From a virus (taxonomy: Duplodnaviria; Caudoviricetes): a stretch of 55,022 nt of DNA. The notes below the pieces were generated by a model. That model searched no databases. It saw nothing but the letters and a program-made list of their open reading frames with translations, and was not told where the DNA came from. How positions within the stretch are numbered: the stretch's first letter is position 1; every line of letters begins with the position of its first letter. Positions 1 to 55,022 of this stretch are shown here, piece after piece. The stretch is taken from positions 1 to 55,022 of the IMG/VR virus record IMGVR_UViG_3300026382_000019, one strand, 5' to 3'. The position numbers were made by a program, and so were the translations under genes.

Positions 1-201
1 GTTTTTCTTTTTAACCAAGGCCTTAACGTTTTCTCCCTGGATGTTTATGCCTTTGACATCTTCAACTTCTATGCTTGTATTGTAGTACTCCTCATAGTAT
101 TTGAATAAATCCCCTATTTTTATTTTCTTTTCATTTTTTATAAAATTTCTAAAACCCTCATCTTCTATTTCAACTTCAATAATCTGATCATAACTCCAAC
201 A
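1..201 (-). mobile_element. Intein N-terminal splicing region inside the AAA ATPase
   Basis: In frame after GYLGD: CWSYDQIIEV...KIKIGDLF. Cys1 block-A pattern (C-x-x-x-D-x-x-I) plus the typical I-x-D-L motif. C-terminal end lies outside the window. Confidence 0.7.
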
Positions 202-882
202 ATCACCAAGGTATCCATTTAATATTGTTCTGAAAAGATTTTGAATTCTTTTTGAATTTGTCCTGTAAAATTCATCTAAAAATAGGATAGTATTATAAGT
301 CCCTCTGATTTTGTCAATAGGTTTTCTATAATCTTCCCTAATTTTTGCTATATGAGCATATTTGTTAACTGCTTTATCCCATTCTGCTTGTTTCATAGGT
401 TTTTTATTCTTAAGGTCTGTAATGAGCGAACTTTCTGCTGTTATAACCTCAAAGCCCATTGCTGCATTTTTATCCTCTTTCATTTCCATAGTCTTTTTTT
501 CAGTGTTCATTCCTGTTTTTACAAGATAAGGCACTGAGATAATAGCATCTTCAGAAACATGTGGTGCTTCAATTGTAATGATTTTCATACCAATAATATC
601 AGCAAATTGTTGAAGACTTGAGGTTTTTCCTGATCCAGGATCTCCTTTTAATAGTAAAGAACCTTTTTCCTGTCCTTTTGATGTGTTTATCATGTTCAAT
701 AAAACAGTTTTGACAAATTTACCAAATTTTCCGTCTTTTGAAGAAACTGGTATTTTATATTTTTTGGATTTTTTTGCAGAAACTTTTGAAAAGCTTTTTG
801 CTTTGCCCGAACCCACTTCCTCATTATCAATATTTATGTCATCTTCTTTTTCTATCATATATTTGTAAAAATCTTTTGTCAT
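1..882 (-). CDS. MoxR-like AAA+ ATPase, 5' part (runs off the window), interrupted by an intein
   Basis: Not in the ORF track. Manual translation from ATG 882 (GGAG upstream): MTKDFYKYMIEKEDD...LLLKGDPGSGKTS (Walker A)...ILFLDEFYR (Walker B)...RTILNGYLGD, then intein. Lies near a VWA gene, as MoxR ATPases typically do. Confidence 0.8.
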   Translation of the reverse strand, partial: MTKDFYKYMIEKEDDINIDNEEVGSGKAKSFSKVSAKKSKKYKIPVSSKDGKFGKFVKTVLLNMINTSKGQEKGSLLLKGDPGSGKTSSLQQFADIIGMKIITIEAPHVSEDAIISVPYLVKTGMNTEKKTMEMKEDKNAAMGFEVITAESSLITDLKNKKPMKQAEWDKAVNKYAHIAKIREDYRKPIDKIRGTYNTILFLDEFYRTNSKRIQNLFRTILNGYLGDCWSYDQIIEVEIEDEGFRNFIKNEKKIKIGDLFKYYEEYYNTSIEVEDVKGINIQGENVKALVKKKN

Positions 883-898
883 TGTCATCTCCCTTCCA

Positions 899-1069
899 TT
901 ATTTCCAGTCCATCATTCTTTCAAATGATTCTGGGTCTTCCTGTTTTAGTCTCATTGCTACAATATATAATTCCCTATAATTGTGATCATTTTTATTTAA
1001 CATTGGTATTTCATATCTTTTTTTTGTATCTGGATTTACTATATTAAACAATTTATTATCTTCTTTCAT
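899..1069 (-). CDS. Hypothetical protein (56 aa)
   Basis: Manual ORF MKEDNKLFNIVNPDTKKRYEIPML...RMMDWK filling the gap between neighbours. Confidence 0.55.
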   Translation of the reverse strand: MKEDNKLFNIVNPDTKKRYEIPMLNKNDHNYRELYIVAMRLKQEDPESFERMMDWK

Positions 1070-1101
1070 TTTATTCATAATATTTTTCCTTTTCCATTAA
1101 T

Positions 1102-1599
1102 CTAAATAAATTTTTGCAAAATACCAATTCTTTGGTTTTTACTAAATTCTTGTACTTTTTTAGAATCCTGAATGAATTCACCGAAATCTGTGTATATCTT
1201 ACCACCGACAACAATGTTTGCTTCCATGAGAGCAAATTCAATCTCCTGAAGTTCATTAAAATTTTCCAAATCTTTAAGAAAAAGGTTTCCTGTAACCTTT
1301 CTAATGTCTCCTTTAAAATCTTTAAGATAATTGTTTGATAAGTTTAGATTTCCTATTACTGTAACCAAAGAACCTTTTAGGGAATTCATAAGATTATCTT
1401 CAAATATTGCATTTCCGTAAATTTCTTTTGGAGCAAATTCTAGGTTCACTAAATCATTCCCACTCATATTGTAATCACCTCTAAATATTTCAGGTGATCC
1501 TTCCAATGAGTCTATGTCAGAATCACTTAGTGAAAGGCTTCCCATTGTGATATCTTGTCCAGTTAAATCACCGAATCTTGAATCTTTAAATTTTCCCAC
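1102..1599 (-). CDS. Leucine-rich-repeat protein (about 22-aa phage-type LRRs)
   Basis: Repeats SLEGSPEIFRGDYNMSGN / NLEFAPKEIYGNAIFEDN / SLKGSLVTVIGNLNLSNN. GTG start with AGGAG; TATAAATA at 1622-1629. Confidence 0.75.
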   Translation of the reverse strand: MGKFKDSRFGDLTGQDITMGSLSLSDSDIDSLEGSPEIFRGDYNMSGNDLVNLEFAPKEIYGNAIFEDNLMNSLKGSLVTVIGNLNLSNNYLKDFKGDIRKVTGNLFLKDLENFNELQEIEFALMEANIVVGGKIYTDFGEFIQDSKKVQEFSKNQRIGILQKFI

Positions 1600-1624
1600 G
1601 TGTTTTCTCCTAGTTTTCTTTTAT

Positions 1625-3451
1625 TTATATCTCTTTTTTGCCTATATATGATATATATTTGTAACCGCTAAGTTTTGGCTTTATTACATCAAATGATGCT
1701 CTATTGTTTAATATTATATTGAAACTGAAAGGTCTTTTTGATGCCACTAAAGCAATTTTCTTAAGGACAGCCATATTTCTATCATCGAGGATATCAGTAT
1801 CAGTAAACATAACACTATTGAATGCCCCATCTTTTCCTGATATCATTTTAAGGATTATCTTTGACATTTCCACAGGAAACTCAGTTCCTCCTCCCCACAT
1901 ATCTCTAAATAAAACTTTTATTGGGTATGAATTTTTTTCTAATAATTTATCAACCTTTTTAGGGTCATTTAGATATTCTGCCTTTTTCACAATATCCATA
2001 TTATTTTTGAATTGTCTAAATTTATGTTTTTTGCCTGTTTTATCCAAATCTATCTTATATACATCCCAATCACTGTCAAATTTTATAATATACATATCTT
2101 CAATGCCATTAAGTTTTGATTTTTCAATAACCTTCATAATATCAGGATTTACACCTGCAATGGTTGCTGCCATTGAACCTGAATTATCAAGCACAAACAA
2201 CAATTTTTGTATATTTTTCTCACCCTTAATAATACCAGCCTTAATAGCAATACCATCATTATCATCAGAATCTAATACCATCGCTAATGAAGATTTTGTT
2301 CTATTGTGCATTTTTGTAATGCTCTCTTCCTCAATGTCAATAGGTTTAGGTACCATTTTTTTGAGTAAAATTTTCCAATTTATTGGTTTTACGGGTTTTT
2401 TAAGGCCTTCACCTGAACTACCATTCCTTGCTTTTTTTCTTGCCTCTTTGGCATCCTCAATAGACTTCATCCTTTCCTGTTCTTCTGCCTCTGCCTGTTC
2501 TTCCATTTTTTTAATTTCTTCTTCAACTTTTTCAGGAGTCAGTTCATCCCTTTCATCAGCATCTAGCATATCCTCATCTTTTGTAGTTTCCTTCATTGCA
2601 TCATCGATTTTTTCCTGATCGGTTTTCTCATCCTCATCCTTTTCCTCGTCACTGTCATCGAGAGGGTCTTCGTGGTTCGAAGCTGAAGATGATGATCCAG
2701 AACCTCCTTCAATAGCATTATCAGGTTCTGCTTCGTCGCTACCGTCGCTACCGTCATCACTGCTATCAGTCTCCTCACCGTCTCCGTTGATACGTTCCCA
2801 TTGACCATCTTCCTGGTTTTCTAAGGCATCCTGGATTGCTTGTTTTTCCTCGTCAGAAACTTCATCATCCTCCATAATATCCTCGATTCTATCCTCGATA
2901 GCATCCTGAATATCCTGCATATCCTGAAGTTCCTCGTCCGTAAGGTCCATATCGTTATCCTCACCAGCTTTCATTTTGTCTAGCATGTCTGCTAATTCCT
3001 CAGGAGACATTTCTGCAATCTCGTCTTCATCAGGCATATCAGCAAGGTCTGGGCCACCGGAAGCATCAGAGCCTTCAGGGCCTTCATCTCCATTAATCTG
3101 ATTATTGTCTGCATCGAGATGTTCATCCATTGCAGATTGCATTTTTGAGATTTTATCCATCAATGAATTTTGAGGATCAGGAGTGCCCTCCTCAATGTCA
3201 TCAAGAACAGCAATCTGAATATCCTCTATACTGTCGAAATGGTCATAATTGTAATCTGATGCAAAAAGGCCTATCGGAAGCTGAGCATAACCCTTCTTTT
3301 TTAATTCGTAATTCGTGATGTAATCACCGATGTAATTTTGGATTTTCCCATTGGCGTTCCTTGCTGCTCTACGCAATGTTTTTCTACTTCTCTTTTTTTG
3401 TTTTTCTGTTAGGTGATTATCCACTGCTTCATCAATATTTTTATTTTTCAT
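1625..3451 (-). CDS. C-terminal half of a DUF2201-like metallopeptidase/VWA protein (acidic linker plus VWA domain)
   Basis: N-x-x-x-D-x-x-x-N motif (QNYIGDYITN), long D/E-rich linker, MIDAS DNSGS, GGGT and FTD motifs. Confidence 0.8.
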   Translation of the reverse strand: MKNKNIDEAVDNHLTEKQKKRSRKTLRRAARNANGKIQNYIGDYITNYELKKKGYAQLPIGLFASDYNYDHFDSIEDIQIAVLDDIEEGTPDPQNSLMDKISKMQSAMDEHLDADNNQINGDEGPEGSDASGGPDLADMPDEDEIAEMSPEELADMLDKMKAGEDNDMDLTDEELQDMQDIQDAIEDRIEDIMEDDEVSDEEKQAIQDALENQEDGQWERINGDGEETDSSDDGSDGSDEAEPDNAIEGGSGSSSSASNHEDPLDDSDEEKDEDEKTDQEKIDDAMKETTKDEDMLDADERDELTPEKVEEEIKKMEEQAEAEEQERMKSIEDAKEARKKARNGSSGEGLKKPVKPINWKILLKKMVPKPIDIEEESITKMHNRTKSSLAMVLDSDDNDGIAIKAGIIKGEKNIQKLLFVLDNSGSMAATIAGVNPDIMKVIEKSKLNGIEDMYIIKFDSDWDVYKIDLDKTGKKHKFRQFKNNMDIVKKAEYLNDPKKVDKLLEKNSYPIKVLFRDMWGGGTEFPVEMSKIILKMISGKDGAFNSVMFTDTDILDDRNMAVLKKIALVASKRPFSFNIILNNRASFDVIKPKLSGYKYISYIGKKEI

Positions 3452-4518
3452 TTATATTCTCCTGTAATTATATTTTTTACAAATAATTCAGTATTACCTG
3501 ATGGTAATATACTTTCGCCTATATATCTGTAATCTTTATATTTTGATATTAACTCTTGTTCCTTTGCATGTGCCTCACTCCCGTTAGGGTATTCTTTGTA
3601 AAAAATCAAATTCAATTCACTTTCTATACTTTTGCTATATCGCATTCTTAGACTGTAATTAATATTTTTTGTTTTCTTAGTTATTCCTATTTTATAAAGA
3701 CCTTTATACTCAAAAAAATACAGATATGTTGCATGCTTAGTATCATGTTTTGATGACACTCTGTTCCTATATCCACAATCTCTGCAAAGTTTTCCCTTCA
3801 GTATTGATACAGGGTGTGCACTAAATTCATTGCCACATACACATTGAAACTTCATTCTTTCTGCACCTGATATGAATTCAGTGATTATTTTTGGCTTTGG
3901 TTCAGGCATATCATTGTATTTTTTCATATAAATTTCTTTCGAGATTCTTCTCTTCATCCCAGCCTGAATTTTTGAACAACCACAGGTTACGCCCCTTAAA
4001 ACATCATTTGGAGATATCATATATTCATTACCACATCCACATAAATGTTTTATTTTTTCTTTGGAGCCTTTATAATCTTCAATGGGTAATGCTTTTATTC
4101 CTTTGTCAATCAAAGCTTTCTTATATTTATCTGTATCAATATAAGGTCTCTTTCTTGAGCATCCGCATGTGCTCCTAATTGCATTAGAGGGTTTTGTTAT
4201 ATATTCATTGCCACATATGCACCTAAACAAAGTTGGTGTATTCATGTCCTTATAGGTTCCTATTAATATAACTCCGGTGTTTAGTAATTTTTCTTTTAGT
4301 TTATCTATTGTTGTAGATTTTCTCTTATTATGAGGCACACTACATTTTTGACATTTATATCCTTTATATGCATTATTTGGAGATATCATATATTCATTGC
4401 TACATACACATAAATGTTTTATTTTTTCTTTAGCACCTTTATATTCTCCCAGGCATTTTATGCCTGTTTTATTCAAGATTTTATTTTCATACTCCTCCTG
4501 AGTTAATTTTCTTGGCAT
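3448..4518 (-). mobile_element. Free-standing homing endonuclease (four Zn-ribbon repeats plus GIY-YIG-like C-terminal domain)
   Basis: Repeats such as KIKHLCxCxNEYMISPN; C-terminus YLYFF..YKIGIT...EQEL...GNTELF. Overlaps both flanking ORFs (TAATG and ATGA-type coupling). Confidence 0.75.
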
Positions 4519-5372
4519 TATTTCTTAGGTCCTATTATGCTTCTATCTATTTGTTCTTGTAATAAATCTCCACTCCAACCCGCTGACTGTAGCAATTTTG
4601 GCCATCTGGTCGGTCCTTCTCTTACCATTAAGTTAAATAAATCTACAGAGCCATAAAAGTGATCGGCGTGCACGATATGATAGATTTCATGAAGTATCAG
4701 GAATTCGATATATGCATAGGCATCAGGAATATTTCCTCCATTGCTTTCGTACATTCCGCCTGCTGGCTTAACACCCTTCATATGTGCGTATTGGATTAAT
4801 TGCTTACAGAATGCAACATTGAAAATCAATTCTCCGTTTGCTGTTGCTGCGGCTGTTCCTACCTGTTTCATCCATTCTGGTTGTCTTACGAATTTGGGTG
4901 CTGGAGTAACATGAATTGAAACCTTTACTTTTTTGCCTGTAATAGGATCCCTCAGTTTGAAAAATGCTGGATTTGACACCCTAACCCATTTTATCATTTC
5001 CTTTAATTCTTTGAGAGTAACTTTAGGTACTTTGTCAGACGGTGTTATGTAATCGAATAATATGCTTTCTATCATATTTTTTTTATTTACAGCATTTTGC
5101 CTTTCATTAGCATGCTCCAGATGTGACATCTGAATATCCAATCTTTGCTGAAGGTCTTCAGTGATTTCCTTTACAGTTTTGCCTCGTTCCTTTGCTTCTC
5201 TTTTGATTATTTTTTTGACATAAGGAGTGGATAAATCTACATGCTCAAATTGAGCATGGACATTTTTGTCAATAGATTTTGTAAACTGTCCTTTTATTTT
5301 TTCATCTAAAGCATTTCTAAATATTTCTGAGAATATTTGAAGGCTCTCGTTTTTTGGTGTAGAATTTTCCAT
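4518..5372 (-). CDS. N-terminal half of a DUF2201-like zinc metallopeptidase
   Basis: TAAAT..G.LIFN motif and FLILHEIYH (HExxH) near the C-terminus; late promoter at 5392-5399. Confidence 0.75.
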   Translation of the reverse strand: MENSTPKNESLQIFSEIFRNALDEKIKGQFTKSIDKNVHAQFEHVDLSTPYVKKIIKREAKERGKTVKEITEDLQQRLDIQMSHLEHANERQNAVNKKNMIESILFDYITPSDKVPKVTLKELKEMIKWVRVSNPAFFKLRDPITGKKVKVSIHVTPAPKFVRQPEWMKQVGTAAATANGELIFNVAFCKQLIQYAHMKGVKPAGGMYESNGGNIPDAYAYIEFLILHEIYHIVHADHFYGSVDLFNLMVREGPTRWPKLLQSAGWSGDLLQEQIDRSIIGPKK

Positions 5373-5394
5373 ATAAAACCCCTTTTTAGGTTAT

Positions 5395-6639
5395 TTATAC
5401 CCTAATCATTTTCATTTTGAGTATTCCCATCATGCCTTGATGGACATTGGACGTTATCATGTTTGCTATTTTTTCATATGGAACCTTGAGTTTTCTGAGG
5501 TCATTTGTATCCTTGAACCTTTCAGATCCTTCAGGCCATATGAAGCATTTGTATCCTCGTTCCAAATATTTTAAGGTTTCTTCATGGGCTTTTTGGTCAC
5601 ATCGTTGATTATCAAGGCAAAAGATTGGTTCCTTTAATTCCTGAATCCTATCGTCACCGAGGTTAGCCCCGAGTTGTGCTATGACATTATCTAAGCCACT
5701 AGACATTGCGTCATAAATTGATTCAAAAATATATACTGGTTTTTCCTTGTCAATATTATAAAAATTCCATGCCTTATGACCGCTGTTTCCTGTAACCATA
5801 TAAACGAAAAATCTTTTTTCTCTCCATGCCAATGCCTGAAATCCATACCATAGGTCTCCTTTTTTGAGTGGTATGATGATGTATTCTGATAGAGTTTGTA
5901 ATGCTCCATTAAATTTTATTTTGTTCCCTTTGGGACTGTATCTCCAGTCACTCTGAACCTCAATCCCACGATTCTCAATGTATCCTGAAGGTCCATCTGG
6001 TCCTGAAGGCATATCAGTGAAGCCTGCTGGTTCAGGTACCAAAAACAGACCTCCATCATTTATCGGTATATTGAGTGCTTTTGGCACTCCTGCTGCTTTT
6101 GATACAGAAGGAGTGCCAAAATCAAGTCCTGAAGAAAATGACATAATCTCATCGGCTGACAGTGCTTTTTCCTCATGACCATCTTGGTCATCCTGAGTAT
6201 TCTGAGAGTTCTGAGTGTCTATTTTTTGTACAGTTTCTTGATCAAAATTTAACCCGGTGTCAAAAGTCGGAATCTCATCCATTCCTTTTTCCTGATCATC
6301 ATTCTCATCCTCTTTAACATCATCCTTAAAAAGTGTCTTCAAGGTCTTCAGTCCTGCCCCTCGTTTTTCATTGGCATATAGCGAAAATTCCCTTGGGTGA
6401 TTCTCTTTAAGGTATCCGTAAAGGTTTGTAGAGTATTCACAATTGAAGCATTTCACTGCAGCATTGTCATACGAAGGTTTGATATAAAGGTGTAAACGAT
6501 GCTTTCTCATCCATGAACCGCCCTCATTACATATCGGACAACATACGGAAATGTCAGAAGGACCAACATTGCCTATGGTATCATATGGATGAACCATCAT
6601 CCAATATTTTTTGTCAATTTCATCGAGGTATTGTGCCAT
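5395..6639 (-). CDS. gp61: DNA primase (T4 gp61-like)
   Basis: Zn finger CPIC...CFNC; TOPRIM motifs YIFESIYDAMS, CLDNQRCD, KDTND. Confidence 0.85.
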   Translation of the reverse strand: MAQYLDEIDKKYWMMVHPYDTIGNVGPSDISVCCPICNEGGSWMRKHRLHLYIKPSYDNAAVKCFNCEYSTNLYGYLKENHPREFSLYANEKRGAGLKTLKTLFKDDVKEDENDDQEKGMDEIPTFDTGLNFDQETVQKIDTQNSQNTQDDQDGHEEKALSADEIMSFSSGLDFGTPSVSKAAGVPKALNIPINDGGLFLVPEPAGFTDMPSGPDGPSGYIENRGIEVQSDWRYSPKGNKIKFNGALQTLSEYIIIPLKKGDLWYGFQALAWREKRFFVYMVTGNSGHKAWNFYNIDKEKPVYIFESIYDAMSSGLDNVIAQLGANLGDDRIQELKEPIFCLDNQRCDQKAHEETLKYLERGYKCFIWPEGSERFKDTNDLRKLKVPYEKIANMITSNVHQGMMGILKMKMIRV

Positions 6640-6759
6640 GAAGGCTCCTTTTTGTTTTTATAAATAATCTCATATAATAGATTTTATCAAAATAATGCTT
6701 AATTTTATGCCTATGTTCTGATAAAATCTGAATCTAAAAATTTAAAACTGGAGAATATT

Positions 6760-7041
6760 ATGAATGATAAAATTTTAAATGAAAGTGTGAGAGAATCTTT
6801 TGAGAACCTTATAGCAAAGTACCCGATTTCTGAGTGCAATTACATCATAACAAATTCTCTTGCTATACTTGGGGATAAAAAAATTCAACCAAGCAAAGAA
6901 ACAAAATTAACTGAAGCATCACTGAAAAGGATAAACAGGTATAAATATCCTGAGAGATTAGCATCTCTCATTAATATTACAATAGATAAGACCGAAGAAT
7001 GGGCTAATTTCAGTTTTACGAAACTTGCTCTTCAATCTTAA
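6760..7041 (+). CDS. Hypothetical protein
   Basis: GGAG RBS; TATAAATA at 6659-6666; fills the intergenic gap. Confidence 0.65.
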   Translation: MNDKILNESVRESFENLIAKYPISECNYIITNSLAILGDKKIQPSKETKLTEASLKRINRYKYPERLASLINITIDKTEEWANFSFTKLALQS

Positions 7042-7045
7042 TATA

Positions 7046-8182
7046 TTAAAAATCTAAAAAATCATCCAGTGAGTTTGTGTTTTTAGTTTTATATTTTGCA
7101 CTATAAAATTTATTAATGTTATTTACATGTAGTGGAAGTTTTTCGTCCATAAAAAACTCTAATATTCCATTAGGATTATAATTTACTTCTACAGTATTGA
7201 ATTCATGAATAATTTTATCTTGTATATCCTCTGGAACCTCTGTAAAATCTACAAGAACTTTATTTCTGGCAAAATTATCTTTGTACATATTATGCTCTCC
7301 AAAAAATTCATTTAATGAGTCATTGCATACACAATGTTTTTCTGCTTTTTTTATACCATAAGGTTTTGTTTTAAAGATATTTTTTGAATCTTTTAATTCA
7401 CCTTTTTTCTTGCCACTCTTTATAATATCATAAATATCATAATTTTCTACAAGTTCATCCCAAATATCCATTGTTGTGACTGTCTTTACACACTCTGAAT
7501 TTATATTGTTCTCTTTTAAATAACCAATAAATTCGTCGCTAAAATGAGACTTTCCTGTAACAGTTGGCACATTATCACCCTTATCACCAATTAATCCATG
7601 GATGATTGTAAATCTTGACATTGGCCCAAAATCTGTCTGAACAATTTCTGATTCAAAATCAGTTAAAAATTGGTCCTCTTTTTTAATAGGATCCCACATT
7701 CTAACATTATTGTGTGCTTGAACCTGTTTCCAGTCATGATCAGAAGTCACGAGAATGATATCCATTTCATTACCATATTTTATTGCTATTGTGCCTGCTA
7801 TATCATCAGCTTCGGCTTCATTTACTCGTAGGACCTTGAAAGGAAAATTCTCTTTGATTTTTTCTAACATTTTGTCAGTTTCTTCGAAAAATTCCTCAAA
7901 ATTTACGTCATTATCTTCTTTGGCCTTGCTTCTGTTAGCCTTATAATCTGGATAAAATCTTTTTCGCCAGTTATCTTGACCATCTATTGCCAGTATAATT
8001 TCATTTTTGAATTTATTTTTTATGAATTGAAGTGAGTTAAATAATAAAGATTTGTGATATTGAATAAAATCTTCAGTAACAAACAGCCCATCTTTTTTTC
8101 TAGGCTTTGCTTGTTGTAATGCAATAAAAAGGTTTCTCATATTTAAGTGACTAAAATCCACTATCGTTATCGATTTTTTCAT
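7046..8182 (-). CDS. rnh: RNase H / 5'-3' flap exonuclease (T4 rnh-like)
   Basis: IVDFS, WRKRFYPDYKANR, EADD, TSDHDW, GDKGDNVP. Confidence 0.9.
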   Translation of the reverse strand: MKKSITIVDFSHLNMRNLFIALQQAKPRKKDGLFVTEDFIQYHKSLLFNSLQFIKNKFKNEIILAIDGQDNWRKRFYPDYKANRSKAKEDNDVNFEEFFEETDKMLEKIKENFPFKVLRVNEAEADDIAGTIAIKYGNEMDIILVTSDHDWKQVQAHNNVRMWDPIKKEDQFLTDFESEIVQTDFGPMSRFTIIHGLIGDKGDNVPTVTGKSHFSDEFIGYLKENNINSECVKTVTTMDIWDELVENYDIYDIIKSGKKKGELKDSKNIFKTKPYGIKKAEKHCVCNDSLNEFFGEHNMYKDNFARNKVLVDFTEVPEDIQDKIIHEFNTVEVNYNPNGILEFFMDEKLPLHVNNINKFYSAKYKTKNTNSLDDFLDF

Positions 8183-8230
8183 ATGTTTCCTTTTATTTTA
8201 TTTTTTGTGTCCTTTGACTCAGTGACCTAA

Positions 8231-8252
8231 TTGATGACCTAAAGGTCATCAA
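8231..8252 (-). terminator. Inverted repeat over the SSB stop codon (terminator or mRNA-processing hairpin)
   Basis: TTGATGACCT-AA-AGGTCATCAA, perfect 10-bp arms; no clear U-tract immediately after. Confidence 0.45.
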
Positions 8253-9288
8253 GGAAATCTAAATCTGAACTAGCAGATGCTGTAGGAGCTGGTTGTGTAG
8301 ATTGAGCTGGTTGAGCTGGTGCTTCCTGCACAGGTGTTTCTACTGCTGGTTGTACTGGAGCAGTTTCAGCTACTGGTGCTTCCTGTGCAGGTGTTTCTAC
8401 TACTGGTTGTACTGTCTGATCTGGCTGAGTAGTTGGCGCTGAAGTATCAGTTTTTGCGGTTACTCCCACGATACCAGAAACTACATTTTTGAATTGGATT
8501 GGATCAACAAATTCTGGTTGATATGCTTCAAGAACAAATTTCATTTTTGTTCTTAATTCTTCGTAAGTTTCGAAAGCCTCAGGTTTCATAAATTCTTCTA
8601 ATTTAAAAGCACTATTGATAATATCATTTTTTGCTTCTTCGCCATCTGCATATATAGAACTTGGTGCCATAATCTCTGTGGCATCATAGTTTAAAAAACC
8701 AGCAACTTTAGCAATTTTAAGTTTAATATTACAACCTGTTAAAGGATTGAATAATTGTTTTGGTTCTTCGCCCATTGCAATTTCTGATTCTGATGGTTGA
8801 AGTGCTGCCATAAATTTATCTTTAAGTTTTGTTCCAAATTCCCATAAGAAAATTTTACCTTCATTTTGAGGATTTGCGGGGTCTTTGATAACCTTGATGT
8901 TTGCCATAAATTTAATTTTTCTGCTAAATTTCTTAGCCTCTTTTTTGCCTTCTTCAGTGCCTATGTTATATAGTGCTGACCAAAGTTCTGATGCTGGACA
9001 AGGTTCACCGATTGTCTCTGGTGAAATATTGATATACCATCTTTTTTTCTTGTTTACATTATCAAATGATTGAAATGCATGGTTATATCTCTGAATAAAT
9101 GGGGTACCTGTTGGGTCTGGAAGTAATCTAATAATTGCTCCTCCATTATCGTTCTCGTCCCGACTCAATTTCCAAAATCTATCATCTTCGTAATTTTTCT
9201 TTCCGCCTGCGTTTACATTTGCACCTAAGTTTTTCTCTAATGAACCCCAGTCCATGTTTCCTGTGCTGCTAAAATCTAATGCTGCCAT
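8239..9288 (-). CDS. gp32: Single-stranded DNA-binding protein (T4 gp32-like)
   Basis: DDRFWKL, AIIRLLP, NIKVIKDPANPQNEGKIFLWEFG, acidic tail DLDFLDDL. Start moved to ATG 9288 behind AGGAG. Confidence 0.92.
   Translation of the reverse strand: MAALDFSSTGNMDWGSLEKNLGANVNAGGKKNYEDDRFWKLSRDENDNGGAIIRLLPDPTGTPFIQRYNHAFQSFDNVNKKKRWYINISPETIGEPCPASELWSALYNIGTEEGKKEAKKFSRKIKFMANIKVIKDPANPQNEGKIFLWEFGTKLKDKFMAALQPSESEIAMGEEPKQLFNPLTGCNIKLKIAKVAGFLNYDATEIMAPSSIYADGEEAKNDIINSAFKLEEFMKPEAFETYEELRTKMKFVLEAYQPEFVDPIQFKNVVSGIVGVTAKTDTSAPTTQPDQTVQPVVETPAQEAPVAETAPVQPAVETPVQEAPAQPAQSTQPAPTASASSDLDFLDDL
8285..8415 (-). repeat. Pro/Ala/Gln-rich degenerate repeats in the SSB linker
   Basis: QPVVETPAQEAP / QPAVETPVQEAP / QPAQ repeats visible in both DNA and protein. 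Confidence 0.7.
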
Positions 9289-9406
9289 ATTTTTTCTCCT
9301 AACGTATTTTAACGTGTGTTTTAATTTCATATCTTTTTTGTGGAGGTTAAATGTTGTTGCTCCATGTTTTGTTTGTTTTCTTGCTCTAATTATAGAGAAA
9401 ATTTAC

Positions 9407-10291
9407 TTAATTTTTATAAAATTCCAATATTATTTTATCAATATCGTAAATGCTTCTTTTTGACTTTAGTAAATTTTCCTTGCAAAGAAGCATTTGTAAA
9501 TTTTCCTTTGAAGCAATTATAAAAATAGGAATATTTTTCGTAAATCCTTCAAAAACACTAATTTTATGATCAAGATGATAATCACCATATGACCTAATTA
9601 GATTATATGGGTTTATAATATCACCGTAATTTTTGTAATTCTTTTCACTAAGCCTCCTAACCAATTTTGAATATCTATCAAAATCTTCCCTATCTTCGTC
9701 TTTTATCCAAAAACCAGATGACATTTTTGTTTTTCTTTCATTTTCTTTGATTTGCACAGGATTATTGTAATATTCATAACCATATCTATTTAATTTTGTT
9801 ATCTTTGATTTTTCTTTCATGGCCTCTGATTGCGTTGAATATTCACAACCATAACGAGATAAGTTTGTATTCATGATTTTCTGTTTAACTTCTGAACTTT
9901 GTGCAGCAAAATCAACCCCATATATATTTCTATTTGTTGATTTTCTTTTTTCTGTTACTTCATCCCAGTTATCTTTATCATTCAAAGATTTTGATATTTT
10001 CTTGCCATTTTGTTCATAATCTGTATTGTTTACTCCTAATAATTTTTTATCTTTATCATTATTAGAACACTTCGAAGAACAAAATTTATGAAATCCTTTA
10101 TTGAAACTTATGAATTTAGGAATATTGGTGCAGTCATTTGACTTGCATTTAGGCACATCCATATCATTATATATACAGTATATTTCCTCTTTTGAGATGT
10201 TAATTTGATTGATGATACGAGAATTCAATCTCCCATCAGAACGCAATAGATTTTCTTGAATGTATTCTTTAGTCATTTCATTGATCATCAT
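9407..10291 (-). mobile_element. HNH-type homing endonuclease
   Basis: CKS..C / FCSSKC, repeated T..RYG units, C-terminal YHLDHKIS...NLQML..ENLLKS. Confidence 0.75.
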
Positions 10292-10440
10292 ATCTCCTTA
10301 TATACAGTATTATATACAAAATTTACTTAATTTTATGAAAATGGATTATTAGATTTTTGAGGATTGGTATGCCTAAACAGCATATCAGATGTAGTTTTAT
10401 ATTCATCATTTTCAACGTATTTATGATATTATTTATATTT

Positions 10441-10932
10441 TTAAAATGTTCTAATTCCTGGTTTTGAAATGCCTTTTGTCTTTCGTCCAGCAGAAGAGCC
10501 ATCGTTATTTTTCCATGTTTTTGTTTTATGACAGGTAGGACATAAAACCATAAGATTATCATCATGACAATTTGAGGGATTACCATCAATATGGTCCACT
10601 TCAAGGACTTTGATTGTATCATATGAGCCATCGAAGTAATCTTCCTTCATACCACAACCAAAACCTAATCTCCCATCCTTATTTTGACAATAGGGAATGT
10701 CATATTTTTTGCCTCTGTAGGTTTTGCTATTCTGCATTTGAGTATATGAGTCATATTTACTATTTTTCTTGGCAATATCATTATTAAAACATTTGGCACA
10801 TACCGATTTTCCTGTTAAGCATGATACTCTCGGGGGATACGTCCCATCTTTTCTTTTAGTATTGATTGAGCCTCTTGCCGCAGGTTTCCCACATTTGCAT
10901 TTATATTGTGTATGATCATTCCATTTTGCCAT
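10441..10932 (-). CDS. HNH endonuclease
   Basis: LEVDHIDGNPSNCHDDNLMVLCPTCH, with N-terminal Cys pairs. Confidence 0.85.
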   Translation of the reverse strand: MAKWNDHTQYKCKCGKPAARGSINTKRKDGTYPPRVSCLTGKSVCAKCFNNDIAKKNSKYDSYTQMQNSKTYRGKKYDIPYCQNKDGRLGFGCGMKEDYFDGSYDTIKVLEVDHIDGNPSNCHDDNLMVLCPTCHKTKTWKNNDGSSAGRKTKGISKPGIRTF

Positions 10933-10942
10933 ATTACTTCTC

Positions 10943-11404
10943 CTAATACCATACCAATGATTTTTTATTAGATAACTTTATGCTTCCTTTTATATAATCA
11001 TTTGCTGCTAATTCAGGCAGTTCTGAGTTATCTACTGTAGTTTTGATAAGATTATCATTGTTAAATAGTTCTTGTAATTCATCATCAATCTGAACAAACT
11101 TCTTTGAACTAATTGTTACTTCATTAAATTTATCTTTAATATTAGAAGTTTGGTTTTCGAGAATATCCATAAAATATACTTTTGGAAGATACTTTGATAA
11201 ATTAGTGAATTCATTATCTTCAATAACTTCTCTAATATAATTAGGTAATAATAGACTTTTTTTGTTTATAAGCACAATGCCACCATATTTTAGATAATCA
11301 TCACCCTCAATTAATCCAAAATCCGATAAAAGCATACTAATATTCGCCTGATGGAAATTTCCTTTTTCTGCTATTTCTGTTCCTAAAATATAATCTTTTA
11401 ACAT
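10943..11404 (-). CDS. Hypothetical protein
   Basis: 153-aa ORF coupled to its neighbours. Confidence 0.7.
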   Translation of the reverse strand: MLKDYILGTEIAEKGNFHQANISMLLSDFGLIEGDDYLKYGGIVLINKKSLLLPNYIREVIEDNEFTNLSKYLPKVYFMDILENQTSNIKDKFNEVTISSKKFVQIDDELQELFNNDNLIKTTVDNSELPELAANDYIKGSIKLSNKKSLVWY

Positions 11405-11535
11405 TATTTTACTTCCTTATTTTTATTATCTTCATTGATTATATCATCCTTATACTGTGACGTGTACTCGTCTTTATTAATGCATTTTTCCGTTGGTACC
11501 TGGTTTATTCGTAAACCTTTAATTATTTTGCTCAT
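11404..11535 (-). CDS. Small hypothetical protein (43 aa)
   Basis: Manual ORF MSKIIKGLRINQ...KEVK, TAATG-coupled to the next gene, AGGA RBS. Confidence 0.45.
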   Translation of the reverse strand: MSKIIKGLRINQVPTEKCINKDEYTSQYKDDIINEDNKNKEVK

Positions 11536-11539
11536 TTTT

Positions 11540-11821
11540 TTATCCTTGAATGTATCTAATTTTTGGTTGTTTTAATTCTGAATATCCTGTGCTACCTTTT
11601 GGTCCCATATAACTATAATCTTTGGGAATAATGTATTTTCCTGTTAAAAAAGAATCTAAAGGAACAGGATTAGCCGAGAATACATCATTAACATCAGCAC
11701 CATTCTTGATAAGGTTAAAGTTTAAAGAAATTTTAACCGAATTATCTATTAGACCGAGAACATTAATGCTAGGTTTTTGCTTCATATTTTTTGTGTCTTT
11801 TGTATAAAAATCATTTTCCAT
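11540..11821 (-). CDS. Hypothetical protein
   Basis: AGGAG RBS; operonic. Confidence 0.65.
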   Translation of the reverse strand: MENDFYTKDTKNMKQKPSINVLGLIDNSVKISLNFNLIKNGADVNDVFSANPVPLDSFLTGKYIIPKDYSYMGPKGSTGYSELKQPKIRYIQG

Positions 11822-11829
11822 AATATCTC

Positions 11830-12060
11830 CTAAATATATACTTTTTTATCTGAATTTTCAATATTGTCTTCTTTTTTCTTTTTAGTTTTCTTTGGTTTTT
11901 TGGTTTTCTTAGTTTTTTCGGATTTCAAAACTATACTCATAAAAACTTCATATAATCCCCAGACTATCAGCCACTGTAATAAACCTAGATTCACAACTAA
12001 AATTATAAACCATATAAATGAGGTTTCATTAACAAATTTATCTATTCTTTTAAAACTCAT
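11830..12060 (-). CDS. Small membrane protein with a basic tail
   Basis: Hydrophobic stretch followed by KKTKK repeats. Confidence 0.6.
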   Translation of the reverse strand: MSFKRIDKFVNETSFIWFIILVVNLGLLQWLIVWGLYEVFMSIVLKSEKTKKTKKPKKTKKKKEDNIENSDKKVYI

Positions 12061-12198
12061 CCGATATACTCCCAGATTATACCAGTTATTCTCATTTTAA
12101 ATCCTTTTGTTCTTTTATTACTATAATTATAATATAATATACTTAGAGGAATATTAAATTACTCCATTAAAATTTCCATATAGCTCATAATATGTCCT

Positions 12199-12789
12199 TT
12201 ATTTTATTAACTCTATACTTCCATTGTTTATATAGAATGCGTTAAATGATATTTCGGGATAATCAAGAATTAACTCTAAAAAAGCATTGATATTATCTCT
12301 TGAATCATCGTATAGTCTTACTTTTTTGAACTGAGTATTATCTCCTAACATTTTTTTGATAATGTGATATTTTTTTGATGCATTATCCAATCCTGGGATG
12401 TTTCCTGCTCTGATAACATGAACTTTTTGGTCATCTTTGTGCCCAGCTTCAATGCCGTGTTTGACCAAAAACTCTAAAAATCTATCTTTGTCGTCAAAAT
12501 CTTGTCTTGCTGTTAGCAAATAAACCTCTGAATTTGTTGTTTTTGTATTCTCAAAAAGTTCTTGAAGTATCTTTATCATTGGAGTGTTTGGCACTGAAGT
12601 GTTTATAAAAATATCAGTGTCTACAAATTCGGAGAAGTCGAAAACTTCTCCTGTTAATGCTATATATGTATTGTATTCTTGATTTGTTAATTTTCGTAGT
12701 ATATTTCCATTTTCGTCTTTTATGATGATTTTTGCTTTTGTGAAAAATAATGTTTCATCAAGGTCAATAAAAGTAATTGCGTTATTCAA
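12199..12789 (-). CDS. HAD-family phosphatase (RNA-repair / PNK-phosphatase-like)
   Basis: Motif I DLDET, motif II LTAR, motif IV YDDS. Confidence 0.8.
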   Translation of the reverse strand: MNNAITFIDLDETLFFTKAKIIIKDENGNILRKLTNQEYNTYIALTGEVFDFSEFVDTDIFINTSVPNTPMIKILQELFENTKTTNSEVYLLTARQDFDDKDRFLEFLVKHGIEAGHKDDQKVHVIRAGNIPGLDNASKKYHIIKKMLGDNTQFKKVRLYDDSRDNINAFLELILDYPEISFNAFYINNGSIELIK

Positions 12790-12859
12790 AGATTATCCTT
12801 TATGTATTGCTTATATAATTATAACACAATAACCTTAAGAGGAGATAAAATTTATATAT

Positions 12860-13228
12860 TTATGTGAATTTTTTTATATCTCTTACAGCTTTTTCAAATA
12901 TTTCCTCATTATATTTTCCAAAATAACTGGCAATTTCATAGGGATTGAAATTATATTTTTCGGCAAACCTAACATGAAAATCTATAATAAATCTTGATGA
13001 TAATATTATTCTTTCATCCTCATTATATTTGTCTGTCTTAATAAGGTTCAGCATATCCTTCAATGTTTTACTAAAGAACCTCTCAACTTTTTGAACATCT
13101 GAAGGCTGAGATATTTCGATATTTTTATTTTTTATAGTCTCATAAAATTCTTTTTCATATACATCAATCAGAACCAAATCTTTTATTTGGCTCTGCATGT
13201 TTTGTTGTAAGTTTCCTTTAGCGTTCAA
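12860..13228 (-). CDS. Hypothetical protein
   Basis: 122-aa ORF, TTG start with AGGA. Confidence 0.65.
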   Translation of the reverse strand: MNAKGNLQQNMQSQIKDLVLIDVYEKEFYETIKNKNIEISQPSDVQKVERFFSKTLKDMLNLIKTDKYNEDERIILSSRFIIDFHVRFAEKYNFNPYEIASYFGKYNEEIFEKAVRDIKKFT

Positions 13229-13238
13229 TGTTTATCCT

Positions 13239-13730
13239 TTATTTTATGATTTTATTTTTGTTTCTTTTTCTAGTTTTTGCTAGTTTTCTTTTATCTGCTC
13301 TACTCATGCCTTTTACGAGTTTTCCTTTAACATCACAAACCATAGACACTCCTGAATCTTTTGATTTTTTAATTTTGTCAGCATGTTTTTTCTGACATTT
13401 TAATTTTTTCTTCATAGCACGTTTGAATGCTGGCTTTCTTCTTTTTTTGGCTGCATCTTTTTTTGCTTTTGCTGTCATTCTCTCACTGATAGCATCATCG
13501 TCCTCGTCCCAGTCATAAGCATCCCAATCAAAATTATCATGATCAAAATCTTCGCCATCAAAATCACCATATTCTACGATTTCCATTACCAATTCTGTAA
13601 TTTCTGCAATATCATCATCATCCAGGTCTTGTTCTTGTATGAGCTCAATTAAATCTTGCTTTGTCCAATCTTTATCATTGTTTTCATACTCTTGTGCCTT
13701 ATCCTCTAAAATTTCTCTAAAACTTCTCAT
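13239..13730 (-). CDS. Putative prohead core / internal head protein (acidic then basic halves)
   Basis: CTS-like start MRSFREILED; D/E-rich N-half and K/R-rich C-half separated by ISE. Confidence 0.6.
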   Translation of the reverse strand: MRSFREILEDKAQEYENNDKDWTKQDLIELIQEQDLDDDDIAEITELVMEIVEYGDFDGEDFDHDNFDWDAYDWDEDDDAISERMTAKAKKDAAKKRRKPAFKRAMKKKLKCQKKHADKIKKSKDSGVSMVCDVKGKLVKGMSRADKRKLAKTRKRNKNKIIK

Positions 13731-13942
13731 TATTTAACTCCTAATTCTTTTTTTATTGTTTCTATAAATTCACCGTAGTTATGTGTTCCATACTCATCTT
13801 TAACAATTTTTGAGACAGATAAAGCAAAATCTTTTATTGACATACTATCATCTATTTTTTCAATGTTTTTGTCTATCTCTATTGCTAACTTATCTGACTT
13901 TTTGCTTTCGTCAATATTAATAATCTCTCTAAAACTTTTCAT
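13730..13942 (-). CDS. Putative internal head protein
   Basis: CTS-like start MKSFREIINIDE. Confidence 0.6.
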   Translation of the reverse strand: MKSFREIINIDESKKSDKLAIEIDKNIEKIDDSMSIKDFALSVSKIVKDEYGTHNYGEFIETIKKELGVK

Positions 13943-14601
13943 TATTCTAATACCCCCTGTGCTAACATTTTAAGTTTTGCCTGCAAAACCTCTCTTCTGA
14001 AAATTGGGTCTCCATTTTCATCTAATTCTCTCACTTCAACACTTAATATATATGTTGTGCCAGCTGTCAATTGTTGAGATTGTAATGGCATTATTTGAAA
14101 GATAAAAAATGAATCTGCTGGTGTTTTTATGGTGGCGCCGATATTAAAATCATAAGTAAAATTTCCATCTGCACCTGTTTTAATTCTCATTTCTCTCGAA
14201 AAATCAACAAAAACCCCTTTTAGGGTGATTGTGATGTACCTATCTACTTCAGGAACTTCAATGACATTTCCATCTGCATCTGTGCTATCATGATATATTC
14301 TACCGCTTACTGTGCAGATATCATTATCTGCACCAGAAATAACATCATCATTAAAAACAACTTTTTCTAATCCTGTGCTCTCAAAGATTTTATATGTTTT
14401 TCTAAAATCTTTTCCTATTAGAGAATCTGAATTATAAATATTTTCATTCTTGGTCAAGGTTCCTTCTAAAATAGGAGTTCCTCCAAGAGTATCTGAAACT
14501 ACCCAAGAACCCTCCCAATTGTTTGGTAAGTTTATGACTTGTTTGCTACTGAACTCATAAATATCTCCCGAATCTCCTTGTATCAATTCTATGGTTTCCA
14601 T
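13942..14601 (-). CDS. Putative virion structural protein (beta-rich, Ig/BppU-like)
   Basis: IELIQGDS start, beta-strand pattern, located in a late region. Confidence 0.55.
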   Translation of the reverse strand: METIELIQGDSGDIYEFSSKQVINLPNNWEGSWVVSDTLGGTPILEGTLTKNENIYNSDSLIGKDFRKTYKIFESTGLEKVVFNDDVISGADNDICTVSGRIYHDSTDADGNVIEVPEVDRYITITLKGVFVDFSREMRIKTGADGNFTYDFNIGATIKTPADSFFIFQIMPLQSQQLTAGTTYILSVEVRELDENGDPIFRREVLQAKLKMLAQGVLE

Positions 14602-14613
14602 TACTTAATCTCC

Positions 14614-14967
14614 TTAATCCTGAAATTTGCCATTAAAGTCATTTTTAACTACAAATTCATTATCCGCTATTTTCTTTCCCTCAGGTAATGCAGATTCGTT
14701 CATAGCCTCTTTGACATTATATTTTAGTAAGATTTTTGCTATTTGATTGTTTAATCTTCTATCAGATATTTCAGGAATATGAAAAAACTTTCTGTCTTTA
14801 GTAACAAGTACATCATCTTGTTTTAGTGCTATGGCTATTTCCATAACAGCTTCGGCATCATAGAAATAAGTAGTTGCCTCCCCATTCCATTCTTTTGCTA
14901 TATAAGAATCAATTTTTTCATCTGACATTTTCTTAACAGCCTCGTTTACGTAATCTTTAAAAGTCAT
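14614..14967 (-). CDS. Putative internal head protein
   Basis: CTS-like start MTFKDYVNE; own TATAAATA at 14988-14995. Confidence 0.6.
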   Translation of the reverse strand: MTFKDYVNEAVKKMSDEKIDSYIAKEWNGEATTYFYDAEAVMEIAIALKQDDVLVTKDRKFFHIPEISDRRLNNQIAKILLKYNVKEAMNESALPEGKKIADNEFVVKNDFNGKFQD

Positions 14968-15002
14968 TATATACCTCTTTTTTATTTTATTTATAAAGTT
15001 TG

Positions 15003-16466
15003 TTATATGTCGAAATAAATTTTATATTTCCATTCTCTTGAAATAACATTAGTTTTCCAAAAAACAGTTATTGGTTTATTTTTCCATTGCATTCTTTTGG
15101 GTGTCATGTCCCATACCATTTTGTGTATTTTGTTTTCCCATGTTCTTTTTTCTATATTAAGAGTAAAATCAATAATATTAATTTTTTTATTCCAATCAAT
15201 ATTATCAAAAGAGATTAATAAATTATCACAAGAAGCATCGATCAAAAAGTCTTCATGAACAGAAGCACCCAAATTATCATATACAATTGCTCTTACTTTT
15301 AACTCACCAATTAAATCTTTAACATCAAAAGTCCAATCTGATAAATCAGGAATAGGCCCAGTGGTGTAATAGAGTGACCAATTTTCATTGCCATTGATAT
15401 CAGGATTATTTCTCCATATTTGCCATTCTACTTTTTCTATTGTTCCATCTGTATCTTTGCCATTATGCGCAAAAATATATTCTGAATTTTCTACAGTTCC
15501 ATCAGGCTCTTTTAATGTTTTGAGTTCCATCTCGGGCGGAATATTATCCATTGCGAGTGTTTTTTGCTCTTCAATAGTAATATTATTATAGCCATCAAAA
15601 TAAGTTATATATTGAGTTACAGGAATTTCTCCATATGTTTCCAATAATCTAGTAAATTCTTCTGCTGTTATTGTCTCATTATAAAATAGAAATTCTATAT
15701 TTATTATTTGGTCTATATTTCCTGACGGATTTGATTTGATTGTAATCTCATCCCCAACAGAATAAGGAGCTGTAGAATCTAAGAATCCTGTTTCAACAAC
15801 ATAATAAATAGATGCTGTTTTTTCGCATATAGCTTCATTGCCAAAATAATCCATCACTTTTATTTGTGCTGTGATATCACCTGCATTGGTTGTAGTATAA
15901 ACATTCCCTGAGATAAATCCCTCATCATTAAAGTTATACTCAACAGTATTTGTGCCCATAAAAGCAAAAACTATTTCATTATTATATTTCTGATATAAAA
16001 AATGCTCTATATCAAATTCAGTATAAGACATTTCATTGGTATTATTATTTAATGCTATTATATTTTCACCAGAATTAACTTTTTCTGTTAGAGTCCAATC
16101 AGAACACTCAATACTATTTGGTTTATTGAGTTTTATGTCTTGTACATATACATCTTCACCTTTTAATTCTTGCACTATATATGCAAATTCTGATGGAATG
16201 TTGTCAGTGCTTGTTCTATCTCCATCTAACCATACAGCTATTAATATAAATTCTCCAGATGCATTTGTTAATCCTAGTGTATTATCCTGAGAGGATATAC
16301 TTGCGTCACCGAGATTTTTATTGTAGCTTCCGTCTTCTGTATAAAAAACATCCGACCATTTTGTTAAACCATTATTTGTATTATTTACAAAAATTTGAAG
16401 AGAAGCATCTATTATGTCGCCAGAAGAATTATAAATATCCCCTGCCATTGTTATGTTTAATGACAT
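15003..16466 (-). CDS. Acidic PKD/Ig-like repeat structural protein
   Basis: DTDGTIEKVEW and VYDNLGAS PKD-like motifs; N-terminus resembles 21400..24426. Confidence 0.6.
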   Translation of the reverse strand: MSLNITMAGDIYNSSGDIIDASLQIFVNNTNNGLTKWSDVFYTEDGSYNKNLGDASISSQDNTLGLTNASGEFILIAVWLDGDRTSTDNIPSEFAYIVQELKGEDVYVQDIKLNKPNSIECSDWTLTEKVNSGENIIALNNNTNEMSYTEFDIEHFLYQKYNNEIVFAFMGTNTVEYNFNDEGFISGNVYTTTNAGDITAQIKVMDYFGNEAICEKTASIYYVVETGFLDSTAPYSVGDEITIKSNPSGNIDQIINIEFLFYNETITAEEFTRLLETYGEIPVTQYITYFDGYNNITIEEQKTLAMDNIPPEMELKTLKEPDGTVENSEYIFAHNGKDTDGTIEKVEWQIWRNNPDINGNENWSLYYTTGPIPDLSDWTFDVKDLIGELKVRAIVYDNLGASVHEDFLIDASCDNLLISFDNIDWNKKINIIDFTLNIEKRTWENKIHKMVWDMTPKRMQWKNKPITVFWKTNVISREWKYKIYFDI

Positions 16467-16476
16467 ATATTATCTC

Positions 16477-17034
16477 CTATTCTATTTTTTCTAAATTGCT
16501 TATATTATATTTTTCAAATAAAATAACTTCATTTTGTTTTTTCAAATCCTTTATAGTATCATAAAAAACATCAAAAGTCATATCACCAGAACTATCATAT
16601 TTTCCTGTATAATACTTCTTTTTACCTTGAAATAATTTCCCAAAGACATTAAAATCAAAACCTTCTGCATTATCTATCTCTGCCCAATAAAAATCTTTAT
16701 CTTTTGTATTGGTGTATTGTCCTATCATATCTTTTACATCTTCTAGGTATTCTCCTGTATATTTCTTCTTTGTAGTTGATGTTAAATCTCTGTGCTTATA
16801 AGATTTTTCATCTTTCAATGAAACAACTCTATACAGTTTTTTGAATTTTTTTATTACCTTTAGTTTTTGAAGTTCTTTCTTATATTTCCTCAAAAACATA
16901 AGAAGATTATCTCTTGACTCGTCATCATTATATAAAACATATCCTGATAATTCTTCCACAAATTCTTTTAATTCAGGTATCAGATCCTCAATATTTTCTA
17001 TGTTTTCATTCATAAAGTCCTTAAATTTAATCAT
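16477..17034 (-). CDS. Putative capsid-packaged ADP-ribosyltransferase (R-S-E clade)
   Basis: CTS-like start MIKFKDFMNE at 17034 (ATGA overlap); LYR, LTSTT and QNEVIL in canonical order. Confidence 0.55.
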   Translation of the reverse strand: MIKFKDFMNENIENIEDLIPELKEFVEELSGYVLYNDDESRDNLLMFLRKYKKELQKLKVIKKFKKLYRVVSLKDEKSYKHRDLTSTTKKKYTGEYLEDVKDMIGQYTNTKDKDFYWAEIDNAEGFDFNVFGKLFQGKKKYYTGKYDSSGDMTFDVFYDTIKDLKKQNEVILFEKYNISNLEKIE

Positions 17035-18269
17035 TCTATCACTCCCCATTTTATTTTGAAATCTCTTCCATTAGGTTTTATCCAAAAACCACATATTTCA
17101 TACTTTATTAAATCATCAGCCAAATCATTATCATCATCTATTTGTACAAGATTGAAATTATGAACTGAAGTTTCTTTTGTTACGCCTGAGATATAGTTAT
17201 ACATTGTTCCTTCTAAATCTCCAACAGCCGTATTGATAACTTTTATATACTCTGTCGCGGTGGCGCCATATACATCTTCTATCTGGTCTATTATAACATT
17301 TTTTACTGTACTTCTTATAGGATTATTTGTATTATTTATTATCTTATGTTTATCTTTATCCCAATATCCATTTACCATTGGTATAGCACAAAGTTGCCAT
17401 GAGTTACCTTCCACTTCTATTTCACCATAGGCTTGTATTGTTTGTTTTTCTGCTACAGTATCGCCGCATTTTTGAAATACTATATCATATTCCCTCACAG
17501 CATCACTACTATCACCATCTGTATCGGTGGCTATTTCTATTAATTTATACCTACCTTCATTATTATAAGTCCAACTAAAAACAGGATTGCTATCAAGTGA
17601 TGTTTGCAACGACCAATCCTGATTATCTTCATCATATACAACAGTTCTTACTTCGTTGCCGTTTTCATCTTCCGATATCTCTATATATGAGTTTGAGTCT
17701 AAATATAATTTCCAATCAATTTTAAGATTTTGAGGATTATCTTCTTGATCGGTAGAACAACTCGTATATATGGCTGTAGGTACGGTAAAACATGATATAT
17801 TTTCTTCATTACAGGCATCTGGCGGAATGTTTGTTTTCTCTATATCTTTTGAAATAGTATCGGTTTTTATTTCCCAACCTGTAAAATATCTTACGGTTTG
17901 AATTACTGTCTGAAGTCTAGGAACACTTAAAATTTGATTGACTGTTTCGGATTCCTGATGATTGAGCGATGTTCCATCCTCGGAAAAATTATAATCTACA
18001 CCATCCTCTTGTACAACATCATAAGAATCTCCAATAACAGGTATAATTTCTGCTTCATCTATTATGGTAGGTTCTTCTGGGTTGACATTAAAATCTGGCT
18101 GAATGGTGTATTCCTTCCATTCCATATCTTTTGTGAGAACATAATCATAGAATTTACCTGTGCCGTCGTCTATCGTAATTATTTGTTGGATTGTTTTTCC
18201 TGATTCAGCACAATTTCCTATGTGCTGAAAGGAGTCTGTATATGTAGAAGATTCATAAATAGTTTCCAT
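17031..18269 (-). CDS. Acidic structural protein (PKD-like domains plus C-terminal domain shared with 20589..21389)
   Basis: EGRYKL..IATDTDG and IDQIEDVYG motifs; late promoter at 18289-18296. Confidence 0.6.
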   Translation of the reverse strand: METIYESSTYTDSFQHIGNCAESGKTIQQIITIDDGTGKFYDYVLTKDMEWKEYTIQPDFNVNPEEPTIIDEAEIIPVIGDSYDVVQEDGVDYNFSEDGTSLNHQESETVNQILSVPRLQTVIQTVRYFTGWEIKTDTISKDIEKTNIPPDACNEENISCFTVPTAIYTSCSTDQEDNPQNLKIDWKLYLDSNSYIEISEDENGNEVRTVVYDEDNQDWSLQTSLDSNPVFSWTYNNEGRYKLIEIATDTDGDSSDAVREYDIVFQKCGDTVAEKQTIQAYGEIEVEGNSWQLCAIPMVNGYWDKDKHKIINNTNNPIRSTVKNVIIDQIEDVYGATATEYIKVINTAVGDLEGTMYNYISGVTKETSVHNFNLVQIDDDNDLADDLIKYEICGFWIKPNGRDFKIKWGVIE

Positions 18270-18302
18270 AAAGACTCCTTTTTATGAGTATTTATATTAA
18301 AT

Positions 18303-18611
18303 TTAATAACTTAATGCCGGTTTTCTTTTTGGGTCTTTCTTGTCCATCATAATTAGAAAATCTCTCACTGTTTTATATTCCTTTTCATCAAACGAATAAG
18401 AATAATTTGACTTGTCCCATTGAGCGATTAAGGCTTTTAGGTTCGAGTTATTTTTAGCCTTTTTAACTGTAACAGTTATTGGTCCTTTTGTAAATAAAGT
18501 GTATTGAGAATTATACTCTCCCTCTTTATATCCATAATCCAAAACTTCCTCTTTTGCTTTATAGAAGTCATATTTTTTTGCTTCGTTTACATATTCTCTA
18601 AAAGTCTTCAT
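18303..18611 (-). CDS. Putative internal head protein
   Basis: CTS-like start MKTFREYVNE. Confidence 0.6.
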   Translation of the reverse strand: MKTFREYVNEAKKYDFYKAKEEVLDYGYKEGEYNSQYTLFTKGPITVTVKKAKNNSNLKALIAQWDKSNYSYSFDEKEYKTVRDFLIMMDKKDPKRKPALSY

Positions 18612-18639
18612 GCTATTCTCCTATTTTGTTGTTATTTAT

Positions 18640-19071
18640 CTAAGCTAGAGTTTTCATCCAGTTCATTGCTTCATTTTTCTTTTCAAAAAAGTTTACAATA
18701 TCACTTTTTTCTCTTGTAACGATCATATATATTTTCCCATTGGGCTTAATATTCCCGCCCCATAGGTCTTGTTTTTCTGCTCCATGACTTGCTGGATATG
18801 TTGGTATTTCAAAAAGTTTAACTTTTTGATTTTTTGTTTGTTTCATAGGCTTAGTCACTTCTGACCATTTAACCAATTTTCTGACAATGCCATCATAATG
18901 TTCAGTGTCTGAACTGTCAGAATTGAAATATCTTTTTAAATCTGGAAGTTGTGCTGTCATTCCTGAACCTTCAGCATATGTTATCCATAATTCTTTGTAA
19001 TCTGTATTATATAGTACATATTCTTTTGTTGCCTCATTTATCTCATTTATAAATTCACTAAATGTTTTCAC
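18640..19071 (-). CDS. Putative internal head protein
   Basis: CTS-like start MKTFSEFINE. Confidence 0.6.
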   Translation of the reverse strand: MKTFSEFINEINEATKEYVLYNTDYKELWITYAEGSGMTAQLPDLKRYFNSDSSDTEHYDGIVRKLVKWSEVTKPMKQTKNQKVKLFEIPTYPASHGAEKQDLWGGNIKPNGKIYMIVTREKSDIVNFFEKKNEAMNWMKTLA

Positions 19072-19333
19072 AATCCACCCCTAAACCTTTTGACTCACTT
19101 ATAACATCTATATTATCATAATCCTTGTTTAAATCATTTATAATTTTCTTAGCTTCTTTCTTATTAGTTTTGAAGAATAAAACTATTCCTCCTGAAGATA
19201 GATCAACTTCTACCCCATAACTACTATAAGCATCTTTGAGTTCTTCTGCATAATCATTCTCATCAGAACCCAAATTAATTATTATTTCTACTTCTTTTTT
19301 CCCCTCTGTTATATATTCTTTAAATTTTATCAT
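19058..19333 (-). CDS. Putative internal head protein
   Basis: CTS-like start MIKFKEYITE. Confidence 0.6.
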   Translation of the reverse strand: MIKFKEYITEGKKEVEIIINLGSDENDYAEELKDAYSSYGVEVDLSSGGIVLFFKTNKKEAKKIINDLNKDYDNIDVISESKGLGVDCENI

Positions 19334-19378
19334 ATTATTTCTCCTTATTTTATATTGTATCTAACTAAGACTTAAATC

Positions 19379-20290
19379 TTACTTAAATAGCGCTAAATCT
19401 GATAAATCTACGTCGAATTTTCCGAGGAAACCACTAACGCCATTGCCAGCATCATACATTTTTTCATCCAATGGGTTTACTGCCATCCCACTTCTATTCA
19501 ATAAGAAAAATATTTGCTCTCCAGTTTCTGGGTCGATTGTATCAATCCATTGTGTTGTATAATGAGAATAAATTGTTGAACCTTTTGAGTATCCATTGCC
19601 TTTAATCCCGAAAACCACTGAGTCAGTGCCATCATTTGGATGAGTATAATCGATGTAATATTCTACACCTGAAACTCTGCCTAGGTATGAAGGACTTATA
19701 TTATCGTTAATGCCTTCATTATTTGTGTCATTCAGTGTACCTCCCAAAAGACTTGCTACATTTGATGATACAACAGCCCAACCCAAAGGACTTCTATTAT
19801 CAGAAATTGGCAAGTCACAAAGGCCTTTATTTACCGTGATTGCAATTGATTGTCCTACAGCCCACAATAAATTGTCAAAATCTGCACCAGAAAATGTAAG
19901 AGTTGCTTTAGTGCTTGCTCTATTTTTTACCATTGTAAGGAAATCATCATCAACTTTGTATGTCATTTCATCAACCAAATAATGCGCCAGAACTTCATAA
20001 AAATCATCTCCATATATGTTTTGTAAGTCCTGTAAAGCCTCTTTTGTAAATTCTGTTCTAATTTTTTTAGAAACAGCCTTTATGTCTGCTTTAGCAATAG
20101 ACAATTTTCCTGTTCCTTTATCCCATTGTGCTCCTGAAATTATTCCCACTGGACCAGTCATAGGTTGAAGGTCTGAAACTCTCCTCGCTATACTTCTTTT
20201 TTTCAGAATTTTGTCTATGTTACCTAACAGTTTTGGCTGGTCGATTATAGAATTTTCTTCATTTAAGATTTGTTCTTGATTCTCCATCAT
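19379..20290 (-). CDS. gp23/gp24-family capsid protein paralogue (short, vertex-like)
   Basis: QPMTGPVG, KIRTEFTKEALQDLQNIYG, LVDEM..VD and GYSKGSTIYSHY match the T4 major capsid signature; late promoter at 20309-20316. Confidence 0.75.
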   Translation of the reverse strand: MMENQEQILNEENSIIDQPKLLGNIDKILKKRSIARRVSDLQPMTGPVGIISGAQWDKGTGKLSIAKADIKAVSKKIRTEFTKEALQDLQNIYGDDFYEVLAHYLVDEMTYKVDDDFLTMVKNRASTKATLTFSGADFDNLLWAVGQSIAITVNKGLCDLPISDNRSPLGWAVVSSNVASLLGGTLNDTNNEGINDNISPSYLGRVSGVEYYIDYTHPNDGTDSVVFGIKGNGYSKGSTIYSHYTTQWIDTIDPETGEQIFFLLNRSGMAVNPLDEKMYDAGNGVSGFLGKFDVDLSDLALFK

Positions 20291-20311
20291 ATTCTCCTTG
20301 TTTTGTTTTAT

Positions 20312-20542
20312 TTATATTTTATTGTATATTACCACAATAGTGTCGTTATTAGCCATTTTAATATCTTCCTGAAGTTCAATATGATTTTCTTTTATGCTAA
20401 TCACATCTTCTTTACAAAAAATATTAGAGTTATTAATGCTTATGCTGATTTCTTCATCAGCATCTATGTCAAATTCGGTACTAATAATTGAGCCATTAAT
20501 TCTTGGATAATTATCAATAACTAGCATTTCTATATTATTCAT
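20312..20542 (-). CDS. Small beta-rich structural protein
   Basis: ISISINN...DTIVVIY pattern shared with 24407..24628 and the N-terminus of 20589..21389. Confidence 0.55.
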   Translation of the reverse strand: MNNIEMLVIDNYPRINGSIISTEFDIDADEEISISINNSNIFCKEDVISIKENHIELQEDIKMANNDTIVVIYNKI

Positions 20543-20555
20543 AGTTAAACCTCCT

Positions 20556-20575
20556 TTTTATAAATATTTATAAAA
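20556..20575. promoter_or_regulatory. Bidirectional T4-type late promoter (palindrome)
   Basis: Perfect 20-bp palindrome TTTTATAAATATTTATAAAA gives TATAAATA on both strands between divergent genes. Confidence 0.75.
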
Positions 20576-20588
20576 CCATGGAGAAGAA

Positions 20589-21389
20589 ATGTTAAAAAGA
20601 TATAACCCAACAACTCAACCTGACAGCACAATAACTTCATGGGATTTGCCTGATACTTTTGTCGGAGGTACTGTTACCATTTTCATAAATGGTCAAATGT
20701 TAGCATTACAAGATGATGATTCTGAAGTATATGGTTATACTGTTGATGAAGATAATAAAACTCTTGATTTTTATAATGCGCCTTTGGATGGCGATTTTCT
20801 TTATATAATTTATGATTCAGATGGTAGTACTGATGCAGCCTCTGATTATAGTGGTACCGGATTGATGAGATTGAATAAAGGTTTCAATCTAATTTCATAC
20901 CAAGGACAAAAAGAAGCATTATGGGATAAAGACAAATCGCAAATAGATTATAAAGAAGGTATTTTGGCAAATGTACAAAATCTATTTATTGATCAAATAG
21001 AGGATGTCTATGGTGTATCTGCCAACACAATAGTAAGGGAAATACAAACATATGAAACAGACTCAGGAAAATATAGGACATTTAATGTAGGAAATACATC
21101 ACCGGCTTGGTGTGGTAATGCTGAACATATTACAGACTCATCATTATATAGGGAAGCATTAACTGATGGCACAGAATACGGAGATCCTGGTGATAATGAT
21201 TATGTTGTTTATAATCCTAATAATTTTACTTTAAGTAACTGTTATATAGATACTGACACAATAACATCATTGGATATAGATAATAAACTAGAAGATTTAC
21301 CTGCAGGTTTAAGGACAGGTATTTTAATATACATATACCCTGACGCAGATTTATCCAAAACAGATGATTTGTTGGAAATATGGTTTTAG
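20589..21389 (+). CDS. Virion structural protein
   Basis: VTIFINGQ...FYNAP..GD tail-type domain plus IDQIEDVYG domain. Confidence 0.65.
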   Translation: MLKRYNPTTQPDSTITSWDLPDTFVGGTVTIFINGQMLALQDDDSEVYGYTVDEDNKTLDFYNAPLDGDFLYIIYDSDGSTDAASDYSGTGLMRLNKGFNLISYQGQKEALWDKDKSQIDYKEGILANVQNLFIDQIEDVYGVSANTIVREIQTYETDSGKYRTFNVGNTSPAWCGNAEHITDSSLYREALTDGTEYGDPGDNDYVVYNPNNFTLSNCYIDTDTITSLDIDNKLEDLPAGLRTGILIYIYPDADLSKTDDLLEIWF

Positions 21390-21399
21390 GAGATAATAA

Positions 21400-24300
21400 A
21401 TGGCATTAAATTATGATATATCTTGTCATGCTCTTGATGAGTTAGGAGGCAACATTGAAAAGGCCAAGGTACATGCTTATTTCATACAAGTAGATAGTGG
21501 CTCAAGTGAATCGACATGGGATAATGATATAAGACTAACAGCAGGTAATGGTAAAGTTTCTTTTAACCTCGGCGATGATTCTTTTTTGACATCAGAGGGT
21601 ATCATAAAGACAGGAGATAAAGTTCTTATATGTGCATGGGTTTCTGATGGGGATGCAGGGAACAATGATAAATCTTCAAAAGAAAATAATACTATAACAA
21701 AATGTGTTAATTTCATTCATACTGTTGATACAAGCTCTAGTTCATGGTCTGAAGATTTTACAATATTTGATGTCAAAACACCGGTTTGTGATATTTCTAT
21801 ACCAACTGTTAATTATACAGGACATTCTTTTACCATAACTAATAACAGCACTGTTAATCAAGGAAGTTTTGACGATCCAAATTTTGATAGAAGTGATTTA
21901 TATCAAAATATTACAAACTCAGGACAAAATATATATTTAGGATTGAATATCGAAAAAACTATATATAACTATGAAGAAAATTCTTTTGAAGAAAATGTAA
22001 CAAAAAATAATACATATTCATACATCGATGCAGGTGACTATACTATTGTAGTGCGACCATATAATTTCTTGGGATTTTATTGTGAAGTAACAAAAGATGA
22101 ACATATATTATACAATAAACCAAGTATTGATTTTGATTATACTTTTAGTAAATTATTAAATTCTGATAAACATATAGGGGTAGGCAATGATGACAAACTT
22201 ATAACCTCCCAATTAAGTTCTACAAATTACGGAGATACTTGGGAACAGATACAAGCAACCTTTGATTGGGAGATAGCAGATACCAATCAAGATGATTCAA
22301 GTAACACAGATACATATACAGGAAAAGACGAAGATTTTGAGCCAACAAAATATTTTATGTCAAAAGGCGATAAAACAATAACTTTGAAACTAAATTGGAA
22401 TGATGGTTTTGATGATTTTACTGAAACAAAAGAATTAAATCCTTTTCTTGATATATATAATATAAGACAAGAAATTAATATTATTACTCAAAAAGAATAT
22501 ACTGTTAACAATACATATGTTCCGTTGGGTGATAATGATTTGGTTACTCTCAAAAATCTAAATTTTGACAACGCTTCTCAAGATTATGATAGTAATTCTC
22601 AATGGAAAACCCTTGATTATAGTATCACAAAAAAGAAAAATGACGGTTCAGATGACAATGAAAGTTACTCTCTTTCTGCAGAAGATGACGATGATTATTT
22701 TAAAGAAATAGAATTTTTTGTTAAATATTATCATGATACAGATAATCCTTGGTCTATAACACAAGACCTTCTATATTGGGATGGATATAAAGATGTTCAG
22801 AAGAGTATTACAGAAGATTATACATCAGAAAAATACTCAATAACTCACAATTTTTATTGGGAAACAGATAGACACGGCAAAGAAAAAAATATTGTTGATG
22901 ATAATGATATGGTTTCTGTATTTAATACATCTATATTTGGTCCTCAAAATAATCAGGATATAGTTATAAAGGATTATTATGATGTCAGGAAAGAAAAGTA
23001 TGCATCATATACAGATGACACCATAGAAGATGACACAGAAGAATTTGAATATACAGAAGATAACCTTACTAATGTTTCAACATTTTATGTAAGAAAGGAT
23101 GGTGATTTTGAAATTGAGAATATAATAACATATTATAATGGTTATGATGAGGTACAATCAACCAAAACAAGAACACTAACTGCATCTGTGCTTATACCTA
23201 ATATAATATTTAATTATACTTCAAGATTAGGTACAAATAAAGATATAGTAGGAAGAGATGATACTGTAACTTTTATTAATAGTTCTTATTTATCCGATTA
23301 TTATAATACAGAATACTCAAAAACAGGTTCAAGGAATCTAAGCATAGATTGGTATTTTTCAAATGATAAAACAAAAGATAATTTCTCAAATATCAATGCA
23401 ATAGGAGGAGATACTTTTACTGAAGATGAAATAAATACAGACGAATTTTTGGATTATGGTATGGAAGATGAACCTAAAATAAATTATTGGAGTATAGGAG
23501 ATCATGATGCAGAAATGATTTTTTATTATAATGATGGTTACTTTAATAGAGATAAAAACTTAATAAAAACAACAAAAACTATACCATATTCTAATCTAAA
23601 TCCTGACGCTACATATACTAATACTGTACCAGATAGAAATACAGAAATATCTTTTATAGATAATAGTACAAATAATGAAAATAGAATAATAGATATAGAT
23701 TGGTCGCTAACAGACAGATATGAAGATAATTCTATGACAACTGATAAAAGGGGAGAAAACAATTTACAGACTTGGTTGAATGCAGGGAGAACAGAAGAAA
23801 TTACAACAACTGTAAATTCAAATGAAAATCATACTTTATCACAAGATACAATAAGATGGGATAATGGTTTTTCATTAATAAATTTCAATAATTCTTATAC
23901 TATATATACAACTAAATATAATATAAACCCTTTATTTAGTTATAAACAAGAATTCGTAACAGGTCCCGAAATTATATTTACTAATGAAAGCACTCCTAAT
24001 GATAATGCTGTTTTATTGCAATATGATTATGAGATTTCGGACACAGATAATGATGGTAATGATGCATTTGTGGCATATAGAGATATAGACATAAGTACAG
24101 CTGAACAAAAGCACACTTATAAAAGTGTGAGTAATTCTCCATTTGAAGATGATGAAGCAAATAAAGAGGTTATTATATTTCAGGATTATGATGATGGATG
24201 GAATGAAGTTTATGATAATTATACAGAATTAATATTGGTAAAACCAAATAGAATATCTCAAGATTTTTTATTGACACCAATAAGACATGAATCAGACACC

Positions 24301-24426
24301 GAAACAGCCAATAATATTATTACAGGAAATAATCCTATAGAATTTCACGATACTTCAAGCACAGAAAGAACGGATGATTTATTTATTACTAATGTAAAAT
24401 ATACTATTATTGAGACGTGTACATAA
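21400..24426 (+). CDS. Large acidic PKD/Ig-like repeat protein (1008 aa), probable virion fibre or decoration
   Basis: About 120-aa repeats each containing W/Y-x-D/N-G-Y/F (WNDGF, YWDGY, YYNGY, YNDGY, WDNGF, YDDGW) and F-x-N-x-S. Confidence 0.7.
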   Translation: MALNYDISCHALDELGGNIEKAKVHAYFIQVDSGSSESTWDNDIRLTAGNGKVSFNLGDDSFLTSEGIIKTGDKVLICAWVSDGDAGNNDKSSKENNTITKCVNFIHTVDTSSSSWSEDFTIFDVKTPVCDISIPTVNYTGHSFTITNNSTVNQGSFDDPNFDRSDLYQNITNSGQNIYLGLNIEKTIYNYEENSFEENVTKNNTYSYIDAGDYTIVVRPYNFLGFYCEVTKDEHILYNKPSIDFDYTFSKLLNSDKHIGVGNDDKLITSQLSSTNYGDTWEQIQATFDWEIADTNQDDSSNTDTYTGKDEDFEPTKYFMSKGDKTITLKLNWNDGFDDFTETKELNPFLDIYNIRQEINIITQKEYTVNNTYVPLGDNDLVTLKNLNFDNASQDYDSNSQWKTLDYSITKKKNDGSDDNESYSLSAEDDDDYFKEIEFFVKYYHDTDNPWSITQDLLYWDGYKDVQKSITEDYTSEKYSITHNFYWETDRHGKEKNIVDDNDMVSVFNTSIFGPQNNQDIVIKDYYDVRKEKYASYTDDTIEDDTEEFEYTEDNLTNVSTFYVRKDGDFEIENIITYYNGYDEVQSTKTRTLTASVLIPNIIFNYTSRLGTNKDIVGRDDTVTFINSSYLSDYYNTEYSKTGSRNLSIDWYFSNDKTKDNFSNINAIGGDTFTEDEINTDEFLDYGMEDEPKINYWSIGDHDAEMIFYYNDGYFNRDKNLIKTTKTIPYSNLNPDATYTNTVPDRNTEISFIDNSTNNENRIIDIDWSLTDRYEDNSMTTDKRGENNLQTWLNAGRTEEITTTVNSNENHTLSQDTIRWDNGFSLINFNNSYTIYTTKYNINPLFSYKQEFVTGPEIIFTNESTPNDNAVLLQYDYEISDTDNDGNDAFVAYRDIDISTAEQKHTYKSVSNSPFEDDEANKEVIIFQDYDDGWNEVYDNYTELILVKPNRISQDFLLTPIRHESDTETANNIITGNNPIEFHDTSSTERTDDLFITNVKYTIIETCT

Positions 24427-24628
24427 CATAAAAAATGTCATTGTTATAATCTATATCTAAAGAGTTTTTTACTGTGATAACATTATCTGTAATATCTGTT
24501 ATATCAACGAGAGTGATTCCAACTAATCCATTTATGGTTATACAAACTTCTTCAGAATCATCTATATTATTTTGAACAGTAAAAGTTTTATTATCAGAAT
24601 CAATAGTAGGGTTATTTTCTATGGTCAT
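24407..24628 (-). CDS. Small beta-rich structural protein
   Basis: VCITING...DIFYVMY; resembles 20312..20542. Confidence 0.55.
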   Translation of the reverse strand: MTIENNPTIDSDNKTFTVQNNIDDSEEVCITINGLVGITLVDITDITDNVITVKNSLDIDYNNDIFYVMYTSQ

Positions 24629-24649
24629 TTTATTGCCTCATGATGTAAA

Positions 24650-24667
24650 TTTATAAATATTTATAAA
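24650..24667. promoter_or_regulatory. Bidirectional T4-type late promoter (palindrome)
   Basis: Perfect 18-bp palindrome TTTATAAATATTTATAAA between divergent ORFs. Confidence 0.7.
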
Positions 24668-24680
24668 AGGATACTTAAAA

Positions 24681-24854
24681 ATGAAATTAGAAATAGATTT
24701 CAATAAAATTCTAACTAGCATTATATTAGCCATTCTAATGTATATGGGAAGTACAATATATGAGATGGACAAAGAGCAAAAACTAATTAATTACAAAATT
24801 GATCAGATTCATATGGTCCTTCAAAACCTATATGAAATAAAAGCTAAGGATTAA
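24681..24854 (+). CDS. Small single-TM coiled-coil protein (57 aa)
   Basis: Manual ORF MKLEIDFNKILTSIILAILMYMGSTIY...KAKD with AAGGA RBS and late promoter. Confidence 0.6.
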   Translation: MKLEIDFNKILTSIILAILMYMGSTIYEMDKEQKLINYKIDQIHMVLQNLYEIKAKD

Positions 24855-25410
24855 TATAACTTACAATTTCTTTGATTGCTTCAGCTAAGTTTATATTCTC
24901 TACCAGGTGGTCACATTCATTGTCTATATCTTCTTGAGAAAATTGTTTTTTGTCATCTTCTAATCGTCTATCCCATTCTGTCTTATCAAATGAACCCCTA
25001 AGTTTTGCTCGGTTTTCTCTGATATCATCAGGTACTCTGATAAATATGGCAACAACCCTATCGCCAAAATATTCCTTGAATTCCTTTACACCAAGTATAT
25101 CTAGCACTACAACATAGGATTTATCATCTTGAATCTCATCATTATGGACTCCATAATACCATAAGTCTTTTTTGCCATTAACTAAGGTTTCATATTTCCT
25201 GCACTCAATAAGTGAACCATCAGCTTCATATTTCAACATGGTTTCTTTGTCTGTAAACCAGTAAGGATTTCCTTGAGATTCATAATCCCTCATCGGTCTA
25301 GTTGAGTGAGAAGTCACAAAATTTAATTCACATTCTTTATTAAGTTTTTCTGCTATGGCATCTTTTCCTGCTCCAGAAAAACCAACTAGCACTAAAATTT
25401 TATTATTCAT
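24844..25410 (-). CDS. gmk: Guanylate kinase-like protein
   Basis: GFSGAGKD, TSHSTRPMR, YYG. Confidence 0.8.
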   Translation of the reverse strand: MNNKILVLVGFSGAGKDAIAEKLNKECELNFVTSHSTRPMRDYESQGNPYWFTDKETMLKYEADGSLIECRKYETLVNGKKDLWYYGVHNDEIQDDKSYVVVLDILGVKEFKEYFGDRVVAIFIRVPDDIRENRAKLRGSFDKTEWDRRLEDDKKQFSQEDIDNECDHLVENINLAEAIKEIVSYINP

Positions 25411-25936
25411 TATTTTCCTTACTTAGTATCTTATTTAAAGCTAAATTTATAAATTCCTCACCTGATTTTACAGATATGTATTCTATTCCTGATTCATCCA
25501 AAAAATCTTTTATTTCTTTTGCCTTTTCTTTTGCTTCATCTTCTGTTTGATTCCTTCCATATTCTTGATATTTGTGGTTTCTCTCAATGAAAAAATTTAA
25601 TGTATTATATGAATTATGCATAGACAATGCTAACTTCTTAGCTTCATTATAATAGGGTAAAGTATCTTTCATATATGTAATTCCCATCACAAAAGGACTA
25701 TCCGTTACTATATAATCAACTTTATTATCAAGAACAAAATGAGGATGAAATTGTTTGCCAAGCATCAAAATCTGATTACTTAATTGAACAAAATTTTCAT
25801 CATATGTTAGTTCTTTGGCATACTCCACCACTTCTTCAACTTTGTATTGTCTTTTCTTTAATTCATAAAATAATCTTGAACGATTCGTACTTTTGCCACT
25901 TCCAGGTTCCCCAAAAATATTAATATGTAATGCCAT
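25403..25936 (-). CDS. P-loop kinase (NadR/AAA_28-like)
   Basis: GEPGSGKST, EYAKEL, IVTDSP, GRNQTE. Confidence 0.75.
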   Translation of the reverse strand: MALHINIFGEPGSGKSTNRSRLFYELKKRQYKVEEVVEYAKELTYDENFVQLSNQILMLGKQFHPHFVLDNKVDYIVTDSPFVMGITYMKDTLPYYNEAKKLALSMHNSYNTLNFFIERNHKYQEYGRNQTEDEAKEKAKEIKDFLDESGIEYISVKSGEEFINLALNKILSKENNE

Positions 25937-25937
25937 T

Positions 25938-26081
25938 TTATTCCTTTAATTCTATTACAATATATGATTCATCTTCATAAAAAATTATTCCTTTAAGTTT
26001 TCCATCAGTAAAAATATCCTCACCTCTATCAGCTAAATGCCATTTTTCTTTAAATAGGTCTACTTCTATATTAATTTTCAT
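25938..26081 (-). CDS. Small hypothetical protein (47 aa)
   Basis: Manual ORF MKINIEVDLFKEKWHL...IELKE filling the gap. Confidence 0.45.
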   Translation of the reverse strand: MKINIEVDLFKEKWHLADRGEDIFTDGKLKGIIFYEDESYIVIELKE

Positions 26082-26085
26082 ATTT

Positions 26086-27186
26086 TTATACCTTTTTATT
26101 TAGGAAGTAAGTTATTCTTATAAGATTTTCTTTTTCACTATATATTGCTTTTATATCTTCTATTATATCAAAGAATTGCTTAATTTTCCCATTTTTCTTA
26201 TAAAAAGTCTTTTGAAGATTTACAGGAAATTTTAATTCGTCATTATACATAAACTCATATTCTTCTTTAATGCAATCTTTATATATGTAGATTTCTTGAA
26301 TTTTTTCTTTTAATTTTAAAGTTTCTGTTCTGATAAAAACTTCTATTTCTGTTTCTTCTGGCATTATATTCTCCTGTTTCTCAATATTTTTTTGTTGTAA
26401 AATCTCTAATTCCGGAAATGAAATTGCTGTCATTTTTCCTCCAAATTCTACTTCGTATCTTTTATCAATGAATGCACCAGTGTCGATACAAGCATATCCA
26501 ATGTCATTGTCTATGATAACCTGAGTCTCATCATCATAGCCTTCTATACTTATGTACCTATCCAAAAGGTGCCCAGTGATGTTATGTCCTGTAATATTAA
26601 AATATCCTGTATCATCTTTTTCAGGAAGATTTCTGTTCCAATTGAACAAATCTCCTTTTTTGGTTATAGCAATCCTTGCCCTTAATCCATATTTCTCATC
26701 ATAATCATCTCTGAATTTTTCTCGCTCATCCTTGTTACCGACAGTGAAAGGTAAATATTCGTCAATAAAATCAGCGCAGAATGCATGAGATACCAAAAGC
26801 TTTCTACCTTTATTGTCAAGACAATCGTCAAAAATTAAGTATAATGGAAGGTCTGCTATTGCGTTAACATGCTCTTCCATAAGGTCTATATCCCCGGAAT
26901 ACGATTGTCTTGTTGCGGCACCTCCGTTGGAATCCCAATTTGAACTGAATGGATGATAAATTCCGTTGTGCATGATTTCTTCGTGATTTCCCTTAACGGC
27001 TTTGAACTCACCGCTTTCAATTCTTGGCAAGATGTACTCCAAGACCTCTTTGGATTTTGGTCCTCTATCCACAAAATCACCAGTAAATATGAATTCAGCT
27101 TCTGAATCTTTCTCTTTAACTTTCTCAATAAGTGCTAACATTGTAAGATAACAACCATGCACATCCGAGATACACCACTTACTCAT
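26086..27186 (-). CDS. PPP-family Ser/Thr protein phosphatase
   Basis: SDVHG, GDFVDRG, KGNHE, GHN, IDTGA. Confidence 0.88.
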   Translation of the reverse strand: MSKWCISDVHGCYLTMLALIEKVKEKDSEAEFIFTGDFVDRGPKSKEVLEYILPRIESGEFKAVKGNHEEIMHNGIYHPFSSNWDSNGGAATRQSYSGDIDLMEEHVNAIADLPLYLIFDDCLDNKGRKLLVSHAFCADFIDEYLPFTVGNKDEREKFRDDYDEKYGLRARIAITKKGDLFNWNRNLPEKDDTGYFNITGHNITGHLLDRYISIEGYDDETQVIIDNDIGYACIDTGAFIDKRYEVEFGGKMTAISFPELEILQQKNIEKQENIMPEETEIEVFIRTETLKLKEKIQEIYIYKDCIKEEYEFMYNDELKFPVNLQKTFYKKNGKIKQFFDIIEDIKAIYSEKENLIRITYFLNKKV

Positions 27187-27228
27187 TTTATACCTTCTTT
27201 CTATATATAATAGTACCTTAATACTTAA

Positions 27229-27546
27229 TTATCCAGCATTAAATGAACTTACAATCTCACCAACACCCAAATCTTTATTGGCTTTGCCTATTTCAATTAT
27301 TTCTGAATACCTATAATCTTCACCCATTCTCTTAATTACCCTTTCGATACACTCTTTTTTAGTCCAAGCACAAAATACTGCTGAGTCATAAGTGTCCCAA
27401 CCGCTTTGATATGTTTCTATTAAAAATAATTTCTTATGGGTTTTTACTACATTGCCTGTAGTTTGCTCTTTTATAAAAAGTTCTTGGTCAGTATAAAAAT
27501 CAGCTAATTCATTCTCATTGATATTTTGTTCTATTAATGAAGACAT
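27229..27546 (-). CDS. Hypothetical protein
   Basis: 105-aa ORF ending SSFNAG. Confidence 0.6.
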   Translation of the reverse strand: MSSLIEQNINENELADFYTDQELFIKEQTTGNVVKTHKKLFLIETYQSGWDTYDSAVFCAWTKKECIERVIKRMGEDYRYSEIIEIGKANKDLGVGEIVSSFNAG

Positions 27547-27712
27547 ATAATCTTCATTAATATTTAACTCTTCGTACTCTGTCTACCATTTATTTAAAAA
27601 ATGTACAAATACATTTTATTTCCGCTTGGGTGAGTAATATAATCTTTTCATCTTATGAAGATGCATAATCCCGTATATATATACATATATATACTAGCTA
27701 ATTGGCTAGCCT

Positions 27713-27910
27713 CTATTTACACCCTGCATCATACATATCATCTTGTAGATTGCCACATTTATTTTTTTGTTTGTCTAGCCTAGCTCTCCCCTCTTTTTTA
27801 TCATACATATTGTGGAGGATTTCCTTTTCCTTCTCTAGTTTTTTCTTTAGTTTTTTGCACTTCATCATGTTTAGAAGCCCCTCGTTTAAATATTCTTTAA
27901 ATGTTTTCAT
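27713..27910 (-). CDS. Putative internal head protein
   Basis: CTS-like start MKTFKEYLNE; TATAAATA at 27936-27943. Confidence 0.6.
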   Translation of the reverse strand: MKTFKEYLNEGLLNMMKCKKLKKKLEKEKEILHNMYDKKEGRARLDKQKNKCGNLQDDMYDAGCK

Positions 27911-27981
27911 TTGTAATTCTCCTTTTATTTTATTTTATTTATATTTTTTACTCTACTTTGTTAGGGATGCCATTTATTTCC

Positions 27982-28911
27982 TTAAAATTTGATTTCCATC
28001 TCACTTTTATTTCCGCCTGGATGAGTAACATAATGGAAAGTTCCATTTCCTAATTCTCCCATTGCTTTAATAATTCTCTCATTTCTTTCTTCTGCTTCTC
28101 TATACCCTCTATCAATAGCCCAAGTTTCGCAGTCATAACTTCTTACAAGATTTCTTGCTTCTTCTTTGTCAAAACCTTCTTTGGTGAATACTATATATGT
28201 TGTATCATTTGCTGCAGCAACTTGATTTGCTTTAACTCTTTCTTTTTTTGCTATTTTTGCTTCAAGTTCTTGACGTTCATATTCTTCTTTATTTTTCTTT
28301 TTAAGTTTTTCAGATTCTTCTTTAATATAATTTTCTTTTGCTTTAGTAACAGCCTTAATAATTTCAGGGAAGTTTAGTGTTTCCTCTTTTGAAGGAATTT
28401 TTACCTTTTTCTCTATTGAAGCGATTAGTTCTTCTAATGCTCTTTTGCCTTTTGTTTGAATTTTTTCATTTTTTAAAGTATTAAGTGCCAATTCTTTTGT
28501 TTTTTTATCAAGCTTAAATTCAGAACCATTTAGTTTCAGTGAAACCAGTCTGGCTCCAGGTATATTAAAAGATTTATTCATTTCTTTTTTATATTGTCTT
28601 TCTTTTTCATCTGCATAATAATTATACCATGTACTCATATCAATCTCAAAAGTTACTTCAACCTTATCTGCTTTATCATAACCCTCATACCAGAATGTTA
28701 CATTAAAGCTTTCTGAAATATAAGCAGTTGCTGTCGCTCCATTAACCTCACCTTTTATTGTGTTATTCATATTACTTTCAAAAGTATATTCGCCTCTCAT
28801 AATAGATTGAATATATGATAATCTTGATAACAAGTCAAGAGAAATTGCTCTTGCTTCCTTAAAACTGACCTCTTCATTTACTATATCTCTAAAATTTCTA
28901 ATTGCTTCCAT
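27982..28911 (-). CDS. Putative internal head protein
   Basis: CTS-like start MEAIRNFRDIVNE; TATAAATA at 28934-28941. Confidence 0.6.
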   Translation of the reverse strand: MEAIRNFRDIVNEEVSFKEARAISLDLLSRLSYIQSIMRGEYTFESNMNNTIKGEVNGATATAYISESFNVTFWYEGYDKADKVEVTFEIDMSTWYNYYADEKERQYKKEMNKSFNIPGARLVSLKLNGSEFKLDKKTKELALNTLKNEKIQTKGKRALEELIASIEKKVKIPSKEETLNFPEIIKAVTKAKENYIKEESEKLKKKNKEEYERQELEAKIAKKERVKANQVAAANDTTYIVFTKEGFDKEEARNLVRSYDCETWAIDRGYREAEERNERIIKAMGELGNGTFHYVTHPGGNKSEMEIKF

Positions 28912-29082
28912 ATTAATTCTCCAGTTTTTCTCTTATTTATATATTAATTATAACCAAATAAATATTAGATTGAGCTTAAAATCTCACTTTATTTCCAACA
29001 ATTAGATTTTAATGTAAAATAACTTGTATCATTAGTATATAAAATATTTTTCTTGGTGTCAAATTCTCCGATTTCTTGATAG

Positions 29083-29970
29083 TCATATTTGATAACTTTC
29101 TATCTGCTTAATAATTGTATAAGTTTCATCAGAAGGATATCCAAGAGGATTGCATAGAATACGAATACCTTCTTTGGTATAGTCTAGTTCTTGATGGGTA
29201 TGTCCGTGAATATGAATATTGCATCCTGACATTTTTAAAAGTTCTATATTATCAGTATAATAAAATACATTATTTGGGTCATTTATGTATTCATCGTGCA
29301 TTCCTTGAGATTTTGTAGGCTCATTCAATGCCACATGAGTGATAAAAACATCACATTTTTGCTTTGCTACCTCGATAAGTTTTGCTTTCTCTTTCAACCA
29401 AAAATCTTGAGTTTTCCAGTTTAGTGTAGGTTGCTCATATAGCGTGCTTCCATAGTAATTTCCATAAGGTTTTGGAGCAAAACCAGAGTAAATCTTGCGA
29501 GAATCATTCATAACTTTTTTCCATCTTTCAATGTCAGATGATACTTCAAGGTTGTACCATGAACCAGTTCCACCAAATTTTACACCATTAATTTCAACAA
29601 CATTTCCATCTAAATAATGTACTCCTAACTCTTCACAAATTTCTTTTAATTCTACTAAACGATTTTCTGATTTTGAATCATATTTTGAAATCTGCCCATT
29701 TGATACGAGGTGCATATCATGGTTTCCAAAAACGATTATAATATCATTATAGATTTTCTTTAGTTCTATCAGAAGTGCTTTTGTTTGATTATTGTAATGA
29801 CCTAAATCTCCAGCAATAATTAGAACCTCACCTGGTTCATAATCTTTATCTGCTGGCATTATGACATTCTCTATAAAATCTTGCAGTTGGACTTTAAACT
29901 TCAGTTTTGAAATGTCCTTTTCTTTTATCCAGAAATCAGCGTGAATATCAGATATAAAATCTATTTTCAT
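29083..29970 (-). CDS. Calcineurin-like metallophosphoesterase
   Basis: SDIH, AGD, GNHD, THV, HGHTH, NPLGYP. Confidence 0.88.
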   Translation of the reverse strand: MKIDFISDIHADFWIKEKDISKLKFKVQLQDFIENVIMPADKDYEPGEVLIIAGDLGHYNNQTKALLIELKKIYNDIIIVFGNHDMHLVSNGQISKYDSKSENRLVELKEICEELGVHYLDGNVVEINGVKFGGTGSWYNLEVSSDIERWKKVMNDSRKIYSGFAPKPYGNYYGSTLYEQPTLNWKTQDFWLKEKAKLIEVAKQKCDVFITHVALNEPTKSQGMHDEYINDPNNVFYYTDNIELLKMSGCNIHIHGHTHQELDYTKEGIRILCNPLGYPSDETYTIIKQIESYQI

Positions 29971-29985
29971 CTTTGCTCCTTTTTA

Positions 29986-30252
29986 TTAATCTCTTTCCAT
30001 TATTGCTTCGCCTATCGCTGTAATCACCATACTAATTCCTAAGAACAGTAAACCACCAAACAACATAAATAATCCTGTGCTAATTGCTCCTGCCGTTAGT
30101 GGTCCAGCGAACCAAGGCATTGCCACCGCTCCTGTTAATTTTAATATAGTCATGATTACCACTGTAATTAACCAATACCTCATTGCTATTGCTGAACCTA
30201 ACATTCCCATAGCGCCTGTAATTCCTGTTATTAATCCGATCATTGCTTGCAT
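29986..30252 (-). CDS. Small membrane protein
   Basis: Largely hydrophobic 88-aa ORF with AAGGA RBS. Confidence 0.65.
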   Translation of the reverse strand: MQAMIGLITGITGAMGMLGSAIAMRYWLITVVIMTILKLTGAVAMPWFAGPLTAGAISTGLFMLFGGLLFLGISMVITAIGEAIMERD

Positions 30253-30266
30253 ATCTTTCCTTTTAT

Positions 30267-30650
30267 TTAATCTTTGTATATTCTCATATAAGCTTTTCCA
30301 TCACCTTTTTTATTAAAATAATCTAAAGCACTGAAGTGAAATTCCGTGCCGTCAACCGTGATTGTTCCTTCTATATCTTCAACAGGAGCAGCAGGATTTT
30401 GTTTAAAATTATATTTTTTCAGGAAATTTCTAAGTTCAATCTTATCTTCATAAGAGAATTCACTATCAACAAATTGCCACATATTGATAGTAGCTCCTAA
30501 CATAGAACTTGTCTTATCTTTTAACTTTCCTTTAGGTTTTTTCCCTACTTTCTTTAATGCCAAAATTATTACCGATTCTGCAAAATCCCAATCTTCATCT
30601 TTTTCTTTGCTAAATAATCCTTCACTTATAAATTCTTTGAATGTTTTCAT
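30267..30650 (-). CDS. Putative internal head protein
   Basis: CTS-like start MKTFKEFISE; TATAAATA at 30673-30680. Confidence 0.6.
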   Translation of the reverse strand: MKTFKEFISEGLFSKEKDEDWDFAESVIILALKKVGKKPKGKLKDKTSSMLGATINMWQFVDSEFSYEDKIELRNFLKKYNFKQNPAAPVEDIEGTITVDGTEFHFSALDYFNKKGDGKAYMRIYKD

Positions 30651-30685
30651 TTTTTATCTCCAAGTTTTCTTTTATTTATATAACT

Positions 30686-31954
30686 CTAAAATACCCATTC
30701 AATTTCAGAGAAATTAGTATAATTTGGCACCATAAAAGATTTCATCATATTCTGAATTACAAAATCAGGAATAGATTTTCCTGTTTCTTGTTCTCTTTTT
30801 ATCAGTCGTCTTTGAATCTCATTATAAGAAGTAGCAAATACAATAGCCTTAGCTCTGTATTTTTTATTGCATTTATTTACCCATTTTCTTTGAGATTTTG
30901 AACTACAATTTGTCATATCAATAATCATATTTTGTTTGTTATTAAATGCTTTTTTGAAATTATCTTCCAATACTTGATCAATAATTTTTTGGTCTTCATC
31001 TGTTAATTCTTTCCAGACTTCTGAATAATTCCCTTGAATTCCATTTGCTTCTGCAAATTCCATAAGGACATTATCCCGAGAAATAATCACAGGAGCAGAT
31101 TCTGGTGTATAACATCTATTCCCAAGAAATGTTGATTTGCCTGACCCTGGAACACCAATGAGAACTTCAATCCAAGGTTTATTTTCATTATCTTCAGAAA
31201 CTTCTTTGATTTTTGCTACTTGCTCTGCTTTATAGTCTAAGAATTGTTCTTCTGTAAAAATCTCTGTGCCAAGTCTATATGCATTATTTTTTCTTCCATC
31301 TTTAGAGACAAAAAACCTTCCAAGGCTATCACATTTTACCTGAGTAACAAATGCATTGAATAGATTCACATCATCGAACTTATCAAACACTTTATATGGT
31401 TTCTTCATTTTTCCATTTTCGTCAATGTTATCAAAAAGAGAACCATGTTTGCTTATAATGATTAAACAATCTTGAACCTCTTTTAATGTAAGTACGCCAT
31501 ATTCCTGAAGTTTTTGAAGTGGTTCAATTACTAGATAAAAACTAACACCTTCGTGTCCTCTGAATGCTGTCCTTTTCACACTCTTTGGTATGATTCTTTG
31601 TGTGCTAGATGATTTTCCATCAAATTTACCTTCATCTCTGATTTCATTTGATTCTGTAAAAACAGGCTTCTTAGCTTCAAAATCAAGTTCAATTCTTGCC
31701 ATAGGTTTGCCAATATCATGCAATAAAGCACAGATTTTATTAATTTTTGGAACATCCATAATCTCTGCTCTCTGACAAACTAACATAGTATGACAAAAAA
31801 CATCCCCGCAAATATGGTATGGGTTTGGCTCATCTCCTGTTACAGCATGGTCACTGTTTTTCATAGCATCAGCCAATTCAGTAAATTCTACTTGGAACCA
31901 ATGAATAAGCTCATTTACACTTGGGTCTTTTATATCTCTAAAATATTTATTCAT
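30686..31954 (-). CDS. HD-domain / polynucleotide kinase fusion (RNA end-healing enzyme)
   Basis: H..GDV..HT, LLHDIGKP, GHE; C-terminal GVPGSGKST, SRD, IIDMTN. Confidence 0.82.
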   Translation of the reverse strand: MNKYFRDIKDPSVNELIHWFQVEFTELADAMKNSDHAVTGDEPNPYHICGDVFCHTMLVCQRAEIMDVPKINKICALLHDIGKPMARIELDFEAKKPVFTESNEIRDEGKFDGKSSSTQRIIPKSVKRTAFRGHEGVSFYLVIEPLQKLQEYGVLTLKEVQDCLIIISKHGSLFDNIDENGKMKKPYKVFDKFDDVNLFNAFVTQVKCDSLGRFFVSKDGRKNNAYRLGTEIFTEEQFLDYKAEQVAKIKEVSEDNENKPWIEVLIGVPGSGKSTFLGNRCYTPESAPVIISRDNVLMEFAEANGIQGNYSEVWKELTDEDQKIIDQVLEDNFKKAFNNKQNMIIDMTNCSSKSQRKWVNKCNKKYRAKAIVFATSYNEIQRRLIKREQETGKSIPDFVIQNMMKSFMVPNYTNFSEIEWVF

Positions 31955-32013
31955 TCTATATCTTCCTTTTCTTTTAATACTATAATTATAACCAACCTTA
32001 TCTTATAATTACT

Positions 32014-32370
32014 TTAAGTTTTCATCTTTTCTGCTGCATATTCTAAAGCTTCTTCAAAACCACAACCACCATTGTAAAATCTAACTAAATATTCAAAAGT
32101 TCCATCTGAATTCTGTTTCATTATAAATAAGTCATCATCATCTCTAAAACACTCATCTTCTATGATATAAATTTTTCCTTTTATTTCTGAATATTCTTCT
32201 ATATCCCAGAATAATTCATTGATATCATTATCTGTTAAATGTTCTTTTGACTTAAGGCCTAAAACCCATTTCCAATCTCCTGAATAATTATCTAAAAAAT
32301 CTTTAACAACTTCTTCTTTTGTTAAATCAGTTGGTCTAAGTATACCTTTGTGTGTTTCATAATCTGACAT
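32014..32370 (-). CDS. Hypothetical protein
   Basis: GAGG RBS; FYNGG motif. Confidence 0.65.
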   Translation of the reverse strand: MSDYETHKGILRPTDLTKEEVVKDFLDNYSGDWKWVLGLKSKEHLTDNDINELFWDIEEYSEIKGKIYIIEDECFRDDDDLFIMKQNSDGTFEYLVRFYNGGCGFEEALEYAAEKMKT

Positions 32371-32411
32371 TATGCTTCCTCTCTTTTATTTTCTAAATTA
32401 TCCCAAGCCAT

Positions 32412-32630
32412 CTAAGCCACTCTATTAAGAATTATATCTTTGTAAACTTCAATCTTATCAATTTTTTTGTATACCCATTGAGTGGGATATCCCTCAAAAT
32501 TTCTATCATAATCCCTAAAGTCTTTAGTTCTTAATGATTTTATCATGTTCTCATAAGTTTTATTACCCTTGATGCTATTTCCATTAATTCTAGTTTCAAT
32601 TAAAGCTTCTATTTTTTCAAAAGGTTTCAT
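32412..32630 (-). CDS. Hypothetical protein
   Basis: TAATG-coupled ORF. Confidence 0.55.
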   Translation of the reverse strand: MKPFEKIEALIETRINGNSIKGNKTYENMIKSLRTKDFRDYDRNFEGYPTQWVYKKIDKIEVYKDIILNRVA

Positions 32631-32815
32631 TATACTTTTCTCTCTGCTCTAATTTCTGCCAATATTAACTCAGCTTCATCATAAGTAATGCAATCTGAAG
32701 CAAAAACTATTCCACTAATTATATCATTATCAGTTAACATATATCCAATATCACTATCACGTTTAAAGTCTAAAGCTGCATTTATATGTTTTCTTAGTTT
32801 CTTAGAAATTTTCAT
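32630..32815 (-). CDS. Hypothetical protein
   Basis: AAGGA RBS with an early promoter upstream. Confidence 0.6.
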   Translation of the reverse strand: MKISKKLRKHINAALDFKRDSDIGYMLTDNDIISGIVFASDCITYDEAELILAEIRAERKV

Positions 32816-32873
32816 TTGTTATCCTTCTTTGTTATATATAATTATATCCATATATACATTAAAGTAAGCTTAA

Positions 32874-33111
32874 TTAAATAAGTAATTCCAAATTATCTTT
32901 GATGAGTTTGGCTAACCAATATTTGGTACTTTCTAACTCTCTATCACATCCACCAGTATCATAGCCTTTGGAATCTTTTGACTTCCAAGAGTTATATATT
33001 TTATGTAATTCTGCATATTTCTGAACTCTTTGTTCGAGTTCAAGCTCTTTTTTGTGCCCTCTCAAAGACCTCATCAAAATATTTTGAATTAATGTTATCT
33101 AGCAAGGTCAT
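32874..33111 (-). pseudogene. Small gene apparently frameshifted in an A6 run
   Basis: ATG 33111 gives MTLLDNINSKYFDEVFERAQK; removing one A at 33048-33053 joins it to ELELEQRVQKY...LELLI. Confidence 0.4.
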
Positions 33112-33117
33112 TTAAAT

Positions 33118-33390
33118 CTATTTTTCTTTAAGGGGCTTTTCTACCACAAATGGATTTCCAATATCAAGACTATTAAAATAATCTGTCTGAACAGCATAAG
33201 ATATGTTTCCAACTATAAGTCCTAAAGTTATAATTATAGTTGAAATTATGGGAACAATCTGTCCAAGACCTTCTGTTCTGACTGTTATATAAATGAAAAA
33301 ACCAAAAACTATAAAGTTTACCCAAATAGGTAAAGCTGTTCCAACCATAACACCAACCACAAATAATATTCCACCTAAAATTAATTCCAT
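33118..33390 (-). CDS. Membrane protein
   Basis: Two to three hydrophobic segments. Confidence 0.65.
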   Translation of the reverse strand: MELILGGILFVVGVMVGTALPIWVNFIVFGFFIYITVRTEGLGQIVPIISTIIITLGLIVGNISYAVQTDYFNSLDIGNPFVVEKPLKEK

Positions 33391-34031
33391 TTTCTATCCT
33401 TATAAAAATTCCAATTCATCAACAACCAAGTTGTGAACGCTGAGTTAATTACTAAAAATATTCCTAAAGTCCAACCTAATGGCAAGAAATATAAAGTAAC
33501 AGTACTAATTAATAAACCAATCAAGGCTCCGTCAGCCCAAGACCCATTTCTGACAATCTGAAAACGAGACATAGATTTCGGATAATGGTCAGCTATATAA
33601 TTATTAAGAGTAATTGAGTAAGCACTAATAATGGCAGTTTCAAGTAAAGCGAAAATGCTATCAGCATAAATCATAATAATAGGACTAAAGAAATATAATC
33701 CGGCACTTAAAGTATATAAAATATGCAAAATAACTGTCATTTTATATAAGCTATCCATAGAGAAAGTATGCACAAAAATCTCATTAGATTTTACGGCAAG
33801 CATATCTCCTATTTTGAATAAGGCAATAATCCAAGCTAACATAATCTGTCCTTGAAGAACAGTTAAAACAGGCAAAAGCATAGAGAAACCAAAAGCTACG
33901 ATAAAAGAATTTATAAGTCTGAATTTAGTTATCTCATCGAACTCCTTAAAAGCCCTTAATGTTTTGGGAAGATTAAAAATATTCATAGAATTAAAAAATC
34001 TTCCAAATAAAATTTTAGTTTTTCTGGTCAT
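33381..34031 (-). CDS. Multi-pass membrane protein (half-MFS-like, about 6 TM)
   Basis: About six hydrophobic helices in 216 aa. Confidence 0.6.
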   Translation of the reverse strand: MTRKTKILFGRFFNSMNIFNLPKTLRAFKEFDEITKFRLINSFIVAFGFSMLLPVLTVLQGQIMLAWIIALFKIGDMLAVKSNEIFVHTFSMDSLYKMTVILHILYTLSAGLYFFSPIIMIYADSIFALLETAIISAYSITLNNYIADHYPKSMSRFQIVRNGSWADGALIGLLISTVTLYFLPLGWTLGIFLVINSAFTTWLLMNWNFYKDRKWN

Positions 34032-34305
34032 TATATTCCTTTATATCAGCCTTAATATATTTTTTTGTTTTCTGAATCTTTTCTCTAAATATAACAGCTT
34101 GTGAATAAATAAAAGTTTTAGGAAAGATTTCTTTCAAAGCGCTGTTAGAATTTGTACGATTCCTATATTCAGAAACAACAATACTAATTCCTCCTTGTAG
34201 CAAAAATCCTTTTCTAAGGGCGTCATTTACTTTCTCTTGTAAATCATAAGCACTCTCAGCAGATAAAATATCATATATTGTTCTATATTCCATCACACCC
34301 GCCAT
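34015..34305 (-). CDS. DUF1737-like protein
   Basis: Y.IL......L..KVN.AL..GF.LQGGI...YSQAVI. Confidence 0.6.
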   Translation of the reverse strand: MAGVMEYRTIYDILSAESAYDLQEKVNDALRKGFLLQGGISIVVSEYRNRTNSNSALKEIFPKTFIYSQAVIFREKIQKTKKYIKADIKEYNDQKN

Positions 34306-34621
34306 GAAGAGGACAATTACAGTTAATTATTTTCTCATAACCAAATCTTTCATTATTATCCATAACAGGACAAGAACAGTTTTGAAATTTAAATGTCCAA
34401 GTATGATATAAAGGGTCTTTATCAAAATTCCAATTTTCTTGAAGTCGAAATTCTAAATCTTTCATTTTCTTAGCATAATACTTCCCTGTCTCTTTAATGT
34501 TTTTGTCAGATTTCTCTTCATCAAAAAGTCTTTCTAATTCTTTATATAGTCTATCTAGGTTTTTTCTTTGTTCTTCTGTGATTTTTTGTTTTTCTGCCAA
34601 TGTCTCATTTAAAATAGCCAT
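34283..34621 (-). CDS. Phage protein with a Cys/His cluster
   Basis: LQENWNF, CSCPVMDN, CPLHG. Confidence 0.65.
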   Translation of the reverse strand: MAILNETLAEKQKITEEQRKNLDRLYKELERLFDEEKSDKNIKETGKYYAKKMKDLEFRLQENWNFDKDPLYHTWTFKFQNCSCPVMDNNERFGYEKIINCNCPLHGGCDGI

Positions 34622-34837
34622 TTTCTATCCTTTAATTTTTTACTAAAATGTCATAATAAATATCAAATATTTCTGAGACATCTTCTTTGTCTAATTCTGT
34701 TGTAGAATTTTCTGAATCTGTATATATTAAAATAAGCTTAATTATTCGCCAAATTCCTCTTTTAATTTTAAATATTTAATTCTTCTTTTTTCCTTCTCTG
34801 TTATTATATCTTATGTCACGCAATTAAGTTTTTCATC

Positions 34838-36022
34838 CTATAATCCTTCGATGTATTCTTTTGCTTTTCCTAAACTATTTGTATATTTATTCATATATGC
34901 TCTTACCTGTACTTCAGCAACCTGATTAACATCTCTGAAAGATGTGTTTAAAGATTTCATAACATATCCAAATAATGGCTCCTTGGAATATTTAAGAGCA
35001 AATTCTTTTCTATTTTCAGAAAATTCATTGAAATATTTTCCTCGTAGGCCTTTGAAAACATTGATTAAATGATTGAAATTATGAACAATTTTTCTATCCA
35101 TTTCAATCATTTTATCTTTTTTCTCGCCTGGCACTAATTGAGCAATAACATCATCCATATTTCCATCTAGGATTGTTTGTATTAACAGATTTTCTCTGAA
35201 AGCATCTGGGCCAATAATTCCATGCAACTGAATATAATGATCCGTTTTGATCTTTGCCATTTGACCATCCTCAAAAGTTACAACCCAGCCTTCAATATTT
35301 TCTTGAGAGGTTTTTTTATAATATAGCAAAGTATCCAAAACTGTATGTGCACCAACCTCTTTTCCTTTCTCCAATAGATCATCAATATCAAAAACTTTTG
35401 CTTGATTAACACACATAACCATTGAATACCATTTCAAATCCTTTTCTGACATATAGGTACCATCTTCATTTCTAATTTGGAGCAAAACCAATTCAGTTTT
35501 TTGATATTCAAGAACGATTTGGTTTTCTGGTGATACCAGTTCAAACACAGGAGTTTTTCCTTTTGATAGCAAATAATCAACTTCCTCTTTCATTATTGAT
35601 TTTCTGTCAAAAAATTCTTGTGCCATTTTAGCTTGATCAGATTCAAATGATGTTTTAGATTTTGCTCTTATTGAACCATTCGGGAATTTAACGAAGGAGA
35701 TTATCGAACCATCCTCCTTGTTTTGTACTCTTGTTATTTTTTTGTTGTCTAGGTCTTCAGGCATCCACCCTTCAGTTTGTGAATAATTGAAGAATTTTTG
35801 AAGCAAAAGATTTCTTTCCCATTCCCCAGTTTCAGGATTTTCGACAAATGTTAAACCACGAAGCTCAAATGCTTCATCATCAACAAAATCACCAATTGAT
35901 GCAAGACGATAATCATAGATTGCAACATTAAAGCCTTCTACTACTCTATCAGCTCTCAAAAAAGCATCGTTTCTCGCAACAACAGCGTCACATTCTTCTT
36001 TTGTTTTTAAGTAATATTTCAT
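34838..36022 (-). CDS. rnlA: RNA ligase 1 (T4 Rnl1-like)
   Basis: ELRGL, KFFN, motif I KEDGS, FEL, EGWVV, KIK. Confidence 0.88.
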   Translation of the reverse strand: MKYYLKTKEECDAVVARNDAFLRADRVVEGFNVAIYDYRLASIGDFVDDEAFELRGLTFVENPETGEWERNLLLQKFFNYSQTEGWMPEDLDNKKITRVQNKEDGSIISFVKFPNGSIRAKSKTSFESDQAKMAQEFFDRKSIMKEEVDYLLSKGKTPVFELVSPENQIVLEYQKTELVLLQIRNEDGTYMSEKDLKWYSMVMCVNQAKVFDIDDLLEKGKEVGAHTVLDTLLYYKKTSQENIEGWVVTFEDGQMAKIKTDHYIQLHGIIGPDAFRENLLIQTILDGNMDDVIAQLVPGEKKDKMIEMDRKIVHNFNHLINVFKGLRGKYFNEFSENRKEFALKYSKEPLFGYVMKSLNTSFRDVNQVAEVQVRAYMNKYTNSLGKAKEYIEGL

Positions 36023-36135
36023 TTATTTTCCTTTATCTCTTTATGTTATAATTATAACAGGTTAATATTGAACTTAGTTTAATATTATGTGTTCAATAAC
36101 TTTATTATGAGTATTAAATACTTGTGCTCATATTA

Positions 36136-36546
36136 TTACCACCCATGTTCTCTCATCCATCTTTCATTTTTTTCTTTAACATGATCCAAATATTTGCTAT
36201 ATTCGGGAGGCGTCATATCGTAATATGCTTCATCTTCTCCTGCTTCATCGCTATCATAATAAGCATAGTTTGATACTTTTTTTAATCTTTCAATTTCTCT
36301 TTCTTCTTCAACTATTTTATAGTGCTCTTTACAAGTCATACTATCAATTCTTTTATTCTTTTTTATAGGTTCTTCATCCGTTATTTTGTGACACTCTTTA
36401 CAGGTCATACCATCAATTCTTTTATTCTTTTTTATAGGTTCTTTATGTGGTATTATAATTTCTTCATCTGCAGTAATAATTTTTATGCCGGTTGTGTTCA
36501 TCCCTTTAGATTTTAATAATTCTGTTATTTCTTTAATCCTAGTCAT
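36136..36546 (-). CDS. Hypothetical protein with an internal duplication
   Basis: Two 23-aa repeats. Confidence 0.6.
   Translation of the reverse strand: MTRIKEITELLKSKGMNTTGIKIITADEEIIIPHKEPIKKNKRIDGMTCKECHKITDEEPIKKNKRIDSMTCKEHYKIVEEEREIERLKKVSNYAYYDSDEAGEDEAYYDMTPPEYSKYLDHVKEKNERWMREHGW
36306..36443. repeat. 69-bp tandem duplication
   Basis: EPIKKNKRIDGMTCKECHKITDE / EPIKKNKRIDSMTCKEHYKIVEE; 36325-36374 and 36394-36443 differ at two positions. Confidence 0.85.
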
Positions 36547-36600
36547 TTTTATCCTTTAAACTTTATTTAGAGTATTCATGATTTTTCCTCTAGTATCTTA

Positions 36601-37146
36601 TCAATCGTTTTGATATTTTCCAGGCCATATTGGGATTGTTTTTATTCTTATGACTTTTTCTTTTCTTTTTGTTTTTAAATTTATTAAAGCATTTGTTCTT
36701 GCGCTAAATTTATCTTTATTTGCTTCTTGTTCTAATTTTGCCAATGTTATATTACTTCCATCTGGTAAAAAATATGGGTCAAATCCATATCCTTTATCTT
36801 TACTTTCAGGAATTATAATTCCATTTACTATTCCTTTGTAAATTTCTATTTTATTTCCTGTATTATATCCTAACATAACTTGCCAAGAAGCTTTAATAGT
36901 ATTTCCTTTTGGTAATTTTTTTAATTCTTGGATTTTCCATTTAATATCAACAATTTCTTCATCTTCAATAATTAAAATAGTATCTTCGACTACGGTTCCT
37001 TTTCCTGCTTCAAGTGATTTATAAATTATAACTTCTTCGGGGGTTCCTTGAACTTCTTTTAAATCTAATCCTTTTAATATTTCCATTTCGGGTAAGATTC
37101 TTTGAAATTCTTTAAGTTTTGTTTCATTTGATGACACTAATTTCAT
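36601..37146 (-). CDS. HAM1/RdgB-family non-canonical purine NTP pyrophosphatase
   Basis: SSNETKLKEF, EDT, GYGFDPYF, SAR..AL. Confidence 0.85.
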   Translation of the reverse strand: MKLVSSNETKLKEFQRILPEMEILKGLDLKEVQGTPEEVIIYKSLEAGKGTVVEDTILIIEDEEIVDIKWKIQELKKLPKGNTIKASWQVMLGYNTGNKIEIYKGIVNGIIIPESKDKGYGFDPYFLPDGSNITLAKLEQEANKDKFSARTNALINLKTKRKEKVIRIKTIPIWPGKYQND

Positions 37147-37207
37147 TTATTATCCTTTTGTTTCTTATGTAATAATTATAACATAAAGATACTTAGAATA
37201 ATCTTAA

Positions 37208-37399
37208 CTAATACTCAGATCCTTTCTTGAATATAACCATTTCCTCTTTATTATCTCTCCAGTATCTCATCACTTCTTTAACGGAAAAGCTCAATAGTTC
37301 TGTATCGCCACACCCATTAACATCTAAAGTTCCCACATCAATATTGCCATGTTCTTTTTTGATTGCTTTAAGCTTTTTAATCATATCTTTAATTTTCAT
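37208..37399 (-). CDS. Hypothetical protein
   Basis: ATGA-coupled ORF. Confidence 0.55.
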   Translation of the reverse strand: MKIKDMIKKLKAIKKEHGNIDVGTLDVNGCGDTELLSFSVKEVMRYWRDNKEEMVIFKKGSEY

Positions 37400-37827
37400 A
37401 TATAAACCTTTTCATTATTTTTCTGTAATTGGATATATTCTTTAATAGGAGTCTTTTTTCTTCTTTTCAGAAATTTTTCAAATAATTTATCTACCAATTT
37501 TTCATGTTCAATGGCTTCTTTGTTATTTTTCTTATAAATCTTTTCATACAATTCTTCGAAGGCATCCATTATAAGGATATATTCTCTATCGTCTGAGATA
37601 TTTTTTATTTGGGTTTCATTATAATCAGGTGATAGATTTATTATTATTTCTCTTTCCCCTATTCTTGCTGTAAAATATGTAGCTTCTTTATTGACATATA
37701 ATTGCATACCATTAATATCTTCGATTAAGCCTGACTCCTTGGTTTTGACTATTTCTTTTCTTATAAAAGAAGCTAGTTTCAGAAAAGGCTTTTTAAAATC
37801 TTTTTCTGTATAACTACTCATATTCAA
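37396..37827 (-). CDS. Hypothetical protein
   Basis: Operonic ORF. Confidence 0.6.
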   Translation of the reverse strand: MNMSSYTEKDFKKPFLKLASFIRKEIVKTKESGLIEDINGMQLYVNKEATYFTARIGEREIIINLSPDYNETQIKNISDDREYILIMDAFEELYEKIYKKNNKEAIEHEKLVDKLFEKFLKRRKKTPIKEYIQLQKNNEKVYI

Positions 37828-38294
37828 TTTCCCATTATTTTATCAAATACAGTCCAATTTGGTGAATATCGTGAATGCTCTTTAACAGCACTATATCCTG
37901 TTTTATATGCATAGACATCGCCGTCAAAATTAACAATACATTCAACAGCACAAGCAACACCAGCACTTCTACTTTGCCCTGCCATACAATGAACTAAGAA
38001 GTTTCTATCTTTATTTCTTTCAATAAATTTTCTTATAAATTTTCCTTGTTCATCAGTAATAGGTGTGTATTTTCCTATTGCTTCTTCAATATCCCAAAAT
38101 CTTATTTCAAGAGTTTCATCGTAACTTCTCATAACCATTTTATTGTGAAATTCAATATCTGGATCATGGATACAGATTATGGCAGTATTACCTGGAATTA
38201 GCCCTTCGTTATGCAACAATAAAAATTCTTGCCTTGATACTATTCCTTGGAACAGATCATTTTTTAGATAATTTTTCAATTTGAGTGTTGTCAT
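37824..38294 (-). CDS. Protein tyrosine / dual-specificity phosphatase
   Basis: CX5R loop VHCMAGQSRS; upstream F.DI acid; PN motif. Confidence 0.85.
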   Translation of the reverse strand: MTTLKLKNYLKNDLFQGIVSRQEFLLLHNEGLIPGNTAIICIHDPDIEFHNKMVMRSYDETLEIRFWDIEEAIGKYTPITDEQGKFIRKFIERNKDRNFLVHCMAGQSRSAGVACAVECIVNFDGDVYAYKTGYSAVKEHSRYSPNWTVFDKIMGN

Positions 38295-38551
38295 TATATT
38301 TTGGTTCCTTTAAAATATTTCTTAAATACCCACATCTCGGCATCATCCTTTGATTTAAAAATGTATTTTTCATTGCAATCCCCATAATACATATCTCCTG
38401 ATACATCATACAATACTTCTTTATCTATAAATATAACTCAACTAATACTACCAGATACAATTCTAATACTCTCTAATGTGGCTTTACTAGACCATGGGAG
38501 AACAACTAGATATACCTTATCTTTTATGTTAAATTTTGAATTATTTTTCAT
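38294..38551 (-). pseudogene. 85-codon gene with an in-frame TGA at codon 38
   Basis: MKNNSKFNIKDKVY...GSIS*VIFIDKEVLY...IFKSKDDAE...GTKI; coupled at both ends (ATGA and TAATG). Confidence 0.55.
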
Positions 38552-38787
38552 GATATAATATCTTCCATATTAATAGTCAAAGTATTTCTTGACATTCTTC
38601 TTGACTGAGCCAATGACATATAAGGTCTAAGTTCTTTTGCAGATTTAGCAATGTATTTTTCTAAAATCATTTGTGCGTTTACTGCAGGTAATTCTGAACC
38701 AGTTTCTAATGCTTTTAGTAATGCTCTTTTAAAATCAACTAACTCTGTTCTCATTGCTATGATTGTTTCTGTATTTACTGTTCTCAT
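38548..38787 (-). CDS. Hypothetical protein
   Basis: First gene behind an early promoter. Confidence 0.6.
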   Translation of the reverse strand: MRTVNTETIIAMRTELVDFKRALLKALETGSELPAVNAQMILEKYIAKSAKELRPYMSLAQSRRMSRNTLTINMEDIIS

Positions 38788-38864
38788 TTTCTAGCCTTTA
38801 TGTTTTTGTTATATAATTATAACCAGTATATCATTAAAGCCTGCTTAAATTGATCCAAAATGGC

Positions 38865-40103
38865 CTATTCTGCTGCCATTTTGGGATCTGATTTTTTATC
38901 CCTAAATTTATTATATGAGTATGTGATATTCACTGACTCATTTTGAAACTCATCTATATTAAACATATAATCCATCATGATATTTTCCATAACATTTCTC
39001 AGACCCCTAGCACCAGTCTTTTTCGTGAGAGCAATCTCAGCAATCTCATTGATTGCTTTCTCATCAAAATTTAGACTAACATCAGAGAGGTTAAATAATG
39101 TTTTATATTGTTCGATAATGCTATCGCTAGGTTCAGTCATAATCCTTTTCATTGCATCTTTATCAATTTCATGCAATTCTACGATACCTGAAAATCGTCC
39201 TATGAACTCAGGAATCAGGCCAAAATTTATCAAATCTTCTGTGTCCGGAACTTCCTTGATCTCAGTCTGAACAGTACCTAGAGCAGACATTTTCACACCC
39301 GGAGTATCCTTCAGTCCAACAAAAGCACCACCGGCAATGAACAGAATGTCCTTAGTGTTAATCTCCACTGCTTGACCAGATTTTCTATTTTTTCCTGAAC
39401 CTTCAGGATAAAATTTAACAATGTCACCTTCTAAAATTTTCAAGAGTTCTTGCTGAACAGCCTTTCCTGAAACGTCCTTGTTGTTCGTTCCGCCAGTGCT
39501 TGCTCTGTTTTTGTCGATTTCGTCCAAAAAGATTATGCCTTTTTCGGCTTTCTGGACGTTTTCTCCTGAATCCTTCCATAATCGTTCAAGGACTGATGAT
39601 ACATCCTCTCCAATGTATCCTGCTGCGGTGAGTGATGTTGTGTTTACAATTGCTAACGGAATATCCAAATGTTTCGCGATTGTCTCTGCAAGGTACGTTT
39701 TTCCTGAACCTGTTGGCCCGATAAACAGAATATTGGATTTGTCTATTTTTAGGTCTGGATTTTTTGTTCTCTGAATATGATTGTATATAGCAACCGATAG
39801 CACTTTTTTTGCTTCATGCTGTCCGACAACATATTCATCCAGAATTGCCTTATAATCCTTAGGCATTGTTGGTTTTTCGGGACCATTAGGCTTGATTGAT
39901 GCTTCAAGTTCCTCTGACGCTTCTTTCATTGATATATTTCTAGGTTTTATGAATTCTGCTTGGTCTTGCAAAAATATCAAATATAATGCTGTTTCGGCAC
40001 ATGACTTACATATGTTAGTATTGTCGCCCTTGATAACTCTATTTTCTTCTGAATCTTTTGTCGAACAAAAGCTACATGTCAATTCTTGGTCTTTATCTTG
40101 CAT
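38865..40103 (-). CDS. clpX: ClpX-like AAA+ unfoldase
   Basis: C4 zinc finger CSFC/CKSC, LDEYVVGQ, KSNILFIGPTGSGKT, GYIGED, LDEIDK, VQQELLKILEG, GLIPEFIGR, TGARGLR. Confidence 0.93.
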   Translation of the reverse strand: MQDKDQELTCSFCSTKDSEENRVIKGDNTNICKSCAETALYLIFLQDQAEFIKPRNISMKEASEELEASIKPNGPEKPTMPKDYKAILDEYVVGQHEAKKVLSVAIYNHIQRTKNPDLKIDKSNILFIGPTGSGKTYLAETIAKHLDIPLAIVNTTSLTAAGYIGEDVSSVLERLWKDSGENVQKAEKGIIFLDEIDKNRASTGGTNNKDVSGKAVQQELLKILEGDIVKFYPEGSGKNRKSGQAVEINTKDILFIAGGAFVGLKDTPGVKMSALGTVQTEIKEVPDTEDLINFGLIPEFIGRFSGIVELHEIDKDAMKRIMTEPSDSIIEQYKTLFNLSDVSLNFDEKAINEIAEIALTKKTGARGLRNVMENIMMDYMFNIDEFQNESVNITYSYNKFRDKKSDPKMAAE

Positions 40104-40147
40104 ATCTAATAATCCTTGTTTTTATGTTTCTTGGTACTATTATATAA

Positions 40148-40155
40148 TATAAATA
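40148..40155 (+). promoter_or_regulatory. T4-type late promoter of the signalling operon
   Basis: TATAAATA 20 nt before ATG 40176, followed by AAGGAG. Confidence 0.6.
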
Positions 40156-40175
40156 CTTAAAAAAAGGAGCATAAT

Positions 40176-40640
40176 ATGAAAGAACTCATAAAAATCGACC
40201 AATCATTACAAAAATTACAAAATGACTTTAACTCTCAACTTGAAGTTCTCGGATCAGATACTAAAGAATTTCATAATGCTTTGATAGAATTGAGTTCGAA
40301 ATATCCTGACCATAAGGAATTGCTTCAGTTTATTGTTTTTATAAATGACAAACTTGAAATTAACCAAAATTTATTTGGTGAAATTGTATCAGATTCATTC
40401 AATGAAATGATAAGACTCAAGAAGGAATTGATATGTGATATCATGTCAAAACATGGACCATCGAAGGACACTCAAAAAGATGAAGGATCATTGTGGAGCA
40501 AAACAAAAGACTTCATTGGCTCATTTAAAAATGCAAAAATTATTCTGACTGCAATGGCAGTCATAGCACTAGCAGCAGCGGTCATCATTGCACCTGCAAT
40601 GTTTTTAAAAATTATCACTGCACTAGCAAAATTATTATAG
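40176..40640 (+). CDS. Coiled-coil protein with a C-terminal membrane anchor
   Basis: Helical N-terminus; hydrophobic C-terminal segment of about 30 aa. Confidence 0.7.
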   Translation: MKELIKIDQSLQKLQNDFNSQLEVLGSDTKEFHNALIELSSKYPDHKELLQFIVFINDKLEINQNLFGEIVSDSFNEMIRLKKELICDIMSKHGPSKDTQKDEGSLWSKTKDFIGSFKNAKIILTAMAVIALAAAVIIAPAMFLKIITALAKLL

Positions 40641-40655
40641 GATTAGGAGGATAAA

Positions 40656-41354
40656 ATGTTTAAGGGAATTACAGAATTTACAAAAAAATTATTCGAGAGG
40701 ACTTTTGAGAGGACTGACGAGCAAGGCACTACTGAGGAAGACCTTTTCGATGACGAACCTGAGATTCAGGATGATTGTTCTGTTTGTGAATTGAGACATC
40801 AGTGTGTAACAAAAAGGGCATGCGAAAAAGGTTTGGTACCTAAGCTTGATGGTATAGATACATCAAAAGATACACTCCTTATTATTGATGATAATGAGGG
40901 AGTGGTGTCATTCCTAAAAGATGATATAGAATACTTTTTTGAAAATGACATAATCAAAAGGGATGAAATTAATTTACTCGCACTTACTGGCACTGATGCT
41001 GCATTTGCATTGCAAAGAATTTACAAGAGAGGCATTGATATCAAAATAAAATGGGCTATCATAGATATAACACTCGGTGGAAGTAAAATGACTGAGAATG
41101 GAAATATTAAACTTACAGGAGTTGATGTCTTTGAGGAGATTTTCAAACATACACCCGAAAAAGAGGATTTCAAATTTTTATTTTATACAGGGAATAACCT
41201 TAATCCTTATATAAAGTCTAATGAAAAACTTATTGAGCAATTTAAAGTAGTAAAAAATGAGGGTATTAAAAAATATGTTTTATTCAAAACATCAATTGAT
41301 ATAAAGTCAAGAAGGAGTTATATTTCAAAATTTCTCTTCGGGAAGAAAATCTAA
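40656..41354 (+). CDS. Stand-alone response regulator receiver protein with an N-terminal Cys cluster
   Basis: LLIIDDNEG, AIIDITL (phospho-Asp), GVDVFEEI, FLFYTG, LFK; N-terminal CSVC-x5-C-x5-C. Confidence 0.75.
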   Translation: MFKGITEFTKKLFERTFERTDEQGTTEEDLFDDEPEIQDDCSVCELRHQCVTKRACEKGLVPKLDGIDTSKDTLLIIDDNEGVVSFLKDDIEYFFENDIIKRDEINLLALTGTDAAFALQRIYKRGIDIKIKWAIIDITLGGSKMTENGNIKLTGVDVFEEIFKHTPEKEDFKFLFYTGNNLNPYIKSNEKLIEQFKVVKNEGIKKYVLFKTSIDIKSRRSYISKFLFGKKI

Positions 41355-41368
41355 AATAAGGAAATGAA

Positions 41369-42637
41369 ATGATAAATATACATGACGCGATTATCACATT
41401 AAAAAGCCATATCAAGAATATAATTATATTTTTGGTTTTGGTTAATGTTATAGCACTTGGGAGTTTTGCTGTTGTTTTTAACATTCATACTGATTACATT
41501 GATAAGCAATTAGACAATAATATTATAGAGTACCAAGAGATTGATCAAGAGCAATTATGTAAATTGGTAAATTGTAAGGGAGTTATTACAAGTTCACACA
41601 AACTATTTAGTCCTGACGAAAAAGGGCACCTAAAGATTGCAGAATATAAAGAATATAGTATGCACAAAATCAATAAAAATTTATTTTTGTTTGATACTGA
41701 TGAACTTGCATTGTATAATAAAGTTGCAGATTCATATTACATTATGGATACATCAAAAATATCAGATGATTACGGGGATATTGCAATGATCTTCATTCCA
41801 TTAATGTGTCTGATTTATCTTGTGCCACTATATAATTCCATAAAGAGGGAAAAAGAGGAGGCTCTTATTCTGAATGCTGGTTCGGAGGCTTTGCTTGCTA
41901 ACAAATCCATGATTAACATAACAGAGAATATACATCATGAATTAAATACACCCCTTGAGGTTATCGATAATAAAATTGAAAAAATTCATACAGAATTGAG
42001 TAATTTTTTACTTGAGGAATACGAAGCAACTGAGAATATTGATACCATTCCTGAGGATAGAATAAAACGAAATAAAAGGATTGTAAAACTCAACGGAGAT
42101 TTTGAATTCATTAGGACATCATCAGAGCAAATCTATGCAGTCCTTGAGAAAATGAAAGGATTCAAACACCTCAGATATAGCAACGGAAACAAATCTCTGA
42201 AAAATATTATTGATGGAGGATTTAAAATTATAAATATTAGCAACACAAACTTTGAATATAAGGTCGATCCTAAATTAGCACAATACAAAATAGGCACCAA
42301 ACTCCTTGTTAATGCAGATTTTTTGAGTATTATTTTAAATCATCTTAAAAATTCTTTGGAAGCCAATGCTTCCAAAATTTTTATTTTATTCAGTAAGTCT
42401 GATGAAAATAATGTGTATATTAGGATTATAGATAATGGAAATGGTATACCTAAAGATGCTCAAAAGAAAATATTTGCACCTAATTTCAGTACCAAAAACT
42501 CTGATACAGGAATTAGAGGAAACGGAATGTACCTAAACAAACATATAATGGAGAATGCAGGCGGAAGTATATCATTGATTTCATCAAGTAAAAAAGGAAC
42601 TACGATAGAATTGAAAATTCCTTCTATAAAAAAATAA
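41369..42637 (+). CDS. Membrane sensor histidine kinase
   Basis: Two TM helices flanking an extracytoplasmic loop; H-box IHHELNTPL, N-box NHLKNSLEA, G1 DNGNGIP, F IFAPNFSTK, G2 GIRGNGMY, GT. Confidence 0.9.
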   Translation: MINIHDAIITLKSHIKNIIIFLVLVNVIALGSFAVVFNIHTDYIDKQLDNNIIEYQEIDQEQLCKLVNCKGVITSSHKLFSPDEKGHLKIAEYKEYSMHKINKNLFLFDTDELALYNKVADSYYIMDTSKISDDYGDIAMIFIPLMCLIYLVPLYNSIKREKEEALILNAGSEALLANKSMINITENIHHELNTPLEVIDNKIEKIHTELSNFLLEEYEATENIDTIPEDRIKRNKRIVKLNGDFEFIRTSSEQIYAVLEKMKGFKHLRYSNGNKSLKNIIDGGFKIINISNTNFEYKVDPKLAQYKIGTKLLVNADFLSIILNHLKNSLEANASKIFILFSKSDENNVYIRIIDNGNGIPKDAQKKIFAPNFSTKNSDTGIRGNGMYLNKHIMENAGGSISLISSSKKGTTIELKIPSIKK

Positions 42638-42651
42638 GGAGGTACAGAAAT

Positions 42652-42942
42652 ATGAAGATTTTAAGGGTGCTTGTGATATTATTGATATTTTGTAATGTTG
42701 CTGTACCAAAAGAAACTCGAGAATATATGGATACAAAGGAAGAGATTATATTGGTTCTTCGTCATTCAGATTGTGACATCGAATCAAAATCCGTTAAAGG
42801 ATGGATCAGAATTTTTAACTCTGATGACAGACTTAAGGATTATGGTATATATATATCAGAAAAACAAAGAATAATATTTTTGAGTTATTTTAAACATAAA
42901 TTAGAAGAAAAGCAAAATAGATATAAAAGGGAGATAAAATAA
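42652..42942 (+). CDS. Small exported protein
   Basis: Signal-peptide-like start MKILRVLVILLIFC; AGGAGG RBS. Confidence 0.65.
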   Translation: MKILRVLVILLIFCNVAVPKETREYMDTKEEIILVLRHSDCDIESKSVKGWIRIFNSDDRLKDYGIYISEKQRIIFLSYFKHKLEEKQNRYKREIK

Positions 42943-44192
42943 TGGGCAAAATAAATAAATTATTATTGATGATATTAATCACATCAGTTCTTACCTTAAA
43001 TCTTATGGCTGATAATAACATGAATTTCAGCGGGATCATGAACATAGGTTATGGCCATGCTGAAAAAAACTTTTCGAACAAGGAAAATGAAACAAAAGAG
43101 ATTTATACATCAAACCTTCAACTTAATGCAGATTACGAAACTAATGATTTCTATTTTCAGAGTACACTTTTTGGGTATGTATATACGATGCCAAATAATC
43201 AAAAAGCACATCTCATAAATTATCATGATGGATATGAGAAACAGGATGTATTTTTCAGAAGCCTTTACGGAAGTTACAAAATTAATCAAAATTTATCAGT
43301 GGGAGCAGGATACCTTGCATTCAGCAATTCTACACCATCAAAATATAACAACGATTACATTCAAGACGGCGAAGGAATCTATATGCTTAATGATAATACC
43401 CTAGCGGCAGTTTTTGCAGTGTATAAGGAAGGCAATTCCAGGACTATCGTGGGAATAGGAACAATCGATGAGACTTTTATTAATACCGGAATGTACATTG
43501 ATGATGCTTTGAGACAAGGGGGAGCATATACAATTTTTGCAATTAACACATACAAATATGAAAGATTTACATTTACATCAGAATTTTTGTATAATTCTTT
43601 AACATATGAGAAAAAAGATTTGAGTGATATTTATCAAGTCGGTTTTGCCACGGCATGGGATGATTCAGAAAATTCTGGATGGTCACTCTATAATGTCCTT
43701 GGCGCAAGTATATATGATAATCATAATGAAGATGCCAAAGAGGAAATTTTCAAAAATGTACTTGGGCCTAAGGCAAAATATGGCGATTATATTTTGGCTA
43801 AATATCCTAATAATTTTGCTATTGAGAACAAAAAATATTATGGTGCGGCAATGCTATGGGGTTTCAGAAAAGATTTTGATATTGATAGGCAAGAATTTTT
43901 CGTCACTGCAGAGTGGTTCCATACTTTTGGTGATTGGACATCAGGCAATCAAGGAAACATTTATTTGTGTCAGGATAATCAGGTTTTTAATATTAGAGAT
44001 GATTCATATTATGCGACATTAGGATATATAATTAATGATCAAGCTACTGTGAAATTTGTGTATACATATTCAGAATATAATGAAAAGGGCAAAATTGGTG
44101 CACCAGCAAGCACTGTAGATACTGAAGATTATATAGGTCCTCAAATTAATAAAATAGAAATTATAAGATTTATATTTTCGTATAAATTTTAG
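42942..44192 (+). CDS. Outer-membrane beta-barrel (porin-like) protein
   Basis: Signal peptide ending LMA, alternating aromatic/hydrophobic strands, C-terminal beta-signal RFIFSYKF. Confidence 0.7.
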   Translation: MGKINKLLLMILITSVLTLNLMADNNMNFSGIMNIGYGHAEKNFSNKENETKEIYTSNLQLNADYETNDFYFQSTLFGYVYTMPNNQKAHLINYHDGYEKQDVFFRSLYGSYKINQNLSVGAGYLAFSNSTPSKYNNDYIQDGEGIYMLNDNTLAAVFAVYKEGNSRTIVGIGTIDETFINTGMYIDDALRQGGAYTIFAINTYKYERFTFTSEFLYNSLTYEKKDLSDIYQVGFATAWDDSENSGWSLYNVLGASIYDNHNEDAKEEIFKNVLGPKAKYGDYILAKYPNNFAIENKKYYGAAMLWGFRKDFDIDRQEFFVTAEWFHTFGDWTSGNQGNIYLCQDNQVFNIRDDSYYATLGYIINDQATVKFVYTYSEYNEKGKIGAPASTVDTEDYIGPQINKIEIIRFIFSYKF

Positions 44193-44208
44193 GATTTTAG
44201 AAAAATTT

Positions 44209-44745
44209 TTATTTTTCTAAAATTTCCTTTAATACAGAGAACATAAAATGAATTTTTTTATCTGTAAGTTTTTTGAATGTTTCTAAATCATCATTTTTTA
44301 TAGCATTTCTAACTTTAGTGGCTGAAATATCTTCATCAGTCCTTTTAATTTCTTTGATTTCCAATGTTCTATCGTTTTCCATATATTTCATAAAAGATTT
44401 ATATGCTTTAACTCTATCAGAGCCTGCATAGGCAACGAACTTAGTTCCATCAGGAAGTTTGTTTAATTCATCAACAAAAAATCCAGTGCTAATTATTTTA
44501 ATTTGAACATTTTTTGGTGCTATTAATTCTAGCATTTTTTTCTGAATCTCTGTATCAAATGGATTTTTGGTTTTATCTTCTGATGACTTTTTACCTTTGA
44601 CCAAAAATATTATAACTTTTTTATTTTCTTTTGCCATTGTATTAATGATAGATGAGTGAGCTTTTGTGACAGGTTGGAAACGTCCACTAAAGATTCCTAC
44701 AGAATCTTTAGCTTCATTTAGTGCTATTTCTTTAAATGTTCTCAT
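44209..44745 (-). CDS. HIGH-family nucleotidyltransferase (cytidyltransferase-like) with a capsid-targeting N-terminus
   Basis: Start MRTFKEIALNE at 44745 (AGGAG); GRFQPVTKAH, NPF, AGSDR, ISATKVR. Confidence 0.82.
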   Translation of the reverse strand: MRTFKEIALNEAKDSVGIFSGRFQPVTKAHSSIINTMAKENKKVIIFLVKGKKSSEDKTKNPFDTEIQKKMLELIAPKNVQIKIISTGFFVDELNKLPDGTKFVAYAGSDRVKAYKSFMKYMENDRTLEIKEIKRTDEDISATKVRNAIKNDDLETFKKLTDKKIHFMFSVLKEILEK

Positions 44746-45691
44746 TGTTTTTCTCCTGCAACATAGAATCATGATTGATATAATCCTTAAAAGATATGTT
44801 TTCTAACATCAGTTTTTCTACTTTATCCAAAGCCTTTTGCTTATCTATTCCTTTTTGTTTACCTGCCTCACCTGATTTAATAGAAACCATACTTTTGAAT
44901 ACTCCTTGAAGTCTTCTTAGACTTCTAGCAAGCTTGAATGTACTTTTTATTTGTTTTAGTAATTTGTCAAAAGATAGTGACAAATCCAGTTTGTATAATA
45001 TTATTTGCAAGTCATTCCAATTCCTTGATGTCCATATTACTTCTTGCTTTATAGTTTTATATTCTTTATTTTTAAGTTTATCGGGATCATAAGTAATCTT
45101 CCTTAATTGAATTTCTTTGGAACTACAATTAAACTCTATCTCCATATTTTTTTCAAGTTCTGGTTTTTTGATTTTCAAATCTTTTAATATTTTATTGGCA
45201 TTGAATTCTATCATAGCAACCTTAGTTGCTCCCAACACAATACCTTGCTTCGCTGCTGGCATATCCAAGAAATCTTTTTTGAATCTTGTTTCTGAAGCAT
45301 CCATAGCAATCATGTAATCGACTTGACATGCCTGAATAGAAGGGTTCGGCACATTAAGAGAAATAGTGATAATTTCTCCTGAGTTATAGTATCTTTTTCC
45401 TGCATATTTTTCTGACACAAAAGGAACGATTAGTTTGTCTGATTGTGACACAAAATGTTTTGCTAGTGCAGATTTGATTTTCTTTTTATCATTATCGTAA
45501 AGAGAGCCATCAATATGTGTGATTAAATCTATATCACCAAATTTAGTTTTCTTTTTATCTGAATTATATGAGCCTGTAGGCTCGATTGATACAAATCCAG
45601 GGAAATCAGAAATGATTTCCTTTGCTGTTTTTAATATCTCCCTAAAGTCTTTTCTGCTTTGTATTTTATTATTTCCTGTTACACCTGACAT
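44732..45691 (-). CDS. Pol-beta-superfamily nucleotidyltransferase
   Basis: TGSY...GDIDL and a third Asp in CQVDYM. Confidence 0.72.
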   Translation of the reverse strand: MSGVTGNNKIQSRKDFREILKTAKEIISDFPGFVSIEPTGSYNSDKKKTKFGDIDLITHIDGSLYDNDKKKIKSALAKHFVSQSDKLIVPFVSEKYAGKRYYNSGEIITISLNVPNPSIQACQVDYMIAMDASETRFKKDFLDMPAAKQGIVLGATKVAMIEFNANKILKDLKIKKPELEKNMEIEFNCSSKEIQLRKITYDPDKLKNKEYKTIKQEVIWTSRNWNDLQIILYKLDLSLSFDKLLKQIKSTFKLARSLRRLQGVFKSMVSIKSGEAGKQKGIDKQKALDKVEKLMLENISFKDYINHDSMLQEKNNENI

Positions 45692-45706
45692 ATTATACTC
45701 TCCTTT

Positions 45707-46663
45707 TTATATAAGATTATTTATGAAACTTCTAAAATTTTCTTTTAAAAGACTGTCATCTGGTAAAAATTTTGTCTCATAATGTTCTTTTTTGTTAAGC
45801 CTTCTCCAATCATCTTGAATATCAAAAGGGATATCTGCTCGTGTATGCGATAAGATTTTGAAATAAATATTTAAAATTCCATCTCTATCTTTTTTAGGAA
45901 TTTCATCAAGTTTTTTCACAAGTTTGAAATAATTGTTTATAACATTTTTTGACAATTTTAGACCCATAGCATTTTCTAGGTAAGGAATCATGTCCTTAGG
46001 TTTCGTTGCCAGCTTTTCGCCAGTCTCAATATCACTCAATCCTTTTGTGTGACTGAAAGAATATCCATAATAATTAAACATTGAAAGCATAAGCTGAGTT
46101 CTGTGCAATCCTTTAACATTACCTTCATATTTATCAGAAAAATAACTGAATTCTAGCAAATCCATATCTCCTATCATCCAATCCATTTGAACACCATAAT
46201 CAAGTTTTTCTCCTGATTCTGTATACTGAGGAAATAAACCAAAAATATTACCTGAAGTAATTTTTTTCTCATCGCAATATAGATTTTCGGCATAAGCATT
46301 AATCTTTGTCACAATACCCTTAAGGATTGCTCTTACCATAAGTTCAGAATCTGTAGCAGTTTTTGCTCTCTTTTTGTATGCTAGCATTTGCTTTTTCACT
46401 TCTTCAGGATTCAATCCCCATTTTTGGATTGATTTGTCAGAAACTCTTTTATCTACTATGCTGGATACATCAATAGCAAAATCAATGTCACCTGATACAG
46501 GTTTTTTGCCAACTGAACCAATGTATCTCATTTTGTCATGATTAAAAATATCTTTTTTATTAGGAAATACTCTGCCTAATTCTTGAAAATATCTTTTTAC
46601 TGTCGGATCAATATTTTCTAATTTTATGCTTTGTGTTTTGCCTTTAAATACGTTTCCTCCCAT
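45707..46663 (-). CDS. Pol-beta-superfamily nucleotidyltransferase
   Basis: Start MGGNVF at 46663 (TAATG-coupled); IGSVG...SGDIDFAID and VQMDWM. Confidence 0.75.
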   Translation of the reverse strand: MGGNVFKGKTQSIKLENIDPTVKRYFQELGRVFPNKKDIFNHDKMRYIGSVGKKPVSGDIDFAIDVSSIVDKRVSDKSIQKWGLNPEEVKKQMLAYKKRAKTATDSELMVRAILKGIVTKINAYAENLYCDEKKITSGNIFGLFPQYTESGEKLDYGVQMDWMIGDMDLLEFSYFSDKYEGNVKGLHRTQLMLSMFNYYGYSFSHTKGLSDIETGEKLATKPKDMIPYLENAMGLKLSKNVINNYFKLVKKLDEIPKKDRDGILNIYFKILSHTRADIPFDIQDDWRRLNKKEHYETKFLPDDSLLKENFRSFINNLI

Positions 46664-47070
46664 TATTTTTCTCCCCATTTGCCATCAAAAATAGCTTTGT
46701 GTGCTTTAATTAGTTGTTCTTTATATTTTGACCATTTAGCACTTAATTTTTGAGTGTATTTTGAAGAGTGGTTTGAACCAAAATCAGGATAGTAAGCTAA
46801 ACCAAATTGAGCATTCTCATAATCATCATCTTCTTTTAACCAAACAGAGATTTCAACTTTTTTATCACCATTTTTTAGATATAAAGATACTATATTAGTT
46901 GGATGAGTTGAGTATTCCTTACTCATAGCCTCATAAGTAACTCCATTTACAATAAAGTGTGCCCCACAATTGGCACACTGCATACCTTCAATCTTAGGGG
47001 CATCACAGCCACCTTTATAAGTCATTTTGGCTGTACTTTCTTGAAGTGCAATATCTCTAAATGTTTTCAT
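46663..47070 (-). CDS. Putative internal head protein
   Basis: CTS-like start MKTFRDIALQE; TATAAATA at 47094-47101 heads the NTase operon. Confidence 0.6.
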   Translation of the reverse strand: MKTFRDIALQESTAKMTYKGGCDAPKIEGMQCANCGAHFIVNGVTYEAMSKEYSTHPTNIVSLYLKNGDKKVEISVWLKEDDDYENAQFGLAYYPDFGSNHSSKYTQKLSAKWSKYKEQLIKAHKAIFDGKWGEK

Positions 47071-47135
47071 TTTTATCTCTCCGTGTTTGTGGTTATTTAT
47101 ATAATAATTATATCATAAAATACATTAAATGATGC

Positions 47136-48494
47136 TTAATATACCTTAATGAAAGGACCAAATTTCTCTCCTTTTTTCTGTGCCAAAAAGCCCCATTCCG
47201 TTACTAATTTGTCCAACTCCTTTGATGTAATACTAGACATATAAAATGCTAAATGTAATCCTTGAAGTTTTGTATTTAATTCTATGAGTGAGTATGTTTC
47301 TCCTGCACCATAGGCCATTTCAATTGACTGTAATGCCTCCTGCACTGATGGTACACCAAGATTAAATAATTTTTTTGATTTTATTTTGGTAAGCATTTTT
47401 TTATAATCACCTTTAACCTTCAAAAATTCTTCTAAGGTTTTTGGCATTTTCTTACCTTGAGGAAAATCATAAGACAGCATTTTTAATGTTGCATTTCTCA
47501 TAGCGGCAGGCACTTTGCCCATTTCAGCACTAGCGCCTTTGCTTTTGTATGACACTTGAACATTGCTTGTTTCTTTTTTTGGGTACATCCTAACCTGAAC
47601 ATTTATTTTGGATGATCCTATATATTGAAGGTCATAATTTAATTCATCGTTTACAAATTTCCCGTTCTTGAGTGATAGCAAAAGATTTCCTGTCAAAAAA
47701 GGATAATCCTCATGAACACCTTTTTTGACATTGATTATATCATATGTTGCTTTTGCTTTAGTTTTTTTGAGCGATATTCCTATAAGCCTTCTGTCATTAA
47801 AAAGTTCTACCATTTTTGCATTAAGATGTTCTATTGTTTTGAAGTTTGCTTCTTTAATTTCCTTTTGAACCTTTTCGTCCTCAATCAACCATATATCAGC
47901 AGGGTTCCATGAATCCTTTTGAGAAAATCCTAGTCGTTTAACCTCTTTGGTTATAAAGTCCATAAAACCACCGTCTCGGTTGAATATTTTGATTTTCCTA
48001 ATGCCTAATGTTTGTACTATTTTTTTGAATGTTATATATTGTGCTTCAAATGATATAATCCAAGATTTTTCATTTGGAAGGTCAGTGTAAATTTCTGAAA
48101 GTTCTTCGATTGTATATTTTTTGCTTGGCGTCTTAATGATTTTTTCTATAATCTTGAGCGAACACAATTCCTGATATTGAGTGGTTTTGGCATCACCTTT
48201 TCTGGCATTGACCTTAACATTTTCCTTGCTTATGTCTGATAATGTTATATATTTTTTTGTTTGTACATTTAGAAACATTTTTCTTAGCCTAGTGCCGTCC
48301 TTGATAATACTTTCAAAATCTTTTTTCGTTTTTGCAATCAATAATTTGTCAATGTATTCTTTATCAATTTCAATTTTTGTAAACTTCTTTTTATTCTCGG
48401 GAAATAACAAAAATGGCATGCCATTTTCAATTTTATTCAATAAAACCTCAAGATATGAATGTTTTACTAGGTCTGCAATTTGTAATTTTGCCAT
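47136..48494 (-). CDS. Putative PD-(D/E)xK-like endonuclease
   Basis: QE helix, WNPADIWL and IGISLKK, read as a variant restriction-endonuclease catalytic motif. Confidence 0.5.
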   Translation of the reverse strand: MAKLQIADLVKHSYLEVLLNKIENGMPFLLFPENKKKFTKIEIDKEYIDKLLIAKTKKDFESIIKDGTRLRKMFLNVQTKKYITLSDISKENVKVNARKGDAKTTQYQELCSLKIIEKIIKTPSKKYTIEELSEIYTDLPNEKSWIISFEAQYITFKKIVQTLGIRKIKIFNRDGGFMDFITKEVKRLGFSQKDSWNPADIWLIEDEKVQKEIKEANFKTIEHLNAKMVELFNDRRLIGISLKKTKAKATYDIINVKKGVHEDYPFLTGNLLLSLKNGKFVNDELNYDLQYIGSSKINVQVRMYPKKETSNVQVSYKSKGASAEMGKVPAAMRNATLKMLSYDFPQGKKMPKTLEEFLKVKGDYKKMLTKIKSKKLFNLGVPSVQEALQSIEMAYGAGETYSLIELNTKLQGLHLAFYMSSITSKELDKLVTEWGFLAQKKGEKFGPFIKVY

Positions 48495-48532
48495 AGAAGC
48501 CTCCCATTTTATGATTATTTATATCTTAATGC

Positions 48533-50140
48533 TTAATCAATTAGTTCAAGTCCTAATTTTTCTAAATCCCTTATCCTTACATTATACATATATAGTAAAT
48601 GCTCTTTTATTTCTTCTATATCAATATTTAATTTTTTGCAAATAATTTCCTGATTTTTGATATAATTTTTATTTTTCATTAAATCTTCTATATTAAAGAA
48701 TGTTAAATTTTTATATTTTTCGTAATTTTCATGGATTTGCTTTTTCTCAGAATCACTCAAAATGTTAAAATCAAAAACAGGGAGGTTTAACAATTGCTTT
48801 CCTCCAACCTCTTTAATCACTCCTCGTTTATTTTTTCTACCTGACCTTTTGGTGCCATTTTTGATAAAAGCCTCAATAACCAAAAGGGAAGGTAATGACA
48901 TCATCAATATAGGAATAACTTCAGTATCAATACTTTTCGGGTTTAGTCTGACATACTTTGAAGATAATACACATTCTTCTTTATATGTAAATAATCTAGG
49001 ATATAAATCAATAGCCATTGTATAAAAAACAGAATTTTTATGAATATTGTACCTTGTTAGGTTCACATCAGAATATTTTACATAATATTCTAGGTCTTCC
49101 TCTTTAAGATTTTCTCTATATATGGCAGGAGAATTTACTCTAGCCTGCTTTTGGTAAAAAAGTTTTATATTTCCTTTTTCTTTTTTATTATGTATTTTAT
49201 TATCTTTTAGTAACGAAGCAAAATTTAATCCTGCAGTTTCTAATGATATATACTCGCTCAATGGCTCAAAGTCCTTTGTTATTTTTTGAGTGTATTCATA
49301 TGACTCATTGTACATTATAAGTCTATTTTTCATATTATGAGTATTACTAATAGGGTCATCAATAGGAACATTAATAATTTTATCATTGAGGCTAAACTCT
49401 GTATCAGTTACTGAATTCAATATAATATCATTATTATTTTTATCATTACTCTTATCATTCGTGATATATACACCTATGGCATTGGTGTCATCCCTGAAAA
49501 AAGGATAAAAATTACTTGTAATTAGTCTATCTAATCTAAAATGATTTGATGTTTTTGGTCCTAATATCTTCCTTAGGACATCGCCATATCGTGTTTCCAA
49601 CCATTTATCGGCACACAAAAACACCAATTCTCCATCCTCATCGAGATGCGATAAGCATTTTAGATAAAAATAAATGTAAATGTCAGACCTTAAATCTACG
49701 TCCTCTCGTTTGATACCTAGAACATCAAAATCAATATTATCCTTGATAGCCTCTATATACTCAGATTTTGACATACTGTCATGTTTTATATTTCTGTAGC
49801 TGATGTAAGGAGGATTGGTAATGATGAGAGAATATTTTTTGTCATTTTTTGATAACAAAAAATCTTCATGATACAGGTTCGTATTTTTCTGAACATCAAT
49901 CACATCCAATGCTGTCTTTTCGATGTCATAACAGTCATATTCGAGATATTCATCTATATTGTCTAGGCAAGCATAATAAAAACTCCCTGTGCCCACTGAA
50001 GGGTCAAGGATTCTTTTTTGCTTTTTGTTTTCTATCTTTGAACAAATCTTGTCTGATACAAAAGGATGAGTATATGTATTTCCTAGGTTTCTATCTTTAT
50101 CAATGTTAAAATTTTTATTTACATCCCATATTGCTTTCAA
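48533..50140 (-). CDS. N6-adenine DNA methyltransferase (gamma class)
   Basis: Motif I LDPSVGTG, EDFL, motif IV NPPY, DIYIYF. Confidence 0.88.
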   Translation of the reverse strand: MKAIWDVNKNFNIDKDRNLGNTYTHPFVSDKICSKIENKKQKRILDPSVGTGSFYYACLDNIDEYLEYDCYDIEKTALDVIDVQKNTNLYHEDFLLSKNDKKYSLIITNPPYISYRNIKHDSMSKSEYIEAIKDNIDFDVLGIKREDVDLRSDIYIYFYLKCLSHLDEDGELVFLCADKWLETRYGDVLRKILGPKTSNHFRLDRLITSNFYPFFRDDTNAIGVYITNDKSNDKNNNDIILNSVTDTEFSLNDKIINVPIDDPISNTHNMKNRLIMYNESYEYTQKITKDFEPLSEYISLETAGLNFASLLKDNKIHNKKEKGNIKLFYQKQARVNSPAIYRENLKEEDLEYYVKYSDVNLTRYNIHKNSVFYTMAIDLYPRLFTYKEECVLSSKYVRLNPKSIDTEVIPILMMSLPSLLVIEAFIKNGTKRSGRKNKRGVIKEVGGKQLLNLPVFDFNILSDSEKKQIHENYEKYKNLTFFNIEDLMKNKNYIKNQEIICKKLNIDIEEIKEHLLYMYNVRIRDLEKLGLELID

Positions 50141-50176
50141 ATTATTCCTTTTCTAATATTTATAACCCAATTCATC

Positions 50177-51257
50177 CTACCATTCATCCTCATCAATTAA
50201 TTCTGTGGAAGGAGTAAGGTCCCATCCTATTGGATCAGTGATGAGTTTTATGTTTCCTTCAAAACCTTTTTCGTACATTAAGTCTATATCTATAAATTTA
50301 TCTAATCCATACTCAAAGATTTTTTCGTTATTAAATGCAAAAGCATTGCTTCCTGTAATATTTGGTTCTTTCATATATAGAAAACCTATTTTATCTCCTG
50401 GTTCTATTTCTTTTATCCCTTGTATATTTTTATCCTGAATATATTTATTATGAATAAGGGATGCTCTTGAATTTACAGGAGCACTAAGCCATTTATTTTT
50501 CTCTGGTACCCATCTTTTGAATTTTTTATCCTGTTCCTGCCACTGATAATCAAGGCTGGATACACCCTGATTTATACATATTTGAGATGGCAACTGTTCA
50601 TATGTTTTTTCTTTTACCTCTTTCATAAAATTTATAACTTTAGGTAAATCACCATCAATCAAAATGTCCATAGCAGCACCAAGCTCTTTTCTGAAAAATT
50701 TTGGCGTTGTCGCTCTTATCATTGATAATCCCGTTACTTTAAGTTTAGGTTTTGCTAATTTTATATCATCTTCTTGTAATTTTCTACAGAAATACATTTT
50801 TGGTGCAACTGAGATAAAGCAGTCTGCCACAATTTCTCCGTCTTCTATTAGTTTTTCTGGTAAAAAAGCATTAATAGTGTCTGACTGATGAGTTAAGCTT
50901 TTATATGTTACAGGCAACGAAACTTTCTCTATAAAATTATTGGTAAATTCCAATAATCTGTCCTTAGATGCATTATTTTCATAGTCTTTCCCAAATTTCT
51001 TGACAATAAGAGGTTCCACAGACATGTACAAACTGTCGGTATCAATTTGTGCTACATGCCTCCAATTAGTATTCATTCCGTGAAATGTTTCTGTGTCTTC
51101 TTCACCCAATACTTTATCTAAATGAGTGCTATTTGCTTGAATAGCATTTAGGTTAGCATTTCTTGCCCCTGATGTTACTGCCCCAGAAAAATATTCAGCG
51201 TGACCTGCAAATACTGTTGCTTGCATACTTAAGGCACCATAGGCACTATTAATAAGG
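50177..51257 (-). CDS. gp43: Family-B DNA polymerase, exon 2
   Basis: LINSAYG after the splice site, IDTDS, KMY, LKVTGL, TP. Confidence 0.9.
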
Positions 51258-51618
51258 CGATGTGTTCAATTTAAGTTCGTTACTCTTAAATCTGAGCTTT
51301 TAACTCAACTCTGTATCTCTACAGATGTCCAGACTATATCTTCATCCTTAACTTAATATTAGGATGCCCACCACTTCCACTCACTTGAGTGTACTTCCTT
51401 TCGGAATAGTCGTTGAACCTTCTTCGTATTATATATTATATGTTATATAACTTAGAAGCTTGGCTGCTGATTGTCTTTACCTTATATTTTTCAAACGTTC
51501 ATATAGTGATTTCTCCTATATTGTAGTATATAAGTATTATCCAGATGTCCCAGCAATTCAATGGGTTTCTTCAATGAGAACTATCATATATTACTATATG
51601 ACGAGACCTTGATTTTTA
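51258..51618 (-). ncRNA. Group I self-splicing intron (361 nt, no ORF)
   Basis: Exon 1 ends in U (AAG AU) and the intron ends in G; splicing restores KILINSAYG. Core elements CAACGACTA and AAGATATAGTC; P1 and P10 pairings present. Confidence 0.9.
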
Positions 51619-53540
51619 ATCTTCATTCCCATTTGAAATACATTCCATCTATCAGCCTCTGCTGATAGATTGAAAATTTTATCTTTATCTTCCTGAGATA
51701 ATTCAACTTTTTTCTTAATTTCTTCTATTTGCACATAGCATGTTTGCATCAATTTTTTGTACTTTTTACGCTTAACCATAATGTCTTCCATTGTTTGTGA
51801 AAGGACACTTCTGAAGTCTTTTCTAAAGAACATTCCGTTTGGAGCCATCGAAACATTATATTTTTTACAGACTCTCATAACTTCTGAACTTGCTTCATCA
51901 TTATTGATAACATGTTCTTGAAACCAAAAGTCGTATTTAATTAATTCTTTAGCATCTACATTCCTAGGATAAAAAATTGCATATTTTGCTCTTAATAATA
52001 AAAGTTCATCAGGCAAATCTTTTGGCTGTATTAATGTCTCAATACCGATATTTAACCACTGAATAACAGAAGGGTATAGTGAAGCAAAATCTAATGAATA
52101 TACCCATTTCCAGAATTTTGCTGTCCCTTTAACAATACCGCCAGGGAATGTCTGTGATGTCAATTTATTTTCATGATCATTTGCTGCTATGAGGTTCATA
52201 TAAAATTGAACCCTATCATCATCTATAAGACTTCTAAAATTTTCATCTTTTTCTATTCTAGTTAATAAAACCGTGTCAGTATCGTCAAATTTGCCTTCTA
52301 ATGGTAGAACCTGGGATTTTTTATAATGATTGTTAAACATATAACTGTTCCACTGCGCTAGTGTTCCTCTGATCATATCCATCGTTACGCCAGTTTCGTA
52401 TGAAATCATTTTCGCTAGGTCAATAAGTTTCAGTTTTTTGTCTAATCCAATGAGCAATTCAACATCCTTAACACCGTACTCGATGAATGTCTCAAAATTA
52501 TTAGCGTAAAATTCAGCAAAATCTGCATGTTCATCATGTTCTACTTTATTTTGGCCAAGTTCATACCCCGCCACCGTATCCAGACTGTATGATGTATGAG
52601 TGGTATATGTATATTTTTTGTACATTTGCATGTAATCTTCTTGAATTATACCAACCCATAAAAACTCATCTTGAACACCGTATGTTGTATTAACCTCTTT
52701 ATGCTTGATGAGGTTTGCGTGTGGTGATAATTGTTTAACATATTCACCGTTAAGGCAATCAGTATCAAATCTCCATCTTGCTTTTTCTTTATCATAATAG
52801 TAAAGGTCATTCCTTTTGTCAAGGACTCTTATGATTCTATTAGTGATATAAGGATCATCATATGTTTTTGTATTCCATCCTGTCATTACAGAAGGGTCCC
52901 TCTTTTTAAGAAGTTCTAAGAAAACTTTTAATAATTTTTCTTCAGTTTCACAATTTATATATTTTATAGCACCATATTCAGATTCATATTTATTTTTGTT
53001 CTCCCACTCTTTATTAAGTCCTAAAATAAAAAAAATATTTGCCTTAGTGTCAAAAATTTGTATTGATGTGATTGATGCCATTGCTGCTCTATCATGACCC
53101 ATTGGTTTCCAATCATTTTTACATTCTATGTTTTTGTTAGGAAGCATATTTTCATCTAATGAAGCTGTTTCAATATCAAAATACCATGTATTACTAAATT
53201 CATGAAAGGCATCAATTGGGTTAGGCCAATATTTTCTAATATATGTTTGCTCTTGAGATTTATTTCCATATATGCTAATGTTTGAACTTTTATAGAGATT
53301 TGCAGCATCTCTATGTTCTTTCATGGTTTTGAATGTTAATTCTTTTAAGGATTGATTTTCTGGGACAGATTTTAATTTTGAATTTCCTTTTTTATCATGA
53401 ATAAAAATGCTTGGTATCACTTTTATTGATTCTGTAAAACATTCTTTTGTCTCGGGATCATATAGTCTTGCATATAAGGCTCCCATGTTTCCTTTGAAGA
53501 CATTCTCATATTGTAGATTTCGTGTGTTTGGGTTTGTCAT
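51619..53540 (-). CDS. gp43: Family-B DNA polymerase, exon 1 (spliced product 1000 aa)
   Basis: Exo I FDIET, Exo II GWN...YD, YSLD, Exo III Y...DV, motif A SLDFASLYPS. Confidence 0.93.
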
Positions 53541-53561
53541 TATTTTCCTTTTCGTTTTGTC

Positions 53562-53621
53562 TCCTGTAACTCCACATTTGGCAGGATTTTCTTTTTGGAA
53601 AAAGAGGAAAATTCCTCTTTT
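53562..53621 (-). promoter_or_regulatory. Structured 5' leader of the polymerase gene
   Basis: Inverted repeat at 53600-53621 (10-bp arms) and a TCCTG...CAGGA stem at 53562-53586 just upstream of the RBS. Confidence 0.4.
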
Positions 53622-53646
53622 ATGTCATATTATAACTAATTTTTGC

Positions 53647-54252
53647 TTAAAATTGCAATTGACCAAAGTCAAAGTCATTTTTGTCTGGCTGCACTGGTAC
53701 TCCAGTGTTTAATTCCTCTTGATCCACTGCTTCATATGAATTTTCATCATTGAAAGGTTTGTACTGCATTCTATCAAAATGTGTTTCCATCATCAATGAA
53801 GGCATCTGTCCCGTATAGCGATTTTTTACGAGTTTCCATATTTGTTGATTCTGCTCTCTCATTTGCTCGTTGTTGATAAGCATAATTGCAACATCCGCAG
53901 TCATTGCAATTTTCAGAGATTCTGAAATATTTTCCATTCCAGCATCCGTATTTCCCATGGCTGAATTATGAGTAAGAATATCGTTAGCATAAAATAAGTT
54001 ATCGTGTGACACTTCTATATCATATAATTCTTCTTCACCTATATATTCAATCGAAATAATTTTATCATTAAAATCAATATCAGAATAATCTTCTTTTATA
54101 CCATATACTCCGTCTATTATTTTATTATAGTCCTCCTCATAAGGTAAAATCAAGCCTTTAGTTAATGCAATTTTATTAATCACTTTATATATAAAACTAT
54201 CATCCCAATTCATTTTATATTCTTTGTTTATTTTTTCCAAATACTTTCTCAT
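53647..54252 (-). CDS. gp41: Split-intein C-fragment fused to the gp41/DnaB helicase C-extein
   Basis: LYDIEV..DNLFYANDILTHN|S, then ISES..IAMTAD, KNRY helicase motifs; own ATG with AAGGA RBS. Confidence 0.88.
   Translation of the reverse strand: MRKYLEKINKEYKMNWDDSFIYKVINKIALTKGLILPYEEDYNKIIDGVYGIKEDYSDIDFNDKIISIEYIGEEELYDIEVSHDNLFYANDILTHNSAMGNTDAGMENISESLKIAMTADVAIMLINNEQMREQNQQIWKLVKNRYTGQMPSLMMETHFDRMQYKPFNDENSYEAVDQEELNTGVPVQPDKNDFDFGQLQF
53965..54252 (-). mobile_element. Intein C-terminal fragment (IntC, 96 aa)
   Basis: Blocks F and G ending His-Asn, followed by Ser+1. Confidence 0.85.
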
Positions 54253-54293
54253 TTTATTCCTTTATGATAATTATTATTATATTATTTTTTTAC

Positions 54294-55022
54294 TTAATTT
54301 TTGTAAAAACTCTCTTTAATGTGCTCACATTGACTAATCACAGAATAACTATTGTATCTTTTTGAAGTATTTTCTGATTCTTCAATAAATTGTATATTTG
54401 ATATTGATCCTATAAATTCAGGATCAATATCAAATTCAAAACCTGTTTTAATAGATATTATATGATCTAAATGATAAGGTTTATCTTTTGTTTTTTGGGT
54501 TCCTCTATTTTGATAATTTTTAGCTTCATTAATTGTAATTTTATTTGTATGTGCCCACACTTTCCTGCTGTATTTTTCAAAAAGGCCTATATCTTCTTCT
54601 TTGACCCAAACACCACTATCTTCTAAAGTTTTTCTCATCTTTGTAATATAAGATTCAAACTTTATTTTTCCTTGAACTTCTCCATATCTTTCTATAAATG
54701 ATTCAAGAGAAGTTTCTAAAGATTTTTTTCTATTTTCCCATTTTTCTTTCCAATCATCTTTATACCATTTTTTATAATTCTCTAAAGTATGAGCAGTCTT
54801 TTTATTTCTTTCTTTATATCGTTTTGTTCCTTCTTCCTCTCCATATTTTTCTATAAATGATTTAAGAGAATTTGTATATCCCATCTTTATGCAGTTTTCT
54901 TTATATCGTTTTGTTCCTTCTTCCTCTCCATATTTTTCTATAAATGATTTAAGAGAATTTTTATCCATATTTATTTTTCCTTCAGATATATATGCTTTCA
55001 TCTTATTAGAATGATTTTTATT
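54294..55022 (-). mobile_element. HNH endonuclease ORF between the halves of the fractured helicase (frame open to the window edge)
   Basis: YHLDHIIS...NIQFI...EN..K; KYG repeats; no stop between 55001 and 55022. Confidence 0.78.
54809..54960. repeat. Direct repeat, 65 bp identical, 87-bp period
   Basis: Encodes NSLKSFIEKYGEEEGTKRYKE twice; two more degenerate copies follow. Confidence 0.85.

What the first reader, a model, noticed from the sequence alone, without database searches (positions are those of the whole stretch)
40148..44192. Phage-encoded, late-expressed envelope-spanning signalling operon (histidine kinase, receiver, membrane protein, exported protein, beta-barrel)
Seen: five tightly coupled plus-strand genes in a minus-strand region, headed by TATAAATA, the same motif found before structural genes here. 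The kinase has intact H/N/G1/F/G2 boxes and an extracytoplasmic loop. The receiver has all catalytic residues but no DNA-binding domain. Known: complete two-component pairs and porins are rare in lytic T4-like phages. Inference: an outer-membrane to cytoplasm relay that lets the infected cell sense an outside cue late in infection (superinfection, cell density, nutrient) and act post-translationally, for example on lysis timing, analogous to T4 lysis inhibition but built from phosphorelay parts.
Basis: partly seen in the sequence, partly recalled or inferred. Interest (0 to 1): 0.9.

Follow-up and report, generated by a model that had tools for sequence, protein, structure and literature searches.

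The report
Phage-owned two-component signalling operon
An uncultured T4-like phage carries its own intact sensor kinase, a very divergent phosphate-receiving switch protein, a membrane-anchored partner, a small secreted protein and a porin-like outer-membrane barrel behind a late-type promoter, so the virus probably senses the cell envelope late in infection, perhaps to time host bursting, though no step has been tested at the bench.

Summary
Five tightly spaced plus-strand genes (40176-44192) lie between minus-strand phage genes and are headed by TATAAATA. In gene order they encode:
- a tail-anchored membrane protein (g1);
- a stand-alone CheY-fold receiver (g2) with invariant DD/D/T/K;
- a two-TM histidine kinase with an invariant H box and N/G1/F/G2 boxes;
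- a small Sec-exported protein (g4);
- a porin-fold barrel (g5).

The cassette belongs to phages, not to a host. I found 44 distinct related loci, nearly all on viral or metagenomic contigs. Only two short MAG contigs turned up in 185,579 species genomes, and none of the five parts matched 50,697 cultured phage records.

The g1-receiver-kinase trio is the constant core. g4 is present in 19 of 26 loci and the barrel in 16 of 26, so the barrel is dispensable. This weakens the "outer-membrane-to-cytoplasm relay" reading.

In three contigs without a Gp23 match, two of them complete with terminal repeats, the trio directly follows lysis or lysis-like genes. That gives contextual, not direct, support for lysis timing.

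TATAAATA behaves as a real promoter motif: 15 of 24 copies lie 18-29 nt upstream of same-strand ATG starts. It also precedes capsid genes.

This scan has noted the same kind of trio before on other DNA. My paper searches found no description of it. The output remains unknown.

The parts
40148..40155 (+). TATAAATA, a T4-late-type promoter motif 20 nt upstream of the g1 ATG
   Evidence: The same motif lies 23-51 nt upstream of g1 in 19 of 29 related loci. It also lies 24 nt before the Gp23-like ATG of the complete relative G001.
40176..40640 (+). g1: 154-aa tail-anchored membrane protein of an undescribed family. It has an N-terminal helical region with the motif KYPxxKELxxFxVxxND and a C-terminal hydrophobic segment at 117-154.
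   Evidence: No Pfam or PHROG family, no PDB relative and no usable Atlas hit. Detected upstream of the receiver in 31 of 39 evaluable loci.
40656..41354 (+). g2: 232-aa stand-alone receiver. A variable Cys-rich N-terminal part of about 70 aa precedes a CheY-like (beta-alpha)5 domain at 72-228. The phospho-acceptor candidate is D137.
   Evidence: At least 4 Cys in the first 95 aa in 32 of 43 members. The family holds 314 clusters at E <= 0.001 among 1.84 billion representatives.
41369..42637 (+). Membrane histidine kinase, 422 aa: TM1, a periplasmic loop of about 100 aa with conserved C64/C69, TM2, a DHp region with the H box HHELNTPL (H189/H190), and a HATPase_c catalytic domain.
42652..42942 (+). 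g4: 96-aa exported protein with a Sec-type signal and no conserved lipobox Cys. The mature part of about 70 aa has invariant G50 W51 R53 Y64.
   Evidence: Present in 19 of 26 loci with sequence after the kinase, including 3 loci without the barrel.
42942..44192 (+). g5: 416-aa porin-like outer-membrane beta-barrel with a signal peptide, about 16-18 strands, and a C-terminal ...YKF.
   Evidence: No Pfam family above cut-off. Present in 16 of 26 evaluable loci.

Best explanation
This is a signalling module that belongs to phages, not to a host. It is transcribed from a T4-type late promoter.

**Shown**
- An intact membrane histidine kinase with an extracytoplasmic loop.
- A co-inherited stand-alone receiver that keeps every phospho-acceptor residue and has no output domain.
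- A tail-anchored inner-membrane protein (g1) that travels with them.
- In this lineage, two additions: a small periplasmic protein and a porin-fold outer-membrane barrel.

**Inferred**
- The kinase reads a periplasmic or envelope cue through its loop. The loop has a conserved Cys pair and an acidic EYxEID stretch. The secreted g4 may act as a co-sensor.
- The kinase sets the phosphorylation state of the receiver. The H box has the form H-E-x-x-T, which I recall as the form of bifunctional kinase/phosphatases.
- The receiver acts by protein contact, most likely on g1 at the inner membrane, to tune a late membrane event.
- My best guess for that event is the time of holin triggering, meaning lysis delay or release. 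That would be functionally analogous to T4 lysis inhibition but built from phosphorelay parts.
- The barrel is an accessory, not the obligatory sensor.

I put about 0.85 on the anatomy and phage ownership and about 0.3 on the lysis-timing output. The figure below is for the whole chain.
For: - **Kinase and receiver anatomy.**
- **Co-inheritance.** The kinase follows the receiver in 39 of 40 loci with at least 600 nt downstream. g1 is detected upstream in 31 of 39 loci.
- **Phage ownership.** Replication and capsid genes lie all round. The DNA polymerase is T4 gp43-like. Twelve viral and 35 metagenomic loci were found, against 2 short MAG contigs in the species-genome collection. Cassette GC is 0.285-0.334 in a window that ranges from 0.243 to 0.387.
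- **Spread across phage types.** A Gp23 match is found in G001 but not in G002 or G004, which are complete genomes with terminal repeats and carry the trio.
- **Promoter.**
- **Lysis context.** In L014 and L016 the order is GH108 endolysin (divergent), GTA_holin_3TM holin, g1, receiver, kinase on one strand (PF11351 at 3.5e-12 and 3.2e-14; phrog_3427 holin at 7e-29 and 1e-28). In L013 a DUF5675 protein and a 204-205-aa multi-TM protein immediately precede g1, with the start overlapping. A preprint classes DUF5675 as a C82-peptidase-like lysin domain (10.64898/2026.04.11.717860, passages seen).
- **g4 and the kinase.** g4 persists without the barrel in 3 loci, which ties g4 to the kinase more than to the barrel.
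Against: - No step is tested. There are no RNA data, and no contact or phosphotransfer has been shown.
- The lysis neighbourhood is seen in only 3 of 28 loci with at least 2.5 kb upstream. L014 and L016 are one lineage. L033 has a spanin-like pair only by my own reading.
- Among 63 flanking ORFs from 19 loci without ClpX, PHROGs called only 2 holins and 2 endolysins. The other neighbours are structural, replication or homing genes.
- In the window's own lineage the neighbour is a divergently transcribed ClpX-like gene (13 of 28 loci). No lysis gene is seen in the 55-kb fragment.
- g1 matches no holin or antiholin family.
- The receiver fails Pfam's Response_reg model.
- Many of the loci are related to one another, so the counts are not independent events.
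Confidence: 0.4

Rival explanations
1. The barrel and the exported protein form the outer end of a physical relay. It passes an outside cue across the periplasm to the kinase loop and on to the receiver.
For: - All five genes form one tightly spaced operon, and g4 and g5 overlap by 1 nt.
- g4 and g5 occur together after the kinase in 16 of 26 loci, across diverged relatives down to about 21-23% identity.
- As I recall it, outer-membrane partners feeding inner-membrane phosphorelays are known (RcsF with OmpA/BamA, NlpE-Cpx).
Against: - Ten of 26 loci lack the barrel and 7 lack both g4 and g5, yet they keep the trio.
- g4 has no conserved lipobox Cys, so it is not an RcsF- or NlpE-type lipoprotein.
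- The barrel's fold and Atlas neighbours are ordinary diffusion or specific porins.
- No contact has been tested.
Confidence: 0.15
2. g4 and g5 are a separate late cargo that merely shares the operon with the signalling trio. The porin would serve nutrient or ion uptake, or change the surface of the infected cell (receptor masking or exclusion).
For: - The pair can be lost independently of the trio.
- The barrel has a porin fold.
- In L011 the barrel frame is split into two ORFs, which suggests it is dispensable.
Against: - Wherever g4 and g5 occur, they are found only directly behind this kinase.
- g4 persists alone next to the kinase in 3 loci.
Confidence: 0.2
3. The receiver is a phosphorylation-controlled adaptor or regulator of the adjacent phage ClpX-like unfoldase. 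This would resemble the single-domain receiver CpdR, which primes ClpXP in Caulobacter (recalled knowledge).
For: - A ClpX-like gene lies next to the cassette in 13 of 28 evaluable loci. In L044 it lies on the other side of the cassette, so adjacency is kept in two arrangements.
- The ClpX-like protein keeps its N-terminal zinc finger, which I recall as the usual adaptor docking site (PF06689 at 4.5e-8).
Against: - ClpX is transcribed from the opposite strand.
- The ClpX-bearing loci are close relatives, effectively one lineage.
- ClpX is absent from the flanks of the remaining 15 of the 28 evaluable loci, among them L008, L012, L013, L014 and L016.
- This idea leaves the universally linked g1 unexplained.
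Confidence: 0.08
4. The module interferes with host signalling. Either the phage kinase phosphorylates host response regulators, or the receiver drains phosphate from host kinases or acts on the flagellar switch like CheY.
For: - The receiver has no output domain.
- Phage-borne phoR and phoB genes have been proposed to act on host partners (PMC10987575, passages seen).
- Other viral HK and receiver annotations exist.
Against: - Kinase and receiver are co-inherited in 39 of 40 loci, as expected for a cognate pair.
- The receiver family is so divergent that Pfam does not recognise it.
- It has almost no cellular relatives, which argues against mimicry of a host protein.
Confidence: 0.1
5. The cassette is host DNA, present through contamination or a chimeric assembly.
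For: - Two relatives lie on contigs binned into bacterial MAGs (L005, L006).
Against: - Those contigs are only 5.8 and 2.0 kb long.
- The same synteny, with the same phage flanks (ClpX-like, nucleotidyltransferases, phrog_1462 protein), recurs on many independent contigs. It also occurs in complete phage genomes with terminal repeats.
- GC matches the window.
- A phage promoter motif heads the cassette.
Confidence: 0.02

Closest known systems
Classical HisKA/HATPase_c two-component pairs with single-domain receivers (HK853-RR468, KinA-Spo0F, CheY, DivK, CpdR)
   Same: - A membrane kinase with an H box of the H-E-x-x-T-P form and N/G1/F/G2 boxes.
- A receiver with the (beta-alpha)5 fold and the DD/D/T/K set.
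- Best structural matches include Rcp1, Spo0F, CheY4 and RR468.
- Output must be by protein contact.
   Different: - It is carried by phages, with almost no cellular relatives.
- The receiver is longer, with a beta-hairpin insert after beta3 and a Cys-rich N-terminal extension, and it is missed by Pfam.
- HisKA is below Pfam's threshold (E 0.055).
- The module has a fixed third partner, the tail-anchored g1.
Phage T4 lysis inhibition: holin T with antiholins RI and RIII (PMC8385771 and PMC11413866, abstracts read)
   Same: - It is also a late phage function of a T4-like phage that would read a periplasmic cue and act at the inner membrane after translation.
- In other lineages the trio sits directly behind a holin.
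   Different: - No homology: g1, g4 and g5 match no PHROG holin or antiholin family.
- T4 uses direct binding of a periplasmic antiholin to the holin, not phosphotransfer.
- The link to lysis here rests on gene neighbourhood only.
Envelope stress phosphorelays with outer-membrane sensors (Rcs with RcsF/OmpA, Cpx with NlpE; recalled knowledge)
   Same: - An outer-membrane barrel, a small exported protein and an inner-membrane kinase encoded together.
   Different: - g4 is not a lipoprotein.
- The barrel is dispensable.
- The response regulator lacks DNA binding.
- The system is viral.
Phage- and virus-borne two-component genes reported as annotations (phage phoR/phoB auxiliary genes, PMC10987575; receiver and HK entries of uncultured Caudovirales, an Alteromonas phage and giant algal or amoebal viruses in BFVD)
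   Same: - Viral genomes that carry HK or receiver domains.
   Different: [quoted passage not shown]
- The present family is phage-specific, comes as a fixed trio with an undescribed membrane protein, and sits in late or lysis contexts.

Membership tests
Sensor histidine kinase (HisKA-type DHp + HATPase_c) | HATPase_c catalytic domain with N, G1, F and G2 boxes | tested here: met
   PF02518 at 2.5e-17, 63.7 bits against a cut-off of 26.4. N324/N328, D355 G357 G359, F369 and G384 G386 are invariant in 28 members.
Sensor histidine kinase (HisKA-type DHp + HATPase_c) | Phospho-acceptor His in an H box of a DHp helix | tested here: inconclusive
   The motif HHELNTPLE is invariant (H189 H190 E191 N193 P195). 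However, Pfam HisKA scores only E 0.055, 14 bits against a cut-off of 26.9.
Sensor histidine kinase (HisKA-type DHp + HATPase_c) | Autophosphorylation and transfer to the partner Asp | not testable with these tools
   Needs purified proteins.
Response-regulator receiver (CheY-like) domain | (beta-alpha)5 fold | tested here: met
   The AF2 model has pLDDT 84.6, and over 90 across residues 70-232. All listed PDB matches at E <= 0.001 are receiver domains, with target-normalised TM of about 0.6-0.7 for single-domain targets.
Response-regulator receiver (CheY-like) domain | Acidic pair after beta1, phospho-Asp at the end of beta3, Thr/Ser at the end of beta4, Lys after beta5 | tested here: met
   D78 D79, D137, T178 and K211 are invariant in 43 sequences. 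They lie at the ends of strands 72-78, 130-137, 173-178 and 208-210.
Response-regulator receiver (CheY-like) domain | Match to the Pfam Response_reg profile above its cut-off | tested here: not met
   The window protein has no hit at E <= 0.1, and its receiver part alone has none at E <= 10. Two of 10 distant family members give weak hits (0.0029 and 0.083). The PDB profile search gives only E 0.18 to a response regulator.
Outer-membrane porin | Signal peptide, closed beta-barrel of 16-18 strands, C-terminal aromatic residue | tested here: met
   F416 is invariant and the protein ends ...YKF. Foldseek matches porins: OccK8 1.4e-12, OmpM1, Omp32, OprB, MOMP. Atlas feature neighbours are porin clusters, score 0.97.
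Outer-membrane porin | Membership of a curated porin sequence family | tested here: not met
   No Pfam family above cut-off; the best is DUF2490 at E 0.044. No PHROG.
T4-type late promoter | TATAAATA placed a fixed short distance upstream of late (structural) genes | tested here: met
   Fifteen of 24 copies lie 18-29 nt before same-strand ATG starts. One precedes the Gp23-family gene 19379-20290, and one lies 24 nt before the Gp23-like ATG in G001. The motif is conserved before g1 in 19 of 29 relatives.
T4-type late promoter | Dependence on a gp55-type late sigma, and late timing | not tested
   The window holds only about 29% of the genome. I had no accession for a gp55 family to search with. 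No RNA run was listed.
T4 lysis-inhibition system (T, RI, RIII) | Homology of any part to holin T or to antiholins RI/RIII | tested here: not met
   g1, g2, g4 and g5 match no PHROG family at E <= 0.01.
Histidine phosphotransfer (HPt) protein, considered for g1 | Invariant phospho-accepting His on a helical bundle | tested here: not met
   Only D58 and K82 are invariant in 29 g1 sequences. The His at position 33 is replaced in L014, L016 and L010.
RcsF/NlpE-type outer-membrane lipoprotein sensor, considered for g4 | Lipobox Cys at the signal-peptide cleavage site | tested here: not met
   No conserved Cys in 19 g4 sequences. The invariant residues are M1, G50, W51, R53 and Y64.

The most novel reading that the evidence does not exclude
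A phosphorylation-driven lysis clock. Large phages of several unrelated lineages use their own sensor kinase to read the periplasm of the infected cell for superinfection, redox or envelope damage. Through a bare receiver and the tail-anchored protein g1, they hold back or release the holin. In vent T4-like phages this input is widened by a phage-made porin and a periplasmic co-sensor.
Probability: 0.3. Interest if true: 0.85.

Novelty: new variant of a known kind. Interest (0 to 1): 0.68.

Why it matters
Known phage decision systems use peptide or quorum receptors that act on transcription, or direct antiholin-holin binding as in T4 lysis inhibition. A virus-owned kinase/receiver pair that works late and after translation would be a different way for a lytic phage to read its host or surroundings.

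The family is large. The receiver alone has 314 clusters at 50% identity. It is almost absent from cellular genomes and from cultured phages, so a whole class of phage sensing may be unstudied.

It also offers a compact, orthogonal two-component pair with a new membrane partner for bench work.

Tried and rejected
- **Complex prediction.** Complex prediction with g2 (alignment A1) and g1 residues 1-120 (alignment A4) returned no answer (score 0.00, mark 0.32). I use it neither for nor against binding.
- **Sequencing runs.** The look-up of sequencing runs listed no RNA holder. It gave three DNA runs that may be the source and one with a small share, all labelled hydrothermal vent metagenome.
- **Cultured phages.** There was no match for the DNA, the kinase, the receiver, the barrel or g1.
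- **g1.** It has no Pfam or PHROG family, no PDB relative by profile (best E 0.1) and no usable Atlas hit (the Atlas's own model has pLDDT 0.47). I rejected an HPt role because the His is not invariant. A viral-contig scan with the g1 profile found 5 loci. Four lie on contigs where the trio had already been found, and the fifth (L058) also shows receiver and kinase downstream. g1 was therefore not found on its own.
- **Fused receiver.** The 7 longest family members I fetched show none.
- **Receiver profile against PDB sequences.** This gave a spurious PI-PLC match (E 0.012) and a response regulator at E 0.18. The fold search settled the question.
- **Terminators.** The scan found no convincing terminator after g5.
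- **Literature.** Searches for phage-encoded histidine kinase / response regulator systems and for phage-encoded porins found no description of this module.
- **Host.** It was not determined. There are no tRNAs. A Campylobacterota-like diderm host is only a guess, based on 30% GC, the run label and the nearest cultured polymerases being Campylobacter phages at about 29% identity.

Full report
**What is there**

The window is a whole IMG/VR virus record of 55,022 bases, estimated 29% complete. Around the finding lie phage genes:
- a T4 gp43-like DNA polymerase, a primase, a gp32-type SSB, an exonuclease and an RNA ligase;
- a Gp23-family capsid gene at 19379-20290.

The polymerase's best cultured relatives are Campylobacter phages at about 29% identity. 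This is therefore a distant, uncultured T4-like phage.

Between the minus-strand ClpX-like gene (38865-40103) and a minus-strand nucleotidyltransferase (44209-44772) lie five plus-strand ORFs. They are separated by 15, 14 and 14 nt and then a 1-nt overlap, and each has a GGAG-type ribosome site. GC of the cassette (0.285-0.334) lies within the window's range.

**The parts**

- **g1 (40176-40640).** It has a helical N-terminal region with a conserved motif KYPxxKELxxFxVxxND and one C-terminal hydrophobic segment at 117-154. It matches nothing in Pfam, PHROGs, PDB sequences or the Atlas.
- **g2 (40656-41354).** It has no Pfam hit. An alignment of 43 relatives shows invariant D78 D79, D137, T178 and K211. 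The AlphaFold model (pLDDT 84.6) is a (beta-alpha)5 domain, and these residues sit at the ends of beta1, beta3, beta4 and beta5. All listed PDB matches at E <= 0.001 are receiver domains, including Rcp1, RcsB, Spo0F, CheY4 and RR468. The first 70 or so residues are poorly modelled. They carry at least 4 Cys in 32 of 43 members. No DNA-binding domain is present.
- **The kinase (41369-42637).**
  - HATPase_c scores 2.5e-17.
  - The H box HHELNTPLE and the N, G1, F and G2 boxes are invariant in 28 members.
  - Two hydrophobic segments enclose a loop of about 100 residues with conserved C64 and C69.
  - Pfam HisKA is below threshold (E 0.055).
- **g4 (42652-42942).** It has a Sec-type signal and a mature part of about 70 residues with invariant G50 W51 R53 Y64. 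It has no conserved lipobox.
- **g5 (42942-44192).** It has a signal peptide and a confidently modelled barrel (pLDDT 83.8, pTM 0.80), and it ends in ...YKF. Its best structural matches are porins, and its Atlas neighbours are porin clusters.

**The promoter**

TATAAATA lies 20 nt before the g1 start. The window has 24 copies against 14.3 +/- 4.0 expected. The position is the stronger signal:
- 15 of 24 copies lie 18-29 nt upstream of a same-strand ATG ORF;
- two more lie before the GTG start at 1599 and the TTG start at 50140.

By my own arithmetic on the 79 ORFs called, about 0.2 such placements are expected by chance.

The motif precedes the Gp23-family gene in the window. It also lies 24 nt before the Gp23-like gene of a complete 193.7-kb relative that carries the same module. 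It is kept upstream of g1 in 19 of 29 related loci although the flanking bases differ. Three of the ten without it have g1 inside a longer operon.

That TATAAATA is the T4 late promoter is recalled knowledge. Late timing here is inferred, not measured.

**Whose genes are they**

None of the DNA, kinase, receiver, barrel or g1 matches 50,697 cultured phage records.

Pattern scans with the receiver profile found:
- 12 viral contigs;
- 35 metagenome contigs;
- 2 contigs in one genome for each of 185,579 species, both short (5.8 and 2.0 kb) MAG pieces.

The receiver family has 107 clusters at 90% identity. Against 1.84 billion representatives it has 314 clusters at E <= 0.001, all about 70-290 residues long. 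The kinase family has at least 256 members.

The trio also occurs in complete genomes with terminal repeats that give no Gp23 match (G002, 96 kb; G004, 161 kb). It therefore crosses phage lineages. The contamination or chimera reading is effectively excluded.

**Synteny counts**

After removing duplicates I had 44 distinct loci, including the window.
- The kinase follows the receiver in 39 of 40 loci with at least 600 nt downstream. The miss, L033, has only 632 nt left.
- g1 is detected upstream in 31 of 39 loci with at least 700 nt upstream. Several misses have a short coiled-coil ORF there instead.
- Of 26 loci with at least 1600 nt after the kinase, 19 have g4 and 16 have g5. Sixteen have both, 3 have g4 only and 7 have neither.
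- A ClpX-like gene is within the flank in 13 of 28 loci with at least 2.5 kb upstream.

Many loci are related to each other, so these are counts of sequences, not of independent events.

**Clues to function**

In L014 and L016 the order is GH108 endolysin (divergent), GTA_holin_3TM holin, g1, receiver, kinase. In L013 a DUF5675 protein and a 204-205-aa multi-TM protein precede g1 with overlapping stop and start. A preprint treats DUF5675 as a C82-peptidase-like lysin domain (passages seen). In L033 I read a TM-plus-coiled-coil ORF and a lipoprotein-like ORF upstream, which is spanin-like by eye only.

Against this, a PHROG scan of 63 flanking ORFs from 19 loci without ClpX found holin and endolysin only in L014 and L016. 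The window's own lineage shows ClpX, not lysis genes, next to the cassette.

The lysis link is therefore a lead with contextual support in two non-T4 lineages, not a result.

**What I conclude**

The anatomy, the phage ownership and the late-type promoter are well supported. The constant unit is g1-receiver-kinase. g4 tracks the kinase more closely than the barrel does, and the barrel is an accessory.

Its suggestion of post-translational control of lysis timing remains the best available guess (about 0.3). The rivals are:
- an independent porin cargo;
- a ClpX-adaptor role of the receiver;
- interference with host signalling.

**Relation to what is known**

The parts are ordinary two-component parts by fold and motifs. 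The receiver fails Pfam's profile, the family is viral, and the fixed third partner is undescribed.

Viral HK and receiver genes exist as annotations: phage phoR/phoB (PMC10987575, passages) and BFVD entries. T4 lysis inhibition works by antiholin-holin binding (PMC8385771 and PMC11413866, abstracts).

Five paper searches found no description of this module. Supplements were closed.

Earlier notes of this same scan describe the same kind of trio on other DNA, several times beside lysis genes. They are unchecked AI notes, and I count them as leads, not as independent evidence. My own lysis-context result was obtained before I read them.

Noticed in passing
window 38865-40103 (-): ClpX-like AAA+ protein with an N-terminal ClpX zinc finger (PF06689 at 4.5e-8). 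The translation contains no IGF, LGF or MGF tripeptide, so, as I recall the role of that tripeptide, it may not dock ClpP. It lies next to the cassette in 13 of 28 evaluable loci, on either side.
   Followed up: partly
window, 24 sites: TATAAATA marks a set of about 17 genes spread through an otherwise minus-strand replication region, including many small ORFs of unknown function. This gives a map of likely late genes in this phage.
   Followed up: partly
window 20589-24426 (+): A second plus-strand island, also headed by TATAAATA (20559-20566). It holds ORFs of 266 and 1008 aa with no Pfam or PHROG family.
   Followed up: no
window 37824-38294 (-): A 156-aa protein with a sub-threshold dual-specificity phosphatase match (DSPc at 2.8e-6, 27.6 bits against a cut-off of 33.5). 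It is conserved near the cassette in relatives.
   Followed up: no
L008 9030-9626 and L034 1492-2070: In the 193.7-kb T4-like relative, a 198-aa protein is inserted between receiver and kinase, and g4 and g5 are absent. It has hydrophobic N- and C-termini and no family. It may be an alternative periplasmic or membrane accessory.
   Followed up: partly
L011 10181-11314: The barrel gene is split into two ORFs of 129 and 184 aa. This could be a frameshift, a decaying gene or a sequencing error.
   Followed up: no
L033 599-1383: Upstream of the receiver lie two ORFs: a 137-aa ORF with an N-terminal TM and a coiled coil, and a 120-aa ORF with a lipoprotein-like signal. By eye this looks like a spanin pair.
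   Followed up: no
window 41369-42637, residues 262-275 of the kinase: An unusually conserved stretch MKGFKHLRYSNGNKS lies between the DHp region and the catalytic domain. M262 K266 Y270 S271 N272 G273 K275 are invariant in 28 members. I know of no counterpart in classical kinases.
   Followed up: no

What the first reader, a model, noticed from the sequence alone, without database searches (positions are those of the whole stretch)
44209..47101. Late operon of three nucleotidyltransferases that look virion-packaged
Seen: one late promoter precedes a CTS-tagged small protein, two divergent Pol-beta-fold NTases (GS...DxD...D) and a CTS-tagged HIGH NTase, all closely coupled. Known: the Pol-beta fold includes cyclic-nucleotide synthases, tRNA/RNA tailing enzymes and protein AMPylases; HIGH enzymes include NMN adenylyltransferases. 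Inference: an injected nucleotide-chemistry module acting before phage gene expression, for example decoy second messengers, NAD or tRNA rescue, or modification of host proteins.
Basis: partly seen in the sequence, partly recalled or inferred. Interest (0 to 1): 0.8.

Follow-up and report, generated by a model that had tools for sequence, protein, structure and literature searches.

The report
Capsid-targeted PolX-like enzyme operon
A T4-like phage makes, late in infection, two enzymes shaped like family-X DNA polymerases and an NMN/pantetheine-type adenylyltransferase that all carry T4-style capsid address tags, so they are probably loaded into the head and injected with the DNA, although their chemical job is still unknown.

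Summary
On the minus strand, TATAAATA (47094-47101) precedes four tightly coupled genes. ORF1 is 46663-47070, ORF2 45707-46663, ORF3 44732-45691 and ORF4 44209-44745.

ORF2 and ORF3 are distant paralogues (hhalign E 3.9e-6). Their confident models match family-X DNA polymerases over palm plus thumb (Z 9.1 and 12.2), better than they match TUTases or CD-NTases. ORF4 is a HIGH-superfamily adenylyltransferase that resembles NMNAT and PPAT almost equally.

The ORF2-ORF3 pair is adjacent in 80 of 80 related viral loci. It is often fused to each other and to the HIGH domain.

Packaging has comparative support. ORF1 and ORF4 start with T4-CTS-like leaders. In the 111 ORF2 homologues that keep the N-terminal motif, the residue before the invariant GGNVF is the initiator Met (45) or Glu (65), with one exception, and P3 is L/I/V in 64 of 65, which is the T4 gp21 site. 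All 12 ORF2-ORF3 fusion junctions read xxE|SG. The window's ORF2 and ORF3 carry an LxE site plus a CTS-like tail at the C-terminus instead. A cyanophage ORF4 homologue with such a leader was found in a virion proteome.

Substrates are unknown. I favour nucleic-acid end processing, which is inferred. The family is uncharacterised, and I rate it a new variant of CTS-targeted internal proteins.

The parts
47094..47101 (-). T4-type late promoter consensus TATAAATA, 23 nt upstream of the ORF1 start
46663..47070 (-). ORF1, 135 aa. A lineage-specific small protein with an 11-residue CTS-like leader MKTFRDIALQE (47038-47070). Mature pI is 8.3. It has no known family.
45707..46663 (-). ORF2, 318 aa. 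A PolX-like (palm plus thumb) nucleotidyltransferase with start MGGNVF, GS49-50, D59xD61, D161 and an invariant GLHRTQ.
45710..45739 (-). C-terminal tail of ORF2, NFRSFINNLI, directly after an L-K-E site. It is a CTS-like peptide at the C-terminus.
44732..45691 (-). ORF3, 319 aa. A PolX-like (palm plus thumb) nucleotidyltransferase and a distant paralogue of ORF2, with start MSGVTG, GS40-41, D53xD55 and D125.
44735..44800 (-). C-terminal tail of ORF3, NISFKDYINHDSMLQEKNNENI, directly after M-L-E. It contains a second LQE site and is CTS-like.
44209..44745 (-). ORF4, 178 aa. A HIGH-superfamily adenylyltransferase of the NMNAT/PPAT clade with motifs GRFQPVTKAH and ISATKVR, and an 11-residue CTS-like leader MRTFKEIALNE (44713-44745).

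Best explanation
This is a late operon of cargo proteins destined for the phage head, encoding a conserved enzyme set.

The enzymes:
- Two paralogous family-X-polymerase-like nucleotidyltransferases, ORF2 and ORF3.
- A HIGH-type adenylyltransferase, ORF4.
- A lineage-specific small protein, ORF1.

Each protein carries a T4-type capsid-targeting peptide set off by an (L/I/M)xE prohead-protease site. The peptide is N-terminal on ORF1 and ORF4 and C-terminal on ORF2 and ORF3.

Proposed sequence of events (inferred):
1. The proteins are built into the scaffolding core.
2. The gp21-type protease trims them. In relatives this exposes the invariant Gly-Gly and Ser-Gly N-termini.
3. They stay in the filled head as basic proteins.
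4. They enter the next cell with the DNA, before any phage gene is expressed.

Proposed chemistry (inferred, less certain): the PolX-like pair adds nucleotides to 3' ends of nucleic acid, by gap filling, end repair or tailing of phage DNA or of RNA. It would act together with a HAD phosphatase that accompanies the module in other phages. The HIGH enzyme would make an ADP-linked cofactor or adenylylate a phosphate.

My odds: about 0.7 that ORF1 and ORF4 are packaged, about 0.6 that all four are, and about 0.3 for nucleic-acid end processing specifically.
For: Late promoter and tight coupling.

Leaders resemble the T4 CTS:
- The T4 CTS MKTYQEFIAE is quoted in a passage of PMC8442874.
- CTS residues 4 and 7 target the protein and residues 8 and 10 direct processing (passage of PMC9026906).
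- gp21 cuts after Glu in I/LxE motifs (passage of PMC12991175).

ORF2 family:
- Of 120 homologues, 65 have a leader ending in Glu right before GGNVF, 45 are M|GGNVF, 1 has another residue and 9 are truncated.
- P3 is L in 45, I in 15, V in 4 and F in 1.
- In 80 IMG/VR loci the residue before GGNVF is Glu in 54 and Met in 24, and 2 are cut.

ORF3 family:
- Of 151 proteins, SGVxG follows the start Met in 118, an internal Met in 1, Glu in 16 and Ile in 1, and 15 lack the N-terminus.
- All 12 ORF2-ORF3 fusions join at xxE|SG.

C-terminal LxE plus CTS-like tail on ORF2 homologues: 22 of 44 leaderless against 0 of 65 leader-bearing, Fisher p 3.5e-11. The window's ORF2 and ORF3 have such tails.

Peptidase_S77 (gp21) is above the cut-off in 4 of 5 long related contigs.

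The S-CREM2 cytidylyltransferase ORF154 is listed among virion-proteome proteins (passages of PMC10665884). It starts MKNFSSFLTE and aligns to ORF4 residues 12-178 (E 2e-5).

Folds:
- The ORF2 model (pLDDT 92.7) matches Pol beta at Z 9.1 over 181 residues and ASFV PolX at Z 9.0 over 164 of 176.
- The top 50 Foldseek PDB hits to the ORF2 model are all family-X polymerases.
- The ORF3 model (pLDDT 94.7) matches Pol beta at Z 12.2 over 183 residues, TdT at 11.9 and ASFV PolX at 10.6.

Module conservation:
- ORF2 lies next to ORF3 in 80 of 80 loci.
- HIGH is fused to ORF3 in 32 loci, lies within 200 nt downstream in 18 and elsewhere in the locus in 6.
- A HAD phosphatase homologue lies within 6 kb in 14 of 80 loci, and the domain is fused after ORF3 in 4 proteins.

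The mature proteins are basic, with pI 8.3 to 9.6.
Against: - No virion data exist for this phage. The window is a 29%-complete fragment with no gp21-type protease.
- A C-terminal CTS has no experimental precedent that I saw in the passages read. Those passages report only C-terminal trimming of Alt by gp21.
- In the more distant IMG/VR set only 1 of 13 distinct leaderless ORF2s with the C-terminal anchor has a C-terminal tail (4 more lack the anchor). Many family members therefore carry no visible tag, and 14 of 24 stand-alone HIGH genes have no leader.
- The CTS-like peptide of ORF4 aligns with the inter-domain linker of the fused forms. It could be a structural helix rather than an address.
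- The S-CREM2 authors themselves warn of possible carry-over in CsCl preparations.
- Fusions joined by cleavage sites may show only co-packaging, not a shared pathway.
- The proteins lack the 8-kDa and fingers domains of Pol beta. Fold similarity does not show a substrate.
- Neither window NTase reaches the Pfam cut-off.
Confidence: 0.55

Rival explanations
1. Cofactor or signal chemistry for counter-defence. ORF4 is a true NMNAT that rebuilds NAD+ (or another dinucleotide) at the start of infection. The two Pol-beta-fold enzymes make or modify small nucleotides such as decoys, oligonucleotides or capped dinucleotides, rather than extending nucleic acids.
For: - The best PDB profile hits of the HIGH family are NMNATs (E 4e-11 to 1e-9).
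- NCBIfam's top hits are NMNAT families.
- The immuto fusion is annotated as NMNAT/NadR, and an annotated NAD synthetase lies about 5 kb away.
- The palms of CD-NTase and OAS also match the models (Z 4.4-8.5 over about 100 residues).
- The S-CREM2 paper speculates that the enzyme controls NAD+.
Against: - PPAT scores almost as well as NMNAT (E about 2e-9).
- Every NMNAT equivalog score is far below its cut-off (about 30 bits against 112-409).
- The ORF2 and ORF3 models match PolX over palm plus thumb (164-183 residues). They match CD-NTase, OAS and TUTase only over the palm.
- No partner of the known phage NAD-reconstitution pathways turned up in the parts of the window I scanned. Only some of its ORFs were scanned.
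Confidence: 0.15
2. Not ejected cargo. The enzymes work late in the producing cell or inside the prohead, for example on the ends of the DNA being packaged. The Glu-delimited peptides would then be protease-controlled activation switches (zymogen propeptides) or plain linkers, not address labels.
For: - The strict M-or-E rule before the invariant GGNVF and SGVxG shows that the free N-terminus matters. That fits activation as well as it fits targeting.
- Many family members have no tag at all.
- The leader of ORF4 corresponds to a linker in the fused forms.
Against: - The leaders match the experimentally defined T4 CTS at the targeting positions 4 and 7, not only at the cleavage site.
- The same leader heads seven other minus-strand ORFs of the window besides ORF1.
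- A leader-bearing homologue was detected in purified virions.
Confidence: 0.15
3. Injected protein-modifying enzymes. The Pol-beta-fold proteins AMPylate or UMPylate host proteins, as DrrA or GlnE-type enzymes do, in analogy to the packaged ADP-ribosyltransferase Alt of T4.
For: - Alt is a packaged, gp21-processed host-modifying enzyme (passage of PMC9026906).
- The ORF3 profile weakly hits DrrA (E 0.78).
Against: - The DrrA hit is not significant.
- No protein-AMPylase chain (DrrA, GlnE) appears in the rows shown for either fold search. The top matches are polymerases with a thumb domain.
Confidence: 0.08

Closest known systems
T4 internal proteins IPI/IPII/IPIII and Alt (CTS-targeted, gp21-processed, ejected head proteins)
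   Same: - Late expression.
- An N-terminal leader of about 10 residues very like MKTYQEFIAE; the window's MKTFKEFISE at 30650 shares 7 of 10 positions.
- Cleavage after Glu in an (I/L)xE motif.
- Basic mature proteins.
- A diverse, fast-changing set of cargo that shares only the tag.
   Different: - The cargo here is a conserved enzyme set with more than 1000 homologues, not small inhibitors.
- On ORF2 and ORF3 the tag sits at the C-terminus, and in relatives it sits in linkers of polyproteins.
- No virion data exist for this phage.
Family X DNA polymerases, especially the minimal ASFV Pol X (palm plus thumb only)
   Same: - GS...DxD...D catalytic motifs.
- A fold match over palm and thumb: ASFV PolX aligns over 164 and 163 of its 176 residues, at Z 9.0 and 10.6.
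- Like ASFV PolX, no 8-kDa or fingers domain.
   Different: - Sequence identity is 8-15%.
- The Pfam palm model scores below its cut-off for the window proteins.
- There is an extra C-terminal helical region, and ORF2 has an insertion of about 55 residues.
- Two paralogues always occur as a pair.
- The activity is unknown.
Virion-associated 'cytidylyltransferase' of T4-like cyanophages (S-CREM2 ORF154; S-P4 gp136)
   Same: - The same HIGH family as ORF4.
- CTS-like leaders MKNFSSFLTE and MKKFSAFLNE.
- Detected in a virion proteome.
- The p452-like gene is syntenic upstream.
   Different: The cyanophage loci have a DUF6267 protein instead of the PolX-like pair. Identity to ORF4 is only about 22-30%.
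NMN adenylyltransferase / phosphopantetheine adenylyltransferase
   Same: - The GxFxPxT/HxxH and ISxTxxR motifs.
- Profile hits at E 4e-11 (NMNAT) and 2e-9 (PPAT).
   Different: No equivalog cut-off is reached. The first His of the HxxH motif is Thr in ORF4. The substrate is undetermined.

Membership tests
Family X DNA polymerase (PolX) | Pol-beta-type palm with GS, DxD and a third carboxylate | tested here: met
   In ORF2, G49, S50, D59, D61 and D161 are invariant in 50 sequences. In ORF3, G40, D53 and D55 are invariant and S41 and D125 are nearly invariant in 42 sequences.
Family X DNA polymerase (PolX) | Palm plus thumb fold | tested here: met
   VIA-align gives Pol beta at Z 9.1 (rmsd 4.7, 181 residues aligned) for ORF2 and Z 12.2 (rmsd 4.1, 183 aligned) for ORF3. 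ASFV PolX aligns over 164 and 163 of 176 residues. The top 50 Foldseek hits are all PolX.
Family X DNA polymerase (PolX) | 8-kDa lyase and fingers domains with helix-hairpin-helix motifs | tested here: not met
   The models align from residue 1-10 onward to Pol beta residues of about 104/142-338 only. No N-terminal domains exist in proteins of 318 and 319 aa. ASFV PolX lacks these domains too.
Family X DNA polymerase (PolX) | Pfam DNA_pol_B_palm above its gathering score | tested here: not met
   ORF3 scores 17.0 bits against a cut-off of 25, and ORF2 has no hit. Two homologues pass: P0242 at 25.5 and P0183 at 27.5.
Family X DNA polymerase (PolX) | Nucleotide addition to a DNA primer | not testable with these tools
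   This needs a biochemical assay.
T4-type CTS-targeted internal head proteins | N-terminal leader of about 10 residues resembling MKTYQEFIAE | tested here: met
   ORF1 has MKTFRDIALQE and ORF4 has MRTFKEIALNE. The reference sequence comes from a passage of PMC8442874. ORF2 and ORF3 have no N-terminal leader and carry CTS-like C-terminal tails instead.
T4-type CTS-targeted internal head proteins | Prohead-protease site (I/L)xE at the tag boundary | tested here: met
   The window has LQE, LNE, LKE, MLE and LQE. In the family, P3 is L/I/V in 64 of 65 leaders. The motif comes from a passage of PMC12991175.
T4-type CTS-targeted internal head proteins | gp21-type protease (Peptidase_S77) in the same genome | tested here: inconclusive
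   None in the window, which is a 29%-complete fragment. It is present in 4 of 5 long related contigs.
T4-type CTS-targeted internal head proteins | Presence in purified virions and ejection | not testable with these tools
   The only evidence is indirect: the S-CREM2 homologue of ORF4 appears in a virion proteome.
NMN adenylyltransferase | HIGH-type (H/T)xxH and ISxTxxR motifs (motif names recalled from memory, not taken from a call) | tested here: met
   GRFQPVTKAH and ISATKVR. Pfam CTP_transf_like scores 33.3 bits against a cut-off of 21.
NMN adenylyltransferase | Curated equivalog score | tested here: not met
   The best NMNAT models score 23-31 bits against cut-offs of 112-418. The PPAT profile hits are nearly as good as the NMNAT ones.
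CD-NTase / cGAS-like cyclases | CD-NTase fold beyond the shared palm | tested here: inconclusive
   CD-NTase chains appear at Z 4.3-4.9 (ORF2) and 7.5-8.5 (ORF3) with about 95-110 aligned residues, below the PolX rows.
CCA-adding / tRNA nucleotidyltransferase | Head-neck-body architecture or a Pfam PolyA_pol match | tested here: inconclusive
   The A. fulgidus CCA enzyme reaches Z 4.0 over 92 aligned residues for ORF2. No Pfam or NCBIfam hit was found.

The most novel reading that the evidence does not exclude
The T4 capsid address label works independently of its position. Phages move one short peptide plus an (I/L)xE site between N-termini, C-termini and the linkers of polyproteins in order to load a conserved injected machine. 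That machine is made of two PolX-like polymerases, a HIGH adenylyltransferase and often a HAD phosphatase. It heals, fills or tails nucleic-acid ends (for example the ends of the incoming genome, or damaged tRNA) before any phage gene is expressed. That would make it a virion-borne nucleic-acid repair or tailing kit in a bacteriophage, comparable to the packaged Pol X repair system of ASFV (that ASFV packages Pol X is recalled, not taken from a call).
Probability: 0.2. Interest if true: 0.85.

Novelty: new variant of a known kind. Interest (0 to 1): 0.72.

Why it matters
Proteins injected with phage DNA act before any phage gene is expressed, so they decide the first minutes of the contest with host defences. 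Apart from T4's Alt and IPI, few have an assigned function.

- This module is large and widespread. ORF2 has more than 1000 homologues, 268 viral loci encode a relative of ORF3, and all members of the nearest ESM Atlas clusters whose taxon is recorded are viral. It is nevertheless unannotated, with no Pfam, PHROG or NCBIfam family for the two PolX-like proteins.
- If it is packaged, it would be the first PolX-type enzyme set I am aware of that is carried in a bacteriophage head.
- The M-or-E rule before the invariant N-termini gives a simple sequence test for prohead-protease substrates in metagenomes.
- The N- versus C-terminal tag swap would widen the rules used to load foreign proteins into T4 heads.
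- The cultured Flavobacterium phage immuto carries the module, so the question can be tested at the bench.

Tried and rejected
Zinc ribbon in ORF1: a weak Pfam hit at E 0.0017. Rejected, because only one Cys is invariant among 10 sequences.

ORF1 as a conserved member of the module: no homologue in the 80 loci and only 9 homologues in the big protein collection. It is lineage-specific.

ORF2 versus ORF3 by BLASTP: nothing significant. Their relationship appears only profile against profile.

Sequence searches of the PDB with the ORF2 and ORF3 profiles gave nothing significant.

Complex prediction of ORF2 with ORF3: the verdict was 'no answer', with scores 0.01 and 0.00 against a mark of 0.32, and the controls were not run. 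This is no evidence either way.

Moby gp048 as an ORF2/ORF3 homologue: it starts MGGNV and has GS...GDVD by eye, but the HMM E-values are only 0.096 and 0.0057 in a five-sequence set. It is kept as a lead only.

DUF6267 as a ligase-like enzyme: I saw a KxDG-like motif by eye in S-P4 gp135 and Moby gp050. There is no PDB sequence hit, none in the window and none in the 80 loci. Not established.

An ORF3-ORF4 fusion by -1 frameshift: ORF4 is in the +1 frame relative to ORF3, and the upstream GAG-AAA-AAC does not fit a -1 slip into that frame (my reading). Dropped.

BFVD fold search: only uncharacterised phage proteins and giant-virus PolX entries.

Literature:
- Searches for 'capsid targeting sequence' with 'nucleotidyltransferase', for ejection protein, prohead protease and nucleotidyltransferase, for family X polymerase, bacteriophage and virion, and for T4-like, virion proteome and nucleotidyltransferase found no description of this module. 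'cytitidyltransferase' gave 0 papers.
- The NAR paper on phage immuto does not mention these genes.
- Supplementary tables, for example Table S5 of PMC6102473 with the Atu_ph07 virion proteome and the S-CREM2 tables, were not opened. They may show whether the homologues were detected and at which termini.

Correction to my own note: the notebook said the domain order is 'always 2-3-4' and counted 27 ORF3-HIGH fusions. Rechecking one search gives 23 proteins of 151 with ORF3 followed by HIGH and 12 with ORF2-ORF3 in one chain. Six of those 12 show a HIGH motif, by eye, before ORF2 (one of them also by phmmer).

Full report
WHAT IS THERE. The window is a 55-kb fragment, about 30% G+C, of a T4-like phage. 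CheckV estimates it at 29% complete. It carries a split family-B DNA polymerase, a primase, RNA ligase, a polynucleotide-kinase-like gene and T4-type late promoters.

On the minus strand, TATAAATA at 47094-47101 is followed by a Shine-Dalgarno sequence and four genes:
- ORF1, 46663-47070, 135 aa.
- ORF2, 45707-46663, 318 aa. Its ATG overlaps the ORF1 stop as TAATG.
- ORF3, 44732-45691, 319 aa, after a 15-nt spacer.
- ORF4, 44209-44745, 178 aa, overlapping ORF3 by 14 nt.

A convergent plus-strand gene ends at 44192, so the operon ends there. The octamer by itself is only mildly over-represented: 24 copies against 14.3 +/- 4.0 in shuffles. However, 13 of the 14 minus-strand copies sit within 37 nt upstream of an ORF start.

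THE ENZYMES. Pfam, PHROGs and NCBIfam give nothing significant for ORF1, ORF2 and ORF3. The best is a sub-threshold DNA_pol_B_palm hit for ORF3, at 17 bits against a cut-off of 25.
- The ORF2 family has at least 1054 members in metagenomes, without names or Pfam domains.
- The ORF3 family has 178 representatives at 50% identity.
- AlphaFold models built on family alignments are confident, with pLDDT 92.7 and 94.7.
- An exhaustive structural comparison puts family-X polymerases on top for both proteins, over palm plus thumb.
  - For ORF2: Pol beta Z 9.1 (181 residues aligned), ASFV Pol X Z 9.0 (164 of 176), then Pol lambda and TdT.
  - For ORF3: Pol beta Z 12.2 (183 aligned), TdT 11.9, Pol lambda 11.6 and ASFV Pol X 10.6.
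- Terminal uridylyltransferases, poly(A) polymerases, OAS and CD-NTases match only about 100 residues of the palm and score lower.
- The top 50 Foldseek hits for ORF2 are all PolX chains.
- The catalytic GS, DxD and third Asp are conserved in both families.
- Profile-profile comparison shows the two families are distant paralogues, at 87% probability and E 3.9e-6 over 140 columns that include the catalytic motifs. BLASTP sees nothing.
- Neither protein has the 8-kDa or fingers domains of Pol beta. In that they resemble the minimal ASFV enzyme.
- ORF4 is a HIGH-superfamily nucleotidyltransferase. It scores 33.3 bits on CTP_transf_like, above the cut-off, and hits the PHROG 'cytidyltransferase' families.
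- A profile of the ORF4 family hits NMNAT (E 4e-11) and phosphopantetheine adenylyltransferase (E 2e-9) almost equally. No curated NMNAT model comes near its cut-off.
- I therefore call ORF4 an adenylyltransferase of the NMNAT/PPAT clade with unknown substrate.

THE MODULE IS CONSERVED.
- In 80 IMG/VR loci found with the ORF3 profile (the 80 best of 268 confirmed), an ORF2 homologue lies next to ORF3 in 80 of 80. It is directly upstream in 78, downstream in L046, and separated by a HAD gene in L031.
- An iterated HIGH-domain profile finds the third enzyme on the same strand in 56 of 80 loci. It is fused to ORF3 in 32, within 200 nt downstream in 18 and elsewhere in the locus in 6.
- Sixteen loci have none within 3 kb or more downstream, and 8 are cut short. 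In 2 of 5 such records a HIGH gene lies elsewhere in the record.
- Among 151 ORF3-family proteins, 23 carry ORF3 followed by HIGH and 12 carry ORF2-ORF3 in one chain. One (P0183) has ORF2-ORF3-HIGH, and six start with a HIGH motif before ORF2.
- The only cultured phages with clear ORF2 and ORF3 homologues in the phage collection are the Flavobacterium 'immuto' phages. There gp089 is ORF2-like (41% identity). gp088, annotated as NMNAT/NadR, is ORF3-like (37% identity) fused to a HIGH domain and a long C-terminal region with HExxH motifs.
- A HAD-type phosphatase (window 12199-12789, motif DLDETLF) is a further recurrent companion. It lies within 6 kb in 14 of 80 loci. It is CTS-led and directly upstream of ORF2 in L005-L007, lies between ORF2 and ORF3 in L031, and is fused after ORF3 in four proteins.

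EVIDENCE FOR CAPSID TARGETING AND PROTEASE PROCESSING. The T4 literature sets the frame.
- The T4 capsid-targeting sequence is MKTYQEFIAE (PMC8442874, passage).
- Its positions 4 and 7 direct targeting and positions 8 and 10 direct processing. Alt is trimmed at both ends by gp21 (PMC9026906, passages of section 2.6).
- gp21 cuts after Glu in I/LxE motifs (PMC12991175, passage).

The window fits this frame. ORF1 (MKTFRDIALQE) and ORF4 (MRTFKEIALNE) fit the pattern, as do six other minus-strand ORFs. The core motif is almost confined to N-termini: 9 of its 11 occurrences in 14,998 residues lie in the first 13 residues, and one of those 9 is a HAD motif.

The strongest evidence comes from relatives.
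- In 120 ORF2 homologues, the invariant GGNVF is preceded by the initiator Met in 45, by a leader ending in Glu in 65 and by another residue in 1. Nine are truncated.
- The leaders look like CTSs, for example MKTFVEYLTE, MITFKEFITE and MRIRELLSE. Their P3 residue is L in 45, I in 15, V in 4 and F in 1.
- The 80 loci give 54 Glu, 24 Met and 2 cut, and no other residue.
- For ORF3, SGVxG follows the start Met in 118, an internal Met in 1, Glu in 16 and Ile in 1. All 12 ORF2-ORF3 fusions join at xxE|SG.
- The same mature N-termini are thus made either by removal of Met or by a cut after Glu. This is what one expects of prohead-protease substrates and of polyproteins cut at their junctions.
- A Peptidase_S77 (gp21) gene is present above the cut-off in 4 of 5 long related contigs. 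The fifth is 39% complete.

The window's own ORF2 and ORF3 are leaderless. They end instead in LLKE|NFRSFINNLI and LMLE|NISFKDYINHDSMLQE|KNNENI.
- Among ORF2 homologues, a C-terminal Glu site followed by a CTS-like F-x-x-(F/Y)-(I/L) tail occurs in 22 of 44 leaderless proteins and in 0 of 65 leader-bearing ones, Fisher p 3.5e-11. The sequences are related, so this overstates their independence.
- In the more distant IMG/VR set, only 1 of 13 distinct leaderless ORF2s with the C-terminal anchor has such a tail (4 more lack the anchor), and 0 of 40 leader-bearing ones do. The C-terminal tag is therefore a feature of the window's own clade, and many family members show no tag at all.
- The linkers between ORF3 and HIGH in fused proteins also carry CTS-like motifs.

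There is also published proteomic support for the ORF4 family.
- ORF4's family is common in cultured T4-like phages: 254 records, of which 196 are Synechococcus phages.
- The S-CREM2 'cytidylyltransferase' ORF154 was listed among virion-proteome proteins, and the authors note frequent detection of such enzymes in cyanophage virions. They also warn about carry-over (PMC10665884, passages).
- That protein starts MKNFSSFLTE and aligns with ORF4 residues 12-178 (22% identity, E 2e-5).
- S-P4 gp136 starts MKKFSAFLNE.

HOW IT MOST LIKELY WORKS.
Shown:
- The late promoter consensus and the tight coupling.
- PolX-like folds with intact catalytic residues, and a HIGH adenylyltransferase.
- A strictly conserved pair and frequent fusions.
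- CTS-like peptides bounded by gp21-type sites on all four proteins.
- The M-or-E rule in the families.

Inferred:
- The proteins enter the scaffolding core, are trimmed, stay in the head (mature pI 8.3-9.6) and are injected.

Inferred with less support:
- The PolX-like pair adds nucleotides to nucleic-acid 3' ends, because a thumb domain is present and a HAD phosphatase keeps company with the module.
- The HIGH enzyme supplies an ADP-linked cofactor or adenylylates a phosphate.

One caveat matters here. If the fusions are polyproteins that are cut apart, they prove co-packaging rather than a common pathway. The 80 of 80 adjacency of ORF2 and ORF3 is the better argument that those two work together.

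RIVALS.
- NAD or signal chemistry for counter-defence.
- Action late in the producing cell or inside the prohead, with the peptides serving as activation switches.
- Host-protein nucleotidylylation.
None is excluded. The fold ranking and the match to the targeting positions of the T4 CTS make them less likely.

COMPARISON AND NOVELTY. In kind, these are CTS-targeted internal head proteins. Virion association of the HIGH enzyme has been reported for cyanophages. I found three things in no paper through four searches:
- The PolX-like pair as cargo.
- The M-or-E maturation rule and the polyprotein junctions.
- The apparent move of the tag to the C-terminus.

Noticed in passing
window 47136-48494 (-): A 452-aa protein with its own late promoter (TATAAATA 48516-48523), matching phrog_1462 of unknown function. 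Residues 182-257 are homologous to cyanophage S-P4 gp134, which lies two genes upstream of that phage's HIGH 'cytidyltransferase'. Relatives lie next to the module in L076, L022 and L025, and in the latter two the ORF starts with a CTS-like leader. The two proteins share a WNPADIW ... G(I/F)SLKK motif that looks like a possible nuclease site by eye only.
   Followed up: partly
window 12199-12789 (-): A HAD-superfamily phosphatase (DLDETLF) with no Pfam hit. Its homologues are next to or fused with the PolX-like/HIGH module in other phages: 14 of 80 loci, and the fusions P0152, P0269, P0242 and P0159.
   Followed up: partly
window 18303-18611 (-): A CTS-led 102-aa protein (MKTFREYVNE...) that is fused downstream of the ORF3 domain in metagenome protein P0126 (E 7.7e-22). 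Cargo proteins are strung together in relatives.
   Followed up: no
window 13239-13730, 14614-14967, 18303-18611, 18640-19071, 27713-27910, 30267-30650 (-): Six further ORFs start with the same T4-CTS-like leader. Several have their own TATAAATA.
   Followed up: partly
window 40176-44192 (+): A plus-strand island behind a TATAAATA at 40148. This looks like a two-component pair carried by a phage.
   Followed up: no
window 48533-50140 (-): An Eco57I-type N6-adenine DNA methyltransferase-like protein (535 aa, TTG start) behind a late-promoter consensus at 50157-50164.
   Followed up: no
window 50177-51226 and 51594-53540 (-): The family-B DNA polymerase is encoded in two separate ORFs (phrog_262 positions 570-846 and 222-518).
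   Followed up: no
L087 3851-4783 (Synechococcus phage S-P4 gp135); L086 4189-4995 (Stenotrophomonas phage Moby gp050): In cyanophage S-P4 the gene before the HIGH enzyme is DUF6267 (E 1.6e-94) with a VKWDG motif. Moby gp050 has IKMDG. These could be KxDG covalent nucleotidyltransferases, but that rests on motifs seen by eye and has no PDB or HMM support.
   Followed up: partly
L001 6911-9634 (Flavobacterium phage immuto gp088): The gene annotated 'NMNAT, NadR' is really a 907-aa fusion. It joins a PolX-like domain (residues 1-288), a HIGH domain (about 287-437) and a C-terminal part of about 450 aa with HEMIHH and HEIEH motifs. Pfam gives only a weak Peptidase_M91 hit.
   Followed up: partly
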